Of a DNA stretch of 64,000 bases, positions 1 through 64,000 are shown in pieces. This stretch comes from an uncultured virus (IMG/VR IMGVR_UViG_3300027156_000007). Its lineage: Duplodnaviria; Heunggongvirae; Uroviricota; Caudoviricetes. The stretch spans positions 1 through 64,000 of IMG/VR virus record IMGVR_UViG_3300027156_000007; one strand, written 5' to 3'. How positions within the stretch are numbered: the first letter of the stretch is position 1; every line of letters begins with the position of its first letter. The position numbers were made by a program, and so were the translations under genes. The notes beneath the pieces were generated by a model. The model searched no databases. It worked only from the letters and a program-made list of their open reading frames with translations, and was not told the origin of the DNA.

Positions 1-255
1 TTTTAAAGCTGTGTCTACTTGCACAGGAGCATTAGTAACTTGATTCAAAGAATGCTGAATACCGACAGAAAGACCAGAGGTTTGGATTCTCTTGCCTTTG
101 TCGTTTTTTTCTATTTCAACTAAAGTGCTATCTACCTTCTTCTCTTCTTTGGCAATGACCTTTTGATTGTCATCTATTTGCTTAGAAGGTTTAATTGTAG
201 AAAAACATCCCGTTAATGCTAACAGGACAGAGAGTAACAATAGGGACTTCTTCAT
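1..255 (-). CDS. Lipoprotein (partial, runs off window); possibly spanin-like
   Basis: Not in ORF track; read by hand: MKKSLLLLSVLLALTGCFSTIKPSKQIDD..., signal peptide with lipobox LTGC followed by a charged helical segment; GTGTAATA motif 6 nt upstream. Confidence 0.7.
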   Translation of the reverse strand, partial: MKKSLLLLSVLLALTGCFSTIKPSKQIDDNQKVIAKEEKKVDSTLVEIEKNDKGKRIQTSGLSVGIQHSLNQVTNAPVQVDTALK

Positions 256-261
256 GCCTAT

Positions 262-269
262 TATTACAC
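262..269 (-). promoter_or_regulatory. GTGTAATA motif (putative phage late promoter)
   Basis: Same 8-mer recurs just upstream of several starts, mostly virion-type genes. Confidence 0.6.
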
Positions 270-291
270 AATTAATAATCTAATTATGTAT

Positions 292-1599
292 TTATCTACT
301 GATCTCTTCCCAGTCTATTGAGGCGTATACGTCGTCTCCAGCGTTTTTAGAAGCTATAATTAAAGTTAATTCAAAACCAGTAGAAGTAAAAGTATTTCTT
401 TCTAATTGGAATTTAAATAAAGCTTCTTTTAGAATATCTATTACCGCTTGGCCTTGAGTGTTTGAAGTCATGTATCCAGAAGCTAAAACTCTACCGCCTG
501 AGAATGATGTTCCTGAAATATTGTATTGAACTGCTGAATTCGCGCCAACATCAACCCATTGTCCACCATTAGTGGTTCCAGAAGCAACCATTCGCCAATT
601 AAATACTGCATTGTTTCCAGTACCAACCATGCTTAACGCAGTTAAAATTACAATAGCATCTAAAAATCCAGATTTTAATTTAAGAGAAATAACTGGATAA
701 TAAGTATTTGCAAGGGTACAGTCTCTTGGAGCGTCTAAAGGAATAGTTACTGCTTGTTGTAATCCGCGAAGTTCATAACCTCCTTCAGAAATTACCGTTG
801 AACAAATTTGCTTTAATGTACTTGCTCCAGAAGTCGCGGCAGCATTTTTAATTTCATAACGAAGTGGTAATGATGCTGTTGTGATATAAGTTGAATTGAT
901 TATGTTTGCGTGATGAAAAGAATGGGCGACAATAAATTTACCATTTATAATAAATCCGCAACGCACGGTTCCTAAACCTAGCCATTCAATATCCATCCAA
1001 AAAATTTGAGCTTTAGAAATATCTAAAGTTAAATTAGAGCTACCGCTACCATTTAATTTATCACCATTCCAAGACGATTGAGGAACTCTAGTTTCCATTA
1101 AAGAACCGCTTACAGAGGTTCTTTCGACAAAATTTAAATTAGAACCACTAAGTTCTATATATATTCCATTATCAGAACCGTAATATCCAACTCTTTGACG
1201 AAGGTCAGCTTTTGGTGCTTCCATCACTGCGGTATTCATTATCAACAGTGATTTTCCCGGTTGATAAGAACATACTTTTGTAGTTTCTCTAATAATTTCA
1301 TCATTAATACCACTACCAATTGTTAAATCAACTAACCCTTGATTAGTATTAAAAATTCCTGTAGCTGTTCCTGAAGTAAAGGTATTCCAAAGGCCATTAT
1401 CTTTATATCTGTGGCTGGAGTCAAATAAAGTCATTGGGCTAGAAGTCCTTTGACGACCGAAAGCGTCATTTTGAGTACCAGCAGAGCTTCCTCCAGCAAA
1501 ATCAGAGTCTAGTATTGGTCGCCATTGAGCCAATATTGTATCATAAATATAATTTGATGATACATGGGGAAGCGTTGGAGTTGTATCGTACATATACAC
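292..1599 (-). CDS. Putative virion structural protein (start probably ATG 1593)
   Basis: 435-aa beta-rich, G/S/T/N-rich ORF with DAFGRQRTSSPMTLFDS motif of a type seen in aquatic phage virion proteins; preceded by GTGTAATA. Confidence 0.55.
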   Translation of the reverse strand: MYMYDTTPTLPHVSSNYIYDTILAQWRPILDSDFAGGSSAGTQNDAFGRQRTSSPMTLFDSSHRYKDNGLWNTFTSGTATGIFNTNQGLVDLTIGSGINDEIIRETTKVCSYQPGKSLLIMNTAVMEAPKADLRQRVGYYGSDNGIYIELSGSNLNFVERTSVSGSLMETRVPQSSWNGDKLNGSGSSNLTLDISKAQIFWMDIEWLGLGTVRCGFIINGKFIVAHSFHHANIINSTYITTASLPLRYEIKNAAATSGASTLKQICSTVISEGGYELRGLQQAVTIPLDAPRDCTLANTYYPVISLKLKSGFLDAIVILTALSMVGTGNNAVFNWRMVASGTTNGGQWVDVGANSAVQYNISGTSFSGGRVLASGYMTSNTQGQAVIDILKEALFKFQLERNTFTSTGFELTLIIASKNAGDDVYASIDWEEISR

Positions 1600-1601
1600 T
1601 C

Positions 1602-1609
1602 TATTACAC
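1602..1609 (-). promoter_or_regulatory. GTGTAATA motif
   Basis: Immediately after a terminator, 8 nt before ATG 1593. Confidence 0.6.
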
Positions 1610-1610
1610 T

Positions 1611-1634
1611 AAAAAAGCCGCCTTTCGGCGGCTT
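1611..1634 (-). terminator. Intrinsic terminator
   Basis: AAGCCGCC-GAAA-GGCGGCTT followed by TTTT on the minus strand, directly after the tail-collar gene. Confidence 0.85.
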
Positions 1635-1643
1635 GAGTGTTTT

Positions 1644-1895
1644 TTAATCTGGTCTAGCGGGGTATAAGCCTTGGGTGCAAATTATATATTTTAAACTTGT
1701 CCCCGCTGCTATCGGGGTTTTATTTAAATTAGGAAGGCAGAACGTAACTCTTCCATCTCCTCCATATTGAGTGCCAAGGATAGAAAACAATGCAGTATAT
1801 TGCTGAATTGATAATGTTTGACCATCGCAATACATATAATACTGTGGGCTATATGTTCCTGCGAATAATTTAATGTCTCCTAGATATTCTTCCAT
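1644..1895 (-). CDS. Stand-alone phage tail collar domain protein
   Basis: YLGDIKLFAG...YMYCDGQTLSIQQYTALFSILGTQYGGDGRVTFCLPNL is the tail-collar signature. Confidence 0.85.
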   Translation of the reverse strand: MEEYLGDIKLFAGTYSPQYYMYCDGQTLSIQQYTALFSILGTQYGGDGRVTFCLPNLNKTPIAAGTSLKYIICTQGLYPARPD

Positions 1896-1903
1896 AGATT
1901 ATT

Positions 1904-1911
1904 TATTACAC
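1904..1911 (-). promoter_or_regulatory. GTGTAATA motif
   Basis: 8 nt upstream of ATG 1895. Confidence 0.6.
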
Positions 1912-2412
1912 TAATTTAAAAACATCACTAGGCTTTCCTCTGACGTTGCGCTTCTCGCCAATCTTCTTAATAGTATTTTCAAAAACCATTTGTTTAACCT
2001 TAAGATAGAGCTTAGGATAAGGGATCTTGTTTGTAACGAGGAGATCTTTCATGGTAAACTCTCCTTTTGGAATCTTTAATTCAGCTTGAGTATTCTCAAC
2101 TTGTTCTTGCTTGTTTGCCAAGATCTCTTTATGCCTATTAATAGCAGTATCAAAAGAAATGCAGTCAAAGCCAGTCCTGCCAAAAGCATTATTATTAGGG
2201 TAAACCCACTTAGCCTCAATAGTTTTGCCATGAAACACGAATTGATCTTGTCTTTTAGGCTTAACCAATTCATACTTTTTGGTTTTTGTGGTCTCTTTTG
2301 TCTTCTCGTAGATCATCCAGCCGCCTTCAAGCTTTTTCATGAACTTGAACTGGTAACCTTTGTGAGTGAATTCTTTGGGGACCAAGAGATAACCGTCCTT
2401 ATCTTTTTCCAT
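1906..2412 (-). CDS. Hypothetical protein, basic C-terminus (possible winged HTH)
   Basis: 168-aa ORF in a co-directional run; C-terminal GEKRNVRGKPSDVF resembles a wing. Confidence 0.55.
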   Translation of the reverse strand: MEKDKDGYLLVPKEFTHKGYQFKFMKKLEGGWMIYEKTKETTKTKKYELVKPKRQDQFVFHGKTIEAKWVYPNNNAFGRTGFDCISFDTAINRHKEILANKQEQVENTQAELKIPKGEFTMKDLLVTNKIPYPKLYLKVKQMVFENTIKKIGEKRNVRGKPSDVFKLV

Positions 2413-2635
2413 TTTTTCTATATACTTTGTTATACTTACTAATTGTTTGTTTCATCAGGATATTGTCTTTTGAAATGACTACATATTCATCGTCAATCAA
2501 ATGAAGTAAGTCTCCTGCTTGAAAATTATCCCCCACTTTGGGTTGGTGGTATTTTTTTAAGTCTTTTTCTTTGAGTTCCATGATGTTTACTGGTCTGTTC
2601 ATTGTTAACTGGCTTATTCCAGTTAATCTCATCAT
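2399..2635 (-). CDS. Hypothetical protein (start may be ATG 2582)
   Basis: ORF packed against neighbours on the coding strand. Confidence 0.45.
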   Translation of the reverse strand: MMRLTGISQLTMNRPVNIMELKEKDLKKYHQPKVGDNFQAGDLLHLIDDEYVVISKDNILMKQTISKYNKVYRKNGKR

Positions 2636-2693
2636 AGTTAGATTTGAACTGTTTACTAAAACAATTTCTAGGATTGCTTCCTTTTCCGTTCAT
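2526..2693 (-). CDS. Small hypothetical protein (55 aa)
   Basis: Not in ORF track; MNGKGSNPRNCFSKQFKSNYDEINW..., GKGSxPR...NYDxIxW pattern typical of small phage proteins. Confidence 0.45.
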   Translation of the reverse strand: MNGKGSNPRNCFSKQFKSNYDEINWNKPVNNEQTSKHHGTQRKRLKKIPPTQSGG

Positions 2694-2859
2694 TTTGTTC
2701 GTTTGATAACAGAGATTCCATTATTTCAAGTCTCGTTTTCTCAGAGTATTGAGTCCAATCAGCGATTTGCTGCCAAGACCTGTTGCAACCTGTACAAAAA
2801 CCATCTTTTAATTTACAAAGTCTGATGCAAGGGGTTGAAACCTTAGCAGCAGTGTCCAT
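2668..2859 (-). CDS. DUF1289-like Cys-rich protein
   Basis: TPCIRLCKLKDGFCTGCNRSWQQIADW matches the PCxxxC...CxGCxRxxxEIxxW pattern. Confidence 0.75.
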   Translation of the reverse strand: MDTAAKVSTPCIRLCKLKDGFCTGCNRSWQQIADWTQYSEKTRLEIMESLLSNEQNERKRKQS

Positions 2860-3088
2860 TCTTTTGTTGAGTTATCTGCTTTCTACCATCAACCATGTCG
2901 TAGAATTTAGTATAATAGTCTTGAATAATCTTATCGATATTCTTAACTATGCGGTTTGGTTGTTCGCTGGCATCAATGCTGCGAATATTTTTTGCCAGTT
3001 CATTCAATAGTTTTTTATTTTGCGACACTTTAGTCTCCTTTTTCAATTCTGTAGCTGTCTTCATCGAAGTGCTGGGTACTAATTTCAA
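2843..3088 (-). CDS. Hypothetical protein (start may be GTG 3028)
   Basis: ORF in co-directional run. Confidence 0.45.
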   Translation of the reverse strand: MKLVPSTSMKTATELKKETKVSQNKKLLNELAKNIRSIDASEQPNRIVKNIDKIIQDYYTKFYDMVDGRKQITQQKNGHCC

Positions 3089-3380
3089 TAATTTCGCTAT
3101 CTTTAAGAGCAGAGAATTGGTGAATCATCCCTGTTGGGATATGGAAGCTATCACCTCGACCCAAGGTGATCCAGTTATTTCTTGCGGTTTTTTCATCCAT
3201 GCCATAATGCAAGACAATTTTTCCACTTTGTACATAGAAAGTTTCATCTTTTATCTTGTGATAATGAAGACTACACTTGCGATCTTTAACAACGAAAAGA
3301 ATTTTACCGCAGTACTTATCGTTATTAACTATCCACTTCTCATATCCCCAGCCTTTGGGTACAAAATGTAATTTTGACAT
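3030..3380 (-). CDS. Cupin-domain protein (sugar isomerase-like)
   Basis: PKGWGYE, SLHYHKIKDETFYVQSG and FHIPTGMIHQF cupin metal motifs. Confidence 0.8.
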   Translation of the reverse strand: MSKLHFVPKGWGYEKWIVNNDKYCGKILFVVKDRKCSLHYHKIKDETFYVQSGKIVLHYGMDEKTARNNWITLGRGDSFHIPTGMIHQFSALKDSEIIEISTQHFDEDSYRIEKGD

Positions 3381-3381
3381 A

Positions 3382-3585
3382 TTATTTTAAAAAAGATTCT
3401 ATTTTCTTTATTGTCCCGTAATTATTGTAAACATAATCAAAAATCCAATCCTCTGCCCTTTCAGGCATATCTAATTGAGAAAGCAAATTACTATATAAAG
3501 CAGTTTGCTCGTCTTCTAGTTTATTAATTTTTCTGCGCGTTTCTTTAATTAGTTCGCGCTGTTCATCAGTAAATTTCATATCCAA
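3382..3585 (-). CDS. Hypothetical protein
   Basis: 67-aa ORF, tight packing. Confidence 0.5.
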   Translation of the reverse strand: MDMKFTDEQRELIKETRRKINKLEDEQTALYSNLLSQLDMPERAEDWIFDYVYNNYGTIKKIESFLK

Positions 3586-4229
3586 AGAATGTCGTAATAC
3601 TTGGCAAATAGAGCGAGGCCATTATTTTTTCTTTCGTTAAGCTTATTAGATTTTTCCATATAACGTTTCCAATCCTCCTTTTCTTCTATGCTCTTTTCAG
3701 AGTTGAAATCGAAAGCCTTACCTTTAAAAGAAAGACTCTCTGGCAATTCGCACATCTTATCTCCATCAATAATATACTCAAAAGCAAAAATCATTTCGTC
3801 AAGAACGGCTTCCATTTCTTTGACACCTTTTTCTTCAGCGGCTGTCTGCTCGTCGCCCTCAAGGAGATGAAAATTGTTTGGCAAGAAACAAACAGGGATT
3901 CCAGTTTTTCCTTTCTCCTTAAAATACTTAAGGCGAGGCAAGGTAAAGAGAGCAATGTTGTATCCTAAAGAGTAAACATCATCATCAGAAACTCCATAGC
4001 GAATTTTCTGATACTTGCATTTAATCCACCACCTAATATTCCCCGGCCAATACCTAGCTTTCCATGCTAATCTGAACGGAACGAGATCAAGCAAAAAGTC
4101 TATATACTTATTATAAACATATCCATGATCAGAGAACATCTCGTCAAAAACTTTTTCGTTTTCTTCTGCGATTTTTCTCTGTCTAGCGACCTCTTCTGGA
4201 GATCTAAAATCAAATTCTAATTGATGCAT
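3576..4229 (-). CDS. Hypothetical phage protein
   Basis: 217-aa ORF with LPRLKYF...LDEMIFAFE...GLALFAKYY pattern. Confidence 0.6.
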   Translation of the reverse strand: MHQLEFDFRSPEEVARQRKIAEENEKVFDEMFSDHGYVYNKYIDFLLDLVPFRLAWKARYWPGNIRWWIKCKYQKIRYGVSDDDVYSLGYNIALFTLPRLKYFKEKGKTGIPVCFLPNNFHLLEGDEQTAAEEKGVKEMEAVLDEMIFAFEYIIDGDKMCELPESLSFKGKAFDFNSEKSIEEKEDWKRYMEKSNKLNERKNNGLALFAKYYDILWI

Positions 4230-4599
4230 TGTAATTGTCTATGTATTTTTTAATGTTTTCTGCACCCACGGGATTCATTGAGTGGACTTCGTATTCTGGG
4301 TGAGGTATACCTTGATCTTGACAAACCTCAACCAAATACTTAGCGCAATCGTAGCCAGTCTTTTCTTTATATTTAGAGTAGTCAATTTTATTGGTTTCTA
4401 GGATGATTTTAAGATCACGATAGTGCTGCGCCCCAAGATCATGATCATAACAGATAAAAGCAGGAACGCCCTTTATCTTTATTATATCCCGAAACTGAAA
4501 AAAATCACGGGCAATTGTCCATTCGTATTTTGGAATTTGCACCCATGTGACATCTTCTGGGTATCTTATATCATCTAAAAATATATAATAACTTTTCAC
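4210..4599 (-). CDS. Cyclic-phosphate-processing receiver (cREC-like) domain protein
   Basis: IFLDDIRYP, YDHDLG, TGYDCAKYL and HSMNPVGAENI motifs; start reassigned to GTG 4599 because the longer ORF runs through the tRNA. Confidence 0.75.
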   Translation of the reverse strand: MKSYYIFLDDIRYPEDVTWVQIPKYEWTIARDFFQFRDIIKIKGVPAFICYDHDLGAQHYRDLKIILETNKIDYSKYKEKTGYDCAKYLVEVCQDQGIPHPEYEVHSMNPVGAENIKKYIDNYNASIRI

Positions 4600-4605
4600 T
4601 TGATA

Positions 4606-4680
4606 TGGAGCCACGCTACGGAATCGAACCGTACTCTGAGGTTTACAAAACCCCTGCATCGCCGACTATGCTTGCGCGGC
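4606..4680 (-). tRNA. tRNA-Thr(UGU), CCA encoded, non-canonical core
   Basis: GCCGCGC/GCGTGGC acceptor stem, GCAT/ATGC D stem, GGGGT-TTTGTAA-ACCTC anticodon arm, TACGG-TTCGATT-CCGTA T arm, TCCA end; 75 nt. Confidence 0.9.
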
Positions 4681-5571
4681 AAACTCTTTGAGTTTAAAGA
4701 TCGCTAAATCCTTACTCTTCAATTCTATGTCAAAGTCTACATTCTGTCCAAAGTTTTTTGGATGATTAAGCGGCATATCTGCGTGTTTGCGAGTACCATC
4801 TACGCCTTCAGAATAATGGAACAAAGGTTTGGTAGGCCAAGTGCGGTAAGCGTCATTGAAAGCTTCTTCATCAGATTGGTCGCCATGCAGCAGAGACTGG
4901 TGCAAGGAATCGAACGTAATAGGAATCCCATGTCGCTCATAAAAGTACTTTATAAGATTCTTGATTGACCAAGTGCCGTTCTTGTTGTCATTGACCTCAA
5001 GCACCAATCTATCTTTTACACTAGGATTGAGGCGATTGTAAACTGAAATAAACTTCTGAGAAAGCTCTTCTGGGTCGCCATCTTGTCTAATGTGAATATT
5101 GAGAGGAGAGCGATAATCTTTTGGGCAGTCAAACAGATCGAACAAGAGAGCGTGTTCATTTAGATCTCTGATTGAGTTGTTAATGACTTCTTCTTTCTGA
5201 CTGGTGAAGCTTACAAACTCTGGGGGGTGAGCGGAGATTCTGATGCCCGATGTCTTGATCTGATTTTTAATCTTGTCAATAATAGAAAAAATCTCTTCCG
5301 CATCGTCAAGTTCAGTGAGATCAAGATTAAGATCAGGATGACTAAGAAGAGGAGTAATTTCGCTAGAAAGTCGATAAGCTCCGATTTGATTTTCATTGCA
5401 ATGAGCTATCGTTTTGAACGTGACGTTGAAGTTGTTGAGAATCCTCTTGGAGAGAACCTTCATACCTTCTTCTCTGCCAAGAGTTTTGAATCTGGTGTAC
5501 GTCAGGGTTTGAAATTTCTCGCCCTTTTCGGACAAAACAAGGGAAATGCAGCAAAGTCCATAATTTATCAC
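4666..5571 (-). CDS. uvsE: UV DNA damage endonuclease
   Basis: GLCCIS, YRLSS, RISAHPPEF, NIH, RLVLEVND, PITFDSLH, HYSE, HAD and DIELKSKDLA motifs of the UvsE/UVDE family. Confidence 0.9.
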   Translation of the reverse strand: MINYGLCCISLVLSEKGEKFQTLTYTRFKTLGREEGMKVLSKRILNNFNVTFKTIAHCNENQIGAYRLSSEITPLLSHPDLNLDLTELDDAEEIFSIIDKIKNQIKTSGIRISAHPPEFVSFTSQKEEVINNSIRDLNEHALLFDLFDCPKDYRSPLNIHIRQDGDPEELSQKFISVYNRLNPSVKDRLVLEVNDNKNGTWSIKNLIKYFYERHGIPITFDSLHQSLLHGDQSDEEAFNDAYRTWPTKPLFHYSEGVDGTRKHADMPLNHPKNFGQNVDFDIELKSKDLAIFKLKEFAAQA

Positions 5572-5577
5572 GCACCC

Positions 5578-5605
5578 ATCCTAGCGGTTCGCAAGAGGAA
5601 AGCAA
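5578..5605 (-). promoter_or_regulatory. sigma70-like promoter, leaderless uvsE-tRNA transcript
   Basis: TTGCTT-16nt-TAGGAT, 6 nt before GTG 5571. Confidence 0.55.
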
Positions 5606-5607
5606 GG

Positions 5608-5835
5608 TCAAAATTCGAAATCTTCTTCTTCCATGCGCTTGATCAAGTTGTCGATTCGGGTAACCTCTGCCCCAGCCTTGTTTTTCAAGCAGATAAGATT
5701 ATTTAAATGAAGAAGAGTTTCTTTCTCATCTTTGGCTTCATTAAGAAGTTTCATTGTCGCTGCAATTTCCTTCTTTAACCAAACAGAAGTTTTCTTAATC
5801 ATAAGACACTGATTTTTTGCTTCTCTTTCAGTCAT
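5608..5835 (-). CDS. Hypothetical protein
   Basis: 75-aa helical ORF, ATGA overlap with the upstream gene. Confidence 0.55.
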   Translation of the reverse strand: MTEREAKNQCLMIKKTSVWLKKEIAATMKLLNEAKDEKETLLHLNNLICLKNKAGAEVTRIDNLIKRMEEEDFEF

Positions 5836-6284
5836 CTTTGAGCCTTTATCTCTTCTAGGATAGCAAGTAAATCATCATCATAATTACTAACCCAACCACT
5901 ATTGAATCCAGCTTGATCTTTGCAAAGAGTTTTAATCCAACCTTTTGAATTGGTTCCTACAGTTTCGTTAAAAACTCCACTCTCCTCACAAATGAAAGAG
6001 CTTAAAGATTCTGCTGCGACTACATGGCCGAAAATTTCTTCGTTGTCAGTTCCAGTGTGGTAAACTCTAAGAGTTCCAAACTTTTCTTTAACTTGCAGAA
6101 CGATGAAAGAATCTCTCTCCTCTGGGGGTTTATCTTTGTTTATGTAATTGAGAGAGTTTTCAACTCGCAAAAACATCCAATTTAAGATAAAAAACCACCC
6201 ATCAGAGCAATCAAATGAAAGTCCTTTAGAGTCAAAGAACGAGGAGAAACGATTGCAAAGATAATTTTCTAGTTTTGCGTTCAT
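5832..6284 (-). CDS. Conserved hypothetical phage protein
   Basis: CSDGWF...VLQVKEKFGTLRVY...ICEESG...GWIKTLC pattern common in phages. Confidence 0.65.
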   Translation of the reverse strand: MNAKLENYLCNRFSSFFDSKGLSFDCSDGWFFILNWMFLRVENSLNYINKDKPPEERDSFIVLQVKEKFGTLRVYHTGTDNEEIFGHVVAAESLSSFICEESGVFNETVGTNSKGWIKTLCKDQAGFNSGWVSNYDDDLLAILEEIKAQR

Positions 6285-6580
6285 ACCTTTTCAGATAAGT
6301 CTTCGATTACAGTATTTGATGTATCCCATTTAAGATACTTAGCTAAACCCATTATATCAAATAATTCATCTTTTGCCCAAAGAATTTCTTTGTATGCGCC
6401 AAGGTTAGACTCTCTTTCGCTTATAGATCCCATTGCAGCACAAGAAGAGTAATTGTAAGCGAAGTCAACAGAGAAATATTCGTTCTCTGTTTCTCCCTTC
6501 CATATCTCAACTAAAAGTTCTAAATCGGTATTAAAAAATTTCTCCATCAAAGTCAGGCGAACAATTTTCAATTGCCTCAT
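6281..6580 (-). CDS. Hypothetical protein
   Basis: Start set at ATG 6580 (ATGA overlap with the GT gene stop). Confidence 0.5.
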   Translation of the reverse strand: MRQLKIVRLTLMEKFFNTDLELLVEIWKGETENEYFSVDFAYNYSSCAAMGSISERESNLGAYKEILWAKDELFDIMGLAKYLKWDTSNTVIEDLSEKV

Positions 6581-7242
6581 GTACTTAGAAGGATTTTCTT
6601 TTCGTGCTTCACTATTACTTGTGGATGTATCCATACTTTATGACCTTTTTCTTTAGCTTTGAGGCAGAAGCCTACGTCTTCCATGCAGAAGTCGTGAGCG
6701 TTGCCAATATTAAAAAAGATCGGCTGGAACCAAGGATAATCCAAACTCTCAAAAACGCCTTTCTTAATTAAGATAAAACCAAATCCAGTGTAGTCAGCTA
6801 CAAAGGGTTCTGTTTTACCCACTACATCTTCTCTCTGAACGAACTTAAAGTAACCATTTTTTTCAAAAAACTTTTCGTCCCAATCGACCACGGTAGCAAA
6901 TTGATTTGGCTCTCTTGAACCATTAGTCATTAAGTATAAACCAGAAGCAATATCCTTCTCCATTTGAAGAAGCTTAATAAAGTCTTGAGGCTTGAAAACA
7001 ATATCAGAATCTATCCAAAGCATATAATCATAATCAAAAGAACCTCCCCAAGGTTTTTGACTCTTGCCAGCTTGGACATTGCCGCCAAGGCACATATTTC
7101 TTACATAGTAAATGTTACAAGATTCCTTTCTTGAAAGAAATACATTAATGTTGTTGTGAAGACACCAATGATAGAATTCTAGAAAAGAATCAAAAAAAGA
7201 CCCGGAAAAGTTATTTCCGGGGATGCAAATAACTAACTTCAT
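6577..7242 (-). CDS. GT2/GT-A fold glycosyltransferase
   Basis: YMLWIDSDIVF (DxD), TGFGFILIKKGVFE, MEDVGFC and C-terminal H. Confidence 0.8.
   Translation of the reverse strand: MKLVICIPGNNFSGSFFDSFLEFYHWCLHNNINVFLSRKESCNIYYVRNMCLGGNVQAGKSQKPWGGSFDYDYMLWIDSDIVFKPQDFIKLLQMEKDIASGLYLMTNGSREPNQFATVVDWDEKFFEKNGYFKFVQREDVVGKTEPFVADYTGFGFILIKKGVFESLDYPWFQPIFFNIGNAHDFCMEDVGFCLKAKEKGHKVWIHPQVIVKHEKKILLST
7192..7221 (-). terminator. Terminator-like hairpin inside the 5' end of the GT gene
   Basis: CCCGGAAA-TAACT-TTTCCGGG followed by TCTTTTTTT on the coding strand. Confidence 0.45.
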
Positions 7243-7250
7243 AATAAGAA

Positions 7251-7397
7251 TTACTTCTTCGGCTTCTTCTTATCTTGATTTAAACAGATCGCAACACGCT
7301 GCTTTTGATTTGGATACTCGTCCTTTGGAATGTCGGTCATACAACGTCCCATGAACTTTTTTGAGTCTTCACCTTTGCGTTTATTTGGTACTGGCAT
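7251..7397 (-). CDS. Small hypothetical protein (48 aa)
   Basis: Not in ORF track; MPVPNKRKGEDSKKFMGRCMTDIPKDEYPNQKQRVAICLNQ..., recognisable small phage protein motif (FxxRC...EYP..QRxAIC). Confidence 0.7.
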   Translation of the reverse strand: MPVPNKRKGEDSKKFMGRCMTDIPKDEYPNQKQRVAICLNQDKKKPKK

Positions 7398-7398
7398 A

Positions 7399-7560
7399 TT
7401 ATTTAATTTTAATTTTTAACTGCAAATTTTTATTTGATTTTTCTTGGATGTAATTTTTTGCTGCGGCTTTTCCTTCTTTTGTATGAGGGAAAGCTCCGTA
7501 AGTGTAATTATTTTTCTTTGAAATTACAACATAGAATTTTTCACGTTTTAGTTTTGGCAT
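7399..7560 (-). CDS. Small basic hypothetical protein (53 aa)
   Basis: Not in ORF track; MPKLKREKFYVVISKKNNYTYGAFPHTKEGKAAAKNYI... fills the gap between neighbours exactly. Confidence 0.55.
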   Translation of the reverse strand: MPKLKREKFYVVISKKNNYTYGAFPHTKEGKAAAKNYIQEKSNKNLQLKIKIK

Positions 7561-7829
7561 TTTTTTCCTTTTCCTTTTTTTTCTACCTTGTCAATCTTAA
7601 CGAGAAGATCTTCAATTTTCTTTTCCTCTATCTTTTTGCGAGCCAAAAAAGTGCCAAGTTTATAACGAAGATCTTCTAATTCACTTTCATTTTCTAAAGA
7701 GAAATCTTGTTTTTCAAGATCGTCTATTTTTTGGATAATCTTAGATGTTTGATTAATCCACCAATTGGTGCTTTTCTGAAGTAAAATAGCTTCTCTAAAA
7801 ATTTCATTCTCTTCAGCAGTCATATTCAA
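7548..7829 (-). CDS. Hypothetical coiled-coil protein (start likely ATG 7823)
   Basis: ORF downstream of a GTGTAATA motif. Confidence 0.55.
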   Translation of the reverse strand: MNMTAEENEIFREAILLQKSTNWWINQTSKIIQKIDDLEKQDFSLENESELEDLRYKLGTFLARKKIEEKKIEDLLVKIDKVEKKGKGKKCQN

Positions 7830-7839
7830 TTACATCTTA

Positions 7840-7847
7840 TATTACAC
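7840..7847 (-). promoter_or_regulatory. GTGTAATA motif
   Basis: Intergenic, upstream of ATG 7823. Confidence 0.55.
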
Positions 7848-7864
7848 ATTCTATTTTATCGTGT

Positions 7865-8524
7865 TTATTTGGCTAACTCTGGCTCATTCTTGAACTCATA
7901 ATACATAAGCTCTTCATCGCCAGCAGTCCACTTATAAGCAAGCCCTTCGCAAGAGAACTCATGTCCGAAAGGTTTCCAATTTTTTGCCTCTAGAGGAAGC
8001 GGGGAACCAATAAATGCTCCTGAATCTCTCCAAACTATTCTGTTGTTTGGTTGAGCGAACATTTGTCCCCCTTCTCCCCAGAAGATGTGAGCGCATTTAT
8101 GTCCAGCAGATATCTCAGAATAACCTAAATTATAATCATCACCATTACACCAATCAATCGTGAAGCAATATTTGCCAACGTGTTTACTTTTATCTTTCAA
8201 AAGTATATAAGCAGAAGCATTTTTTAAATAATCAAATCTCTGAATAGTGAAATAGTAACTAAAACTATCCCACAATTGCAACCAATGTAATTCGTAATCA
8301 GTAGTTGGGTTGGCATCAAAGGACAAGTAGTGAATTGGAACCCTTGCGAACTGTGCGCCAAACTCACTCATCACATTAAACATTAAACATCTCTTAGGTA
8401 TTGAAACCACAGAGAATATCTCAACAGGAATCCATTCGTTCATGGTCCTAGGTTTTGCATTATGAAGAAAGGAAACGTCAAGGTATCCAATCTGAACTGG
8501 TATTGATGAACTTAGATAACTCAT
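7865..8524 (-). CDS. Conserved hypothetical phage protein
   Basis: 219 aa; GAQFARVPIH, LQLWDSFSY, YCFTIDW, HKCAH and AQPNNRIVW motifs. Confidence 0.65.
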   Translation of the reverse strand: MSYLSSSIPVQIGYLDVSFLHNAKPRTMNEWIPVEIFSVVSIPKRCLMFNVMSEFGAQFARVPIHYLSFDANPTTDYELHWLQLWDSFSYYFTIQRFDYLKNASAYILLKDKSKHVGKYCFTIDWCNGDDYNLGYSEISAGHKCAHIFWGEGGQMFAQPNNRIVWRDSGAFIGSPLPLEAKNWKPFGHEFSCEGLAYKWTAGDEELMYYEFKNEPELAK

Positions 8525-8552
8525 AAAATAAAAACCCCGCCCGAAGGCGGGG
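8525..8552 (-). terminator. Intrinsic terminator after hsp20
   Basis: CCCCGCC-TTCG-GGCGGGG followed by TTTTTATTTT. Confidence 0.85.
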
Positions 8553-8558
8553 AGTAAC

Positions 8559-8897
8559 TTAGGTTACTTTAACTTTCTTCGGCTGATAGGCTCCCTTAAC
8601 AGGAACCGACAAAGTAAGCAGTCCGTTCTCAGCAGAAGCTTTCAAAAGAGAAGCGTCCGCTGCGGAAGGAATCCATAGCGAAGCTTCAGCTTTCCTCTTC
8701 GCGTTAGAGGCTTTAACTGTGACTAAATCGCCAATCTCATCTCTCTTTACTGTAATATCTAAATCTTCTTTACTGAAACCCGGCACTTCAATTTCAGAAA
8801 CATATTCGTTGCTCATTTTGTCTAGCACGAATGAATCTTTATTGTAAAGATCTAGTTTTTGAGTTTGACCATTGCTTGATTGAATATAGTATATCAT
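8559..8897 (-). CDS. Small heat-shock protein (Hsp20/alpha-crystallin)
   Basis: EIEVPGFSKEDLDITV and ASAENGLLTLSVP motifs; start reassigned to ATG 8897. Confidence 0.85.
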   Translation of the reverse strand: MIYYIQSSNGQTQKLDLYNKDSFVLDKMSNEYVSEIEVPGFSKEDLDITVKRDEIGDLVTVKASNAKRKAEASLWIPSAADASLLKASAENGLLTLSVPVKGAYQPKKVKVT

Positions 8898-8910
8898 AGA
8901 GTTTTCCTCT

Positions 8911-8926
8911 AGCAAAAACTGTGCCA
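8911..8926 (-). promoter_or_regulatory. sigma54 (-24/-12) promoter
   Basis: TGGCAC-AGTTT-TTGCT exactly fits TGGCAC-N5-TTGCW; predicted +1 ~8900, 3 nt before the ATG. Confidence 0.75.
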
Positions 8927-8956
8927 ACTTTAAAAACCGCCTTTTTACTGCTTATT

Positions 8957-8995
8957 TGAGACATTCTGAGACAAAATTGGTTGTCACAGTGACAA
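8957..8995. promoter_or_regulatory. Putative activator (enhancer) binding sites
   Basis: TGAGACA direct repeat (8957, 8967) and perfect palindrome TTGTCAC-A-GTGACAA (8981-8995) upstream of the sigma54 site. Confidence 0.5.
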
Positions 8996-8997
8996 GG

Positions 8998-9483
8998 TTA
9001 CACGCCTGTACTTCCAAATCCGCCCGTTCTTTCGGTTGTAGACAAAGATTCAACCTGCTGCCAATCAACAGCATGATACTTTTCAATAATTAATTGAGCG
9101 ATTCGATCTCCAGCTTTAATATTAAAATCAAAATTTGAACCAGCAATATTTGGAGTAAGTCCCATCATGCTTGCAAGATCAATACTTAGATTCATCAATA
9201 CAACTTTAACTTCTCCACGATAGCTAGAGTCTACAACGCCAGCAAGAACATCAATTCCATTCTTAACTGCTAACCCGCTGCGAGGAGCAATCCTTGCATA
9301 ATACCCTTGAGGCACTTCGATTGAAAGGCCAGTGCTAACCAAAGCGCGACTCATTGGCTTGATCCTTACGCTCTCAGTTGAATAAAGATCGTAACCAGCA
9401 TCTCCAGTTTTTTGACGAGATGGGACGATTGCCAGATTATTTAGTTTAACGAATTTAACTGGGACTATTGTTTCTATATCCAT
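8998..9483 (-). CDS. dut: dUTPase (trimeric)
   Basis: AGYDL, PRSGLA, GVVDSSYRGEV, GDRIAQL and RTGGFGSTG motifs I-V. Confidence 0.95.
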   Translation of the reverse strand: MDIETIVPVKFVKLNNLAIVPSRQKTGDAGYDLYSTESVRIKPMSRALVSTGLSIEVPQGYYARIAPRSGLAVKNGIDVLAGVVDSSYRGEVKVVLMNLSIDLASMMGLTPNIAGSNFDFNIKAGDRIAQLIIEKYHAVDWQQVESLSTTERTGGFGSTGV

Positions 9484-9932
9484 AATTGTAAATTAGATTT
9501 AATTTTAGAAAGGCTTTCGGGATTTAATTCTTTATAGTAAATTTTGTAATATTCAAATATTTCTTTGAACTTATTGCACTGATCGTATTCTTTGATATAA
9601 AATACTCTTTGTATTTCATGAGAAACTATATCTTTCGCGCAAGCGAAACAAGGGGATATTGTCAAACATATAGTATCTCCTTCTCCCTTTCTTATCAAAG
9701 ACAAAGCGTTAGTTTCTGCATGAAGCATTATTTCGCGCTTTTTCGGACGATTTTCTTCCTTCTTCATCCAGTCTTTAACAGGGAAGCCTTTTTTAAGACC
9801 ATTGTAGCCTGTTGAAATTATTCTGCCCTCTTTATTTAAAATACAAGCTCCAACCTTGGTGTGTGGATCTTCACTTCTAGACGAAGCAGCAAGAGCCATC
9901 ATGCACCCGTACTCATGCCAAGAAAGTCTCAT
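9474..9932 (-). CDS. dCMP deaminase
   Basis: RSEDPHTKVGACI, TGYNG, HAETNA and SPCFAC; start reassigned to ATG 9932. Confidence 0.9.
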   Translation of the reverse strand: MRLSWHEYGCMMALAASSRSEDPHTKVGACILNKEGRIISTGYNGLKKGFPVKDWMKKEENRPKKREIMLHAETNALSLIRKGEGDTICLTISPCFACAKDIVSHEIQRVFYIKEYDQCNKFKEIFEYYKIYYKELNPESLSKIKSNLQLWI

Positions 9933-9939
9933 GGACAAT

Positions 9940-10004
9940 ATTCTCGCTAGAGCAAAACAAAAGATCAAGTTTATTTGGACCTTTTTCTGGCATTCTTGTA
10001 TTAT
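9940..10004. promoter_or_regulatory. Divergent sigma70-like promoters at the strand switch
   Basis: Minus: TTGATC(9968-9963)-17-GAGAAT, 7 nt before ATG 9932. Plus: TTGGAC(9975)-18-TATTAT, 5 nt before ATG 10010. Confidence 0.5.
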
Positions 10005-10009
10005 TGATT

Positions 10010-10429
10010 ATGACAATCGCCGATGCTTCAATTAAATTGTACCAGTGGTATTTTAAAAATGACAGTTTTTGTGAGAATGATTTCATAAAAATTCTTGAAA
10101 TTTCTGAACAACCTGAATCTGAAAGAGCTTGCATTTTGTGCGCTCTTGAAGAATTTGAGAAAAATGGAGTAGTAAAGAAAGCTTCTTTTAATAAAGATGA
10201 TTATTGGATTCTTTCTAAGAAGTTTGATGCTTACGAACAAAATATTACAATCTCTCCTAAAACTGCTTTCGTAATCGCAGAAATTATTAATTCTTACTGC
10301 ACTTTAATTGAAAATGAATCTGAAAGATGCAACCCCGCTTCGGTCAGCGAGAAGGACATCAAGAACCTTCTGGTGATTTTCAACGAGATGCGCGAAAAGA
10401 TTTTTGACAAAACCAAAAACCCTGAATAG
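10010..10429 (+). CDS. Hypothetical protein
   Basis: First gene of the rightward block; ATG 10010 is in frame with the listed ORF. Confidence 0.6.
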   Translation: MTIADASIKLYQWYFKNDSFCENDFIKILEISEQPESERACILCALEEFEKNGVVKKASFNKDDYWILSKKFDAYEQNITISPKTAFVIAEIINSYCTLIENESERCNPASVSEKDIKNLLVIFNEMREKIFDKTKNPE

Positions 10430-10432
10430 GAT
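10404..10432 (+). promoter_or_regulatory. sigma70 promoter for the ncRNA
   Basis: TTGACA-17nt-TAGGAT; predicted +1 at 10438-10439 coincides with the first base of the long-range stem. Confidence 0.75.
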
Positions 10433-10437
10433 GAGCT

Positions 10438-10758
10438 AGTTCTTTGTCTGGGTGAATAGCCTACTGGGGATATCCCAGTTTGAACGCATCAGAGACATCA
10501 GGCCCGTAAAAAGACCCTAGTCAACTGGATCTAAGAAATCCAACGCCATTTCGGGAAAAGGCGACGTTCCGCAAGGAGAAGACTTTGAAAAGCTGAAACC
10601 TCATTTTTCTCAAAAGAAAAAGCTGGCAGTTCGTCCTAAGAGAAATCCCACCCGTGAAGACAAAGAACTTAAACAAAGAGTTAGTCATTAGCTAGGCTCT
10701 CTTGAGAGGGCCGAAAGCCTGAGAAACAGGTTGCGAAGGATTGAAATGGGTAACTCTT
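10438..10758 (+). ncRNA. Putative large structured non-coding RNA of unknown class
   Basis: 12-bp perfect closing stem AGTTCTTTGTCT(10438-49)/AGACAAAGAACT(10658-69) plus GGGTG/CACCC; multiple internal hairpins; second domain closed by AAGAGTTA(10676-83)/TAACTCTT(10751-58); lies in a 450-bp ORF-free gap with raised GC. Confidence 0.7.
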
Positions 10759-10844
10759 GATTATTTTAAAACTCTATAATTATTTTTAGAGATGACAGCC
10801 TTTTCCTATTTTAACTCAAAGAAAAATCATAAAGCTGGCAGTTC
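10619..10844 (+). repeat. 14-bp direct repeat AAAGCTGGCAGTTC (10619-10632, 10831-10844)
   Basis: Exact repeat read from the sequence. Confidence 0.7.
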
Positions 10845-10846
10845 TC

Positions 10847-10875
10847 TTTACAAACACATTTCTTCTAGATACTAT
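10847..10875 (+). promoter_or_regulatory. sigma70-like promoter (leaderless)
   Basis: TTTACA-17-TACTAT, 8 nt before ATG 10884. Confidence 0.6.
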
Positions 10876-10883
10876 GTTTTATT

Positions 10884-11516
10884 ATGTCTAACTTATTCCT
10901 AGGAATTGCTGGTGCTGCAACTGTAGGTAAGGATACTTACTATAGATTACTAAAACAGATTTGCTCAGAAGAGTTTGGAGTTAATGTAATAAGATTTGCT
11001 CTGGCTGATTCATTAAAGAATGATTTATATTCTTTGATCTTATATAAATACGGAGTTGACATTTTTAATTGTTCTACTGAAGATAAGAATAAAGTAAGAC
11101 ATCTGTTAGTAAGTCACGCTAGAGTAATGCGTCAAAATACTAAAGGAAGATATTGGATAGATAAGCTTCAGTCTGAAATTGAAGACTATAAGAAATCTGA
11201 AAATTTTAAACCTTCAGATATTTTTTGTGTAACAGATATTAGACACTTCGAATATTTAAAAGACGAAGTTGTCTGGCTAAAGGAAGAAAATAAAGGAGTT
11301 TTAATTTATGTTGAAAAATATTTTTCAGACGGTTCAATTTGCAATCCTGCGAACGCTGACGAAAGCAGAAATGATCCCGCTCTTAGAGAACATTGCGATT
11401 ATCTGCTTCGTTGGATGCACGGATCTGACGAAGAGATTTTAAAAATTTCCGTCAAAAAAAGTATTGACAACTTGATAAAACAAGGTAAGCTTTACACACA
11501 TGATAGACTCAACTGA
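10884..11516 (+). CDS. dNMP kinase-like P-loop protein
   Basis: GIAGAATVGKDT P-loop, FALADSLK and VTDIRH motifs. Confidence 0.75.
   Translation: MSNLFLGIAGAATVGKDTYYRLLKQICSEEFGVNVIRFALADSLKNDLYSLILYKYGVDIFNCSTEDKNKVRHLLVSHARVMRQNTKGRYWIDKLQSEIEDYKKSENFKPSDIFCVTDIRHFEYLKDEVVWLKEENKGVLIYVEKYFSDGSICNPANADESRNDPALREHCDYLLRWMHGSDEEILKISVKKSIDNLIKQGKLYTHDRLN
11464..11491 (+). promoter_or_regulatory. sigma70-like promoter (leaderless sigma gene)
   Basis: TTGACA-16-TAAGCT, 8 nt before ATG 11500. Confidence 0.55.
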
Positions 11517-12087
11517 TAACGAACTTGTAGCGAAGGTAAAACTTCATCAATGCAACCAATCATTAAAGACTCTGATAGACAGGCACTCTCCTCTCTGTTT
11601 TGATATCTTTAAAAAATATAATAAGATTCTTCAAGAAAGAGGCGTAAGCCCAGAAGATCTTGCGAATGAAAAAGATTACATAATTTACAAATGTACTCTT
11701 AACTTTGACGAAACTCAAAATAGCAAATTCTCAACTTGGCTTGCCAACCATGTTAAATACAAATGCTTAACAAACATTACTAAACACAAGTGGACTCTTT
11801 CTATAGACGATGAAAATCAAAAGAATCTTGTAGCAAATCTCAGTCAAGACTCAAATGATTTTGAAGAGAAGAAGGAATATATATTTAATCTCCTTTCTCA
11901 AATGAAAGATAAACGACTGGAGAAGATTATTATGTTGAGATACTATGGAGACAAACCTTCTCGTAAGTGGAAGAATATTTCAAAAGAACTAGGCGTAACT
12001 TACCAGACGGCAATCACTTTACACAAAAAAGCCCTTGAGTTCTTGAAAACAAAAATAGAGAGTAAAGAAATGCAAGATTTCGTGTAA
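11500..12087 (+). CDS. Phage RNA polymerase sigma factor (sigma70 family, regions 2 and 4)
   Basis: FDETQNSKFSTWLANHVK (region 2.3-2.4-like) and C-terminal HTH WKNISKELGVTYQTAITLHKKAL. Confidence 0.8.
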   Translation: MIDSTDNELVAKVKLHQCNQSLKTLIDRHSPLCFDIFKKYNKILQERGVSPEDLANEKDYIIYKCTLNFDETQNSKFSTWLANHVKYKCLTNITKHKWTLSIDDENQKNLVANLSQDSNDFEEKKEYIFNLLSQMKDKRLEKIIMLRYYGDKPSRKWKNISKELGVTYQTAITLHKKALEFLKTKIESKEMQDFV

Positions 12088-12093
12088 AAACTC

Positions 12094-12122
12094 TTTACTT
12101 TTTTTGTTGGTGCAGGTAGTAT
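12094..12122 (+). promoter_or_regulatory. sigma70-like promoter
   Basis: TTTACT-17-TAGTAT upstream of ATG 12138. Confidence 0.5.
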
Positions 12123-12137
12123 TTATTTGCATATCTT

Positions 12138-12491
12138 ATGCCTACTCCTAATACTAACAATACTGACAGTAATTCAATTCGACGCGAACTTGGCGCACTT
12201 TGGAGCCGCAAAGGCTCTAGTGGTTCTGAGTATCTAACTGGTAAGTTTCGACTTAAGGACATCAAGGATAACTTTGATGAAGTTAAGATCATTGTGTTCC
12301 CAAATAACAAGAAGAAGAATGATGGGTCTCCCGATTTTCAGATCTTCATGGAAAAGGCTCAGTACGAGACCTTGACCGGAACTTCAGTTCCAACAAGCAA
12401 CAGCACGACCCGTCTAGCATCACCAAAGCCTACCGCAAAGCCAGCGAAGGCGGCTGTCAGTCAAGTCAATTCAGACGATGATTTGATCTAA
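12138..12491 (+). CDS. Putative ssDNA-binding protein (DUF736-like)
   Basis: ELGALW..K....YLTG...PDFQI core, low-complexity linker and acidic C-terminal tail SDDDLI. Confidence 0.5.
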   Translation: MPTPNTNNTDSNSIRRELGALWSRKGSSGSEYLTGKFRLKDIKDNFDEVKIIVFPNNKKKNDGSPDFQIFMEKAQYETLTGTSVPTSNSTTRLASPKPTAKPAKAAVSQVNSDDDLI

Positions 12492-12492
12492 C

Positions 12493-13572
12493 ATGAAATT
12501 TGCCCTGCATCTTCCGATTAATACGACCAGTTTTGGTCAGGTCTCAATTCAGCTTCTCAAAGAGATTTATTCTTTGAAGTTGGAGCCATCTCTGTTTATG
12601 ATTGGCAATCCTGATTTCGGTCAGGAAGAGACTACGGAAGATTTTAAGAATTGGTTTAATTCTTGTTTGAAGAAAGGTCTTCGATCTCATTCAAGAAAAG
12701 ATCCAGTTTTTAAACTGTGGCACATTAATGGCTCACTTGAGTCTTATAGTGATCGGCAGTTTTTACTTACTTTCCATGAACTTGATGCCCTCACTCAGAC
12801 TGAGGTTAATATCTTAAAGAATAACGATAAGGTATTAGTCTCTTCCCCTTACTCAGCGAAGGTATTCAATGAACATGGGGTAAGTAATGTAAGTTATTTG
12901 CCCCTGTTCTTTGATTCAAAGAATTTCAAAGCCACAAACAAGACTTACTTTAATGACGGCAGAATTACTTTTAATCTCTGTGGCAAGTTTGAAAAGCGTA
13001 AACACCATGTAAAAGCTATTCGCGCATGGATCAATAAGTACGCTAATAATAATAATTATTCCTTGCAGTGCGCTCTTTATAACAATTTTCTATCTCAAGA
13101 AGATAATACTAAATTGATTAACATGGCGGTTGAAGGAAAGAAGTTCTTCAACGTCAGCTTCTTTGGGCATATGGCTCAAGTTAATCTTTATAATGAATTT
13201 CTAAATTCAGCAGATATTATTCTTGGGGCTTCAGGTGGCGAAGGTTGGGCATTGCCAGAATTTCAATCGGTTGCAATCGGCAAGCACTCTGTGATTGTTA
13301 ATGCTCATGCTTACTCTGCTTGGGCAAATGAGAAGAACTCTGTTTTAGTAAATCCTTGTGGGAAAACTCCTGCTTATGATGGAATGTTTTTTCATCAAGG
13401 TCAGGAATTTAATCAAGGAAATATCTTTGAATGGTCAGAAGATCAATTTATTGAAGGCTGCGAAAAAGCAATCGCAAGAGTCAAGCAGAACAAAATAAAT
13501 CAAGAAGGCTTGAAGCTTCAAGACCAGTTCACCGTCAGAAAAACGACAGAACAAATTCTTTCTCTTTTCTAA
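12493..13572 (+). CDS. GT4 (GT-B) glycosyltransferase
   Basis: GKFEKRKH and SGGEGWALPEFQS (EGFGLP-like) motifs. Confidence 0.8.
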   Translation: MKFALHLPINTTSFGQVSIQLLKEIYSLKLEPSLFMIGNPDFGQEETTEDFKNWFNSCLKKGLRSHSRKDPVFKLWHINGSLESYSDRQFLLTFHELDALTQTEVNILKNNDKVLVSSPYSAKVFNEHGVSNVSYLPLFFDSKNFKATNKTYFNDGRITFNLCGKFEKRKHHVKAIRAWINKYANNNNYSLQCALYNNFLSQEDNTKLINMAVEGKKFFNVSFFGHMAQVNLYNEFLNSADIILGASGGEGWALPEFQSVAIGKHSVIVNAHAYSAWANEKNSVLVNPCGKTPAYDGMFFHQGQEFNQGNIFEWSEDQFIEGCEKAIARVKQNKINQEGLKLQDQFTVRKTTEQILSLF

Positions 13573-13573
13573 T

Positions 13574-13918
13574 ATGCCAGTTTACATTTTTCAAAATCCT
13601 AAGAATAAAGAATACAAAGAAGTTTTTCTTTCAATTGATGCAGAGAAAGTGTATTCTGAGGACGGAGTGAAATGGCAAAGGATTTTCATCTCTCCTAATG
13701 TAAGTGTAGATACAGAGATAGATGCGAACTCTGAGCGAGATTTTGTTGAAAAAACTAAGAGAAAGAATTATAATCTTGGTGAAATGTGGGATTCTTCTAA
13801 AGAGCTTTCTGAAAAAAGAGAAAAAGAAAGAGGAGTAGACCCCATTAAAGAGAAGGCAGAAAAAGACTACTCTAAAAAACGTCGTGGCGCAAAGCATACG
13901 AACAAAGTAGTTCTTTAA
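13574..13918 (+). CDS. FmdB-like small protein (Cys-less)
   Basis: MPVYIFQNP...WQRIFISP N-terminus resembles FmdB zinc-ribbon proteins. Confidence 0.45.
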   Translation: MPVYIFQNPKNKEYKEVFLSIDAEKVYSEDGVKWQRIFISPNVSVDTEIDANSERDFVEKTKRKNYNLGEMWDSSKELSEKREKERGVDPIKEKAEKDYSKKRRGAKHTNKVVL

Positions 13919-13968
13919 TTTTTGATTTCTCAAAACGGTTTTTCTTCGGTGTAATTTATTATCCCTAT

Positions 13969-15936
13969 ATGAGCAAGGCTATTAACTTCCTAGATGAAAT
14001 GGCGAACTTTACGTTCGTAACAAAATACGCAAAATATGATGAAAAGAAGAAGCGTAGAGAAACATGGGACGAGACTGTTACAAGAGTCGAGACCATGCAC
14101 TTGAAGAAATTCAAGCACCTACCAAAAGAAGACAAATATGAAATCTCAAAAGCTTTCGACTTGGTTAGAGAAAGGAAAGTTACTCCTTCAATGCGGAGCA
14201 TGCAATTCGGCGGTAAAGCGGTTGAAGCACATAATGGAAGAATCTTTAATTGTGCTGTACGTCATATTGACTCTATTCGTTCTTTTGCTGAATCTTTTTA
14301 TACTTTGCTTTGTGGTACTGGCGTTGGATTTGGTATCACTGATAAGTTCCTCAATCGCTTACCTGATCTCGTTAACGCTAAAGATAAGACGGGAACGGTA
14401 ATTACCTATACAGTTAATGATAGCATTGAAGGATGGGGTGACTCAATTGAGGCTTTGTTGAATTGTTATTTTAAGAATACTGCTTACTCTGGACGTAAGA
14501 TCGTATTTGATTATAGCAAAATTCGCCCAAAGGGTGCGAAGCTTAAGACTGGTGGTGGCAAGGCTCCCGGTTACAAGGGGCTTAAGAACTGCCATTTCAA
14601 GGTTAAGCTCTTGCTTGATACCATCATTGAAGACAGCAATCAAACTCGCCTTAAGACCGTTAATGCTTATGATATTTTGATGCATTGCGCCGATGCAGTG
14701 TTGTCAGGTGGCATTCGCCGTTCTGCTTGCAGTGTTATCTTTGACGCTCAAGACAAGGACATGATGAACGCCAAGACTGGAAATTGGTTCCTTGACAATC
14801 CTCAGAGAGCTAGATCAAACAATTCAGCAATTATTATTCGTGGTAAGACTTCTTACGAGGAGTTTGAGACCTTAATTAATAAGACTAAAGAGTTTGGTGA
14901 GCCGGGATTCCTATATGTTGTTGATGAGAATCAGCTTTTGAATCCTTGCTTTGAGATTTCTTTTATTCCTATTACTAAAGATGGGCGTTGCGGATTCCAA
15001 TTCTGTAACCTTACTTCTATTAATGGAGCTAAAGTTGAGTCTCTAGAAGATTTTAAAAATGCTTCTTGGGCTGCTTCTTTGATCGGTACGCTGCAAGCTG
15101 CCTATACGACATTCCCTTATCTTGGTCACACTTCTGAAGAGTTGACTGAAGAGGAGGCTTTGCTTGGAGTCTCTATTACTGGAATGATGGATAATCCAGA
15201 CATTCTTTTTAATCCAGAGTATCAAAGAGAAGCTGCGAAAGTTTCAGTAAATACTAATATCGAATGGGCTAAGAAGATAGGAATTAATCAAGCCTCTAGA
15301 GTCACTTGTATCAAGCCAGAAGGAACTAATTCTATTGTATTGTCTGCCGCTTCTGGAATTCATCCCCATCACGCTCGTAAGTACTTCCGCCGTATTCAGG
15401 TCAACAAGGAAGATAATGTCTACAAGTTCTTTAAGATGTTCAATGAACACGCTTGCGAAGAGAGCGTTTGGAGCGCAAATAAGGTTGATGACGTTATTAC
15501 ATTCCCTATTGAAGTAGGTGAGAATGTCAAGATTAAATCTGAACTAAATGCAATTGAGCATTTGGAGCTTATCAAATTGACACAAACTAACTGGGTAAAT
15601 TGTGGCACAACTGCTTCAAACAAGAAGCCTCTAAATCATTCAGTTAGCTGCACCGTTATTGTTAAAGATGACGAGTGGAAGACCGTTACAGAGTATCTCT
15701 ATAACAATCAAGAGTACTTTACTGCTGTTTCTTTGCTTCCTTATTCTGGAGACAAGATCTATCAACAGGCCCCAATGGAAGCAATTGTAACACCTGAAGA
15801 CGAAGTTAAATTTAATAAACTTCAAGAAGAGTGGTCAAAGGTTGACTTTACTAAGCTTATTGAAGACGAGGATGAGACTAGTCATACTCAGGAAGCTGCT
15901 TGCGCTGGCGGAAAATGTGAGCCAGTAAGTCTATAA
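13969..15936 (+). CDS. nrdJ: Class II (adenosylcobalamin-dependent) ribonucleotide reductase
   Basis: TPSMRSM, IFNCA, GTGVGF, GGIRRSA, NPCFEI, FCNLT, TCIKPEGT and C-terminal ACAGGKC; no beta-subunit gene nearby. Confidence 0.9.
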   Translation: MSKAINFLDEMANFTFVTKYAKYDEKKKRRETWDETVTRVETMHLKKFKHLPKEDKYEISKAFDLVRERKVTPSMRSMQFGGKAVEAHNGRIFNCAVRHIDSIRSFAESFYTLLCGTGVGFGITDKFLNRLPDLVNAKDKTGTVITYTVNDSIEGWGDSIEALLNCYFKNTAYSGRKIVFDYSKIRPKGAKLKTGGGKAPGYKGLKNCHFKVKLLLDTIIEDSNQTRLKTVNAYDILMHCADAVLSGGIRRSACSVIFDAQDKDMMNAKTGNWFLDNPQRARSNNSAIIIRGKTSYEEFETLINKTKEFGEPGFLYVVDENQLLNPCFEISFIPITKDGRCGFQFCNLTSINGAKVESLEDFKNASWAASLIGTLQAAYTTFPYLGHTSEELTEEEALLGVSITGMMDNPDILFNPEYQREAAKVSVNTNIEWAKKIGINQASRVTCIKPEGTNSIVLSAASGIHPHHARKYFRRIQVNKEDNVYKFFKMFNEHACEESVWSANKVDDVITFPIEVGENVKIKSELNAIEHLELIKLTQTNWVNCGTTASNKKPLNHSVSCTVIVKDDEWKTVTEYLYNNQEYFTAVSLLPYSGDKIYQQAPMEAIVTPEDEVKFNKLQEEWSKVDFTKLIEDEDETSHTQEAACAGGKCEPVSL

Positions 15937-15953
15937 AATTTTTAGACTTTTTT
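15927..15953 (+). terminator. Weak terminator-like hairpin over the nrdJ stop
   Basis: AAGTCTA...TAGACTT followed by a T run; AU-rich. Confidence 0.3.
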
Positions 15954-15994
15954 GTGCTATAGTATTTTACAGAGTGTAGAATACTATATGCACA
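15953..15994. repeat. ~20-bp imperfect inverted repeat
   Basis: TGTGC-TATAGTATTTTACA-gag-TGTAGAATACTATA-T-GCACA. Confidence 0.7.
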
Positions 15995-16021
15995 TCATGT
16001 GGGCTTTAAATAAGTAAAAAT

Positions 16022-16303
16022 ATGAATACACCAGCAGCATCCATCGATTGGCAAACTTTATTTAATATTGCTTTCATGATCGCCGGTTTTCTGGCTGGCT
16101 GGATTTTTAAAAGGACTTTCCATTTAATTGACAAACAAGAGCAGAAGACAGAAGAACTTTCAAATAAACTTCACACTATTGAAATATCTCTTCCAAAAGA
16201 ATACGTTAACAAAGAAGATCTCAATAAATTCTCAGAACATATTAACGCTAGATTTGATAAAATAGAAGCAAAGTTAGATAATATCATTGAACGCTCAAAG
16301 TAG
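16022..16303 (+). CDS. Single-TM plus coiled-coil protein (holin/hemolysin-like)
   Basis: Hydrophobic LFNIAFMIAGFLAGWIF followed by a coiled coil ending RFDKIEAKLD. Confidence 0.5.
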   Translation: MNTPAASIDWQTLFNIAFMIAGFLAGWIFKRTFHLIDKQEQKTEELSNKLHTIEISLPKEYVNKEDLNKFSEHINARFDKIEAKLDNIIERSK

Positions 16304-16313
16304 CGTTTAATGA

Positions 16314-17264
16314 ATGAGAATAGCAATTCGTGCAGAAGGTGGTTTAGGGGACGTTTTATTATTCAATAGATTTGTCCCAGCCATTAAAGAGAAGTATCCT
16401 AATTCGGAAATATCTCTTTATATAGACAGCGAAGGAAAAACTTTCCAAAAAGAAGTTGTTGAATATTTATATCCTTCATTCTATAAGGAAATTAAGGTAA
16501 TCCCCAGAAAGAAATATAAGCCATTTTTTATTGATTCTCAGTTTGGAACAGAAAATCAAATTGGCTTTATTGAAAATGTTCCTGATGATATAAAACAGGA
16601 AATTGAAGCTCATGATCTATGGTACGATGGGCATATTGATTCTTTGAATTGGATCAATTATGACTTTGATTGGTACAAGTACTTTAGATTTTTTCCAAGT
16701 CCAGACATTAAGCCAGTTAATGATTCTGGAGATTATATAGTTTGCCATCTTGTTTCAACGACATCTAAAGAACATATGATGTCTAAATGGTATATTTCAA
16801 GTCTCATCAGTAAGCTAAAAGAGTTAAATAAGAAAATAATTATTATCTCTACTCCTGAAATAAATAATAACTACGATCTTTTTAACTCTGACCCTCAGAT
16901 AGAAATAGTAAATAAACCAATTAAAGAAGTTTGTGACATTATTTATAATGCAAAACTTTTTATTGGCACTGATAGCGGATTTAGATACGTTGCTTACGGA
17001 TGCTCCGTTCCAGTCATTACATTCTCAAAGCAGTCTCAGTCTGCTCATCAAGTATTGCCAAGTCATTACATAAGGTGGCTTATTTTCCCAGAACTAACTT
17101 TCCCGCTGTCTTTTGACTTTAATTATATTTCTAGATTAGCTGGCAAAATTTTGCAGAACAAAGGATACTCTTTGGTTCCATACCTACAAGACTTTGATTC
17201 TCAAGCAGTTAGGAGAACATATAAAGTAAACTCAGAAAAAAGTATTATCAACAATGATCATTGA
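16314..17264 (+). CDS. GT9-like (heptosyltransferase-fold) glycosyltransferase
   Basis: GGLGDVLL N-terminal motif and FIGTDSG. Confidence 0.75.
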   Translation: MRIAIRAEGGLGDVLLFNRFVPAIKEKYPNSEISLYIDSEGKTFQKEVVEYLYPSFYKEIKVIPRKKYKPFFIDSQFGTENQIGFIENVPDDIKQEIEAHDLWYDGHIDSLNWINYDFDWYKYFRFFPSPDIKPVNDSGDYIVCHLVSTTSKEHMMSKWYISSLISKLKELNKKIIIISTPEINNNYDLFNSDPQIEIVNKPIKEVCDIIYNAKLFIGTDSGFRYVAYGCSVPVITFSKQSQSAHQVLPSHYIRWLIFPELTFPLSFDFNYISRLAGKILQNKGYSLVPYLQDFDSQAVRRTYKVNSEKSIINNDH

Positions 17265-18093
17265 TGCATTTCCATACGCTAATGAAGAGTTAGTATTAAC
17301 AATAAGATTAAATGAATTAGCACCAGTTGTTGATTATTTTTTAATTGTAGAGTCTAATAGAACTCAAACGGGTTTACCAAAACCATATTATTTCGAACAA
17401 TCACAGGCAAAATTTGAAAAATTTTTAGACAAGATTGTTTATATTAAACTAGATCATTCTTATTTAAATAAAGTCGAAGAAGCTGATTGGTCGCAAGAGT
17501 TTCGTGTAAGACAAGCTATTGTATCAGAAGGATTAGTTAAAATAAATCAAATCAAAGCTCTTTCTAACGAAGACTATATCATAGTTAGCGATTGTGACGA
17601 AATCCCAAGAGCAGAAGTAATAAAAGAGCTTACAGCAAAGAACACAGAGTATATTTCTATCAATCATTACTTTAATACTTACTATTTTAATCTTTATTCT
17701 AAATTCAGAGACCCTTGGGGTTGGTATGGTTCTGTGTTGCTCAAACTAAAGTATTTAACCCAATACGAAGTTCAATACATAAGAAATATTAAAGACAAAC
17801 TTCCCCATACTGGCAATTCTGGTGAAGGGTGGCACTTTAGTAATATTCTTGTTAATGGTTTTGATTCTTTATATTCTAAATGGATCAACAATATTGAACC
17901 TCATGATAAATCATGCCTTAAAGACAAAGAGCTTTTAAACAAGCAATTTAATAAATGTCTTTATGAGGATGATCATTTCTTTTATTGCGATATGCCAAAT
18001 AAAAGAGATATTCCTTTATTAAAGCTAGATGATAGTTTACTACCAAAATACATAATCGACAATCAAGAAATTTTCAAAAACTTACTATGCTAA
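17254..18093 (+). CDS. GT17-like glycosyltransferase
   Basis: IIDAF, IRLNELAPVVDYFLIVESNRTQTG, VSDCDEIP and GWHFS. Confidence 0.8.
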   Translation: MIIDAFPYANEELVLTIRLNELAPVVDYFLIVESNRTQTGLPKPYYFEQSQAKFEKFLDKIVYIKLDHSYLNKVEEADWSQEFRVRQAIVSEGLVKINQIKALSNEDYIIVSDCDEIPRAEVIKELTAKNTEYISINHYFNTYYFNLYSKFRDPWGWYGSVLLKLKYLTQYEVQYIRNIKDKLPHTGNSGEGWHFSNILVNGFDSLYSKWINNIEPHDKSCLKDKELLNKQFNKCLYEDDHFFYCDMPNKRDIPLLKLDDSLLPKYIIDNQEIFKNLLC

Positions 18094-18860
18094 CTTTTCA
18101 AGAAGCTTGCAGTTTAACAATAGGAATTCATCTAAGCGGACCCGGATTAGGGGATAATTTGATTTTGTCTTCTTTGCCAGAAAACTATTTTAGAAACACT
18201 GGAAAGAAACTAATCGGAGATAAGAGTAATCCTATTTTTCAAAATAATCCTTATGTCGATTCTGGCCCAACTCCTGACGCATGGTTTACTCATCAGCAGA
18301 TCTGCGATGAAACCTCTTACTTTGTAAGAACTCTTAAAAAAATTCATCCTCACCCTTCCATCCCTTACGAGCATTGCCAATTCTTTTCTTTGCCAAAATG
18401 TTATTTAAGACATTCAAGATTGTATATCCATGAAGATTTAAAAACTGTTCAGAATAAGGTTTGCGTACATACCAGCGGCAAGTCTTCTGGAACTCTATCT
18501 GAAGAGATTATTGAACGTATAGAAAATAACTATAAAGACTATCACTTGGTTCAAACAGGAGGCAAAGCAGATAGAAAAGTTAAATCAGCAGAAGACAAGA
18601 CTGGACTGAGTATGCTAGACACTGCTAAAGAAATAGCAGAAGCAGCAATTTTTATAGGAGTAGACAGCGGAGCAGGTTATCATGTTGCAAACTGCTACCC
18701 AAAAGTTAGAAAGAAATTAATTATTAATTACTTTACCGAGGATCAGTTTGAAAAGTTAAGCCCATTATATGGTGATGCTCCTTGGTGGGATTTTAATATT
18801 GAAACTTATAATCCTTTTGATTACGATGTAGGATGTTCAATGAGTTATTTAAAAATATGA
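18087..18860 (+). CDS. GT9-like glycosyltransferase
   Basis: GLGDNL, NNPYVD, VQTGG and FIGVDSG. Confidence 0.7.
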   Translation: MLTFQEACSLTIGIHLSGPGLGDNLILSSLPENYFRNTGKKLIGDKSNPIFQNNPYVDSGPTPDAWFTHQQICDETSYFVRTLKKIHPHPSIPYEHCQFFSLPKCYLRHSRLYIHEDLKTVQNKVCVHTSGKSSGTLSEEIIERIENNYKDYHLVQTGGKADRKVKSAEDKTGLSMLDTAKEIAEAAIFIGVDSGAGYHVANCYPKVRKKLIINYFTEDQFEKLSPLYGDAPWWDFNIETYNPFDYDVGCSMSYLKI

Positions 18861-19774
18861 AAAATTTGTACCTGTGCGGGATAACCTCAAACGAGGAAGA
18901 AAAAATATCAGACCTAATAGATTCAACAAAAGCGTTTTTTGATGGATATGTCTGGTGCGTAGATTCTAATTCAAATAGCGATTCTACTTATAATCTTCTT
19001 GACTCTAATAAAGGTAAAGGAAAAATCGTCAGACATCCTTGGGTTAATGCTCATGACTGGCAAGCAAATGAATGGCTCTATTCTGGAATCTTTGAAGAAG
19101 GAGACTGGTGCTTCATTGCTGACTCAAGTGAGAAGCCAACTGAAGAGTGGTGCAAGAACATGAAGTCAATGATTCTTGGCTTTGAAAAAGACGGCATCGA
19201 AGCAGTTTACTGTTCTGGTAGACCATTTTTATTTAAATGGAATCCTTATCTATTTTTCTTTTTAACTCCACATTGGTCTCTACAAGGATTAAACGGCAAA
19301 GCAGCGACCATTCCAGAAGACAAGAAGAAAAACTTTATAATAAACAAAAGAGACCTAAATCCTGCCAAACATTATCAAGAACACGATACTAAATATTATC
19401 TTTATGGAAGGAATAATCAAATAGAGGCATTTTATAGCAAGTACGGTCAAGAAATAGTTAAACATCACGAAGTATTGCGTAGAGAATTCAGAAAGAATTT
19501 AATAAAAAGAGGGTTTGATCCAAGCATAAAAGGAATAACAGAATTTTTCCAAAAAGGAGAATTTACAGAGTTTGATAAGAATATGATTGAGTTTGAGTTT
19601 TGCCTTTCTGAATTTTATCAAAGAGTTATTCTTGGCATGGACTTCATGAAAGAAATAGCTTCAAGAAGATACAAATGGTCTTTCTCGGGTTTCTTAAAAA
19701 CTGGTGATGGATTTAGCGACCCATCATACGAAGGGACAATTTTAAAATATAATAAGAAGTATCTTTCTCTATGA
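18857..19774 (+). CDS. Putative GT-A glycosyltransferase
   Basis: GITSNEE, VDSNSNSDST and FIADSSE GT2-like pattern; start at ATGA overlap 18857. Confidence 0.5.
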   Translation: MKNLYLCGITSNEEEKISDLIDSTKAFFDGYVWCVDSNSNSDSTYNLLDSNKGKGKIVRHPWVNAHDWQANEWLYSGIFEEGDWCFIADSSEKPTEEWCKNMKSMILGFEKDGIEAVYCSGRPFLFKWNPYLFFFLTPHWSLQGLNGKAATIPEDKKKNFIINKRDLNPAKHYQEHDTKYYLYGRNNQIEAFYSKYGQEIVKHHEVLRREFRKNLIKRGFDPSIKGITEFFQKGEFTEFDKNMIEFEFCLSEFYQRVILGMDFMKEIASRRYKWSFSGFLKTGDGFSDPSYEGTILKYNKKYLSL

Positions 19775-20613
19775 AATTTCTTGTTGATAGAGATCCAGCA
19801 GACACTTTGCTTCTAAGAAAGATATGCATTGATACTCTTTGCATAGATGTAATCGAAAAGACTAATTCTAATTTATTCTGCGGGGTTTATATAGAAGGCA
19901 GAAACAGGGAAATAAACACCATAGAAGATGAAGCTGCATTTCGAAGTTTTAAAATATTTTCTCAAAATAACTACCCTTACTTTGTCCTAAGCCCAAATGG
20001 AGAAAATCTATTTAATAATAATCCAGAATATAAAAAAAGTAGAGCCTACCATATTAAAATACCAGAGTTAAACTCTCACGATTCGTATTCTCAATTTATG
20101 ATAAAACATCTTTGGGATTATATACCTGAAGAGTTTCATAAAATATTATTTTTTCACCCAGACGGATTTCTGATAAAAGAAGGCTGGGAGCAGTTTGTTT
20201 TAGATGGTCAAATAGATTACATTGGCAGTGCTTGGTGTCACACCCCAAGAATAGAAATTCTTCATGAAGGACAATGGAAGTTAATAAATCTTCCTGCTAT
20301 ACAATGTGGCAATGGCGGGTTTAGTTTTAGGAATAGATTAGCGTGTGAAGAAATAAGTAAAAACTTTTCTCATTTTACCATGAGAGAGTACGGAAGGACA
20401 GACAATAGACCGCCTCCAGAAGATTTATTCTATTCTCATCTTATTAATGGAACGGTTAAAAATAGCAGAGTTGCAGGATTAAAAGACTGCATGAAATTTT
20501 CTCTTGATCCTTTAACTCTACAAGAGTATAATAAAAAAGCGAGTTTTGGATTTCATCACCCCAAAAAAATTAACGAATTTCAAAACTACAGAGATTATTT
20601 TTTAAACCTCTAA
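19771..20613 (+). CDS. DUF5672-like (GT-A related) protein
   Basis: FHPDGF, DYIGSAW, GNGGFSFRN, PEDLFY and FGFH. Confidence 0.75.
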   Translation: MKFLVDRDPADTLLLRKICIDTLCIDVIEKTNSNLFCGVYIEGRNREINTIEDEAAFRSFKIFSQNNYPYFVLSPNGENLFNNNPEYKKSRAYHIKIPELNSHDSYSQFMIKHLWDYIPEEFHKILFFHPDGFLIKEGWEQFVLDGQIDYIGSAWCHTPRIEILHEGQWKLINLPAIQCGNGGFSFRNRLACEEISKNFSHFTMREYGRTDNRPPPEDLFYSHLINGTVKNSRVAGLKDCMKFSLDPLTLQEYNKKASFGFHHPKKINEFQNYRDYFLNL

Positions 20614-20614
20614 T

Positions 20615-21463
20615 ATGTCTTCTAAGAAAATAGCAATCCTAGGTGCGGGGTCTTCTGTTGCTAAAGGCATCTTAGAGGAATTGAATGGCAAAGGACATGA
20701 TCTAGAAATCTTTTATCGCAAAGATTTAGATGTTACTAATTTATCCAGCCTTAAAGACAAGTTCAAAGACAAGTATTATGATTTAGTAATTCATTGCGCT
20801 ATGTCTGGTACAGGAAGATTTTATGCAGAAGACTCTGCTCAAAACTTCTATGAAAATATCATAATGCAAGAGAACTTATTTTTTCTTGAGAATCATTATT
20901 CTAATTTGATCATATTTAGTTCTGGGGCGCAGAACTCTAGAAAAATAAATGTCATAGATCTAGAAGAAGGCGAGTTCAATGAGCCAACAAGTAACTTCTA
21001 TTCTCTTGCTAAATACGTCAATGCTAAAAGGGCAATTGGAAACGATAAGGTTATAAATTTAAGAATCTTTAATGCTTTTACGCATTTTGAAAAAGATAAC
21101 AGATTCATTAAAAATAATATTTTCAAATATCTAAAAAAACAACCTATTGAAATCTGGGGAGACGCTTTCTTCGACTTTTTTTACGCTAATGATATTTGCA
21201 AAGTAATAGAGTACTTTATTCAAAATCCAAGCAAGTCTTATTGTGAACTAAATTTAGTATACGATGAGAAATATAAACTTTCTGATATCGCTAACATAAT
21301 AAATTCTCTTTCCAATCACAAGGTTGAAATAATTATCAAGCAAGGAGAGAATAAACATTATACTGGCAATGGTAAAAAATTAAACTCTTTGAATTTAAAT
21401 TTCGAAGGCTTACATCAGGGAATAATTAAAACTTTTAACGTATTAAAAAATGAGTCAATTTAA
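20615..21463 (+). CDS. NAD-dependent epimerase/dehydratase/reductase (SDR)
   Basis: ILGAGSSVA Rossmann start, VIHCA, FSSGA, YSLAK (YxxxK) and LRIFN. Confidence 0.8.
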   Translation: MSSKKIAILGAGSSVAKGILEELNGKGHDLEIFYRKDLDVTNLSSLKDKFKDKYYDLVIHCAMSGTGRFYAEDSAQNFYENIIMQENLFFLENHYSNLIIFSSGAQNSRKINVIDLEEGEFNEPTSNFYSLAKYVNAKRAIGNDKVINLRIFNAFTHFEKDNRFIKNNIFKYLKKQPIEIWGDAFFDFFYANDICKVIEYFIQNPSKSYCELNLVYDEKYKLSDIANIINSLSNHKVEIIIKQGENKHYTGNGKKLNSLNLNFEGLHQGIIKTFNVLKNESI

Positions 21464-22766
21464 AGAAGACATCCGCAGTTTTATTCTATCGTTACAAGAG
21501 AAGTCAGGTAGACTTCCAAAATTCTGCCACAATCTCAATGGAGCAGAGAACAAGGTATATTATTCTGGAGCCTACTTTGATGAAAATGAATTAGTCGCCG
21601 CAATAGATACACTACTTTTTGGCAAATGGTCATCAAGCGGAGAAGTATGCGCTCAATTCGAAGTGCAGTTTAGTAAGTACATTAATCAAAAACATTCATT
21701 CTTTACGAACTCCGGTTCTTCAGCGAACCTTCTATTGATCGCTGCCTGTAAAGAGTACTTTAAGTGGCAAGATGGAGACGAAATAATTGTCTCAGCAGTA
21801 GGATTCCCAACAACGGTTTCTTCAATTATTCAGAATGGGTTGAAGCCTATTTTTATTGATATAGAATGGGACACTTTAAATTTTGATCTTAATCTAATTT
21901 CTTCAAAGATTAATTCTAAAACTAAAGCTATCTTCTTGTCTCCTGTACTTGGAAATCCGCCAAACATAGACGCTTTAAATTTTATATGCGATAAGCATAA
22001 CGTCAAACTGCTATTGGACAACTGCGATTCTCTAGGTACTAAATGGAATAACAAATTTCTCAATGAGTACGCCGTAGCTTCATCATGCTCATTTTATCCA
22101 GCGCATGAAATAACCACTCTTGAAGGAGGTATGGTGTCTTCAAACATTGAAGATATTGTTCAGCTTGCCAGAAGTTATGGCACATGGGGCAGAGACTGCT
22201 GGTGCGTAGGAACCTGTAATCTCCTTCCAAATGGTTCGTGCGGCAAGAGATTCTCTAGTTGGCTAACTGATTTTCCAGACACTATCATTGACCACAAATA
22301 TGTATTTAATAGAATTGGATATAATTTGAAGCCTTTAGACTTGCAAGGAGCCATTGGCATAGAGCAACTTAAAAAACTAGACTATATTTGCTCAACTCGT
22401 TTGCAAAATCAAAAAACTATTTCTTCATTATTTAAAACTTATGTTAATGATCTAAGATGCCCTAACGTGCTTGGTGATACATCTTGGGTTCCATTTGGGG
22501 TGCCTTTGATCTGTTCAAACAAAGACCAAAAAGTAAAACTAGTTTCTTTCTTAGAAAAGAATGGTGTTCAAACTAGAAATTACTTTGCTGGAAATCTATT
22601 GATGCACCCCGGATACAGACATCTTGATAACTTTTTAGACTATCCAGAAAGCAATAAAGTCTTAGATCTAGTATTCTTTGTAGGCTGCGCCCCTACTATT
22701 TCAGAATCAAACGTAAACTATATAGAGAAAGTTCTTCAAGCATGGAAATTACAAGAACAGATCTAG
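21450..22766 (+). CDS. rfbH: CDP-4-keto-6-deoxyglucose 3-dehydratase-like (RfbH/DdhC, DegT family)
   Basis: NSGSSANL, DNCDSLG, SFYPAHEIT (His at the PLP-Lys position), Fe-S motif GRDCWC...CGKRF and TRNYFAGNL. Confidence 0.85.
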   Translation: MSQFKEDIRSFILSLQEKSGRLPKFCHNLNGAENKVYYSGAYFDENELVAAIDTLLFGKWSSSGEVCAQFEVQFSKYINQKHSFFTNSGSSANLLLIAACKEYFKWQDGDEIIVSAVGFPTTVSSIIQNGLKPIFIDIEWDTLNFDLNLISSKINSKTKAIFLSPVLGNPPNIDALNFICDKHNVKLLLDNCDSLGTKWNNKFLNEYAVASSCSFYPAHEITTLEGGMVSSNIEDIVQLARSYGTWGRDCWCVGTCNLLPNGSCGKRFSSWLTDFPDTIIDHKYVFNRIGYNLKPLDLQGAIGIEQLKKLDYICSTRLQNQKTISSLFKTYVNDLRCPNVLGDTSWVPFGVPLICSNKDQKVKLVSFLEKNGVQTRNYFAGNLLMHPGYRHLDNFLDYPESNKVLDLVFFVGCAPTISESNVNYIEKVLQAWKLQEQI

Positions 22767-23266
22767 GAATCCTTATAATAAAAACAGACTGTTTCTTTGA
22801 TGAAAGAGGCTTCTTTGCCGAAATCTTTAACGATAAAAGGTACAAAGAGCTTGGTTTTAATCATAAATTTTTACAAGACAGTATATCTGTTTCTAAATAT
22901 GGCGTAACGAGGGGCTTACATTTTCAAAAAAAGCCCAAAGCTCAAGGAAAGTTAATCCAAGTCCTCAAAGGAGAAATATTTGATGTTGCCGTAAATATCA
23001 ATAAAAATTCTCAGAACTTTGGAAAACATGAAGCATTTTTTCTAACAAGAGGAATGCAGATTTTTATTCCAGACGATTTCGCTCATGGATTTCAAAGCCT
23101 ACAAGACGATTCAACTATTATTTATAAGGCTACAAACGTTCATTCAAAAGAACATGAATGCACGATTATGTGGAATGACCCTCTTTTAAATATTAAATGG
23201 CCTATTAGCAATCCAATAATATCTCAAAAAGATTTACACACAGGAATTAAATTATCAAAACTATGA
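22742..23266 (+). CDS. rmlC: dTDP-4-dehydrorhamnose 3,5-epimerase family
   Basis: DERGFF, RGLHFQ, QGKLIQV, FDVAV and FAHGFQSL. Confidence 0.9.
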   Translation: MEITRTDLGILIIKTDCFFDERGFFAEIFNDKRYKELGFNHKFLQDSISVSKYGVTRGLHFQKKPKAQGKLIQVLKGEIFDVAVNINKNSQNFGKHEAFFLTRGMQIFIPDDFAHGFQSLQDDSTIIYKATNVHSKEHECTIMWNDPLLNIKWPISNPIISQKDLHTGIKLSKL

Positions 23267-25245
23267 GTAACATTAAAACTTTAAATTTCAATGGAGAAAA
23301 GTTAGCCTTATTTACTTTCATTGATCCAAGCAATAGAGACATGGAGGTAACTAATTGGCACCATAAAGTTCATTCTTTTCTTGGCATTCCAATTAATTAT
23401 TTTCAAATAGACTACAGACTTATTAATCACGGAGGAGCAATGGAAAAGTCTATTGCTCTGTTTAAAAATCAAGTTGATTATTTTTGTTTTATAGATAACG
23501 ACTGCTTGCTTCTTAGAAAAGAGGTGCCACAAGAAATATATGAAAAACTAAAAGATAAGAAAACAATCTTTGGTGGATGCCAAAATTCTAATCACATCCA
23601 TATAAATCCAACTCACCCATTTGTACAACCTAGTTCATTCTGTATCTCGACCAAGCTTTATGAAACTCTTGGAAATCCTCATTTAGGGGATTACATAAAA
23701 AGATCTGATACTTGCGAAGAGGCTACTTGGCTATGCCAAGAAAACGGTTATACCGTTTGCATGGTTTATCCATCTCATTATAATGAACTAACGGACGAAG
23801 AATGTAGTTCAAGCGGAAATCCAAAGAGATGGAGACTCACAGATACTTTATATTATGGTCTTGGAACTACATACGGCGATACTTTTTTCCATGCAGGAAT
23901 GCAAGGATTACCAAGAAGCAAACAGGTCTTTATTAATAAATGTAAAGAAGTTCTTAGTAAAGGCAAAAAATGTTTAGAGGGAGTTATTACCTGCGTTGGA
24001 TATGGAGACATCTTAGAACTTACGCTGCCTAAAAATAAAAAACACTTTGATAACCTAATTGTAGTTACAGATCTAAAAGATTCTAGAACAAAAGATGTTT
24101 GTGACAGAAACGGCGTAAACTGTATTCAAAGCGATATCTTTTATTCTAAAGGAACTATATTTAATAAAGGAGGAGCTATAAATTTAGCTTATGCCAATTT
24201 AAGATATTTTGATTGGTGTATAAATTTGGACGCAGATATCATCCTTCCTGACAATTTTAGACATTCGTTCATGGCGCATGATTTAGATGAAAACGAACTA
24301 TACGGTGCGCCAAGAAAGTTTGTTTGGAATTACGAACAGTATAAAAAACTAGAAGACAATGTTTTTCTAGACGAGGAACTTTTAACTTTAGATGGTATTG
24401 GAGTTGGGTATTTCCAAGCGTTTAACTTTAAATCTAATAAAATAAAACATCTTCCTAAAAATAAATTATACTCAGATAGTAACACGGCAGAACAGGTAGA
24501 CATTGAATTTTTGTATAATTTTTATCCACCTCCCTCTCCAAAGGTTCCAAGAATGTTTTTTGATGTAATACATCTAGGGCCACCCGGAGTATTCAATAAT
24601 CTAAAACTAAATTCAAAACTAGCCTCTTTGAAAGGATTAGAGTTTAAAGATTTTCCAAATGTAAATGATGACGAGTTCTTTAAAGACTATCCTGATATTT
24701 ATAATCATAAGAACAAGCCAGAACAAAAGTATAATCAATACTATAAATATTTCAAAAACTCAATCAATCATAGAGATTTCGTCTTTAGAATGTGCTTGGA
24801 TAAGCTGAATAAAAAGCCAGCCAAGATCCTAGAGATAGGAACATCAAGAAGTCTAAACGGCAAAGCTGGTGACGGTTGGTCAACTTTGTTTTGGTGCGAA
24901 TATGTGGCTCAGTATGGCGGCGAACTGAATGTTTGTGATGTTGATCAAGCAGCAATAAACGTAAGCAAGCTGCTGACTGAAAATTATCATAGTTCAATAA
25001 ATGTAAATTTCTTCTGTGAAGATGGAATTAAGTATATAGATAATACTTATGATTTAATTTTCTTAGACGGATCTGATTGCCCGTATCAGATGTTGGAGCA
25101 GTTTGAAAAAATCGACAGAACAAAAACTATAATTCTATGTGATGACTTCCATGTAAAAGGAACAGTTGTAAGAGAAAAATATAAGGACTTTAAGTTAATT
25201 AAAGTAAACGAAATACACGAAATGGCAATCTACAACAAAATCTAA
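23263..25245 (+). CDS. Multidomain protein: two GT-A-like domains plus class I methyltransferase
   Basis: FIDNDC and NLDADI DxD motifs; C-terminal ILEIGT...LIFLDG...ILCDD. Confidence 0.65.
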   Translation: MSNIKTLNFNGEKLALFTFIDPSNRDMEVTNWHHKVHSFLGIPINYFQIDYRLINHGGAMEKSIALFKNQVDYFCFIDNDCLLLRKEVPQEIYEKLKDKKTIFGGCQNSNHIHINPTHPFVQPSSFCISTKLYETLGNPHLGDYIKRSDTCEEATWLCQENGYTVCMVYPSHYNELTDEECSSSGNPKRWRLTDTLYYGLGTTYGDTFFHAGMQGLPRSKQVFINKCKEVLSKGKKCLEGVITCVGYGDILELTLPKNKKHFDNLIVVTDLKDSRTKDVCDRNGVNCIQSDIFYSKGTIFNKGGAINLAYANLRYFDWCINLDADIILPDNFRHSFMAHDLDENELYGAPRKFVWNYEQYKKLEDNVFLDEELLTLDGIGVGYFQAFNFKSNKIKHLPKNKLYSDSNTAEQVDIEFLYNFYPPPSPKVPRMFFDVIHLGPPGVFNNLKLNSKLASLKGLEFKDFPNVNDDEFFKDYPDIYNHKNKPEQKYNQYYKYFKNSINHRDFVFRMCLDKLNKKPAKILEIGTSRSLNGKAGDGWSTLFWCEYVAQYGGELNVCDVDQAAINVSKLLTENYHSSINVNFFCEDGIKYIDNTYDLIFLDGSDCPYQMLEQFEKIDRTKTIILCDDFHVKGTVVREKYKDFKLIKVNEIHEMAIYNKI

Positions 25246-25252
25246 TTATTAA

Positions 25253-26248
25253 ATGATAATAGCAAACATAGAGCTTTCTGAAAACGAAGACTATTCTCCA
25301 TTTCATTCTAAAAGATACGGAGGCGGATCTGTTTTTGGCAAATATGCTTTGCCATTATTAAATAATCAAGAAACCAAATTCTATATCTATGGTAGACCTA
25401 AAAACTTTGAAAACGTTACTGAAGAAGAGGGCAAGTCAAATTGCATTGAATTAACTAACGAACAAGTAAAACTTCTTAAACAAGGCTATCCAGTAGCTAG
25501 AATAATTCCTAACGCTGACCGATGGGATATTATCGTTCACAATCAAGAGTCTTTTGCGTTTAATACACAAGGGTTAAAATGCAAACAGGTATGCTGGCTT
25601 GCTTTTGTAAACCAAACTATCTGGCCCTTAAATGATGCTGGATTTGTGTATTCTTATAATCAAAATCCAATTCTTGATCCTAATAGAACTAAATTAATGA
25701 AAGTTCAGATAGGAACTTTTGTACCCGAGTCATTTCAAGAATACGCAAAAGAAGACTATTTGTTCCAAGTAACAAGAATGGATTCTACAATGAATCCTAT
25801 TAAAACAGTTAAACTTTGTAATAAATTTAAGATAAAAGGATATTTTGCGGGTCCAATTCTAAATAACTACCCACTATTGCAGCATATAGATAATGAAAAT
25901 ACTTTTTATATGGGAGTCTTGACTGAACAAGAAAAAATTAAAATGCTCAAAGGAGCTAGGCTCTTTGGTGGAATCCAAGATTGGGATACAATATGGAATT
26001 TAAGCTGCCATCAATCTTTAGCATACAACACTCCTTTAGTTTGTTATAAGCGTGGATTCTTTAATGAATTAATAGAAGACGGCGTAGATGGATTTTACTA
26101 TAATGATAACGAAGACTCTTTCTTTGAAATATGGGAGAAAAGCAAGAAGATTAAGCAACAAGATTGCTACAAAAAAGCTTTAAAATTTTCAGAAAAAGAA
26201 ATGGTCAATAGTTTTTATCAAAATTTTAGAAAATTATTAAACGTATGA
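25253..26248 (+). CDS. GT4-like glycosyltransferase
   Basis: YGGG, FAGPI and SLAYNTPLV...ELIEDGVDGF C-terminal GT-B pattern. Confidence 0.7.
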   Translation: MIIANIELSENEDYSPFHSKRYGGGSVFGKYALPLLNNQETKFYIYGRPKNFENVTEEEGKSNCIELTNEQVKLLKQGYPVARIIPNADRWDIIVHNQESFAFNTQGLKCKQVCWLAFVNQTIWPLNDAGFVYSYNQNPILDPNRTKLMKVQIGTFVPESFQEYAKEDYLFQVTRMDSTMNPIKTVKLCNKFKIKGYFAGPILNNYPLLQHIDNENTFYMGVLTEQEKIKMLKGARLFGGIQDWDTIWNLSCHQSLAYNTPLVCYKRGFFNELIEDGVDGFYYNDNEDSFFEIWEKSKKIKQQDCYKKALKFSEKEMVNSFYQNFRKLLNV

Positions 26249-27069
26249 AAATAGTAGCTCTAATAGTTTGTGATGACCATTTATATTCTGGCGGCTACAA
26301 AACAATTAACTCTTTAAAACACTTCAACCCAAATATAGAAGTTGCGCTATATAACACAAAAGAAATACAAAGAGTAAAACAAAAGCACAGAATACCTGAC
26401 AATCTTTGGTTTTCTGCTCCTTTCTTTTGTTACGATTACATAGAAAAAAATGATAAACCAGATATTTTAATTAAACTAGGAGCCGATTGTATTGTACTAG
26501 ATAATATAGAAGAAATTCTAAATCTAAATTATGATGCAGCTTCTGCTAGAAATGACCCAGATCAAGTTGGAGACAGATACGAAAAACATAATCGACCAGA
26601 TATAATAAGAGATATTCCTAATCATGAATGGGTTAATGCCGATTTCGTTTGTATTAAGAATTTTGCCTTTTTAAGAGATTGGCTACTATTAACTGATGAC
26701 TATAAAGAAGGTAGGAGAGTAGCATTAAATAAATATGGCAAGATTTACGCTGGAGATGATATGTCATCTTTAAACGTAGTTTTTAGAAATTATGGGTATA
26801 ATACTTTAATTCTTGATCCAAAAGGTTCAGATAAAATATATGGCTCTAGCGGAAACTGGAGTTACAGCATTTCAAACTGGGATAACTGGAAAGAGATTTA
26901 TTTTAATGGACAAAAAAGTATAATGCCAGATGGAGGTAGAGGAACTGGAGATAGACAAATAAAGATTTTACATCAAGGTGGAGGAACTTGGGATCAGAAG
27001 CTAAACTTTAATTTATTTAATGAAGAGTTTAGGAAGCATATACGACTAGTAACAAAATATGAAAATTAA
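26245..27069 (+). CDS. Putative GT-A (GT8-like) glycosyltransferase
   Basis: LGADCIV, VNADFV, DDMSSLN and ILHQGG. Confidence 0.55.
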   Translation: MKIVALIVCDDHLYSGGYKTINSLKHFNPNIEVALYNTKEIQRVKQKHRIPDNLWFSAPFFCYDYIEKNDKPDILIKLGADCIVLDNIEEILNLNYDAASARNDPDQVGDRYEKHNRPDIIRDIPNHEWVNADFVCIKNFAFLRDWLLLTDDYKEGRRVALNKYGKIYAGDDMSSLNVVFRNYGYNTLILDPKGSDKIYGSSGNWSYSISNWDNWKEIYFNGQKSIMPDGGRGTGDRQIKILHQGGGTWDQKLNFNLFNEEFRKHIRLVTKYEN

Positions 27070-27700
27070 TCCTTTAAAAAAGCGCATATTAGAAATATGC
27101 TATAAATACAAGATCTCTCACATTGGAAGTTTTGTTTCTGCTGTAGATATTATTGACGAAATTTTTTCCAAGAAAACAGAAGATGATATTTTTATTCTAT
27201 CTTCTGGACACGCAGGTTTGGCTCTTTATGTAGTTTTAGAAAAGTATCTTGGATTAAATGCTGAAGGACTTTATCTTAAACACGGTCTTCATCCTCATAG
27301 AGACCTAGCTGATAAAATTTATTGCTCAACTGGAAGCCTTGGAACAGGAATAACAATAGGGGTTGGATCAGCAATAGCAAATAAAAATAAAAAAGTATAT
27401 GTACTATCTTCAGACGGCGAATCCTACGAGGGCAGTTTTTGGGAAAGCTTAAACTTTATTTCTGAAAACAAGATAGACAATTTGTTTTTATATGTAAACG
27501 CAAACGGCTTTGCTGCGTATAAATCGGTAGATGTAGGAGAGTTAAAAAGAAAAATTGCGAGTTTTGATATTCAGACAGATAATAAAGTTAAAGTAGTAGA
27601 AACAGATTTTAGAGATATGCCTTTTCTAAATGGTCTTTCTGCACACTACAAAACGTTAACACAAGAGGACTGGGAACAAATTAAAGCGTATGATATATAA
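27059..27700 (+). CDS. Transketolase N-terminal (ThDP-binding) subunit
   Basis: SHIGS, ILSSGHAG, STGSLGTG and SDGESYEG...NAN. Confidence 0.85.
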   Translation: MKINPLKKRILEICYKYKISHIGSFVSAVDIIDEIFSKKTEDDIFILSSGHAGLALYVVLEKYLGLNAEGLYLKHGLHPHRDLADKIYCSTGSLGTGITIGVGSAIANKNKKVYVLSSDGESYEGSFWESLNFISENKIDNLFLYVNANGFAAYKSVDVGELKRKIASFDIQTDNKVKVVETDFRDMPFLNGLSAHYKTLTQEDWEQIKAYDI

Positions 27701-28343
27701 TAACAAGCTATACTGGATTAATAATGTTAATGGTGCCGACTATTTGATGCTTGGCGTTGCCGCCATGCTGAGAAAGAAATTTAAAAAAGATCTAATTGGA
27801 GCGGAAATGGGAACTGCATATGGCGGTGGACCAGAAGCAGTTGGTAAACTATGGAAAGGAATTGGGCAAGTCCACGCTTTCGATACCTTTGAAGGCCATC
27901 CAGCACAGTTATCAGATGATCCGAATTCTTTTGAAGCTAGATGCATGGACAGGTGGTATGATAATAGATATGCAGGAAACGAAAGAATCCCCCATCTTAC
28001 AGAAGAAATGCTTTCTTATGAATACCAAAGAAAAGTATTAGACGATCAAGGATTAAGTAATGTAATTTTGCATAAAGGTTTAATCGGAGAAGATTCTTTA
28101 AAAGATATACCTTATTTGCATTATGCTTTATTAGATATGGATTTAATAAAGAGCATGAGAATTGGATATGAAATTGTAAAAGATAAAATTGTCCAAGGAG
28201 GATTTCTTTGTTTGCACGATGTAATTCCAAACGGTCATATCGAAGGCTTGTACGAGCTATATCAAGAAATACTAAATGAAGGCAAATGGAAGACTGTAAT
28301 CGAAGCAGAATCAAGCTATCTAATAGTTTTAAAAAGGCTATAA
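27690..28343 (+). CDS. TylF/MycF-like O-methyltransferase
   Basis: EMGTAYGG, FDTFEGHP, LLDMDL and GGFLCLHD. Confidence 0.7.
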   Translation: MIYNNKLYWINNVNGADYLMLGVAAMLRKKFKKDLIGAEMGTAYGGGPEAVGKLWKGIGQVHAFDTFEGHPAQLSDDPNSFEARCMDRWYDNRYAGNERIPHLTEEMLSYEYQRKVLDDQGLSNVILHKGLIGEDSLKDIPYLHYALLDMDLIKSMRIGYEIVKDKIVQGGFLCLHDVIPNGHIEGLYELYQEILNEGKWKTVIEAESSYLIVLKRL

Positions 28344-28829
28344 ATGAGAAGACTATTTGCTCAATTACTACATGAAGAAATGAAGGTAAATAAAGATATT
28401 TATCTTCTTACTGCCGATTTAGGGTTTGGTATGTGGGATAAAATTAGAGATGATTATCCTGACAGATTCTATAACGTTGGAGCGGCAGAACAATTACTAA
28501 TAGGCGCAGGAGTGGGTCTTGCTTTGGAAAATAAAATTCCAGTTTGTTATTCTGTAACTTCTTTTCTGCTCTGTCGCCCATTTGAATGGATTAGGAACTA
28601 TGTAAACCATGAACAAATTCCCGTTAAACTGTTAGGAGGAGGTTTAAATGAAGATTATGGAAACTTAGGATTTACTCATCATTCTAATGATTACAAAGAT
28701 ATACTAAATCTATTTCCAAATATTCAAAACTTTATCCCAAACGATAAAGAAGAACTAAAGAACAGCTTTAAAGAATACTTGTTTAATTCGAAACCAGCCT
28801 TCATGGGAATAAAAAGAGAATCTCACTGA
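28344..28829 (+). CDS. Transketolase pyrimidine-binding subunit (no C-terminal domain)
   Basis: LLTADLG, RFYNVGAAEQ, RPFEWIR and GFTHH; only 161 aa. Confidence 0.85.
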   Translation: MRRLFAQLLHEEMKVNKDIYLLTADLGFGMWDKIRDDYPDRFYNVGAAEQLLIGAGVGLALENKIPVCYSVTSFLLCRPFEWIRNYVNHEQIPVKLLGGGLNEDYGNLGFTHHSNDYKDILNLFPNIQNFIPNDKEELKNSFKEYLFNSKPAFMGIKRESH

Positions 28830-28834
28830 GTTAA

Positions 28835-29635
28835 ATGAATAAATATAATAAAATCCAAATCTATCTTCGCCAATTTTCTGGTCTTAGGAACAACCCAGAC
28901 AGACCTGATTGGTTTAATACAGAAAAAGTCTTCGTCAATTTACTAAATACAATAAATCAAAGTTGCTCTTTAACTGTTTGTTTTGAAAGAGAGGAGGATT
29001 TTAATAGTCATTTTATTTCAAAATACTATAACAAAAATGGAAACACTTTTAAACTAGTTTTTATAAGCACGAAAAATAAGACCAGAGAAACATTTTCTGA
29101 AGAATCTTGGAGTCATTCTGTAGCTGCAACATCTGAAGTAATTCTTCAAGATATACAAAATGGTGTTATTGCAGATGATTGTTTGATTTATATTTTAGAA
29201 GAAGACTATTTGCACCTGCCATACTGGCCGCAGATAACATTAGATCTTTTTAATAATTTTATTTCAAATAATGATTACGTTTGTTTATACGATCATAATG
29301 ACAAGTATATTTTCAGACAAACAGAGTCTACAATTAATAATTATAATTTAGAGAAGCATTGGGGAATGTATAGAGACTTGAAGTCTGAAATTATTGTTTC
29401 AAACGCTAGACATTGGAGAAATTTACCAAACTGTGGGCTATCAATGATCATGTCAAAATCTCTGTTTTTAAGAGACCAAGAGGTTTGGATTAAAGGATAT
29501 TCGGACTGCGAAATTGGATATCAATTACTGACTAAACACAAAACAAACTTTTGGACTCCTATGCCAAGCGTTTCAACTCATTGCATTAACCCATTCCTAG
29601 CCCCTCTTGTTGATTGGAAAAAAGTAATAAACTAA
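28835..29635 (+). CDS. Putative glycosyltransferase (GT-A)
   Basis: YILEEDYLH, LYDHNDKY, STH and LAPLVDW; context. Confidence 0.55.
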   Translation: MNKYNKIQIYLRQFSGLRNNPDRPDWFNTEKVFVNLLNTINQSCSLTVCFEREEDFNSHFISKYYNKNGNTFKLVFISTKNKTRETFSEESWSHSVAATSEVILQDIQNGVIADDCLIYILEEDYLHLPYWPQITLDLFNNFISNNDYVCLYDHNDKYIFRQTESTINNYNLEKHWGMYRDLKSEIIVSNARHWRNLPNCGLSMIMSKSLFLRDQEVWIKGYSDCEIGYQLLTKHKTNFWTPMPSVSTHCINPFLAPLVDWKKVIN

Positions 29636-30495
29636 TGAAAGAAGGCAAAAATTTCAAAGTATTAGGAGTCAGACAGTCTCTAATTGGAGACTGCATAATG
29701 AGTTTACCAGTTTTGCAATTTGTCGAAAAGCGTAGACCAAACAGTTATAAATACTGGCACGTTGCTAAAAAGTGTTCTCAGTCTGCTCCTTTATTTTATA
29801 ATCATCCTTTAATTGATAAAATAGTAATTACTGATTGCGAAGAAGGCTTTGGCCCTAAAGATATAGAACTAGCCAAGCAATGCGATTTTGTATTTAATAC
29901 AACTCCACAACACCCATTTGGAGAGTGCTGGCATGATCATAGGAATATGCTTCAAGAAACTTGGGTAATGGCAGGTATTGATTTAAAAGAATTTGAAGCT
30001 CTAACAGAAGAAGAAAAAACTCCATCTCTTACAAAATGGTTTAATACCAACAGAGAATCAAACACAATAGCAGTCCATTGCTTCGCTGGATATGGAAGAG
30101 ATAACCACAGAAGCCCAAACAAAGAATGGTGGGCTGAATTAATAGAATCATTAACTAAACAAGGGTTTAAAGTTATTAGATTAGGACATCCAAAAGAACC
30201 AGAACTTACAAAATGTAATGATTTGCGTCACTTATCTTTTCTTGAGCAGATCCAAATAGCTTTAGGATGTGATATGTATATAGGCACAGATTCTGGATTT
30301 TCTTTAGTCATGGGAGCATATTCTCACCCTCAAATAACATTGCTTACAAATTGGAACGTAAACCATTTTCAAAATCCAACTTGTTTGCAGCCAATTAACA
30401 AAAACAACATAAGCCTATTTAATGAATTTATAAAAGGCGGATGCTCTGGAATATCTAAAGATAAAGTTTTAGAAAATATTAAAAATTTACTATAA
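29635..30495 (+). CDS. GT9-like glycosyltransferase
   Basis: LIGDCIM, NHPLID, IRLG and YIGTDSG; start at TAATG overlap. Confidence 0.75.
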   Translation: MKEGKNFKVLGVRQSLIGDCIMSLPVLQFVEKRRPNSYKYWHVAKKCSQSAPLFYNHPLIDKIVITDCEEGFGPKDIELAKQCDFVFNTTPQHPFGECWHDHRNMLQETWVMAGIDLKEFEALTEEEKTPSLTKWFNTNRESNTIAVHCFAGYGRDNHRSPNKEWWAELIESLTKQGFKVIRLGHPKEPELTKCNDLRHLSFLEQIQIALGCDMYIGTDSGFSLVMGAYSHPQITLLTNWNVNHFQNPTCLQPINKNNISLFNEFIKGGCSGISKDKVLENIKNLL

Positions 30496-30501
30496 TAGTC
30501 T

Positions 30502-31674
30502 ATGTATCAATATCCTTTACAAACAGACAACTTTTCTCTACTAGATAGAATTAAGGCAGCTTTATTTGTTGTTAATAAGAAGAATCGTCTCACTACTGGG
30601 CCTAAAGTTATTGAACTAGAGAAAAAGTGGGAACAGATCGCAGGACCGAATACTAAATGTGTAGCTGTTTCTTCTGGTTCAACCGCCAATCATCTTTTAG
30701 TAGAGACTTTCATCCAGAGTCTCAATCTTGACCCAAAGGATATTACTGTTTTTGTCCCTTCAACAACATGGGCATCATCTATAAGTCCTTGGATAATGAG
30801 AGGATGTAAAGTAGTTTTTGTAGACATTAATCTAAATGATTTTAGTTTTGATTATCAGCAGTTAGAAAAGAAACTAGAAAGCACAAAGAATTCTAAAAAA
30901 GTTAAGGTAATCTGGCCTACTGCTTTAATTGGTTTTATTCCTGACATTAAAAAGCTAACCGAATTAAAAGAAAAGTATAACGCTTATCTATTTGCTGATC
31001 TCTGCGAAACAACAATGGGAGAATATCTTGATAAGAATATTCTTCGTTGTTTTGACATGACAACGACTTCTTTCTTTTGGGCGCATCAAATCTGCGGTAT
31101 TGAAATGGGTATGCTGTTCATGCAAGAAGATTTTATTAAGAACAGCGAGTTCTATATAAATGCTCAAATGATCCGAAGCCACGGATTAACTAGAGTTCTA
31201 CCAAAAAACAATGTAGTCAGACAAGAAATAGAAAAAGACAATCCAGAAGTCGATCCTGAATTTCTGTTTTATAAAGTTGGAACAAATTATAGAACAACAG
31301 ATCTAAACGCTTTTTTTGCCTTGATGGATACTGAAAGATATTATGACTATATAAATCAAAGAAAAGAAATTTGGCAATATTTTGTATCCAAGCTCCCAGT
31401 TGAATACAAGAAGCTTAATCCAGATATCGTTCCATTCTGTCTTCCGCTAATAACAGAGAGTAAATCAATTAAACACATAAAGAAGATATTAAACTTAAAC
31501 GGCTGGGAGACTCGACCAGTAATTTGTTACCTTCCAATCAATCCAGCGTTCAAAGAGTTTGCAAAAGGAGAAGTTTTCCCTAATAGCGAATTCTTAAATA
31601 GAAACGGATTCTATGTTGGTTTAAATAAAGACGTAAAACGCGAAGACATAGATAAACTAATCAATCTTTTATAA
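30502..31674 (+). CDS. DegT-family PLP enzyme, ColD-like NDP-sugar 3-dehydratase
   Basis: SSGSTANH, DLCETTMG, SFFWAHQI (His, no Lys), RSHG and GTNYR; lies near gmd. Confidence 0.7.
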   Translation: MYQYPLQTDNFSLLDRIKAALFVVNKKNRLTTGPKVIELEKKWEQIAGPNTKCVAVSSGSTANHLLVETFIQSLNLDPKDITVFVPSTTWASSISPWIMRGCKVVFVDINLNDFSFDYQQLEKKLESTKNSKKVKVIWPTALIGFIPDIKKLTELKEKYNAYLFADLCETTMGEYLDKNILRCFDMTTTSFFWAHQICGIEMGMLFMQEDFIKNSEFYINAQMIRSHGLTRVLPKNNVVRQEIEKDNPEVDPEFLFYKVGTNYRTTDLNAFFALMDTERYYDYINQRKEIWQYFVSKLPVEYKKLNPDIVPFCLPLITESKSIKHIKKILNLNGWETRPVICYLPINPAFKEFAKGEVFPNSEFLNRNGFYVGLNKDVKREDIDKLINLL

Positions 31675-31675
31675 A

Positions 31676-32014
31676 ATGATTAATATTTGCACAGACGAGG
31701 CTTATGCTTTTGATTTCTTAAGCATATTACAGATAAAGAGCGACCGCTCAGATCAAGCGAAAGAGACTTGGCAAAATTGCTATAATTATATAAAAGCTCA
31801 ATTACCTAAAGATTTATTTATTCAAATTATTAACTCCCAAGAATATGAAAATATGGTATCAGTTAATAAGAAAACTTTTGATGCTGTTGAGCTTGCTAGA
31901 TATGGTAATATCTCAGCAAAAGAAGTCGATAGCGCAAATATGGAACGGCATTACGCGAAAATAGCATTACAAAAAAGATTTTTTCTCACTAATCTAACAG
32001 AACAAAAAACATGA
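31676..32014 (+). CDS. Hypothetical protein
   Basis: DEAYAFDFLSILQIK helical ORF of a type often found in sugar clusters. Confidence 0.55.
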   Translation: MINICTDEAYAFDFLSILQIKSDRSDQAKETWQNCYNYIKAQLPKDLFIQIINSQEYENMVSVNKKTFDAVELARYGNISAKEVDSANMERHYAKIALQKRFFLTNLTEQKT

Positions 32015-33063
32015 AAAATGTAATTATTACCGGAATCTCAGGACAAGATGGGTCTTACATGGTGGACTATCTTATTGAGAATACTAATTTTAATATCTTT
32101 GGAGCAGTAAGAAGGATTTCTAAACCTAACTATTCTAATTTTGAACAACATCTTGATAACAAAAGGTTTAATCTAATCACTCTTGATCTTTCAGATTCTC
32201 AATCAGTTGATAATGCGGTAAGAGAAGTTAAGCCTGATTATTTTATTAATTTTGCTGCTCAATCTTTCGTTGGATCAAGCTGGCAGATTCCAGAACAAAC
32301 ATTTGACGCAGGTGCGATGGGTGTTATAAGATGTCTTGAGGCAGTCCACAAACACGCTCCTCATTGTAAATTTTATAATGCTGGAAGTTCTGAAGAGTTT
32401 GGAGATGTAAAGTACGCTCCTCAAGACGAGAAGCATCCTCTTTCTCCAAGGTCTCCTTATGGAGCCGCGAAATGCGCTGCAAGACATATAGTTAAAGTAT
32501 ATCGTGAGTCTTATAATCTTTTTGCAATTCAAGGTTATCTTTTTAATCATGAATCTCCAAGAAGAGGAGAAGAGTTTGTTACTAGAAAAGTAACTAAAGG
32601 AATTGCTAGAATTAATAAAGCTATTCAAAAAGGAGAATCTTTTGAGCCAATTCGTCTTGGAAATGTTGACGCGAAGAGAGACTGGAGCCATGCTTTTGAC
32701 TTTGTGGACGGCGTGTGGAAGATGTTGAACCAAGAAAAGCCAAATGAGTATGTTCTCTCTAGTAATGAAACTCATACAATTAGAGAATTTATTGAACTCG
32801 CTTTTAAAGAAGCAGGAATAGAAGGATTTTGGCATGGGCAAGGAACGAATGAAGAGTACTCTATTTCGACTGAATACGCCATCAAGAATGAAGTCAACTC
32901 ATCTGTACTGGTCAAAATCGATCCAAAATTCTTCCGCCCCGCAGAGGTTGATTTGCTCCTTGGAGACTCAAACAGGGCCAGACAAGAACTAGGTTGGAAT
33001 CCGAAATGGTCTTTCCATCAGTTAGTAAAAGACATGGTAGCTGCGGATATTAAAGAATCATAA
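32011..33063 (+). CDS. gmd: GDP-mannose 4,6-dehydratase
   Basis: ITGISGQDGSY, AAQSFV, SSEEFG, PRSPYGAAK, FNHESPRRGEEFVTRK, RDWSHA and FRPAEVDLLLGD. Confidence 0.95.
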   Translation: MKNVIITGISGQDGSYMVDYLIENTNFNIFGAVRRISKPNYSNFEQHLDNKRFNLITLDLSDSQSVDNAVREVKPDYFINFAAQSFVGSSWQIPEQTFDAGAMGVIRCLEAVHKHAPHCKFYNAGSSEEFGDVKYAPQDEKHPLSPRSPYGAAKCAARHIVKVYRESYNLFAIQGYLFNHESPRRGEEFVTRKVTKGIARINKAIQKGESFEPIRLGNVDAKRDWSHAFDFVDGVWKMLNQEKPNEYVLSSNETHTIREFIELAFKEAGIEGFWHGQGTNEEYSISTEYAIKNEVNSSVLVKIDPKFFRPAEVDLLLGDSNRARQELGWNPKWSFHQLVKDMVAADIKES

Positions 33064-33455
33064 TGTCAACTCATCAAACTATTGTTGAAAAATTTGTAAG
33101 AGAAAAAGACATAAACTGGGCCAGAGACATGAAAACTGCCTCAAGGCTCTTAAAAAAATTTCCAGATAGAGACTTTTGGGATTGGGTTGAGCCATACCCA
33201 ACAGTCAGCAATCTTGCGTTTTTGCAATCTGAAAAAAATTTAGAAATACTAATTAATAGATATCAGCTATTTCTTCAGCAAAAAGACCTCAAAGACTCCA
33301 AAGAAAAGCTCAAAGAAAGCTTTGACTCAAAGCTTGCGGTCAGCTATAATGAACTAAACGGCAAGGTGGGCGAAGACATCCCCATTGTAAAAAAGCCCAA
33401 AACTTTAAAAGAATTCCTGAATTATGGCGAGACCTCCGAAACAACAGCAACCTGA
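33063..33455 (+). CDS. Hypothetical protein
   Basis: 130-aa ORF between gmd and recA. Confidence 0.55.
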   Translation: MSTHQTIVEKFVREKDINWARDMKTASRLLKKFPDRDFWDWVEPYPTVSNLAFLQSEKNLEILINRYQLFLQQKDLKDSKEKLKESFDSKLAVSYNELNGKVGEDIPIVKKPKTLKEFLNYGETSETTAT

Positions 33456-34575
33456 AGAAAAAGTATCAACCGTTGGAGCTTCAAGCAGACTCCAAGCAAT
33501 TTTAAATAACAAAGATCATAAGGATGATCATTTTAATTTCGAAGAAGCAGTTACTTGGAAGATCTCAACTGGCAGTCTTCTATTAGACGCAGCAGTAGGT
33601 GGAGGCATTACCCCTTCTCTAATTCGTCTTTGCGGACCAAATAACGAAGGCAAAACTCCACAAGCTTTAGAGATTTGCAGAAATTTCCTTGCAGAGATTC
33701 CTAAGAGCAGAGTGGTTTGGGTGTTGGCAGAGGGCCGTTTATCTAAAGAGAACAGAGAGCGTTGCGGCATGAAGTTTGTCACCGACGCTTCTGAATGGAC
33801 TGATGGTTCAGTTTTTATTCTTGAGTCTAATGTTTATGATTTAGTAATTGACGTTATTAAAGATCTCGTTCTTAATAATGCAGAAGATCATCGTTATTGT
33901 TTTGTAATTGATTCGATGGATGGTCTTATCTTGAAGAGAGACAAAGACACTAGCCCAGCAGACGCGAGCAAGGTCGCGGGAACTCAAGTCATCAGTAAAA
34001 AGCTTTTGCAGTCACTAAGTATTGGAATGTTCAAGCATGGTCACTTGATGATTGCTATTAGTCAGATTACTTCTGAAATTAAGATTGATCCTTATGCTAA
34101 GAACGCCCCAAGAGGAGGAATGTTTAGCGGCGGAAATGCTCTCTTGCATTGGGCAGACTTCATCCTAGAGTATAGTCCAACTGCAATGGGAGATTATATT
34201 CTTGACAACCCATCTGGCAAAATGAATGATGGTAAGACTAAATCAATTGGAAAATATTCCAAAGTGATGATTCAAAAGTCTACCAGTGAAGCTACTCGCA
34301 AGAATATTATTCAGTATCCAATTAAGTTTGGCAAAAAGCCTTCTGGCATTTGGGTAGAGTATGAAATTCTTGATTGCTTGTTGATGTGGGATCTTGTCGT
34401 TGCAAAAGGCGCGTGGATCACTGTCGATGATTCTCTAATTGAAGAGTTGAAGACGGTTGGAATTGATATGCCAAAGCAACATCAGGGAAGAGAAAACTTC
34501 AGGAAGTGGCTTGAAGAAAATACTGACGCTACGAAGCATTTGTTCAATAAGCTCAAAGCCGTTCAATCAAAATGA
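33424..34575 (+). CDS. RecA/UvsX-like recombinase
   Basis: ISTGSLLLDAAVGGG, Walker A GPNNEGKT, Walker B FVIDS and SGGNALLH. Confidence 0.85.
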   Translation: MARPPKQQQPEEKVSTVGASSRLQAILNNKDHKDDHFNFEEAVTWKISTGSLLLDAAVGGGITPSLIRLCGPNNEGKTPQALEICRNFLAEIPKSRVVWVLAEGRLSKENRERCGMKFVTDASEWTDGSVFILESNVYDLVIDVIKDLVLNNAEDHRYCFVIDSMDGLILKRDKDTSPADASKVAGTQVISKKLLQSLSIGMFKHGHLMIAISQITSEIKIDPYAKNAPRGGMFSGGNALLHWADFILEYSPTAMGDYILDNPSGKMNDGKTKSIGKYSKVMIQKSTSEATRKNIIQYPIKFGKKPSGIWVEYEILDCLLMWDLVVAKGAWITVDDSLIEELKTVGIDMPKQHQGRENFRKWLEENTDATKHLFNKLKAVQSK

Positions 34576-34991
34576 AGCTTTATTCTGTAACCGGCAGAAT
34601 AATTAACAAAAATGTTTCCCAATTTTTAATAGATTGGGAAAAAGAGTCTCGTTCTAAAATTCAATTTCAAGTAAAGCAATTCTTGAAACCATTTTGGAAG
34701 ACTCATGTTTGTTACGAAGAGTTCCCGGTATTTGGAAGTAGAATGAAGGTTGACTTCATTAATATCTCTCGCAAAATAGCGGTAGAAGTTAATGGCGACC
34801 AGCACTCTTCTTTCAATAAATTCTTCCATAATAACTCAAGATTAAATTACCTTAATTCTATTAAGAGAGACTACAAAAAAGCTGTGTGGTTAGAGAAAAA
34901 TGGTTTTCAATTAATAGAATTAGAGACTAGCGACCTAAATAAATTAAGTTATGATTACATAAATCATACATTTAATATATCGTTAGTGTAA
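34572..34991 (+). CDS. PD-(D/E)XK endonuclease (DUF559/Vsr-like)
   Basis: EEFPV...VDF...AVEVNGDQH...RDYKKAVWL. Confidence 0.75.
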   Translation: MKLYSVTGRIINKNVSQFLIDWEKESRSKIQFQVKQFLKPFWKTHVCYEEFPVFGSRMKVDFINISRKIAVEVNGDQHSSFNKFFHNNSRLNYLNSIKRDYKKAVWLEKNGFQLIELETSDLNKLSYDYINHTFNISLV

Positions 34992-34993
34992 TA
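34986..34993 (+). promoter_or_regulatory. GTGTAATA motif
   Basis: 6 nt before GTG 35000. Confidence 0.5.
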
Positions 34994-34999
34994 TAAGCT

Positions 35000-35275
35000 G
35001 TGGCTAAAAATAAAGAATTTCATTTCCCAGAAAGTATTCTATCACAGATAGATGAATGCTCGCAGGGAGGGTTCTTGCTGTTTACCTTTGACAAAAAGGG
35101 AATGCCAGAAGTAAGGTCTAAATTCGATAATGCACAGAACGCAATGGCGATGCATTATTATATTAATAATTGGCTTAGTGCTGTTGATCAGATTAATTTA
35201 GAAAATACTATTCACAACATTATTGCCTCTGATGAAGAAGACGGTGAAGACGAAGATGGTTCTGCTCAAAAATAA
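35000..35275 (+). CDS. Hypothetical protein with acidic tail
   Basis: 91-aa ORF. Confidence 0.6.
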   Translation: MAKNKEFHFPESILSQIDECSQGGFLLFTFDKKGMPEVRSKFDNAQNAMAMHYYINNWLSAVDQINLENTIHNIIASDEEDGEDEDGSAQK

Positions 35276-35291
35276 CTCTTTTTTTGTTTAA

Positions 35292-36776
35292 ATGAAGCTT
35301 TCCTCTATTAAAGTAGAGCAATCCTTGCTTGGTGCGCTCATTAAAAACTCAGAATCTTTTTATGATATAGATCACTTTATATCAGAAATTGATTTTACTA
35401 ATGATGTAAATGGAACAGTTTATTCAGTTATTAGGCAACTTTGCAATGCTAAAGAGAAAATTGACAAAGTAATATTAGCTCAAAAGATTCAAAATCTTGG
35501 AATCTCATTTCAAGAAGATCTTGATATATATGATTATATTGATTGCCTTTCTTTAGCGGTTTCAAATAAAGAATCTGCTCTTAAATACGCTAAGGAGTTA
35601 AAGCAGTTTTCTATTCGGCGAGACATAAAAGGCATGGCTCAAAGAATAATAGAAACTGTTTCTACCAATCCTGAGAAAAATGCCAATCAAATAATAGCTG
35701 AAGTAGATTCTATATATGGCGAAAAGATTAATTCTTTTGATGCTACTGAAGAGATTAGGAATATCTTTGAAGACATAGAAGCTTTCATAGAAGAAAAAGG
35801 TAATAATCCTCAAGATGAAGCAGGTATAGAATTGCATTATCCAGAGTTTGCAAGACTCTATGGTGGTTTAAGAAATGGAAATGTCTATGCCATTGTAAGC
35901 CGCCCCGGTCAAGGCAAAAGCTCCTTCTTAGTTGAGATGTCTCTGGGAGCTTATTTAAAGAACAAAAAAGTCAGTGTTCTTTATCTTGATACTGAAATGT
36001 TCTCAGAAGACGTTAAGCTTCGTATTGCAGCAGCAAAGACAGGGGTGCCTTTCTGGTATATTGATACAGGAAACTGGCGTAAGAATGCTGAAATGGTCAC
36101 TAAGGTTAGAGGCTTCTTAAAAGAATTCAGTAAATATAATTATACTCATCATTGTGTCGGTAATAAAAGTATTGATGAGATTATATCTTTCATTCGTAGA
36201 TGGTATTATAGCAAAGTTGGAAGAGGAAACCCTGCTCTTATTTGCTATGATTACGTTAAACTTACCGGAGAAAAGGTAGGTCAAAACTGGGCAGAACATC
36301 AAGCCATCGGTGAAAAGATCGATAAACTTAAAAAGATTTCAGAAGAAATTAATGCCCCGCTATTCACTGCCATGCAAATGAATAGGGCTGGCGAAAACTT
36401 TAATAGAAACGCTGGAGATGTAACTGATGATAGCTCTGCGATTGCTCTATCTGATCGACTGCAATGGTTTTCAAGCTTTGTCGGAATTTTCCGAAGAAAA
36501 ACTCTTGACGAAATAGAGCGCGACACCCCAGACTTCGGCACACACAAGCTGATAACCTTAAAAAGCCGTTTCCAAGGTAAAGATGCCGCTGGGCATCAAG
36601 ATCTTCTTAGAAGAAGAAACGAACATGGCGATGAGCGTTATGTTCAAAACTTTATCAACTTTCAGATTAATAATTTTAGCGTAGAAGAGAGAGGCTCCTT
36701 GACTAACATTATTGAGAGAGAGCGTCAAACATTCTCATTGAATGATGCCAATCCCAATGATGGTGCTTTGTTATGA
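35292..36776 (+). CDS. dnaB: Replicative DNA helicase
   Basis: N-terminal EQSLLGAL, Walker A RPGQGKS, DTEM, YDYVKL and AMQMNR. Confidence 0.9.
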   Translation: MKLSSIKVEQSLLGALIKNSESFYDIDHFISEIDFTNDVNGTVYSVIRQLCNAKEKIDKVILAQKIQNLGISFQEDLDIYDYIDCLSLAVSNKESALKYAKELKQFSIRRDIKGMAQRIIETVSTNPEKNANQIIAEVDSIYGEKINSFDATEEIRNIFEDIEAFIEEKGNNPQDEAGIELHYPEFARLYGGLRNGNVYAIVSRPGQGKSSFLVEMSLGAYLKNKKVSVLYLDTEMFSEDVKLRIAAAKTGVPFWYIDTGNWRKNAEMVTKVRGFLKEFSKYNYTHHCVGNKSIDEIISFIRRWYYSKVGRGNPALICYDYVKLTGEKVGQNWAEHQAIGEKIDKLKKISEEINAPLFTAMQMNRAGENFNRNAGDVTDDSSAIALSDRLQWFSSFVGIFRRKTLDEIERDTPDFGTHKLITLKSRFQGKDAAGHQDLLRRRNEHGDERYVQNFINFQINNFSVEERGSLTNIIERERQTFSLNDANPNDGALL

Positions 36777-37690
36777 GTGACATAAAAGAAATACTTCAAA
36801 ATATCGGGTATCAAAATCTTAAAGACTTCGGCGGCTGGTACAGAACTAGGCCGATCTATAGGAGTTCAGATAATGATACAGTTCTAGCAATCAATAAAAA
36901 TACTGGTTATTGGTATGACTATAAACTATGTCGAGGTGGTAAGTTAAGTGAATTAGTTCAAATCACACTTAATCTAAATGATCTAGATTATGCAGATAAG
37001 ATGCTCGCCGAGAAGTTTAACTTCACGGGAATTGTCGTAAACCAAGAAAAAAATACCATCAATCAAGTAAAGATTTACGATGAATCAATGCTCGTCAGTC
37101 TTGAAAAGAATCATGGATACTGGCTTAATAGAGGAGTCAAAGAAGAGATCGTAGCAGAGTTTAAAGGTGGAATAGCTAAAAAAGGAAACATGATTAATCG
37201 TTATGTTTTTCCTATTTACAATCCATCTGGTAAAATTGTAGGATTTAGCGGCAGAGCATTAGTTGATTCTAAACGTCCAGACTTTATCAAATGGAAGCAC
37301 CTTGGCACAAAGAAAGAATGGGTTTACCCAGCGTTCTTTAGCAAAGATACTATATCTGAAAGAGGTAGAGTTTTCCTGATTGAAAGCATTGGAGATATGT
37401 TAGCTTTATGGCAAGCTGGCTATAAGAACGTAATCATCACTTTTGGATTAGCAATATCTCCTAGAATAACAAAATTTTTATTAGAGAAGTCTGTTCAAGA
37501 AGTAGTTATTGCATTCAATAATGATTTTTTTAATAATTCTGCTGGTAATGAAGCGGCGAAAAAAGCAAAATCTAAACTCTTGATGTTCTTTGACGAGAAT
37601 CAAGTTAAGATAAAGCTGCCTCCCAAAAAAGATTTTGGATTAATGAGTAAAAATGAGATAGACTTATATATGAAGGAATTCAATGGATAA
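36773..37690 (+). CDS. dnaG: DnaG-like primase (TOPRIM)
   Basis: RYVFPI, VGFSGR, KWKH, LIESIGD and AFNND. Confidence 0.8.
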   Translation: MSDIKEILQNIGYQNLKDFGGWYRTRPIYRSSDNDTVLAINKNTGYWYDYKLCRGGKLSELVQITLNLNDLDYADKMLAEKFNFTGIVVNQEKNTINQVKIYDESMLVSLEKNHGYWLNRGVKEEIVAEFKGGIAKKGNMINRYVFPIYNPSGKIVGFSGRALVDSKRPDFIKWKHLGTKKEWVYPAFFSKDTISERGRVFLIESIGDMLALWQAGYKNVIITFGLAISPRITKFLLEKSVQEVVIAFNNDFFNNSAGNEAAKKAKSKLLMFFDENQVKIKLPPKKDFGLMSKNEIDLYMKEFNG

Positions 37691-38609
37691 AAAAGAAGTC
37701 TACCTATCTGCCTCGCGCATCAAGGCTCTTGAGACTTGTTCATGGTCTTACTATTGTAAGTATCATTTGAATATTCCTGAGAAGTCTAATTCAGGAGCAA
37801 AGCGTGGTACAATTTGTCATTTAATATTTGAACTGCTTCTTAATCCTCGTCATAAGAATCTTTATAAGAAAATTATTGCCTCTGCTGACCCTCTTTCTTG
37901 CGTTCCAATAAGTAGACTTGTAAAGAAACACGCTACAAAGGAAGGCATCAATAATCCTGAAGACATGGCTTTAATCAATAAAATGATTCTTGTCGGTCTT
38001 AAAAGCGACTTCTTTCCAAAGGGCGGCAATATTCAAAACCCAGAGTTTGAGTTTAAAATAGAAAGAGAAGGATATAAGGCTAGAGGCTTTATTGACCTTC
38101 CTATTCTTTATAAGAAAGAAAAGAAGAGTAAAATTAGAGATTACAAGTCTAGCAAGGCAAAATTCAAAGGTGAAGAGTTGACAGCTAATGTACAAGCCAT
38201 GCTATACTCTATCGCCTCTAAGATTTATTGGCCTGACTATGATCCAGAGGTAGAATTTGTATTTCTCAGATTTCCTAAAGAGCCAGTTCAGCCGGTAAAA
38301 TTTACTGATGATGAATTGCGTGGATTTGAGACATATCTTAAATACGTTTATGAGAAGGTAACTAATTTCACTGAGCAAGATGCAAAGCAGAATTTTGCCG
38401 CAGATGACGTAAAGAGCAAATGGCTTTGCCAAGCAGGAGCTACTTGGGTTTGCCCGTTTAAGAATGAGATGTGGTTTTATTCTATTTACGATAAGGACGA
38501 TAATTTTGTAAAGAGCTACTTTACCGCAGAAGAAGCTAAAGCAGCTAAAAAAGATGACACTCAAGTCATTAAAAAGTTTAAATACGAAGGTTGCCCTAGA
38601 TGGAAATAA
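37683..38609 (+). CDS. Cas4/RecB-like PD-(D/E)XK exonuclease
   Basis: LSASRI...C, RGTICH, RGFID, IRDYKSSK, QAMLY and C-terminal Cys residues. Confidence 0.8.
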   Translation: MDKKEVYLSASRIKALETCSWSYYCKYHLNIPEKSNSGAKRGTICHLIFELLLNPRHKNLYKKIIASADPLSCVPISRLVKKHATKEGINNPEDMALINKMILVGLKSDFFPKGGNIQNPEFEFKIEREGYKARGFIDLPILYKKEKKSKIRDYKSSKAKFKGEELTANVQAMLYSIASKIYWPDYDPEVEFVFLRFPKEPVQPVKFTDDELRGFETYLKYVYEKVTNFTEQDAKQNFAADDVKSKWLCQAGATWVCPFKNEMWFYSIYDKDDNFVKSYFTAEEAKAAKKDDTQVIKKFKYEGCPRWK

Positions 38610-38618
38610 CTCTTAATC

Positions 38619-39371
38619 ATGAAAATACTACCGCTTTTTAAAAGCCATTACAGCATAGGTAAGTCAATCTTAACTCTAGACAAAGCAGGTACTTCATCCA
38701 AAGAAGGATCTTCTTCAATCGTAGACATAGCTAAAGACAATAAACTGGAACAAATATTCTTAGTAGAAGAGAATATGAGTTCTTTTCTTGACGCTTTTAA
38801 GAACTTTAAGATTCCATTCTATTATGGTTTGAGGCTTGAATTATGCCCTGATATCAACGACAAGACAGAAGAGTCTCTTAAAAAGTCTAGTAAAATTATA
38901 GTCTTCGCAAAAAATGGAAGCGGCTATAAGAAACTAATCAAGATATTTAGTATTGCCGCCACAGATGGCTTCTATTATGTTCCAAGAATAGATGAAAAAA
39001 CCTTGACTCAAGAATGGGACGAGTCTAGCCTAAAGCTGTGTGTGCCTTTTTATGATTCGTTCTTGTTCAATAACACAATGAGTTATTCTTTGTGCTGCCC
39101 AGAATTAAAATTTACTAAACCTACGTTTCTAGTAGAGGATAACAATCTGCCTTTTGATCATATTGTAAAACAAAAAGTAATTAACTTTTGCAAAGACGAA
39201 TATGAAATAGTTCCTGCAAAAAGTCTTTACTACAATACGAGAGAAGATTTTAAATCCTACTTGACATTTAGATGCATTAACAACAGAACGACTCTTAATA
39301 AGCCAAATTTAGAACATATGTGTAGCGCAGAATTTAGCTTTGAAAGCTGGAAGGAGGCGAACGCTGTATGA
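38619..39371 (+). CDS. Stand-alone PHP domain of DNA polymerase III alpha
   Basis: FKSHYSIGKSI, YGLRL, FAKNGSGYKKLIKI and FYYVPRID match the DnaE N-terminus. Confidence 0.75.
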   Translation: MKILPLFKSHYSIGKSILTLDKAGTSSKEGSSSIVDIAKDNKLEQIFLVEENMSSFLDAFKNFKIPFYYGLRLELCPDINDKTEESLKKSSKIIVFAKNGSGYKKLIKIFSIAATDGFYYVPRIDEKTLTQEWDESSLKLCVPFYDSFLFNNTMSYSLCCPELKFTKPTFLVEDNNLPFDHIVKQKVINFCKDEYEIVPAKSLYYNTREDFKSYLTFRCINNRTTLNKPNLEHMCSAEFSFESWKEANAV

Positions 39372-40006
39372 TGGAAAATCTACTTCGTTACGATAAGGAT
39401 AAAGTTTACACTTTTATAGACTTAGAAACCGAGAATCTTTGTCTAAGTTTCATTAATAATCGCCCTTGGCAGTGTGGTATGATTAGAGTTAAGGGTAATG
39501 AGATTTTAGAAACCTCTGACATACATATCAAATGGGATAAACCAATTAATGTTAGCAAAGAAGCGGCAGTAATAACTCGCTTTGATCAGTACAAATATAA
39601 TAAAATTGCAGTACACTCAAGCGAAGCAATTAAAACAATTGATCAGTGGCTAGAAAAGTGCGATTATATCGTAGGTCACAATGTTCTTAATTTTGATATT
39701 TACTTGATAAAAGACTATTACGAGATGCACGGAAAAGAATGGAAGCATTTGGTTAATAAGGTTATCGACACAAACTGCCTAGCCAAAGGCATCAAATATG
39801 AGATCCCTTATTCTAAAGATATTAGCTTGATTGAATATCAGTACAGAATACTGAATGAAAGACGCAAAGGAGTAAAAACCAATTTAACTGCACTTGGCAA
39901 AGAATACGATATTGACCACGATTACGAAACCTTACACGACGCACTTAACGACTTACATTTAAACATCAAAGTATGGAACAAGCTCAAATTCCAGATCGCA
40001 ATATGA
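39368..40006 (+). CDS. DEDDh 3'-5' exonuclease (DnaQ/epsilon-like)
   Basis: FIDLETE, VGHNVLNFD, VIDT and LHDALND. Confidence 0.85.
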   Translation: MMENLLRYDKDKVYTFIDLETENLCLSFINNRPWQCGMIRVKGNEILETSDIHIKWDKPINVSKEAAVITRFDQYKYNKIAVHSSEAIKTIDQWLEKCDYIVGHNVLNFDIYLIKDYYEMHGKEWKHLVNKVIDTNCLAKGIKYEIPYSKDISLIEYQYRILNERRKGVKTNLTALGKEYDIDHDYETLHDALNDLHLNIKVWNKLKFQIAI

Positions 40007-42561
40007 ATTTTACTAAAGACTTTCAAAAATACGACCTTGGTTTGCATGGTCTTAGAATGCCTGTCTTTGAAATTGATCAAAGACATAAAGCTAGACTTAA
40101 TCTAGTCGCCGCTACTTCTAATTACGACTTCTTAAGGAGCCTAGCTAGAGAAGGATTTTATAAGCTTAATCTTGAAAAAGGTAGTGAGCTTTATAAGAGA
40201 TATGTTGATCGCGTTAATTATGAATTACAGATTCTACAAGAGCTTGAGTTCATTGATTATATTATCCTTATTTGGGATGTAATTAATTATTGCAGAGAAA
40301 ATAATATTCCTACTGGACCGGGAAGAGGATCTTGCGCTGGTTCACTTCTCTTATTTCTCATTGACGTAACCAAAATTGACCCCATTAAGTACGAACTGTT
40401 CTTTGAGCGTTTCATCTCTAAAGCTAGAGCAAAGAAAACAGTAATAGATGGAGTTACTTATTTTGATGGATCTTTATTCCCTGACGTTGACCTAGATATC
40501 TGTTATTATAATCGTCACAAAGTTATCAGTTATCTTGAAGAAAAGTTCAAAGGCAAGACTTCTAAAATCCTAACCCTTAACACCCTAAGCTCTAAACTCT
40601 GCATCAAGGAGTCAGGAAAAGTAGTGGCAGAAAAGCAGGAAAGCGAGATGAACGATGTTTCATCTTATATTCCAAAACTATTCGGACAAGTCAAGAGTCT
40701 TGAGGATGCAATTACAGAGAGCGAAAAGTTCGCAGAATGGGCAGGAAATAATGAAGAAGTTTATAAGATTGCCCTAAAACTTCAAAATCTTAATAAGAAT
40801 AAAGGCGTTCATCCTTCTGGTCTTTTGCTGGCCCACTCTCCTCTTGAAGAGTCTTGTCCGGTAGAGCTTTCTTCTGATAAGCAGATTGTCTCCAGCTATG
40901 ACATGAATAATGTTACAGCATATAATATTAAACTTGATCTTCTAGGTTTGAGAGGTGTTTCTGTTGTAGATGACGTTTGCAAATCTCTTGGTATTAGATA
41001 TGAGGACATTGATGTAAATGATGTTTTTATATATCAGCAACTACAAGATTTCAAATTACCTCATGGATTATTCCAAATTGAGGCAGAAACAAACTTCAAA
41101 GTCTGCCAAAAGGTAAAGCCAAAGAACCTTGAGCAATTAAGCGGCGTATTGGCTCTTGCTCGTCCCGGCGCACTTCAGTTCATTGATAAGTACGCCAACT
41201 ATACCAATAATGATCATTATGAAAGCATTCATCCTTTCTTTGATGACATCTTGGGCGTGACTGGAGGCGTTTGCTTGTATCAAGAGCAGTTGATGAAAAT
41301 GGTGAGCAAAGTTGGCTTTTCTCTTGATGAAGCAGAAATCGTTCGACGCTGCGTAGGCAAAAAGAAGGTCGAAGAGATGAAAGAATGGGAGCAGAAGATT
41401 AAAGATAAGATCTCTGAACAAAAGCTTGATCCCAAGATTGGCGAAGTTCTCTGGAGAATTGCTAACGACTCTGCTAATTACCAATTCAATAAATCCCATT
41501 CTGTAGCCTATGCCGCTCTTGCCGCAATCTCAATCTATCTAAAATTCAAATACCCCCAGCAGTTCTTCTTGTCTCTCCTAAAGATGAGCAAGCATGAACC
41601 AGATCCAATCGGAGAAATCTCCAAGATTGAAAAGGAACTTGTTTATTTTAATATTAAATTACTCCCTCCTCATCTAATAAAATCAAAGGAAGAGTTTTGC
41701 ATTGAAGGTGATGATATTCGATTTGGATTATTGTCAGTAAAAGGAATTAGCGAAAAAACTGTCAAAGCTGTCAATGAATTTAGGAAAGAATTTCAAAACA
41801 AGTTTGATATCTTTGAAACTGCATCTCAGGCTAACCTGAACATCGGAGTGCTTTGCGCCTTGATTCAAGCTGGTGCTTTAGATGGTGACTTCAAACAATC
41901 AAGAAGTAAAATAGTATATGAAGCTCAACTTTGGAACGTCTTAACTAATAAGGAAAAGATTAATGCCAAACTTTTTGGTGAGAATTTTGATTATGACTTA
42001 GTTAAAATTCTTCTTCACATGAAGGATAATAAAGATATCCAAGGCAAACCTTATATTAAAGAATCAAGACTTCAAACCTTACGAACGAAAGCAGATCCCT
42101 ATAAAAAGATCTATGAAATTAATAGCAAGTCGGAAAGTTTTGCTAATTGGTTTTATGAGAATTCTATTATCGGATATAGCGTCAGAAATAAATTAAGAGA
42201 AGTCTTCATTTCAAAGAAGGATGATCTGGTCTACATTAAAGACATTGCGGATTTCGCTGAGAAAGACGAGGTTTCATTTATTGGAGTCATTCAAGAGTGC
42301 AAGTCAGGAGTTTCAAGAGAGAAGAAGACTAGGTACTTCAAGATGCAAATCTCAGACGAAACCGCTTCGGTTAATGTCATGATCTTCTCAGATAAAATTG
42401 ACGATATGCAAAGCCTAAATAATAGGATGCCAAAAGAAGAAGATATCGTTATCGTTACTGGGCAGAAGTTTGGAGACTCTGTGTTTGCCAGACTTGTCGC
42501 TATTCAGACCCATACAGTTTACACTAAACTTTCTCAATTAAAAGCCGAAAAAAATAATTGA
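40003..42561 (+). CDS. dnaE: DNA polymerase III alpha catalytic subunit (PHP-less)
   Basis: GPGRGSCAGS, FERF, PDVDLD, GVHPSG, KLDLLGL, LYQEQLM, YQFNKSHSVAY and C-terminal OB fold; start at ATGA overlap 40003. Confidence 0.93.
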   Translation: MNFTKDFQKYDLGLHGLRMPVFEIDQRHKARLNLVAATSNYDFLRSLAREGFYKLNLEKGSELYKRYVDRVNYELQILQELEFIDYIILIWDVINYCRENNIPTGPGRGSCAGSLLLFLIDVTKIDPIKYELFFERFISKARAKKTVIDGVTYFDGSLFPDVDLDICYYNRHKVISYLEEKFKGKTSKILTLNTLSSKLCIKESGKVVAEKQESEMNDVSSYIPKLFGQVKSLEDAITESEKFAEWAGNNEEVYKIALKLQNLNKNKGVHPSGLLLAHSPLEESCPVELSSDKQIVSSYDMNNVTAYNIKLDLLGLRGVSVVDDVCKSLGIRYEDIDVNDVFIYQQLQDFKLPHGLFQIEAETNFKVCQKVKPKNLEQLSGVLALARPGALQFIDKYANYTNNDHYESIHPFFDDILGVTGGVCLYQEQLMKMVSKVGFSLDEAEIVRRCVGKKKVEEMKEWEQKIKDKISEQKLDPKIGEVLWRIANDSANYQFNKSHSVAYAALAAISIYLKFKYPQQFFLSLLKMSKHEPDPIGEISKIEKELVYFNIKLLPPHLIKSKEEFCIEGDDIRFGLLSVKGISEKTVKAVNEFRKEFQNKFDIFETASQANLNIGVLCALIQAGALDGDFKQSRSKIVYEAQLWNVLTNKEKINAKLFGENFDYDLVKILLHMKDNKDIQGKPYIKESRLQTLRTKADPYKKIYEINSKSESFANWFYENSIIGYSVRNKLREVFISKKDDLVYIKDIADFAEKDEVSFIGVIQECKSGVSREKKTRYFKMQISDETASVNVMIFSDKIDDMQSLNNRMPKEEDIVIVTGQKFGDSVFARLVAIQTHTVYTKLSQLKAEKNN

Positions 42562-42586
42562 TAAATCGCATTTTTTCAGGCAAAAT
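42558..42586 (+). promoter_or_regulatory. sigma70-like promoter
   Basis: TTGATA-17-CAAAAT, 9 nt before ATG 42596. Confidence 0.45.
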
Positions 42587-42595
42587 AATGTCTGA

Positions 42596-43180
42596 ATGAA
42601 CCTACAATTTTATAAGGGAAATGCAAAAGTAACTGGAACCGCTTGTTCTTTTCAAACAAAGGATACGTCCTTGTTTGTTAATTTTATCAAGCAGCACTCT
42701 TGGAACGAAGCTAAGAAGCTTGGATCTTTTCGTGAGAACGCAAAGAACCCAGAAAAGACTACTGTATTAAAGTTTAATGCAGTCGAAGCAGCAGGTATTG
42801 TAGACGCAATCAACAGAAATGCAGAATATAAGTTCTACCATACTGCTCCTAACTCAAACGCAATGGGCAAGTTTTGCCCTTATCTCAGAGATAACAATCA
42901 GATTGGATTTTCCTTTAATGCTTCAAAGGAGCAAAAGGGAGATTCAGTTAATAAAGTAAGCTTTTTGATTGGCTTTACTTTTGCAGAGGCAATTCTTGTT
43001 AAGGAGTTCTTGCAAGAGTTTATTAGAAACTCTTTTTATGCTCAAGACAAAGCTGCTTCAGCCCCAAAGGAGGCTCAAGAGGAGGAAGCTCCAAAGAAGC
43101 CAGCTTATAATAAAATCCAACTAAATCAAACTGCTGCACAAGCGGAAGCAGAGGCTCAAGCAGAAGAACTCGTATTCTAA
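42596..43180 (+). CDS. Hypothetical protein, possible ssDNA-binding
   Basis: Beta-rich core, Ala/Glu linker and acidic-hydrophobic tail EELVF; follows dnaE. Confidence 0.45.
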   Translation: MNLQFYKGNAKVTGTACSFQTKDTSLFVNFIKQHSWNEAKKLGSFRENAKNPEKTTVLKFNAVEAAGIVDAINRNAEYKFYHTAPNSNAMGKFCPYLRDNNQIGFSFNASKEQKGDSVNKVSFLIGFTFAEAILVKEFLQEFIRNSFYAQDKAASAPKEAQEEEAPKKPAYNKIQLNQTAAQAEAEAQAEELVF

Positions 43181-45087
43181 TGCGAAAGAAAAAGATAGTA
43201 ATTCAAACGGATTGGTGCCTCGCTAAAACTGGATTCGGTAGGGCGGCGAAGGAACTGGTCTCTTATCTGTACAACACAGGTAAGTATGATATTATCCATT
43301 ACTGCGGGGGAACCCAAGTGGGTTCTCCCGCTTTATCTAAGACTCCTTGGAAGAGTCTTGGAAGTGTCCCTACCGATCCCAATGAGATCAATAGGATTAA
43401 TGCCGATCCCGCCCTCGCTAGAGATGTATCCTATGGTTCTTATTACATTGATCAAGTAATCAAGGAAGAGAAGCCTGATATTTGGATTGGAGCGCAAGAT
43501 CCTTGGGCTTTTACTCAGTACTATAATAAACACTGGTACAAGAATATCACTTCTCTTCTTTGGGTTACTCTTGATTCTCTTCCAATCTATGATGAAGCTA
43601 TAAATCAAGCAAAGAAGTCTTCTCAATATTGGATTTGGAGTGAATTTGCTACAAAAGAAATGCATAAAATTGGCATCAATAATGCCAGAACAATGCATGG
43701 CCCTGTAAATCATTCTAAGTTCAGCTATTTAGGAGAAGAGAAAAAGAAACAACTTAAGGCTCGTTTTGGTCTCAGTGATTCTTATGTTGTAGGTTTCGTA
43801 TTTAGAAATCAACTTCGCAAATCTGTACCTAATCTCTTAGAAGGATTTAGAGACTTTGTTAAAAATCATCCTGATGTAAAAAACGCAAAGCTCTTACTCC
43901 ATACTCATTGGGGTGAAGGTTGGGACATTCATAAGCTTGCAGACGAATATCAAATAGATAAAAAAGATATCCATACAACTTATGTTTGTAATAAATGTAA
44001 AAATTACTTTGTAACTCCATTCCAAGGTCAAGAGTTAAAGTGTCCAGCTTGTAATTCTGATAAAAGCTGCTCTACCACAAATACTGGATTTGGCGTAAGC
44101 GAAGAGCAGTTGTGTGAGATTTATAATTTGATGGATGTGTATTGCCACCCATTTACTAGCGGTGGACAAGAAATTCCAATTCAAGAAGCTAAATATTGCG
44201 AACTAGTAACTTTAGTAACTAACTACAGTTGCGGAGAAGATATGTGTCACCCTGACGCTGCTTCTATTCCTCTTGAATGGTCAGAGTATAGAGAGCATGG
44301 TACTCAGTTTAGAAAAGCGTCTACTTATCCCCATTCTATATCAAATCAATTGTATCGCGCCTATAAGATGCCAGAGTCTGAAAGACGGCAGATGGGTCAA
44401 AAGGCTAGAAAATGGGCTATAGATAATTACTCTGTTCCTGTTATTGGAAAGTTATTCGAACAATACATTGATTCTATTCCTTTTACATCTTATGACTTCT
44501 CCTTAAAGGAAGAAGAAAAAGATCCTAATGCCAGCGTTCCAAATATCACTGAAAATGGAGAATGGCTAATCTTCATGTATCATAACATTCTGAAGATGAA
44601 GCAGGTCGATCAGAATGATGACGGATACAAGCATTGGATGAAGAAACTTTCTGAAGGAGAAAGCCGACAGAATATTGAAAACTATTTTCGCCAAGTAGCT
44701 GCACAAGAAAATCAAAAAAATAGAAAAATTGATTTCGAAGATATTCTAGATCCTGCTGATAAAGGAAAGAGAATTCTTTTTGTCATGCCAGAAAGCATTG
44801 GAGATATTTATCTTTGCACTTCTCTTCTAGAATCGATAAAAGAAACATACCCCAATTACAATTTATATTTTGCAACTAAAAAAGAATACTTCTCAGTAGT
44901 TGAAGGTAATCCTTATATACATAGAATTCTAGAATACATTCCTCAAATGGATAGTCTACTATGGCTAGAGGGACATGGCGACCATCAAGGTTATTTTGAG
45001 ATAGCTTTCTTGCCTCATATAGGAACTCAAAAAATGCTAAACTATCTTCATAACGGAAAAGATAAGATCGCATTCGATATTAAATAA
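43180..45087 (+). CDS. GT4 glycosyltransferase with Zn ribbon, DUF4214-like segment and GT9 N-lobe
   Basis: TGFGR, RNQLRK, CNKC/CPAC, GGQEIPIQEA, then ESIGDIYL...GNPYIH. Confidence 0.75.
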   Translation: MRKKKIVIQTDWCLAKTGFGRAAKELVSYLYNTGKYDIIHYCGGTQVGSPALSKTPWKSLGSVPTDPNEINRINADPALARDVSYGSYYIDQVIKEEKPDIWIGAQDPWAFTQYYNKHWYKNITSLLWVTLDSLPIYDEAINQAKKSSQYWIWSEFATKEMHKIGINNARTMHGPVNHSKFSYLGEEKKKQLKARFGLSDSYVVGFVFRNQLRKSVPNLLEGFRDFVKNHPDVKNAKLLLHTHWGEGWDIHKLADEYQIDKKDIHTTYVCNKCKNYFVTPFQGQELKCPACNSDKSCSTTNTGFGVSEEQLCEIYNLMDVYCHPFTSGGQEIPIQEAKYCELVTLVTNYSCGEDMCHPDAASIPLEWSEYREHGTQFRKASTYPHSISNQLYRAYKMPESERRQMGQKARKWAIDNYSVPVIGKLFEQYIDSIPFTSYDFSLKEEEKDPNASVPNITENGEWLIFMYHNILKMKQVDQNDDGYKHWMKKLSEGESRQNIENYFRQVAAQENQKNRKIDFEDILDPADKGKRILFVMPESIGDIYLCTSLLESIKETYPNYNLYFATKKEYFSVVEGNPYIHRILEYIPQMDSLLWLEGHGDHQGYFEIAFLPHIGTQKMLNYLHNGKDKIAFDIK

Positions 45088-45088
45088 T

Positions 45089-46261
45089 ATGCACCTTTTA
45101 GAGCAATATTCTCTAGCTTCTGGAGTTAAAATTAAGAAGCCTTATATCTACGAAAAATTTTTTCCTGTTACTGCTGACAAATATGTTACTTTTCACCCAA
45201 GCTCTAAGCCTTCAAAGACTTATGATTATTGGCAGGAAGTAATTAATCTTATTTCTCCTATTTTAAATGAAAAAGGCATAAAGATTATTCAGCTTGGACA
45301 AGAAAAAGAAAAGGTTTACAGTAATGTTTTAAGCTTCGTTGGTCTTACAAACATTAATCAGACCGCATTTATTTTAAGAGATTCTCTTCTTCATTTTGGA
45401 GCAGATAGCTTTCCAACTCATATCGCTTCTGGATATGGTAAAAAAATTGTTGCTTTATACTCTAACAACTATGTCAATTGTGTAAAACCATTCTTTGGCG
45501 ATCCTAAAGATCATGTTTTACTTGAACCAAAGAGAACGAACAAGCCAACATTCTCTTTTGAAGAAAATCCTAAGACAATTAATTCAATAAAGCCAGAAGA
45601 AATTGCGAACAATATTTTAAATCTCTTAGGGATTCCTCATGTAAATTCTATTCAAACCCTTTACTTTGGTGCTGAATATAATAACATGAGATTGGAAATG
45701 GTTCCCAATCAAATTGTAAATCCAAAGCAATTTAATTCTAATAATATTGTTGTTAGAATGGACTTGGAACACAATGAAAAATTCTTAAATGAACAACTGC
45801 AAGTCTGTCAATGTTTTATAATCACAGATAAACCAATTGACCCAAACATCATTGTTAACAATAGAAAGAATGTCGGAAGAATCTTTTACGAAATCAAAGA
45901 AAATGATAACATAGCATTTGCAGATTTCTTAGCTTATAGTAATATTTCTTATCAGCTATTTACTTATTTAGAAGGTAAAAAGCTAGAAGAAATTAAACTT
46001 AAGTATCTTGATCAAGAACATATTACTCAAATGCCAACTAACTTGAAAAAGAAAACCGGCATTGAGTACACTTCAAATGCTTTCTATAAATCGAACAAAC
46101 GATTAATTAGTAACGGAAAAGTTTATTTAAGCGAGTCTTCTTTGAAGAACGGAATTGAAGCCAAACAAATTGCGGAACCAGTGATTGACTGCCCAGAGTT
46201 TTGGAAAGAGGTTGAAAATTTTTGGATTTTTAGAGTTGATAAGTCTCCAGTTGCCGCATAG
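45089..46261 (+). CDS. GT9 C-lobe-like protein
   Basis: KTYDYW, IIQLG and HFGADSFPTHIAS...IVALY. Confidence 0.65.
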   Translation: MHLLEQYSLASGVKIKKPYIYEKFFPVTADKYVTFHPSSKPSKTYDYWQEVINLISPILNEKGIKIIQLGQEKEKVYSNVLSFVGLTNINQTAFILRDSLLHFGADSFPTHIASGYGKKIVALYSNNYVNCVKPFFGDPKDHVLLEPKRTNKPTFSFEENPKTINSIKPEEIANNILNLLGIPHVNSIQTLYFGAEYNNMRLEMVPNQIVNPKQFNSNNIVVRMDLEHNEKFLNEQLQVCQCFIITDKPIDPNIIVNNRKNVGRIFYEIKENDNIAFADFLAYSNISYQLFTYLEGKKLEEIKLKYLDQEHITQMPTNLKKKTGIEYTSNAFYKSNKRLISNGKVYLSESSLKNGIEAKQIAEPVIDCPEFWKEVENFWIFRVDKSPVAA

Positions 46262-46264
46262 TAT
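46236..46264 (+). promoter_or_regulatory. sigma70-like promoter (leaderless)
   Basis: TTGATA-17-TAGTAT, 6 nt before GTG 46271. Confidence 0.6.
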
Positions 46265-46270
46265 ACCTAT

Positions 46271-46969
46271 GTGAATACTGTAAAGAAACTTGTTCGTTCC
46301 TCTGATGGTCTCATTGAAGGCGTAGAATACCACTTTAATGAAGACGGTTCTATTAACTGGCGAAAAATGATCAAGCCAGAGTTCCTTGTCCCAAACAGGG
46401 ACAGGACTAATGAAACTGATGTAACCAAGCTAGAAGATAAAGATCTACTCATTCTTCTAGCTGGAATTAAATATGTAGCGCAACTTAGAGGATTTTACTC
46501 TGTTGAGTATACTGTAACCTGTCCAAGTCCAGACTATGTAGTAGCGGTTTGTAAAATAGACTGGATTTCAAACTACGAAACAGAAGGAAATTGTATTTCA
46601 TTCTCTTCTATTGGAGACGCTTCTCCCGGTAATACCAAGGATTTTGCTCGTCACTTCTTGGGGCCAATTGCCGAGAACAGGGCATTTATCCGTTGCGTCA
46701 GAAATTTCTTAAAGATCAACATCGTTGGTCAAGATGAAATTGGCAAGTCGAAGAATAATGTCGTTGATGATTCCGCCGAGTCTTCAGCAATCTTTGAGCC
46801 TCATGCTATCCTTGAAAAAGTAATGAAAGAGAAAAGCGTTACTTTTGCAAAGCTTAAAGAAAAGCTGATTAAGGAAAACTATACTAACGCTGATTCTCTT
46901 ATGTCAATAGCTGACATTCCAAAGATTAAAATTTTTGAATTAATCGAAAGAATTCAAAAAGCTAAATGA
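46271..46969 (+). CDS. Putative single-strand annealing protein (Rad52/Sak-like)
   Basis: ILLAGIK, IGDASPGN and IAENRAFIRCVRNFLKI resemble the AETRAxxRA SSAP motif. Confidence 0.5.
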   Translation: MNTVKKLVRSSDGLIEGVEYHFNEDGSINWRKMIKPEFLVPNRDRTNETDVTKLEDKDLLILLAGIKYVAQLRGFYSVEYTVTCPSPDYVVAVCKIDWISNYETEGNCISFSSIGDASPGNTKDFARHFLGPIAENRAFIRCVRNFLKINIVGQDEIGKSKNNVVDDSAESSAIFEPHAILEKVMKEKSVTFAKLKEKLIKENYTNADSLMSIADIPKIKIFELIERIQKAK

Positions 46970-49900
46970 TCAGGATGTACCTATTCCGGGTGAGCTAGAA
47001 CCTGCTCCAACAGATCCAGCAAACACTTTATTTAAAGAACTGGAAGTTCCCAATCCTTTAAATAATGAAGCTTCAGAATTAATAGTTTCAATTCTTAGTT
47101 TCAAATATCTAGAATCAATTGGATCATTTATGTTTACATAATCTCCTGTTTCTGGGATTTTTGTAGAAAAATCTACTCTCAAATATCTTCCATTTTTGGA
47201 AGGCTTAGTTGTAGTAAGCATAAACCTCTTTCCGTTATACCCAGTGGGATAAAGGATTGAGGTTTTTAGTTGTACATCTAAACTACTGAAGTCAGCATCA
47301 TCATTAGAATAAATTTGATCATATCTAACTGTTAAGTTATTTTCTCCAACGTATTGATTTCCAGTTAAGATAATGTCTGCTATTCTTGCAAAGTTATTTG
47401 GATTTTGTATTGTTAAAAATGGCTGTTCTGTTGTTTCAAATATGGCTCCATAATTATAAAGCTTCATATCTAATTTTTCACCAACTACGAACCCATTGTC
47501 TAATGGGAATGTTGTTGAATTAGTAAAATATGCATAGTATTTAGATCCATCTCCACTTTGTGTAGCAAAATTATCTCCAGAAAAAAGAAGCAAGTTAGGA
47601 TTTCTTGGTATAAACCCAGAACTTGGCAAAGGAACAGTGGCATTACTTCCAATCCAAAAATCTTGAGTTGGGGCAGTTGCGTTAGATACTATTGAAACTC
47701 CTGTAACTTGACCTACATAAGGAGGCATAAAAGAAACTATGGCATTTATAGTTGGGGTTCCACCTGCACTAGTAGCGAGACTCATTCCCACAGAAGAAAT
47801 TGTATATCCTGCGCCTCCACTAATAATAGAATATCCTGTAATACTTCCGCCGGGAGCATTATAAAAATCTATTCTTGCTCTCTTTTTATTAAATTGGAAC
47901 GAAGAAGAGAGGCTCTCTACTATTTGTCCATTTGCCTTACTAAAGAAGTCTACTCCTGTTAGATATCTAATTCCTTCTCCATTGAATGAAATAACAGATC
48001 CATCCCAACCACTAACTTGAGTAGTGCCATCTAATCTATAAGATAAATTATTGTTTAAGTAAGCATCATTGATTGATATAAAAGGAATATAATTAAAATT
48101 ACCAGTTACACGATACTCTTCTGCTAAATAAGTTTGTAGATAAAATACTCCAGAAATTGGCCTTACATCTTCCACATCTTTACCGTGCAAGCCTCTTCCT
48201 GCCATTGATGGAGGATAAAATCTTAACTTATTATAATCTTTATAAATAACACTACTATTTAAATCCCTTGCATCAGTTACTACCGATATTCCAGATGAAA
48301 AGTTTGCCTTTAAATAATCAAATGATGTAGGAATTGCACCAGAAGCACTTCTTATGAGAGTACTGGCTCCATCAAATCTAATTCCTGTTACATAGTTAAG
48401 ATTTTCACCAGTTAAAGTTATTAGAGATCTATATGTTCCAGTTAAGACATTTAAAGGAGAAGCGGAAATAACTGGAGGTTTTATTGTAATTGTTTTATAT
48501 AGATTATCTGCATCGAAGCTATTTCTTTGGAAGAAAATTTGACCACTTCCAATAAATCCATCCAAAGTAATATAACTATTTGAACCCGCAGTAGTTCCAA
48601 TACCAACCGCATCTGAACCGCTGATTAATAAATCTAAATCTGTTATTTGAGAAGAAACGTCCGATATGATGTTTAAATTTCCAGATAGAACAACATATCC
48701 CGTATATGGCTGCGCCATTCCAGAGACAGTTGAAATATCAACAACCGACATTGCTTGAGAAATTAAATATTGGCCTGTTTTATTAGTTAAGTTATTGAAT
48801 CCACTAATGTATAAATCTCTTGTTTGGAAATTGTGAGCATTGATTCCTGTAATTCGTATGCCATCTCTTGTTCTATAAATCTCTGCATTTGATCCAGAAA
48901 TTGTTGTACTTGGATTAAACGAAGGAGAGAAGCCTTTGATTTCAGCAGTGGTGCCAGAATTAAAAAACCTAAAACTACCCTTCTTTACTTCTCTTGGTAC
49001 TCTTACTAAGGCTCCAGTAGAAGTAGGAGGTATAACATGAGGGTATTTTATTATTTCATTATTAAATCCAATACCATAGAAATCAAGAGCATTTAAATTA
49101 CTTCCAGATAAAGTTATAGAATCATTAAAGTAAGCAGAGTTTGGAATAATTTTAGAAATAATGGGATTAACGAAAATTAATGAATCTGTAGTTGTAACCC
49201 TTGAGCTTCCGTTCACAACAATTGGACCATCAGCTATATCATATACTTGAGGTATATAGAAACTTAATCCGCTAATGCTTTGTCTTCTAAAAGCTGTAAT
49301 TACTTTATAAGCTCCATCTTGTCTTCCTAATTCTATAGAAGTAACGGTATTTAGGAATTTACCAGATAGAGTAATTAGCGTATTGGTAGCTCCAGTGGTT
49401 GGAGAAAATCCATCAACTACGAGAGTTCCGCTCTTTATAGACAACCCGCTTGGATAAGTGTATTTGTAATAGTTTGAATTAATATTTAAAGCGTCTCCGC
49501 TTTGAGCAAAATCAGGAACTGTAAACACTAATTTCTGATCAAATTCAGAACCATTTTGAGTTATATTATAATTATTAACATTGTATCCTCCAATATCAAT
49601 AGATCCTACATAGTATAAATCACTTCCATAACCAGTTCCTTGTCCGCCTTGAACTAATAGATCTGGATAAATACCTGTAATAGTTGGAGTCTTTAAGAAA
49701 GTAAAAGTTTTATCAAATGTTTCAACTAGTCTTGAATTTGTATTGTCTAATACAATGTTTGATTTTCTGATGTCTGTAAGGTTAGGAGTATTAAGGCTTA
49801 GATAGCCGAAAGATCTAATATTATCATCTATAAGACCAGCATTAGCATGAATTAATATCTCTGTGTTTGCATTATTCCTTGCCCTTCTAATTGGAGTATA

Positions 49901-52477
49901 ATTAGAATACTCATAAGGATTTTCTCTAACTATTCTTACCTCGTCTATATATCCACTCCAATAACTAGAAGAAGTATTGGCGTAATCTCTTCCTATGTAA
50001 ATATTAAAAGTTGGATTAAGTAAACTCTTATCAGAATTTAAACTGAAATCTAAATTTGAAGTTGCAAAGTCTAAAGTATAATTTGTTCCAGCTAAACTTA
50101 TTGGAGATCCATTTAATAGTATTTTGCCAGTTATTGTGTTAGAATTTTTATAACTCTTGCTGATTGATAAATGATTCCACTGATTGCTATTTATTTGTCC
50201 AGAGAAAACAGAGTTAAAACCATTCCAGTCAATACCAGAAACAACTAGATAATTTGAAGTAACGAATACATTCAACCCAGCTTGGCTACCGATTAAGAAT
50301 TTTTTATCAGAAGCAGAGAAGCTCGTCAATGGCTTGAAATCTAATTCAAAAGCGAAACTATTTCCATAACTTAAAGGCACGTTTGGTGAACGGCCAGTAA
50401 TCGAAAAATTAATATAAGGACCGGGGCTTCCAGAAAATAGCAAGCTCCTGTCATCATATTTAGAAGTGTTGTTGCTTATTTGTACTGAACTTGAGAAAGA
50501 AATATTCTTTTGAGTTCTAAAGGTGGATTGATAAGAATAGCTGTTTGCATTTTCTGTTGCTTCAACAATTGAATCAGCGTTACCAGTATCTTGAAATAAG
50601 AATTGAGAATCTGGATAAATGTTATGACCCAAGACCTCAAGAAATCCGCCAATATAATTTTCAAAAGTAGATATATTTTTAATTACTGGAGGACCTTTGA
50701 TAACTTCAAAATTCTTAAACAAGAAGTCTCTTCCTCCAGAATTTTTTATAGTAATATCATAACAACCAGCATCAGCATTTGTTCCAGTAAAGGTTAAGCT
50801 TGTGTTAGCAGAGTTTTTTACAAAGGAAGATATTGGTACTATCTTGTTATAAATACCATAGTTGTAATCTTCTACATAACCAGAAATATCTCTTATCTTT
50901 GATACTTGTGTCCTATCTGCTCTATAATCATAATCTGAATAATTCCCTTGTAGCAACAAAACTGTATTAGGAACATCAAATAATCCAGATTCAGTTACTA
51001 ATTGATTAATACTGCTGTATAATCCCGCGCCCTTAACAATTCTAAAATCTTCAATATATCCAGAAAATGGATTAACTCCATAAAGTCCGTAAGATCCAGT
51101 ATTATGAGTTCCAATAAATAAACCACTTCCTGCTGTTATTGGATAAGGAGTTCCAACGGAAACAGTAGAATAAGATTGTCTAGCGGTTCCACTTATTGCT
51201 ACAAAAGTATCTCCATTTGCAGAGGTTCTAGAAATAATTACTTTTGTCCATTGATTTGCTGGAATCAAAGAGGTCGCAATATTTGCTTTAGCAACATTAC
51301 TAGCGTAAAAAGTCCAATTAGTGCTTCCAGCGGCTTTGTAAAAATAAAATCCATTTCCATCCCAGCCCTGATCTTGGAACATATCAATTCTGGGAGTTGA
51401 GGTGTATGGCAATGGATTAACTGAAAATTCAATAGTAAAAGGATCAACTCCAAATTGGAAATCTCCACCAGAAGGAGATGGGATTTTCAAATAAGAACTG
51501 CCGCTGAATAATAAAGAATTACCAAATAGACCTATATTAGAACTTCTGACTCCGCTGTTTAATATTGATTTTGGTTGTCTATAATTTAATCCACTTAAAA
51601 CAATACCAGTCGCATAATTAAAATTTCTACCAATAGCAATATTAGATTCTCCAGAATTTAAGTAAAAATTCAAAGCATTAAATACTTGAGGAGACCTTAA
51701 TACTGTAATTTGTGTTTTAGAAGCAAAAGAAGTATTGTCTTTAGAATTTATTGTTACAAATCCTTGATTTGCATTTTGAGGAACTATGCCTGAAATTATA
51801 TCGCCAAGGCCAGTGAATCTCGCAGTGACAAATCCAGTTAATTGGTTGTCTACAGATGTTGTAAAATTAACAGGGAAATAGCTTTCATTTACATAAGATA
51901 AGTTAAAGTTCTTGCCCGAAATCTTTAACAAATCTCCTTCGTATGGAATATTATCGCTAAATCCACTTATTAGAATTCTTCCAAAAAAGTTAAAGTCACT
52001 ACTTACAGAAAGTATTCCTGTATCGTTATATCCGCTAATTCTAATTGGACCCGTTGTGTATCCACTTGGAACTTTAACTAATAGTACTCCGCTATCCGCT
52101 TGGTAAGAGACGTTTGTTCCAGTAATGTTGTTGAATGATACATATTGGACTCCGCTTAAAGATTTTCCGCTAACTGCTACAAACTCTCCTACCTCTTGAG
52201 TTTGTGGAATTACAGCGTCTAATCTTGGAATTGGATAAAAATCAACTCCACTAACATACATTGGAGAAGATAATTCTCTTCCAGTAATAAAGTAAAAATT
52301 AGCTTTTCCTAATACTATATTCTCTGGAACGTTAAACTCTATATACTCTGGAGAAGCATCGTAATAAGAAAAATCAATAAAACCAGCACCGGGAAGCTGC
52401 AAGCCGCTTACCGCATAAAGACCCGCGCCCGTGACGCGCATCTTTTGATTGATTAAACCTGTATTGTAGCTTGGCAT
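46970..52477 (-). CDS. Large virion/tail protein with IPT/TIG-like repeats and LamG-like domains
   Basis: 1835 aa; repeated P.I....P.....G..ITLSG.NL units; DFQFGVDPFTIEF...FSGYIEDFRIVKG and WSGYIDEVRIV LamG-like motifs. Confidence 0.7.
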   Translation of the reverse strand: MPSYNTGLINQKMRVTGAGLYAVSGLQLPGAGFIDFSYYDASPEYIEFNVPENIVLGKANFYFITGRELSSPMYVSGVDFYPIPRLDAVIPQTQEVGEFVAVSGKSLSGVQYVSFNNITGTNVSYQADSGVLLVKVPSGYTTGPIRISGYNDTGILSVSSDFNFFGRILISGFSDNIPYEGDLLKISGKNFNLSYVNESYFPVNFTTSVDNQLTGFVTARFTGLGDIISGIVPQNANQGFVTINSKDNTSFASKTQITVLRSPQVFNALNFYLNSGESNIAIGRNFNYATGIVLSGLNYRQPKSILNSGVRSSNIGLFGNSLLFSGSSYLKIPSPSGGDFQFGVDPFTIEFSVNPLPYTSTPRIDMFQDQGWDGNGFYFYKAAGSTNWTFYASNVAKANIATSLIPANQWTKVIISRTSANGDTFVAISGTARQSYSTVSVGTPYPITAGSGLFIGTHNTGSYGLYGVNPFSGYIEDFRIVKGAGLYSSINQLVTESGLFDVPNTVLLLQGNYSDYDYRADRTQVSKIRDISGYVEDYNYGIYNKIVPISSFVKNSANTSLTFTGTNADAGCYDITIKNSGGRDFLFKNFEVIKGPPVIKNISTFENYIGGFLEVLGHNIYPDSQFLFQDTGNADSIVEATENANSYSYQSTFRTQKNISFSSSVQISNNTSKYDDRSLLFSGSPGPYINFSITGRSPNVPLSYGNSFAFELDFKPLTSFSASDKKFLIGSQAGLNVFVTSNYLVVSGIDWNGFNSVFSGQINSNQWNHLSISKSYKNSNTITGKILLNGSPISLAGTNYTLDFATSNLDFSLNSDKSLLNPTFNIYIGRDYANTSSSYWSGYIDEVRIVRENPYEYSNYTPIRRARNNANTEILIHANAGLIDDNIRSFGYLSLNTPNLTDIRKSNIVLDNTNSRLVETFDKTFTFLKTPTITGIYPDLLVQGGQGTGYGSDLYYVGSIDIGGYNVNNYNITQNGSEFDQKLVFTVPDFAQSGDALNINSNYYKYTYPSGLSIKSGTLVVDGFSPTTGATNTLITLSGKFLNTVTSIELGRQDGAYKVITAFRRQSISGLSFYIPQVYDIADGPIVVNGSSRVTTTDSLIFVNPIISKIIPNSAYFNDSITLSGSNLNALDFYGIGFNNEIIKYPHVIPPTSTGALVRVPREVKKGSFRFFNSGTTAEIKGFSPSFNPSTTISGSNAEIYRTRDGIRITGINAHNFQTRDLYISGFNNLTNKTGQYLISQAMSVVDISTVSGMAQPYTGYVVLSGNLNIISDVSSQITDLDLLISGSDAVGIGTTAGSNSYITLDGFIGSGQIFFQRNSFDADNLYKTITIKPPVISASPLNVLTGTYRSLITLTGENLNYVTGIRFDGASTLIRSASGAIPTSFDYLKANFSSGISVVTDARDLNSSVIYKDYNKLRFYPPSMAGRGLHGKDVEDVRPISGVFYLQTYLAEEYRVTGNFNYIPFISINDAYLNNNLSYRLDGTTQVSGWDGSVISFNGEGIRYLTGVDFFSKANGQIVESLSSSFQFNKKRARIDFYNAPGGSITGYSIISGGAGYTISSVGMSLATSAGGTPTINAIVSFMPPYVGQVTGVSIVSNATAPTQDFWIGSNATVPLPSSGFIPRNPNLLLFSGDNFATQSGDGSKYYAYFTNSTTFPLDNGFVVGEKLDMKLYNYGAIFETTEQPFLTIQNPNNFARIADIILTGNQYVGENNLTVRYDQIYSNDDADFSSLDVQLKTSILYPTGYNGKRFMLTTTKPSKNGRYLRVDFSTKIPETGDYVNINDPIDSRYLKLRIETINSEASLFKGLGTSSSLNKVFAGSVGAGSSSPGIGTS

Positions 52478-52478
52478 A

Positions 52479-53558
52479 TTATAATCCTTGGAACTCAGTA
52501 GATAGTCTTATATCATTAACAGATACACTTGTTTTAAAGTTAAAAATAGAAGAAGAAGTCGTCTCCTCTGTTTCTATGAAAATGGCAGCAGCACCTTTTA
52601 GTGTTGTTGGCGCAATTGCCGTCAATAAAGAATTAGAAACTGGCGTAAATGAAGAAGCTTCTGTGTTACCAAAAAGAATTCTTTTAACATTTATAAAGTT
52701 ACTACCATTTATAGTAACAGTGGCTCCGGGCAAAATAACTCTTGGAGTAAAGTCAGTTATCGCTGGTCTAAAATGAGAAAAGTCTTGCTTTAATGAAAAC
52801 TCAGATCTTATGTAGCCTTGAGATTCAACAGAAGATCTCTTAGAAGAAATTATTCCTGCAAAAGATAACGTATCAAGGGGAGCCGCTCCTGTTTGTAGTG
52901 AAATATAAAAATCACAAGGAACTCCTGAATACGGTAGAGAAACATTAAAGTTATCTATTTCAAAAGAAACTGATTGAGATCTTTTTCCTAGATAAGCTCT
53001 GCCGCTTTGATCAAAAGTTAAAGCTCCTTCTTTATTGTATTTCTGAACTTCTCTTTGATATTGATAACTAAAATTTGTAAAGTTATATGTATTAGAATCA
53101 AAAGCAGCACCATCTAGATTCCCAGATAAATAAAAATTCGAGAAATTTAAAGGTGTAATTTCTGGTAAATTAGATGGAGTAGTTGGAGAAAAAGAACCCT
53201 TTAATGTCTCAAAAACTTTAAGCTCAAGATCTACTTTAGCTAAAGAATCTGGAGATCCTTTTATTGAATAGTTTGTAACATAACCATTTTGAAAATATAA
53301 GCCACAAAAATTACCAGATACGCCTTGCTCAGAATTTGCTCCTAAAAGATATTCCTTAACAAAGTCTTTTCCTGTTAAGTAATAAGAAATAGAAAAACTT
53401 GTATCTACTGTATCTTCTGGAGCGTAACTATAAGAGTTCTTTTTAAATTCTTCATTATAAACAGGAGTATTGCTTGAATCAAGAGACATATTCACATTAG
53501 TGGCTAGAATGTCTACGCCACTTAGCTTAAATGTACAATTTTTATAGTTGAAAAACAT
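52479..53558 (-). CDS. Tail-tube-like protein with C-terminal IPT/TIG domain
   Basis: Paralog of the next two ORFs; PAITDFTPRVILPGATVTINGSNF. Confidence 0.5.
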   Translation of the reverse strand: MFFNYKNCTFKLSGVDILATNVNMSLDSSNTPVYNEEFKKNSYSYAPEDTVDTSFSISYYLTGKDFVKEYLLGANSEQGVSGNFCGLYFQNGYVTNYSIKGSPDSLAKVDLELKVFETLKGSFSPTTPSNLPEITPLNFSNFYLSGNLDGAAFDSNTYNFTNFSYQYQREVQKYNKEGALTFDQSGRAYLGKRSQSVSFEIDNFNVSLPYSGVPCDFYISLQTGAAPLDTLSFAGIISSKRSSVESQGYIRSEFSLKQDFSHFRPAITDFTPRVILPGATVTINGSNFINVKRILFGNTEASSFTPVSNSLLTAIAPTTLKGAAAIFIETEETTSSSIFNFKTSVSVNDIRLSTEFQGL

Positions 53559-54362
53559 TTAGAAACTCCTTTTTAATGATATTTTATTTTTAGCGAAATC
53601 GTCAATATTAATTGACATATTGGAAGAGTCTATCTTACTTCCTGAAGTATTGATAATCATTATTGACTGATTACCAAAAGTAGTGATATTTATCTTTGCA
53701 TTTTCTGCTGTTGATAAGTCTGTGTTAGAGAAGTTTGAATTAAAATTTTCTACAGTAAAATCAAAGGTCTCTTCTCCAGCAGATAAATCAACTTGTCTTG
53801 GCCTTTGCTGACCAACTGAATAGATTGGGTTCCAGTTGATGGAAATGCCGTAGTTGAAGTCTAAAACATTATAGGCGGCGGCTGTCCCTGAAACCTTAGC
53901 ATTCCACGAATGAGCTATTCCAGATCCACTTGCTAAATTATTGACGGAAGCTTTGTCATTGAGACTTCCAGAAAGATTAGAAAAACTAGACAAAGAAACA
54001 GAAGCCTGTATTCTTGAGTTAGGATTTACTGTTAATGAATATCTAGATGGATAAAAAGAACCAGTTACTCCTGCTAATACTACTTGAACAGGAATATTTG
54101 TTTCTGGAAAGCTATTTGAAAATACGCCCGTCTTTATATAATCAAAAGCTTTGTAGATAGGATCTGAGATATTCGGAAAATAAGTAAAGTCTATGTTAGT
54201 CTCATCTGCTTTAGTTTTAAACATTTGAGATGAGTTCTGTCTTCCGATTACATAAGTAGAATTTATACTCCTATTAACTCCAATAGACGCATTTTGAGCC
54301 AGAACAACTCCTGACCCAAAGCGCGAATTAAATACTACCTCACACTCATTAAAATATTTCAT
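53559..54362 (-). CDS. Tail-tube-like structural protein
   Basis: Beta-rich, S/N-rich; FNYGISINWNPIYSVG motif shared with paralogs. Confidence 0.45.
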   Translation of the reverse strand: MKYFNECEVVFNSRFGSGVVLAQNASIGVNRSINSTYVIGRQNSSQMFKTKADETNIDFTYFPNISDPIYKAFDYIKTGVFSNSFPETNIPVQVVLAGVTGSFYPSRYSLTVNPNSRIQASVSLSSFSNLSGSLNDKASVNNLASGSGIAHSWNAKVSGTAAAYNVLDFNYGISINWNPIYSVGQQRPRQVDLSAGEETFDFTVENFNSNFSNTDLSTAENAKINITTFGNQSIMIINTSGSKIDSSNMSINIDDFAKNKISLKRSF

Positions 54363-54371
54363 CCTTTTTCC

Positions 54372-55190
54372 TTATTTCAGATAACCCCTATACCTTACCG
54401 TTATTCCTACAGGAGAATTTACACTAGCGGAGAAGTCTTCGGAAACGTCAATGAAATAACATAACGAATTTCCAAAATTAAAATTTACTGAATTTCCATT
54501 AAAATCTTTAGTGTTAATGTAAAAATTACCGATATTCTTCAAGTTAAAAGACAAATCAGACAGTTTTTGAAGAACATAACTGTCTTGAGCTATATTAAAA
54601 TCGCAACTTACTTCAAGAGGATAAATGCTTTTAACAGAAAAAGGAGTTGAAGACCCTAGGTAATATGTGGGATTTCTATTGACCGCAATATTTAAGTTGA
54701 AAGAGTTGACTCTATTTGTTATAAAATCATTTATACCTATATCAATAGTATTAGAATTCACCAAAGCTGTTGAGCTAGTTTGATTAAAAGAACCCGCTGA
54801 AGAGATGGAACCAGCATCGTTAAAAATTTGAAAATCAGCCCTAACAGTAGGTATTTCTCCGATTTGGGCACCACAAGTATAAGAAGTTAAATATCCACTT
54901 TGAAATCCAAATAAGATATTGGAACTAGGGTTAGCTTTTTTAGTTACGAAGCCATAATTTCCAGCTTCTCCCGTGCAGCTAAAAAAGTCATTAGATGTTG
55001 TCAGCAAACTAGTTACAGATAAAGTAGCCGTCTTTGCTCCTTCTGGAGCATAAAAGCTGCTATTCATACCAAGGTATTTGGTATGTTGAACTGGCATTTG
55101 GTAGGAAGCCTGAATGTCCTGAACGCCATGAACTTGGCTTTGATTCAAGTAAAAATCCAAGTTCTGCTTATTTAGTCGAGATAATGCCAT
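54372..55190 (-). CDS. Tail-tube-like structural protein
   Basis: FQSGYLTSY (cf. FQNGYVTNY) and FNLNIAVNRNPTYYLG. Confidence 0.45.
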   Translation of the reverse strand: MALSRLNKQNLDFYLNQSQVHGVQDIQASYQMPVQHTKYLGMNSSFYAPEGAKTATLSVTSLLTTSNDFFSCTGEAGNYGFVTKKANPSSNILFGFQSGYLTSYTCGAQIGEIPTVRADFQIFNDAGSISSAGSFNQTSSTALVNSNTIDIGINDFITNRVNSFNLNIAVNRNPTYYLGSSTPFSVKSIYPLEVSCDFNIAQDSYVLQKLSDLSFNLKNIGNFYINTKDFNGNSVNFNFGNSLCYFIDVSEDFSASVNSPVGITVRYRGYLK

Positions 55191-55200
55191 CTTATTTTAT

Positions 55201-55223
55201 TATTTACACAAAAAAGTGTAATA
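55201..55223. promoter_or_regulatory. Back-to-back GTGTAA(A/T)A motifs driving divergent tail operons
   Basis: GTGTAAATA on minus (55209-55201) and GTGTAATA on plus (55216-55223). Confidence 0.65.
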
Positions 55224-55247
55224 ATAAGTTGGTAAAAGGTAAAAGGT

Positions 55248-55802
55248 ATGTCTAGTTCAATTTTTAACATTAGTGCATGGAGCAACTCTGTTGCTTATAA
55301 TAAGCATGATATTATCGTATATACAGATAATCGATACTATTATGCCAAAGCCGCCGTACTTGCAAATAATCCCCCAGTCTATTCTAACGTAGTGTCTAAT
55401 GCGGATACTTATTGGGGAGGATATTTTCAACATCCAGTTGTTAAAAAAGACTACCCTTTATTTATTTGGAAGCCTTCTTATCAAACTCAAGCGAATTTTG
55501 ATCCCAAGGTTAACGTAATAAAATACGGAGATGGGTATGAAAAAAGAGTCAGCGATCAAATTAACTTTAATCTTCTTAATTTTGATTTGAATTTTGATGG
55601 ATTAACTCTGGATGAATGTACTGCGATACTGCACTTTTTAAGTGCTAGATCTGCAAAAACAGCTTTTATTTATTACCCATCTGCACCTTATTCAGTTGCT
55701 CCAACAGATGCTAAGTTGTTTGTTTGCAGAAGATGGAGTTCAGCTAACCCATTTTTTAATAACTTCTCTATAAAGGCTACTTTCGAAGAAGTACCAGCAT
55801 AA
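55248..55802 (+). CDS. Lambda gpM-like minor tail protein with N-terminal CBM-like module
   Basis: FIWKPSY, KYGDGYEKR, ILHFL and ATFEEV. Confidence 0.8.
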   Translation: MSSSIFNISAWSNSVAYNKHDIIVYTDNRYYYAKAAVLANNPPVYSNVVSNADTYWGGYFQHPVVKKDYPLFIWKPSYQTQANFDPKVNVIKYGDGYEKRVSDQINFNLLNFDLNFDGLTLDECTAILHFLSARSAKTAFIYYPSAPYSVAPTDAKLFVCRRWSSANPFFNNFSIKATFEEVPA

Positions 55803-55806
55803 TATT

Positions 55807-56928
55807 ATGGCTACTCAACAAGATAAAGATTCATCTTTAAAAGTAAATAGAGAGTTCTTTTCTCTTGAGCCTTCTTCGATAATTTCTTTATTTGAAGTAG
55901 ACTTAACTGAAATTGGATTTGATACTTCTTCTCAGTTCGTAGTTAACATTAAGAATTTTCAAATATCATTGCCGGGAGCAGAAACTGGTGTTTTTAATTA
56001 TAGGGTAATTCGCCTCCACAACAATTTAAAACTTGGAAGGAATATTATTTATTGGAAAGGTAATGCGTATCTACCTGCTCCGCTTTCCACAGAAGGTTTT
56101 GAAATAGCTTCAAGAGGCGTATTTCCTAAACCTAAAATTCAGATTAGCTTTTCTGATGATATGCTTGATGTGTTTAGCCTCTTTAGAGGAACTGTTAACT
56201 TCGGAGATTTAATTGGGGCTAAGTTTACCAGAATTAGAACATTTGCTAAATTCCTTGACAGATCAAATTTCTATCAAAATGATGGAACCTCTCCTCTATC
56301 GCCAGATAAACTTATAATACCAGAAGGATTTGACCCTGATCCTAATTGCGAGTTTCCTAGAGATATTTATTATTTTGACAGAAAATCTTCTGAAAACAAA
56401 AATAGTATTCAATTTGAACTATCAAGTGCTATAGATCTAGACAGAGCTAAACTCCCTAAACGAAGAGTATTAAGTTATATTTGTCCTTGGCAATATAGAG
56501 GAGAAGGTTGTCTCTATGAATATAAAGAAAAACTAACTGAAGATACTCATGGCACTATAACCCCAATACCAAATAAAAGTGATTCTACTGGAGAAAAAGC
56601 TCCTGTTTGCGCCACTGAAGATGATCAAATAATCTCAAAGATGCCAATCTTTTCTGGCACAACAGTAGGAACTAATAAAATAGAATCTTGGAAACTCTCA
56701 ACAACTTATAACAAAGGCGATGTAGTAGTTATTAATAAGAAAAACATTAATTTCTATTTCGTTGCCAAGACAAACGTTCCCATGAATATCCCTCCTCCAA
56801 ATGGAGAATATTGGATAGCTGACCAATGCTCTAAGAGTATAAAAGGTTGTAAAATAAGATTTGGAGAAAACGCTTTACCTTTTGGTGGATTCTACGGAGT
56901 ATCTAATTACAATAGAGGAGCATTGTAA
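55807..56928 (+). CDS. Lambda gpL-like minor tail protein
   Basis: RIRTFAKFLD, FELSS, CPWQYRGEGC and DQCSKSIKGCKIRF...FGGF. Confidence 0.9.
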   Translation: MATQQDKDSSLKVNREFFSLEPSSIISLFEVDLTEIGFDTSSQFVVNIKNFQISLPGAETGVFNYRVIRLHNNLKLGRNIIYWKGNAYLPAPLSTEGFEIASRGVFPKPKIQISFSDDMLDVFSLFRGTVNFGDLIGAKFTRIRTFAKFLDRSNFYQNDGTSPLSPDKLIIPEGFDPDPNCEFPRDIYYFDRKSSENKNSIQFELSSAIDLDRAKLPKRRVLSYICPWQYRGEGCLYEYKEKLTEDTHGTITPIPNKSDSTGEKAPVCATEDDQIISKMPIFSGTTVGTNKIESWKLSTTYNKGDVVVINKKNINFYFVAKTNVPMNIPPPNGEYWIADQCSKSIKGCKIRFGENALPFGGFYGVSNYNRGAL

Positions 56929-57686
56929 TGGTTTCGGATGAAATAAAAGCAAAAATAAAAGAACACGCGCTAAAGGAAAATCCTGAAGAATGCTGCGGTC
57001 TTTTAGTTCTAAATAGAAAAAATATCCTAGAAGCATTTCCATGCAGGAATGCTGCTCAAGATAAAGAAAATGAATTCGTTGTATGCCAAATGGACTACCT
57101 CAAAGCCTCAATGAATGGCAAAGTGGCTGGCATTTATCATTCTCACTGTATTCAAGACAATTCTTTTTCTGAACTAGACAAGCAAATTAGTTCTAATTTA
57201 AAACTAAAGAATATCGTTTATATACTAAAAAGAGATTCTTTTGAAGAGTATTCTCCTGAAAATTACTATAATAAATACATAAACAAAAACTTTGTTATTA
57301 ATCAATCTGACTGTTTATCAATAGTAGAGAATTATTATAATGAAGAATTTGGCATTAAGATTTTCCATTACGAAAGAGGGGTAGATTGGGATAAAAACTA
57401 CGCAGATTTTGTTAAAAATAAACTAACAGAGTTTTGTGATTCAGAGAACTTTGACAAATTCTTTGAAAAAGAAAACTTTATCAAAATAGAAGGTATAGAA
57501 AACGCTAAAAAACATGATATTATTGTGTTCAAGTATTTAGATAACTATCCTTCTCATTTTGGCATTTACCTTGAACAAGGTTATATTTTGCACCAACCAA
57601 GAAATAAAAAGTCAATAATAGAAAAACTAACAAACGCAGAGAAGAGAAGGATCTATTGTTTTGCAAGGAGTAAACAATTATGTTAA
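56928..57686 (+). CDS. Lambda gpK-like (JAB/MPN + NlpC/P60), copy 1
   Basis: EECCG, YHSH...SELD; SDCLS, HFGIY and LHQ. Confidence 0.85.
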   Translation: MVSDEIKAKIKEHALKENPEECCGLLVLNRKNILEAFPCRNAAQDKENEFVVCQMDYLKASMNGKVAGIYHSHCIQDNSFSELDKQISSNLKLKNIVYILKRDSFEEYSPENYYNKYINKNFVINQSDCLSIVENYYNEEFGIKIFHYERGVDWDKNYADFVKNKLTEFCDSENFDKFFEKENFIKIEGIENAKKHDIIVFKYLDNYPSHFGIYLEQGYILHQPRNKKSIIEKLTNAEKRRIYCFARSKQLC

Positions 57687-58426
57687 CAGAAGAGCTTAAA
57701 AATAAAATCATAGAACACGCTAATACTTCTAATAATGAAGTATGCGGCGTTTTAGTACATACAGATAATGGACTAGAGGTACAAAAGAAAGATAACCTCA
57801 TTAATTCAGCTACTGAATTTGCGATGGATATTTATAGCCAATCTAATTTTGCGGCTTATTATCATTCTCATATAGATTTTGATGCTATTTCAAATGCAGA
57901 CGAAATTGTTTCTGAAAGGCTAGGCTTACCATGTATAGTTTATAATAAACAGAGTGGAGTTTTTCACATCTATTATCCAAATGGATATAAAATTCAATAT
58001 ACAGACAGACCTTTTCTTTTAGGTTTTGCTGATTGCCTTTGGTTAGTAAAAGATTATTTCTGTCATGATTTAAATATTCATTTATGCCCAGAGTTAGAGG
58101 TTCTAAAAGAATCTGTATCTGAGCAAGAGTATAATGATATAGTAACTAAAAGATTCACAGACGAAGAAGCCGCATTAAAGGAAAAAGATAATTATTTAAA
58201 GAGATATTTTGAGTACAACGGTTTTAGAGAAGTTTCTAATTTTAAAAAGAACGATGTTCTAATAATGAGAACAAGAGGTTATAATTTTCCTATCCATTGC
58301 GCTGTTTATCTTGGAGAAGATACTATTTTACATCACCCCGGAAATAAGCGTTCTCTTACCGAAAAGCTTTCTAACCAATACAAAAAATGGGTAATTTATA
58401 TAATGAGACATCACCTTTATGACTAG
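57680..58426 (+). CDS. Lambda gpK-like (JAB/MPN + NlpC/P60), copy 2
   Basis: NEVCG, YHSH...SNAD; ADCLW, HCAVY and LHH. Confidence 0.85.
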   Translation: MLTEELKNKIIEHANTSNNEVCGVLVHTDNGLEVQKKDNLINSATEFAMDIYSQSNFAAYYHSHIDFDAISNADEIVSERLGLPCIVYNKQSGVFHIYYPNGYKIQYTDRPFLLGFADCLWLVKDYFCHDLNIHLCPELEVLKESVSEQEYNDIVTKRFTDEEAALKEKDNYLKRYFEYNGFREVSNFKKNDVLIMRTRGYNFPIHCAVYLGEDTILHHPGNKRSLTEKLSNQYKKWVIYIMRHHLYD

Positions 58427-59144
58427 CATTACCTTACACGGAGAAATAGCAGAGCAAGTGGGAAGAGAAAATTGGAATTTAAAAGTAAATTCCATAAAGG
58501 AAGCATTGCGAGCTATTCAAGTCTTATCTAAAGGCAAACTCCTAAAATATCTAATAGGAGCAGCAGAAAAAAGCGTAGAGTATAAAGTGCTTGTTAATAA
58601 GAGAGAAATAATGAATCCAGAAAGCATTTCTCTAGAAAAACCAGATTCTATTCTCAATTCTGAATTAGTAATGATTAACGAAAAGCTAGAAACCTTAGAT
58701 ATCGTTCCAATTATTAGGGGTGCTGGTGGAGGAGGCGGAAACAATACGACCAAAGGAGTCTTAGCTTTAGTTCTTGGCGTTTTGCTAATAGCCACAGGCG
58801 TTTTTGCGCCAGTTGGGTTTGGGCTTGGGCTATCTGCTACAGCAAGTGCGACTTTATCAGGAGCATTAATTGGAGCAGGTATAGGATTAGCTGTAACAGG
58901 TATTACATTGTTAATGATGTCGCCTCCAAAATTTGATGATTTTAGAAAAATCCAAGAAGATGGCAGCAAGCCAAACTACTTATTTGACGGACCTTCTAAC
59001 ATTCTTGGAGAAGGTGGTCCTGTTCCAATTGGTTATGGTAGAATGAAAATAGGATCTCAGACAGTTGAGGTATCTGTCAATAATATTGAGCTAGATAATA
59101 AATCAACAGCAGCAGACGTAAAAGACCAAATAAATAATATATAA
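58419..59144 (+). CDS. Lambda gpI-like tail assembly protein
   Basis: ITLHGEI, IVPIIRGAG, hydrophobic Gly-rich segment, YLFDG and GGPVPIGYGRMKIGS. Confidence 0.88.
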   Translation: MTSITLHGEIAEQVGRENWNLKVNSIKEALRAIQVLSKGKLLKYLIGAAEKSVEYKVLVNKREIMNPESISLEKPDSILNSELVMINEKLETLDIVPIIRGAGGGGGNNTTKGVLALVLGVLLIATGVFAPVGFGLGLSATASATLSGALIGAGIGLAVTGITLLMMSPPKFDDFRKIQEDGSKPNYLFDGPSNILGEGGPVPIGYGRMKIGSQTVEVSVNNIELDNKSTAADVKDQINNI

Positions 59145-59145
59145 A

Positions 59146-62100
59146 ATGAACAATCTTGAAGATTTTAAATACATAAAAGGTTTTGGTGGAGGTGGAGCAA
59201 GCGTAGCTCCAACGCCAACTGCTGCATATGAAGATGTCGAGGGATTTGTATATGATGGACTTACTTATAACGTATATCAATTTGCCAAAGTAAAAGATCT
59301 TTTGTCAGAAGGACCAATTGGAGGTCTTCTTGAGGGGCAATATAGTTTTTCAGGGCAAGTTGGAGACCTAGGATTTAAAAAAGTCACTTATAATGAATAC
59401 CCATCAGTTGTGGGCAGCGATGGAGAATCAAAATATTTAAGATCAGTTCAATGGAATCAAACCCCTCTTTTAGATAGCCAAGATAAATATAATTTCCAAC
59501 AAATAAACATCCAAACAACTAATGGAACTCCAGAAGGAAGTTCGTCAGGAGGAGAGTTCGACAATGTTTCTTACATCCGTTCAATAGGAGAGAGGCTCAG
59601 AGGACCAAATCTACTAGCCGCAACCGAAGACGAAGTGTTAGATTATCAGAGGACTTATCGCATTTTAAACAGAGAATGCAAAAAGATTTCTCTTAATTTT
59701 AGAGTTTCTTCTCTTTATATCAGCTTAAAATATCAAGATTTAAAAGCAATATCAGAAAGAGGTTTAAAAATAGAAGGAGTAACAAGCGCAAACGTAAGCA
59801 GTGCTACATTCACATTAGATCCAACAAGTAGAGATACTGAATTAACGAATGGACAAACATTAGATGCTGGTGTGGGTTCTGTAATTCGTCACAACTTTAA
59901 AATAAGAATAAGAATTTCGCCAATTTACAAAGAAGGCTACAATGGCAACTCCGCAGTACTTGATCTAATTTCAGATAAAGCCAAAGTAATTGATGATTCT
60001 AAAGACTTAGCTGTCACAGTGGACACTTTCCCTCAAATATTTGAACTAGAATCAAAAGGAAAAATTACTCAAGGATATTCTAAACAAATTATTTTTGATA
60101 CCTCTTCCAACTTTCTCTCATTGAATGAAAATGAAAATTGGTTAGGTTGGGATATTTCAGTATTAAAGATCACCCCAGAAGACACTTATTCTTCAAGAGC
60201 TTCTTTCATAAGTTTAGAAAGTATTACTGAAATATATTCTTCTTCGTTTAGATATACAAATTCCGCTATTGTAACTTCTAAGTTTAACGCTGCGTATTTC
60301 TCAAAGATTCCAGAAAGATCTTATGATGTCAAATTATTAAAGGTTAAGGTTCCTGCTAATTATGATCCAATAACAAAAACCTATGGAAATACAACTCCAC
60401 TTTCAATTACAGCTACTAATTCATTCGCTAAAACTGATAAAGTAATCACAACAGATTTCTTTGTTGGAGAAAACAATGTATATACAAATTCAGACAATGT
60501 TAATCCTCCAATTACAGATGGATTAATTGCTCAATTTGATGCAAGCAACCCTTCTTTAACTACTACTTCAGCAGGAGCAGTGACTAATTGGCCCAATACT
60601 GTAGCTGGATCAACTATAAAATGCGTTTTAGGAAACGGAACTTATGCATCTCCAAATGGAAGTGCTGAGAGGCCAACATATGGGTCATCATATTCAGAAC
60701 AAAGTCCAAATGGAAGCTATGGTGTTTCATTTACAACTACTCAAAAAGCAAAATTTGTTTATCAAGTTGAAGCAACTCCATTAGCTGATGCTAGTAATAA
60801 TTATACTGTATTTGCTGTCTGTAAATGGGACGATACCGCAACTAACACAGAAAGAAATAGAATACTTTCTTCTTCTACTTCAGCAGATTCTTTTGTTTTA
60901 GGATTTGACGCTAAATTTAATAGTACTTTTATAATAGGAGCGCAAATATATGGAGTCATGAATCCTAATTTTTATCCATATAATCGTTCTAATTATTGGA
61001 ATACTTCTAACGATACAAATACATATATAGTAGGAGCAAGCGTAAACAATCTAAAAGATGTAAATATATTTTGGCAAAATACTAATTACTTTGTAAGACC
61101 ATATTATAGAGTAGATGCTCCAAAAGGTTTAGCTATTAATTATTCTACACCAACTTCAAGCAAATGTACTGTATTTGAAATACTAGTATATAATAAAGCT
61201 CTATCAAAATCAGATGGTATTAAAATAAGAAACTGGCTTAACAATAAATGGAACGTAACCAGAAATAACGTAACAACCGTTAGTTCTATTGTAGGCTCTT
61301 ATAGTACAAACGTTCTCAACGTGCAGTCAGACACTTATATAAAAATGCCATTAAAAACTTTATGCGCTAATGGTCAAAGAACAAAGGCTTATAATTATAC
61401 AGGAGGAAATTTAGCTCAAAACAACTATTATGAATGGGATTTAATACCACAAAGATATTGGAAAGGAAATGGCCCGAATAATTTTTCTTTAAAAGACCAA
61501 GGATTTTGTAGTTTTTATTGCGACTTCTTTATTAAATTAGGAAGCAGTATTGGAAACGGAAACTATACTCTAATCCATAGAAGCAATCAGTTTAATCTTT
61601 CCATGACGATATCTGGAGAAAACGTAAGCTTGATACTTACAGTTATTTCTCCAAATGAAAGCAAAAATTATACCATTACAAAAGCCTTAGAGTCAACGAA
61701 ATATTCTACGACTAAACTTAAAGCGAATTTTACAAGAATTAGTTTCTATATACTTCCAAAAGTAGTAAAACCAAGTATATCGTACACCACAAACGCAAGT
61801 AGAGTAACTAACATAAATATATCAGATAAAACTTGGACTAATGACTATATAACGGTTAGAAGGACGACAACAGATGGAAACGAAAGAGCGTTAGCACAAG
61901 AACTAAAAGATTTTTATTTAGTAAAAGCAGTAAGTTTTAAAGAAGATACTTCTTATAGTAGTGATATTAACAACTTACCAGAAACTTGTTATAAATATAT
62001 ATACTGTAATTTTAATCAAGGTCAGGTTACTACAGGTGTCGCAGGAAAAACTCCAATTTATGCCCCCGCTATTGAAAGAAGGCTTACTAAAGAATACTTC

Positions 62101-64000
62101 CCAGACATATTAAATGCAGAGATAGATGTTCTAGTTAACCTAGAAAAGCAAATTCAATGTAATATAAATATTTCAAATTATGATGCTTATCAAACTCTTT
62201 GTGTTGGAGCTTTATACAGACCTACTACAGACGCTAATTGGCAAAATGAAATAAATCAAAGAGCGCAAGTAGCTTCACTTACTCAAGCAGCCTTAAATGC
62301 TTATAACAAACTAGAATATCATAAAACATTCGATGGATCTTCTACTTCAGTAAGCTTAAGTTCTTCTCAGAGTGAAGTTAAAGTGCTTATCCCTCTTGCT
62401 GCTGGACAAATTTACGACGCAGTAAATACAAAAACTGGTCCTTTCATTCCTTCTTATTTTATAACTAATAATAATCAAATAGAAATCTTTACATCACCCG
62501 CTGGCTTCGGTGGCAAAATACAAGGTTATGCTGATTCTATTAGAGTAAATCAAATTGATTTCGACAGGCTTTCTTTGGCTAAATCATTTGCGAGAAATCT
62601 TTTCTCAGAAGGTCTTTCTAGAAAAACTACTGTTTATGACGTAGCAGGAGTATTGCCTTATTCTACATCAAATGATTATTGGGATGGAGAATTTAAAACT
62701 GAAAAAGAATGGACAGATAATCCAGCTTGGTGTTTCTATGATCTTTTAACAAATAAGAGATATGGAGTAGGTAACTATGTTACAGAAAATGACGTAGACA
62801 AATGGTCTCTTTATCAAATAGCTAAATATTGCGATGAACTTGTCTCAGATGGATTTGGAGGAGTAGAACCAAGATTTACATGTAACGTTTATTTACAAAC
62901 GCAAGATGATGCTCTTAAAGTATTGTCTGATATGGCTTCTGTATTTAGAGGAATGTTCTATTATTCAAATGGATTCATTTACGCCATAAATGATATGCCA
63001 GAAGATACCCCTATTTATTCTTTCACTAATTCAAATGTATCTGATGGTAATTTTACTTACGAATCTACATCATTAAAAGACAGAAATTCTGTGGTCTATA
63101 TTAGATATATTGATAAGAATAATTTTTATAAACCAGCAGTAGAATATGTAGAAAATATCGAGGCTGTTAGAAAATTTGGTTTTAAAGAAACCGAATTAAC
63201 TGCCTTTGGATGCACAAGCAGAGGCCAAGCTCAAAGACTTGGCAGATGGTTATTAGCTTCAGAATACAATGAAACAGAAACAGTTTCTTTTGAAGCTGGC
63301 CCAGAATGCGTATACTTAAAACCCGGAGATGTAATTAAAGTCTACGATTATAATAGAAAATATAAAACAGTAGGCGGAAGATTAAATAATATTAACATCT
63401 CTGGAGACACAAATGTAACTACTGGAATACTAACTCTAGATAGAAAACTTGATTTTAACTTTTCTGGAAATCAAAATTATAAGCTAACCATACTTTCTCC
63501 CAAGTATAATCTAGATCCTAGTTTTAAAGACGCAGCAGGAAACAGTATCGTTACCAGTAACCTTGATTATAATGATTATAGAAAGCCTCTTACTAATTCA
63601 TTCATAGTAGGAAGCGGCAACTTAATTACTGGTCAATATTATGATTCAATTAGAATTACTGGACTAGCCCCAGTAATAGCTTCTACGTTAAATGTAACTG
63701 GTTTGTCTTACTTTACAGGAGCATCAGGAATGTCTCCAAAGTCAATAACTTGGGCTTTAGAAAACTCTGGAAATCTTAATGGATCTACGGATAGTGATTA
63801 TGATTTCTATAGAGTATTTAGAATACAAGAGTCTACAGAAGGAAGTAATTATACAGTAATTGGCTCGCAGATGTATCACTTAAAGTATGCTCAAATAGAA
63901 TCTGGATTAAATATCACGCCAGCAAAACCACCAGCACCAGAAGCTTCCGCCCCTTCAAGAGCATTATTTACTCTTGGCGTTGCAGAGGCTAATGGAGTAG
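59146..64000 (+). CDS. Lambda gpJ-like tail tip/host-specificity protein (partial, runs off window)
   Basis: Not in ORF track (no stop in window). MNNLEDFKYIKGFGGGG..., DLLSEGPI, KVKVPANYDP, WDGEFK, WTDNPAWCFYDLLTNKRYG, YCDELV, EPRFTCN and GCTSRGQAQRLGRW. Confidence 0.9.
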   Translation, partial: MNNLEDFKYIKGFGGGGASVAPTPTAAYEDVEGFVYDGLTYNVYQFAKVKDLLSEGPIGGLLEGQYSFSGQVGDLGFKKVTYNEYPSVVGSDGESKYLRSVQWNQTPLLDSQDKYNFQQINIQTTNGTPEGSSSGGEFDNVSYIRSIGERLRGPNLLAATEDEVLDYQRTYRILNRECKKISLNFRVSSLYISLKYQDLKAISERGLKIEGVTSANVSSATFTLDPTSRDTELTNGQTLDAGVGSVIRHNFKIRIRISPIYKEGYNGNSAVLDLISDKAKVIDDSKDLAVTVDTFPQIFELESKGKITQGYSKQIIFDTSSNFLSLNENENWLGWDISVLKITPEDTYSSRASFISLESITEIYSSSFRYTNSAIVTSKFNAAYFSKIPERSYDVKLLKVKVPANYDPITKTYGNTTPLSITATNSFAKTDKVITTDFFVGENNVYTNSDNVNPPITDGLIAQFDASNPSLTTTSAGAVTNWPNTVAGSTIKCVLGNGTYASPNGSAERPTYGSSYSEQSPNGSYGVSFTTTQKAKFVYQVEATPLADASNNYTVFAVCKWDDTATNTERNRILSSSTSADSFVLGFDAKFNSTFIIGAQIYGVMNPNFYPYNRSNYWNTSNDTNTYIVGASVNNLKDVNIFWQNTNYFVRPYYRVDAPKGLAINYSTPTSSKCTVFEILVYNKALSKSDGIKIRNWLNNKWNVTRNNVTTVSSIVGSYSTNVLNVQSDTYIKMPLKTLCANGQRTKAYNYTGGNLAQNNYYEWDLIPQRYWKGNGPNNFSLKDQGFCSFYCDFFIKLGSSIGNGNYTLIHRSNQFNLSMTISGENVSLILTVISPNESKNYTITKALESTKYSTTKLKANFTRISFYILPKVVKPSISYTTNASRVTNINISDKTWTNDYITVRRTTTDGNERALAQELKDFYLVKAVSFKEDTSYSSDINNLPETCYKYIYCNFNQGQVTTGVAGKTPIYAPAIERRLTKEYFPDILNAEIDVLVNLEKQIQCNINISNYDAYQTLCVGALYRPTTDANWQNEINQRAQVASLTQAALNAYNKLEYHKTFDGSSTSVSLSSSQSEVKVLIPLAAGQIYDAVNTKTGPFIPSYFITNNNQIEIFTSPAGFGGKIQGYADSIRVNQIDFDRLSLAKSFARNLFSEGLSRKTTVYDVAGVLPYSTSNDYWDGEFKTEKEWTDNPAWCFYDLLTNKRYGVGNYVTENDVDKWSLYQIAKYCDELVSDGFGGVEPRFTCNVYLQTQDDALKVLSDMASVFRGMFYYSNGFIYAINDMPEDTPIYSFTNSNVSDGNFTYESTSLKDRNSVVYIRYIDKNNFYKPAVEYVENIEAVRKFGFKETELTAFGCTSRGQAQRLGRWLLASEYNETETVSFEAGPECVYLKPGDVIKVYDYNRKYKTVGGRLNNINISGDTNVTTGILTLDRKLDFNFSGNQNYKLTILSPKYNLDPSFKDAAGNSIVTSNLDYNDYRKPLTNSFIVGSGNLITGQYYDSIRITGLAPVIASTLNVTGLSYFTGASGMSPKSITWALENSGNLNGSTDSDYDFYRVFRIQESTEGSNYTVIGSQMYHLKYAQIESGLNITPAKPPAPEASAPSRALFTLGVAEANGV

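Follow-up and report, generated by a model that had tools for sequence, protein, structure and literature searches.

OLE and raiA-motif RNAs come from chromosomal genes of bacteria (Firmicutes and Actinobacteria), and OLE works with partner proteins encoded nearby. According to PMC12286853, which also mentions OLE and its protein partners, ROOL and GOLLD are carried by phages and prophages, in many cases close to tRNA islands, have no known function and assemble into RNA-only multimeric cages; the ROOL named there has 659 nt, and many of its GOLLD RNAs more than 800 nt. From IMG/VR intergenic regions, 10,006 candidate structured RNAs have been predicted by covariation (Fremin, Bhatt, Kyrpides 2023, PMC10690425).

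The RNA family described here ('type 1') has the features of such large 'ornate' phage RNAs. It resembles ROOL and GOLLD in being several hundred nucleotides long (>300 nt), with many covarying helices and pseudoknots, phage-encoded and apparently a separate RNA with its own transcription unit, and in having no known protein partner or function. It is smaller than they are (about 410 nt), their Rfam models do not recognise it even with E raised to 10, and its setting is A+T-rich aquatic phages with a fixed neighbour gene, apparently in place of tRNA islands. A tRNA directly follows the RNA in one of the 16 homologue loci scanned (the L053/L141 contig), and the only tRNA of the window is 5.8 kb away. 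Type 1 is also like OLE and raiA-motif RNAs (large, highly conserved, pseudoknotted, found by comparative analysis), but it shows no Rfam match to them and 0 real relatives among the first 120 genome-contig matches listed.

The locus and its homologues

The window, i.e., the whole 64,000-nt stretch analysed, covers positions 1-64,000 of IMG/VR record IMGVR_UViG_3300027156_000007 (Caudoviricetes, uncultured virus). Its sole internal stretch of at least 200 nt uncovered by ORFs of at least 80 aa is 10430-10883 (454 nt), as expected from the initial annotation, which had pointed to a single large ORF-free gap of about 450 bp. The other uncovered stretch, 59145-64000, is a single ORF running past the window end. 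Features in and around the gap are as follows.

10010-10429, + strand: winged-helix protein gene, 139 aa, fold predicted by AlphaFold2, accompanying the RNA
10404-10432, + strand: sigma-70-type promoter TTGACA-17-TAGGAT (10/12), overlapping the end of the upstream gene
10438-10846, + strand: whole conserved type 1 RNA element, from nhmmer profile, covariation, strand bias and lack of a conserved ORF
10438-10454, + strand: 5′ strands of P1 (10438-10449) and P1b (10450-10454), partners 10658-10669 and 10649-10653
10463-10479, + strand: hairpin A, ACUGGG-GAUAU-CCCAGU
10496-10499, + strand: PK-B 5′ strand CAUC, partner GAUG 10791-10794
10503-10506, + strand: PK-A pseudoknot 5′ strand CCCG, partner CGGG 10552-10555 in the hairpin C loop
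10519-10584, + strand: predicted three-way junction of P3 (AGUC 10519-10522/GACU 10581-10584), hairpin B (10526-10542) and hairpin C (10543-10567)
10604-10632, + strand: module 1, hairpin E (UUUUUCU-CAAA-AGAAAAA, 10604-10621) plus repeated-word copy 1 AAAGCUGGCAGUUC (10619-10632)
10644-10669, + strand: PK-C 5′ strand AAUCC (10644-10648) and 3′ strands of P1b (10649-10653) and P1 (10658-10669), from covariation
10676-10758, + strand: domain 2, with outer stem AAGAGUUA/UAACUCUU, inner hairpins and PK-C 3′ strand GGAUU (10738-10742) in an internal loop
10759-10790, + strand: A+U-rich linker (GAUUAUUUU...), the least conserved stretch
10791-10846, + strand: 3′ tail, with PK-B 3′ strand GAUG (10791-10794), tail box (GACAGCC..., 10793-10809) and repeated-word copy 2 (10831-10844)
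10847-11516, + strand: downstream unit, promoter-like TTTACA-17-TACTAT (10847-10875), then a dNMP-kinase-like gene (10884-11516)

Stretch 10438-10846 (+) is very probably the gene for a real structured non-coding RNA of an uncatalogued family. The nhmmer profile runs end to end in 75 entries of IMG/VR phage contigs, corresponding to 34 distinct sequences, of which 32 were scored for covariation using MAFFT columns plus window-based duplex searches (P1 and the P3 of the window's group were judged by the duplex searches, outside column scoring). The 58 proposed pairs in 12 helices are 95.6% paired in these 32 sequences against 28-45% with partners slid, and 38 of the 58 show compensatory changes on both sides, the outcome sought by a check proposed in the initial annotation. 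On all five covariation measures 0 of 500 shuffles reach the observed value, although the family was gathered by one locus-based sampling and all members share one gene neighbourhood, so that relatedness inflates one shuffle control. G-U outnumbers A-C by 148 to 21 on the + strand of the type 1 relatives and the RNA is therefore assigned to this strand. Identity reaches 92-100% in the core and 94-100% in the tail versus 76-95% in neighbouring genes, and the 32 sequences have no ORF in common by position or strand, two of them lacking any ORF of at least 25 aa. Folding energy was another of the proposed checks: the single-sequence MFE fold of the window RNA is only marginally better than shuffles (z −2.08 on the + strand) and not strand-specific (−2.18 on the − strand).

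It is extremely improbable that the stretch holds no RNA feature and is instead a DNA-level element (binding or recombination site) or a small protein gene. Copies of a repeated word (see below) could be protein-binding sites on DNA and there is a 55-aa ORF on the − strand (10521-10688), but this ORF is not kept in relatives, the stretch is present in RNA libraries, and both readings face the compensatory changes and the 7-to-1 excess of G-U over A-C on one strand only.

Searches for known RNAs agree with the earlier failure to match the element to tmRNA, RNase P, 6S or introns. At gathering score, Rfam 15 returned only a tRNA (4609-4680) for the whole window; with E up to 10, region 10300-10950 gave four chance-level rows, none in the RNA core; and 16 homologue loci, with E up to 1, gave one tRNA and one snoRNA-model row (E 0.38). 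No Rfam 15 match was found to ROOL, GOLLD, OLE, raiA, 6S, RNase P, tmRNA, group I/II introns or self-cleaving ribozymes, and the tmRNA search by ARAGORN reports only tRNA-Thr (4606-4680). The Fremin et al. catalogue shares with our analysis its data source (IMG/VR) and kind of evidence (covariation), and its candidates may include type 1, whole or in part; four type 1 motif strings were not found in six supplementary files of PMC10690425, and no RNA beside a kinase or sigma gene is mentioned in its main text. In the search for cultured relatives, BLASTN of the window RNA and of the L060 RNA against 50,697 phage records returned no match, nor did tblastn with the winged-helix protein, and the RNR and glycosyltransferase gave distant matches only. 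As for bacterial copies, a 16-mer pattern matched at least 120 genome-contig stretches, and for none of the 120 listed did nhmmer find a match beyond the pattern.

Architecture of the RNA

The fold predicted by comparative sequence analysis is compact. P1/P1b close a core that holds a three-way junction; a second hairpin domain follows, and then a 3′ tail. Core (10438-10669), hairpin domain (10676-10758) and tail (10791-10846) are predicted to be held together by three or more long-range helices (PK-A, PK-B and PK-C), which are 97.7-100% paired with compensatory changes in each. PK-A (100% paired) changes from C-G to U-A in 3/32 sequences (L047, L058, L139), the middle pairs of PK-B (97.7%) occur as CG:19/AU:12 and AU:21/UA:10, and PK-C (100%, covariation in 3/5 pairs) is found as AAUCC/GGAUU, AGUCC/GGACU, AGUUC/GAACU and AGUCA/UGACU. 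None of the three had been proposed in the initial annotation.

The 12-bp stem that had been described there (P1, 10438-10449/10658-10669), extended by GGGUG/CACCC (P1b, 10450-10454/10649-10653) across a 4-nt bulge, is present in both the sequence and the MFE fold. P1 forms at least 5 bp in all 32 relatives, in 20 distinct versions, and beats 95% of shuffles in 19 of them; P1b is 99.3% paired. Several further helices recognised from the window alone, namely ACUGGG/CCCAGU, GGAU/AUCC, UUUUUCU/AGAAAAA, AAGAGUUA/UAACUCUU and GGCU../..GGCC, are likewise kept in relatives with compensatory changes. Hairpin A is 89.5% paired with 5/5 pairs changed on both sides, hairpin B 96.8% with covariation in 5/5 pairs, the hairpin C stem 100% with covariation in 2/3 pairs, and hairpin E 93.7%. 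In domain 2, 9 of 11 pairs are changed on both sides (95.5% paired), and its outer stem occurs in 20 distinct versions.

Other elements stood in part. GCCU/AGGC is 97.6% paired, without a double change; CGCC/GGCG is 92% paired but conflicts with a better-supported 3-bp stem. The window's own 4-bp P3 (AGUC/GACU) is by itself no better than shuffles (p about 0.5) and the window's group is misaligned there, whereas other groups form 6-7 bp at this position, in 15 distinct versions, with 6/6 pairs covarying; a covariance model from which the window's group was left out recovers window positions 10483-10576 with 75.7 bits (E 1.5e-13). UCC-GCAA-GGA (10568-10577) and CCUG-AGAAA-CAGG do occur, though only in the window's own group. 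The four-way junction once suggested gives way to a three-way junction plus a hairpin limited to that group. Weak, too, are AGCU..AGCU and the pairing of the repeated word (below) with the strand in front of hairpin E (3/32 beat shuffles).

Single-stranded joints GUAAAAAGAC, UUUCGGGAAAA and AAGUCC are near-invariant (invariant alignment columns). Such joints, together with size and pseudoknots, are typical of catalytic or ligand-binding cores, and the RNA might be a ribozyme, self-processing or otherwise catalytic, whose pseudoknotted core is the active site and whose repeated modules are processing sites. We consider this very unlikely, as there is no Rfam 15 ribozyme match even at E up to 10, RNA-library contigs traverse core and domain 2 without joint or break, and no substrate is evident.

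Linker 10759-10790 has no BLASTN match in L022, L025 and L027, where the flanking parts match at 84-98%, and is possibly a weak termination point. The tail beyond it pairs into the core, and the covarying unit measures about 410 nt (10438-10846), not the 230-320 nt ending at 10758 that had been estimated. What held of the original interpretation is a discrete, promoter-driven, multi-domain RNA of a class outside Rfam 15; size, ends and junction had to be revised.

The repeated word is present in two exact copies in the window, one in the core and one in the tail; neither it nor the tail box occurs elsewhere there, which rules out a dispersed motif. A 12-18-nt word is common to core and tail in 31/32 relatives, in at least nine versions, with both copies changing together. 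Pairing between tail box and repeated word is possible in 83% of cells for copy 1 and 79% for copy 2 versus 7-57% with partners slid, with one covarying pair. Tail pairings with AAUAGC or with the purine run of hairpin E, judged by eye, are not kept across groups. Between tail box and copy 2, the largest group carries a terminator-like hairpin (GAAAGCC..GGCUUUC) that is missing from the window's group and from more distant members, and in many loci the DNA after copy 2 is A+T-rich.

Transcription and the downstream unit

A promoter-like site for the host sigma-70 polymerase is conserved at a fixed distance before the RNA. TTGACA-17-TAGGAT, described from the start as near consensus, scores 10/12 and is the best of 10 promoter-like sites in 9500-11500 (shuffles: mean 5.9 sites). 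Relatives have a TTGNNN −35 and a TAnnnT −10 at the same distance from the first base of the RNA, scoring at least 8/12 in 22/32 relatives and 10/12 in 8/8 members of the window's group.

The stretch is found in RNA libraries; the initial annotation had put forward metatranscriptomes as one check, to locate the RNA's ends. Part of the stretch is present in 24 sequencing runs, 18 of them recorded as RNA, and in 4/4 river RNA libraries from four studies contigs span 10453/10465 to 10716/10918 at a depth of 8.5-18.9, bearing in mind that RNA libraries may contain DNA. This support consists of assembled contigs, which give neither ends, strand nor level. The contigs begin no more than 13 nt apart and show no loose end at that point, which hints only weakly at a 5′ end. 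Three of the four stop at 10716-10767, before the tail, so the tail required for PK-B may be missing from the abundant RNA species. Elsewhere in 9800-11800 contigs are absent or short and of low depth, although absent cover proves nothing and depth cannot rank genes.

One contig, X1, from a relative strain, spans 10460-10918 and thus runs from the RNA into the kinase gene (10884-11516; phrog_139, E 3e-12), so read-through into this gene, and hence a cis role, is possible. The RNA would then be a cis-acting leader, the long 5′ part of a kinase-sigma-SSB transcript controlling read-through as a riboswitch or as a put/EAR-type processive antiterminator, with the tail switching between the two repeated-word copies. 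Such a leader would fit the finding that an early-type promoter precedes type 1 and a co-oriented operon follows it in 12/12 loci, the bridging of RNA and kinase start by X1, the terminator-like hairpin of the largest group, and the usual switch logic of two identical strands competing for one partner. Even so, we regard it as unlikely. Neither the window's group nor the more distant members have the terminator-like hairpin, no alternative pairing that disrupts it was found, and put and EAR elements are far smaller than the ~400 nt, with three long-range helices, seen here. A 5′ UTR without intervening promoter or gene is also not what the loci show: promoter-like sites lie just before the kinase start in the window and, as TTGACA/TTGACT-type sites between RNA and kinase gene, in L047, L058 and L053, the last with a tRNA additionally in between. 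These separate kinase promoter-like sites, the L053 tRNA and an opposite-strand gene after a second RNA (type 2, below) lead us to read the RNA as an independent unit.

The winged-helix neighbour, the type 2 RNA and possible function

The winged-helix gene lies directly upstream in 12/12 type 1 loci examined. Of 80 kinase loci, 51 encode a homologue of it, and a type 1 or type 2 RNA accompanies 50 of these 51, a linkage that may simply reflect inherited gene order. The 139-aa protein belongs to no Pfam or PHROG family and its profile search gives 52 relatives, none with a name. AlphaFold2 predicts H-E-H-H-E-E plus two long helices (pLDDT 91.9), the best Foldseek rows being the DNA-binding MecI/BlaI repressors, weakly (E 8e-3), with no Foldseek match against PDB at E ≤0.001 and low-score leads only from the ESM Atlas.

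In other phages an unrelated-looking ~400-nt structured RNA, type 2, occupies the same slot after the winged-helix gene. Like type 1, it measures about 400-450 nt (e.g., L071 2328-2770), has covarying helices and a separate sigma-70-like promoter located where the winged-helix gene ends, and repeats a purine-rich word close to the 3′ end; a short box, (C)UAUGUUCU, is common to both. In contrast, no similarity in sequence or core structure is detectable: nhmmer between the types gave no match in one direction and two negative-score matches (E 8.7 and 9.6) in the other, and the type 1 core covariance model found nothing in 33 other loci (best E 2.1). A single family comprising both was discarded on these grounds. 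The gene following type 2 is on the opposite strand in L039, L042, L046, L054 and L079. New here are the core/tail word changing together and the occurrence of type 1 and type 2 RNA in one slot.

As a whole, a large structured RNA acting in trans as a folded particle is the best explanation we can offer, and we give it about an even chance. By analogy, the RNA would work as a particle, RNA-only or with protein, as is thought for ROOL and GOLLD, and would be distinct from any leader of the next gene; that it is trans-acting rather than a cis-regulator or an origin RNA is a judgement we likewise hold at roughly even strength. In the most speculative step, the stem-loop module of the core and the tail copy would be two equivalent docking sites for one sequence-specific partner, the 3′ strands of the two modules apparently staying identical within each phage; alternatively, they could form a dock/undock switch for the tail. 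Candidate partners would be the upstream winged-helix protein or a second copy of the RNA, and that any one named partner is the right one is unlikely at best.

An origin role draws on the wider setting. Gene orientation switches from − to + at the RNA locus, cumulative GC skew along the 64-kb window is lowest there (−0.87, bin 9001-11000), and neighbouring genes concern nucleotide metabolism and DNA: dUTPase, dCMP deaminase, the dNMP-kinase-like gene and class II RNR. The RNA could thus be an R-loop or primer at an origin beside an origin-binding winged-helix protein, copy 1 pairing with template DNA at copy 2. In ColE1, an upstream segment of RNA II is coupled to the DNA close to the origin, and a sense-strand repeat co-varying between RNA body and downstream DNA, as base-pair guiding requires, would suit such a role, as would the A+T-rich DNA after copy 2. 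Nevertheless we think it about as improbable as the leader. GC skew tracks gene orientation here and is not independent evidence for an origin; the phage encodes its own DnaB-like helicase, DnaG-like primase and Pol III alpha, so a primer made by RNA polymerase is not required; heavily conserved tertiary pairings and single-stranded A-rich joints are unexpected of a primer; and contigs deeper than those of neighbour genes suggest a stable product, within the limit that contig depth cannot rank genes.

We also speculate that the winged-helix protein and the RNA might form a new phage ribonucleoprotein, in which copy 1 guides to an identical DNA or RNA site (copy 2) at the locus end, as an RNA-guided step either in the firing of an origin or in the control of early genes. 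Type 1 and type 2 would then be two unrelated scaffolds recruited to the same protein and slot; this is a long shot.

It is rare to meet a large RNA of intricate fold that has no known role, and each of ROOL, GOLLD and OLE has held structural surprises. Type 1 comes with experimental starting points, namely 34 natural variants, a covariation-backed structure with three long-range helices, a defined promoter, presence in environmental RNA libraries and a constant protein neighbour. Two features offer a direct way in to its function: the repeated word, whose core and tail copies vary in concert, and the seemingly unrelated RNA that takes this slot in sister phages. As the family shows, protein-based annotation misses conserved RNA genes in abundant aquatic phages.

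A conserved, covarying RNA gene ahead of the kinase-like gene

When ORFs of at least 80 aa are considered, 10430-10883 is the sole internal stretch of at least 200 nt left uncovered in the 64-kb window, as the initial annotation had stated; the other stretch listed is a single ORF of 1618 aa that continues beyond the window edge. G+C content is 0.43-0.47 in the gap vs 0.27-0.33 in the genes just downstream. The near-consensus promoter proposed there, TTGACA-17-TAGGAT (10404-10432), holds up, scoring 10/12 and ranking first of 10 promoter-like sites in 9500-11500 (shuffle mean 5.9 sites), and the proposed 12-bp stem (10438-49/10658-69) with its GGGUG/CACCC extension can be read in the sequence and also forms in the minimum-energy fold. 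The folding energy of the window RNA is only marginally better than that of shuffles and does not differ between strands (z −2.08 on +, −2.18 on −); one sequence by itself is thus weak proof, and the argument depends on relatives.

Relatives were gathered via the downstream dNMP-kinase-like gene (10884-11516, + strand), giving 13 and then 80 IMG/VR loci, and further loci were added by a 16-nt pattern scan. BLASTN of 10380-10900 returned gap identities of 97.5-99% in close relatives (flanks there 90-95%), 87-91% where the kinase protein is 71-79% identical, and 62-68% over query positions 58-290 in phages with a kinase only 31-39% identical, an interval that is exactly the core closed by helix P1. 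The A+U-rich linker (10759-10790) had no BLASTN match in L022, L025 and L027, three of the relative loci. By segment, the core (92-100% identity) and the tail (94-100%; 10791-10846) compare with 76-95% for four neighbouring genes, and no reading frame in the RNA is kept among relatives. An nhmmer profile of this element, hereafter type 1 (10438-10846), gave full-length matches in 75 entries representing 34 distinct sequences, of which 32 were aligned (L174 and L176, both cut by contig ends, were omitted). Cultured phage records gave no match to the RNA or its locus, none being close to the window, and in bacterial and archaeal genomes the 16-nt pattern gave no real relative among the 120 matches listed. 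The promoter recurs as a TTGNNN −35 and a TAnnnT −10 at constant distance ahead of the first base of the RNA, with a score of at least 8/12 in 22 of the 32 relatives and of 10/12 in all eight members of the window's group.

The first helix set was obtained with RNAalifold and a column-pair scan, and others were added by comparing sequence groups.

Helices and long-range pairings of the type 1 RNA (window positions, all + strand)
10438-49/10658-69: P1 (fold and window-based duplex search)
10450-54/10649-53: P1b (fold)
10463-79: hairpin A
10519-22/10581-84, 10526-42, 10543-67: three-way junction of P3, hairpin B and hairpin C
10604-21: hairpin E
10676-10758: domain 2
10503-06/10552-55: PK-A, long-range, CCCG with CGGG in the hairpin C loop
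10496-99/10791-94: PK-B, long-range, CAUC with GAUG in the tail
10644-48/10738-42: PK-C, long-range, AAUCC with GGAUU in domain 2

Across the alignment, the 58 pairs making up 12 helices reach 95.6% pairing, vs 28-45% with 3′ partners slid by 1-3 columns, and 38 of them carry changes on both sides. In 500 shuffles the observed values were never reached, a control that ignores relatedness; the slid control accounts for it, while favouring a structure derived from these same sequences. PK-A is 100% paired, with C-G replaced by U-A in three sequences; PK-B is 97.7% paired (CG:19/AU:12 and AU:21/UA:10) and PK-C 100%, in four compensated versions. P1 cannot be scored by columns because the alignment register shifts; the window-based duplex search found it in every one of the 32, with 5-12 bp and in 20 distinct versions; 19 sequences beat 95% of shuffles. 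The window's own 4-bp P3 is no better than shuffles. Some inner helices of the initial annotation fared less well: GCCU/AGGC shows no double change in relatives, CGCC/GGCG clashes with the better-supported hairpin C stem, and two hairpins exist but are confined to the window's group. G-U outnumbers A-C (148 vs 21 among 1822 pairing cells), and the RNA is therefore read from the + strand. A junction-region covariance model from which the window's group was excluded matches 10483-10576 with 75.7 bits (E 1.5e-13). Type 1 is an RNA gene, conserved and pseudoknotted, whose helices covary and which has a promoter-like site of its own; we give almost no credence to an element that is not RNA.

A repeated word in core and tail

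The word AAAGCUGGCAGUUC has two sites in the window and no third: 10619-32, just past hairpin E, and 10831-44, in the tail. In 31 of 32 relatives a word of 12-18 nt is common to both sites (shuffled tails reach at most 7-12), and it varies among groups in at least nine versions, e.g. AAAGGAUAAGCAGUCA, AAAGGCUGACAGUCAA and AAAAGACUAGUGGUC. Since the preceding purine run is duplicated as well, the hairpin E module appears to be repeated in the tail; the largest group has an extra terminator-like hairpin inserted into that repeat.

Complementarity points to a tail box as pairing partner common to both copies: its GAC(N)GCU is able to base-pair with the AGC(N)GUC segment in the word, and paired cells make up 83% for copy 1 and 79% for copy 2, vs 7-57% when slid, with only one covarying pair. 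L047 and L058 show a perfect fit for copy 1 and a mismatch for copy 2. Secondary structure gives no reason for the identity of the two distant copies, which may be two sites for one sequence-specific partner, a switch by which the tail docks and undocks, or a case of copy 1 pairing with copy 2 DNA.

Gene neighbourhood and presence in RNA libraries

The RNA sits in a block of dCMP deaminase (−), 139-aa protein (+), RNA, dNMP-kinase-like protein, sigma factor, DUF736/SSB-like protein and glycosyltransferase, kept in 12 of 12 type 1 loci examined. Neither Pfam nor PHROG has a family for the 139-aa protein (10010-10429). AlphaFold2 predicts it confidently (pLDDT 91.9) as a winged helix with two long helices after it; MecI/BlaI repressors are its best, weak PDB matches, and its 52 relatives in public genome and metagenome protein collections are all unnamed.

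The kinase gene has a promoter-like site of its own (TTTACA-17-TACTAT, 10847-10886 region) ending 8 nt ahead of the ATG, an arrangement shared by L047, L058 and L053; judged from this spacing, the kinase mRNAs of all four may be leaderless or nearly so. The single tRNA of the window is a tRNA-Thr (anticodon TGT, 4606-4680, −). Farther along (16314-34575 and 35292-42561) lie a long run of genes for sugar modification (glycosyltransferase family 17, two DegT-type aminotransferases, GDP-mannose 4,6-dehydratase) and then a bacterial-type replisome set (DnaB-like helicase, DnaG-like primase, Pol III alpha subunit).

The cumulative GC skew of the window reaches a minimum at 9-11 kb. On that basis the RNA may lie near a replication origin and might act there as an origin RNA together with the winged-helix protein; however, gene orientation flips from − to + at the same place, which confounds the skew, and we regard such a role as unlikely.

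Part of 10300-11000 is contained in 24 public runs, 18 of them on record as RNA. Four river metatranscriptome runs, from four studies, were examined and each holds a contig on the RNA.

River metatranscriptome contigs (window positions; depth 8.5-18.9)
10460-10918: relative strain
10465-10750
10458-10767
10453-10716

As these are assembled contigs, they establish presence in RNA libraries and not ends, strand or level. Their starts fall within 13 nt, with no loose end there, only a weak hint of the 5′ end of the RNA. The 10460-10918 contig runs on into the kinase gene, as a cis leader or antiterminator of the kinase-sigma operon would; this reading we also consider improbable, to a similar degree as the origin RNA.

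Other RNA candidates in the same slot and a possible role in trans

Of the 80 kinase loci, 51 encode a homologue of the 139-aa protein: 25 with type 1, 25 with a different RNA candidate (type 2) and one, L067, with neither.

Type 2 RNA candidate (about 400-450 nt, after the winged-helix gene)
L071 2328-2770, equal to L011 1828-2270
Further loci: L030, L031, L032, L038, L039, L040, L042, L046, L049
Further loci: L050, L051, L054, L056, L061, L074, L076, L079

Type 2 has its own sigma-70-like promoter site, a folding (MFE) z-score of −4.09, covarying helices (e.g. GACCAUU/GAUGGUU) and a terminator-like hairpin (CCCCC..GGGGG) with a purine-rich word, repeated and specific to type 2, on its flanks. 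It has no Rfam match, and neither nhmmer nor a covariance model found similarity to type 1. Several of the sister phages with type 2 have the following gene on the opposite strand, and therefore type 2, at least, is not a leader. In L067, a 379-nt ORF-free gap (3100-3480) follows a TTGACA site, with G+C 0.45 vs 0.36 for the locus; from its composition and position it may hold a third RNA type.

No Rfam 15 family matches type 1, in agreement with the uncatalogued class first proposed. It may be listed, without a name, among the 10,006 candidate structured RNAs catalogued from IMG/VR (PMC10690425). That type 1 is a ribozyme seems more doubtful still than a leader or origin RNA. In L053, alone among 16 homologue loci scanned, a tRNA gene (3365-3440, equal to L141 1159-1231; 71.6 bits) lies between RNA tail and kinase promoter; in this one relative the arrangement is reminiscent of the tRNA neighbourhood of ROOL and GOLLD, ornate phage RNAs. 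Those two are described in PMC12286853 as encoded by phages, of unknown function and assembling into RNA-only cages. We infer, at roughly even odds, that type 1 would likewise act in trans as a folded particle.
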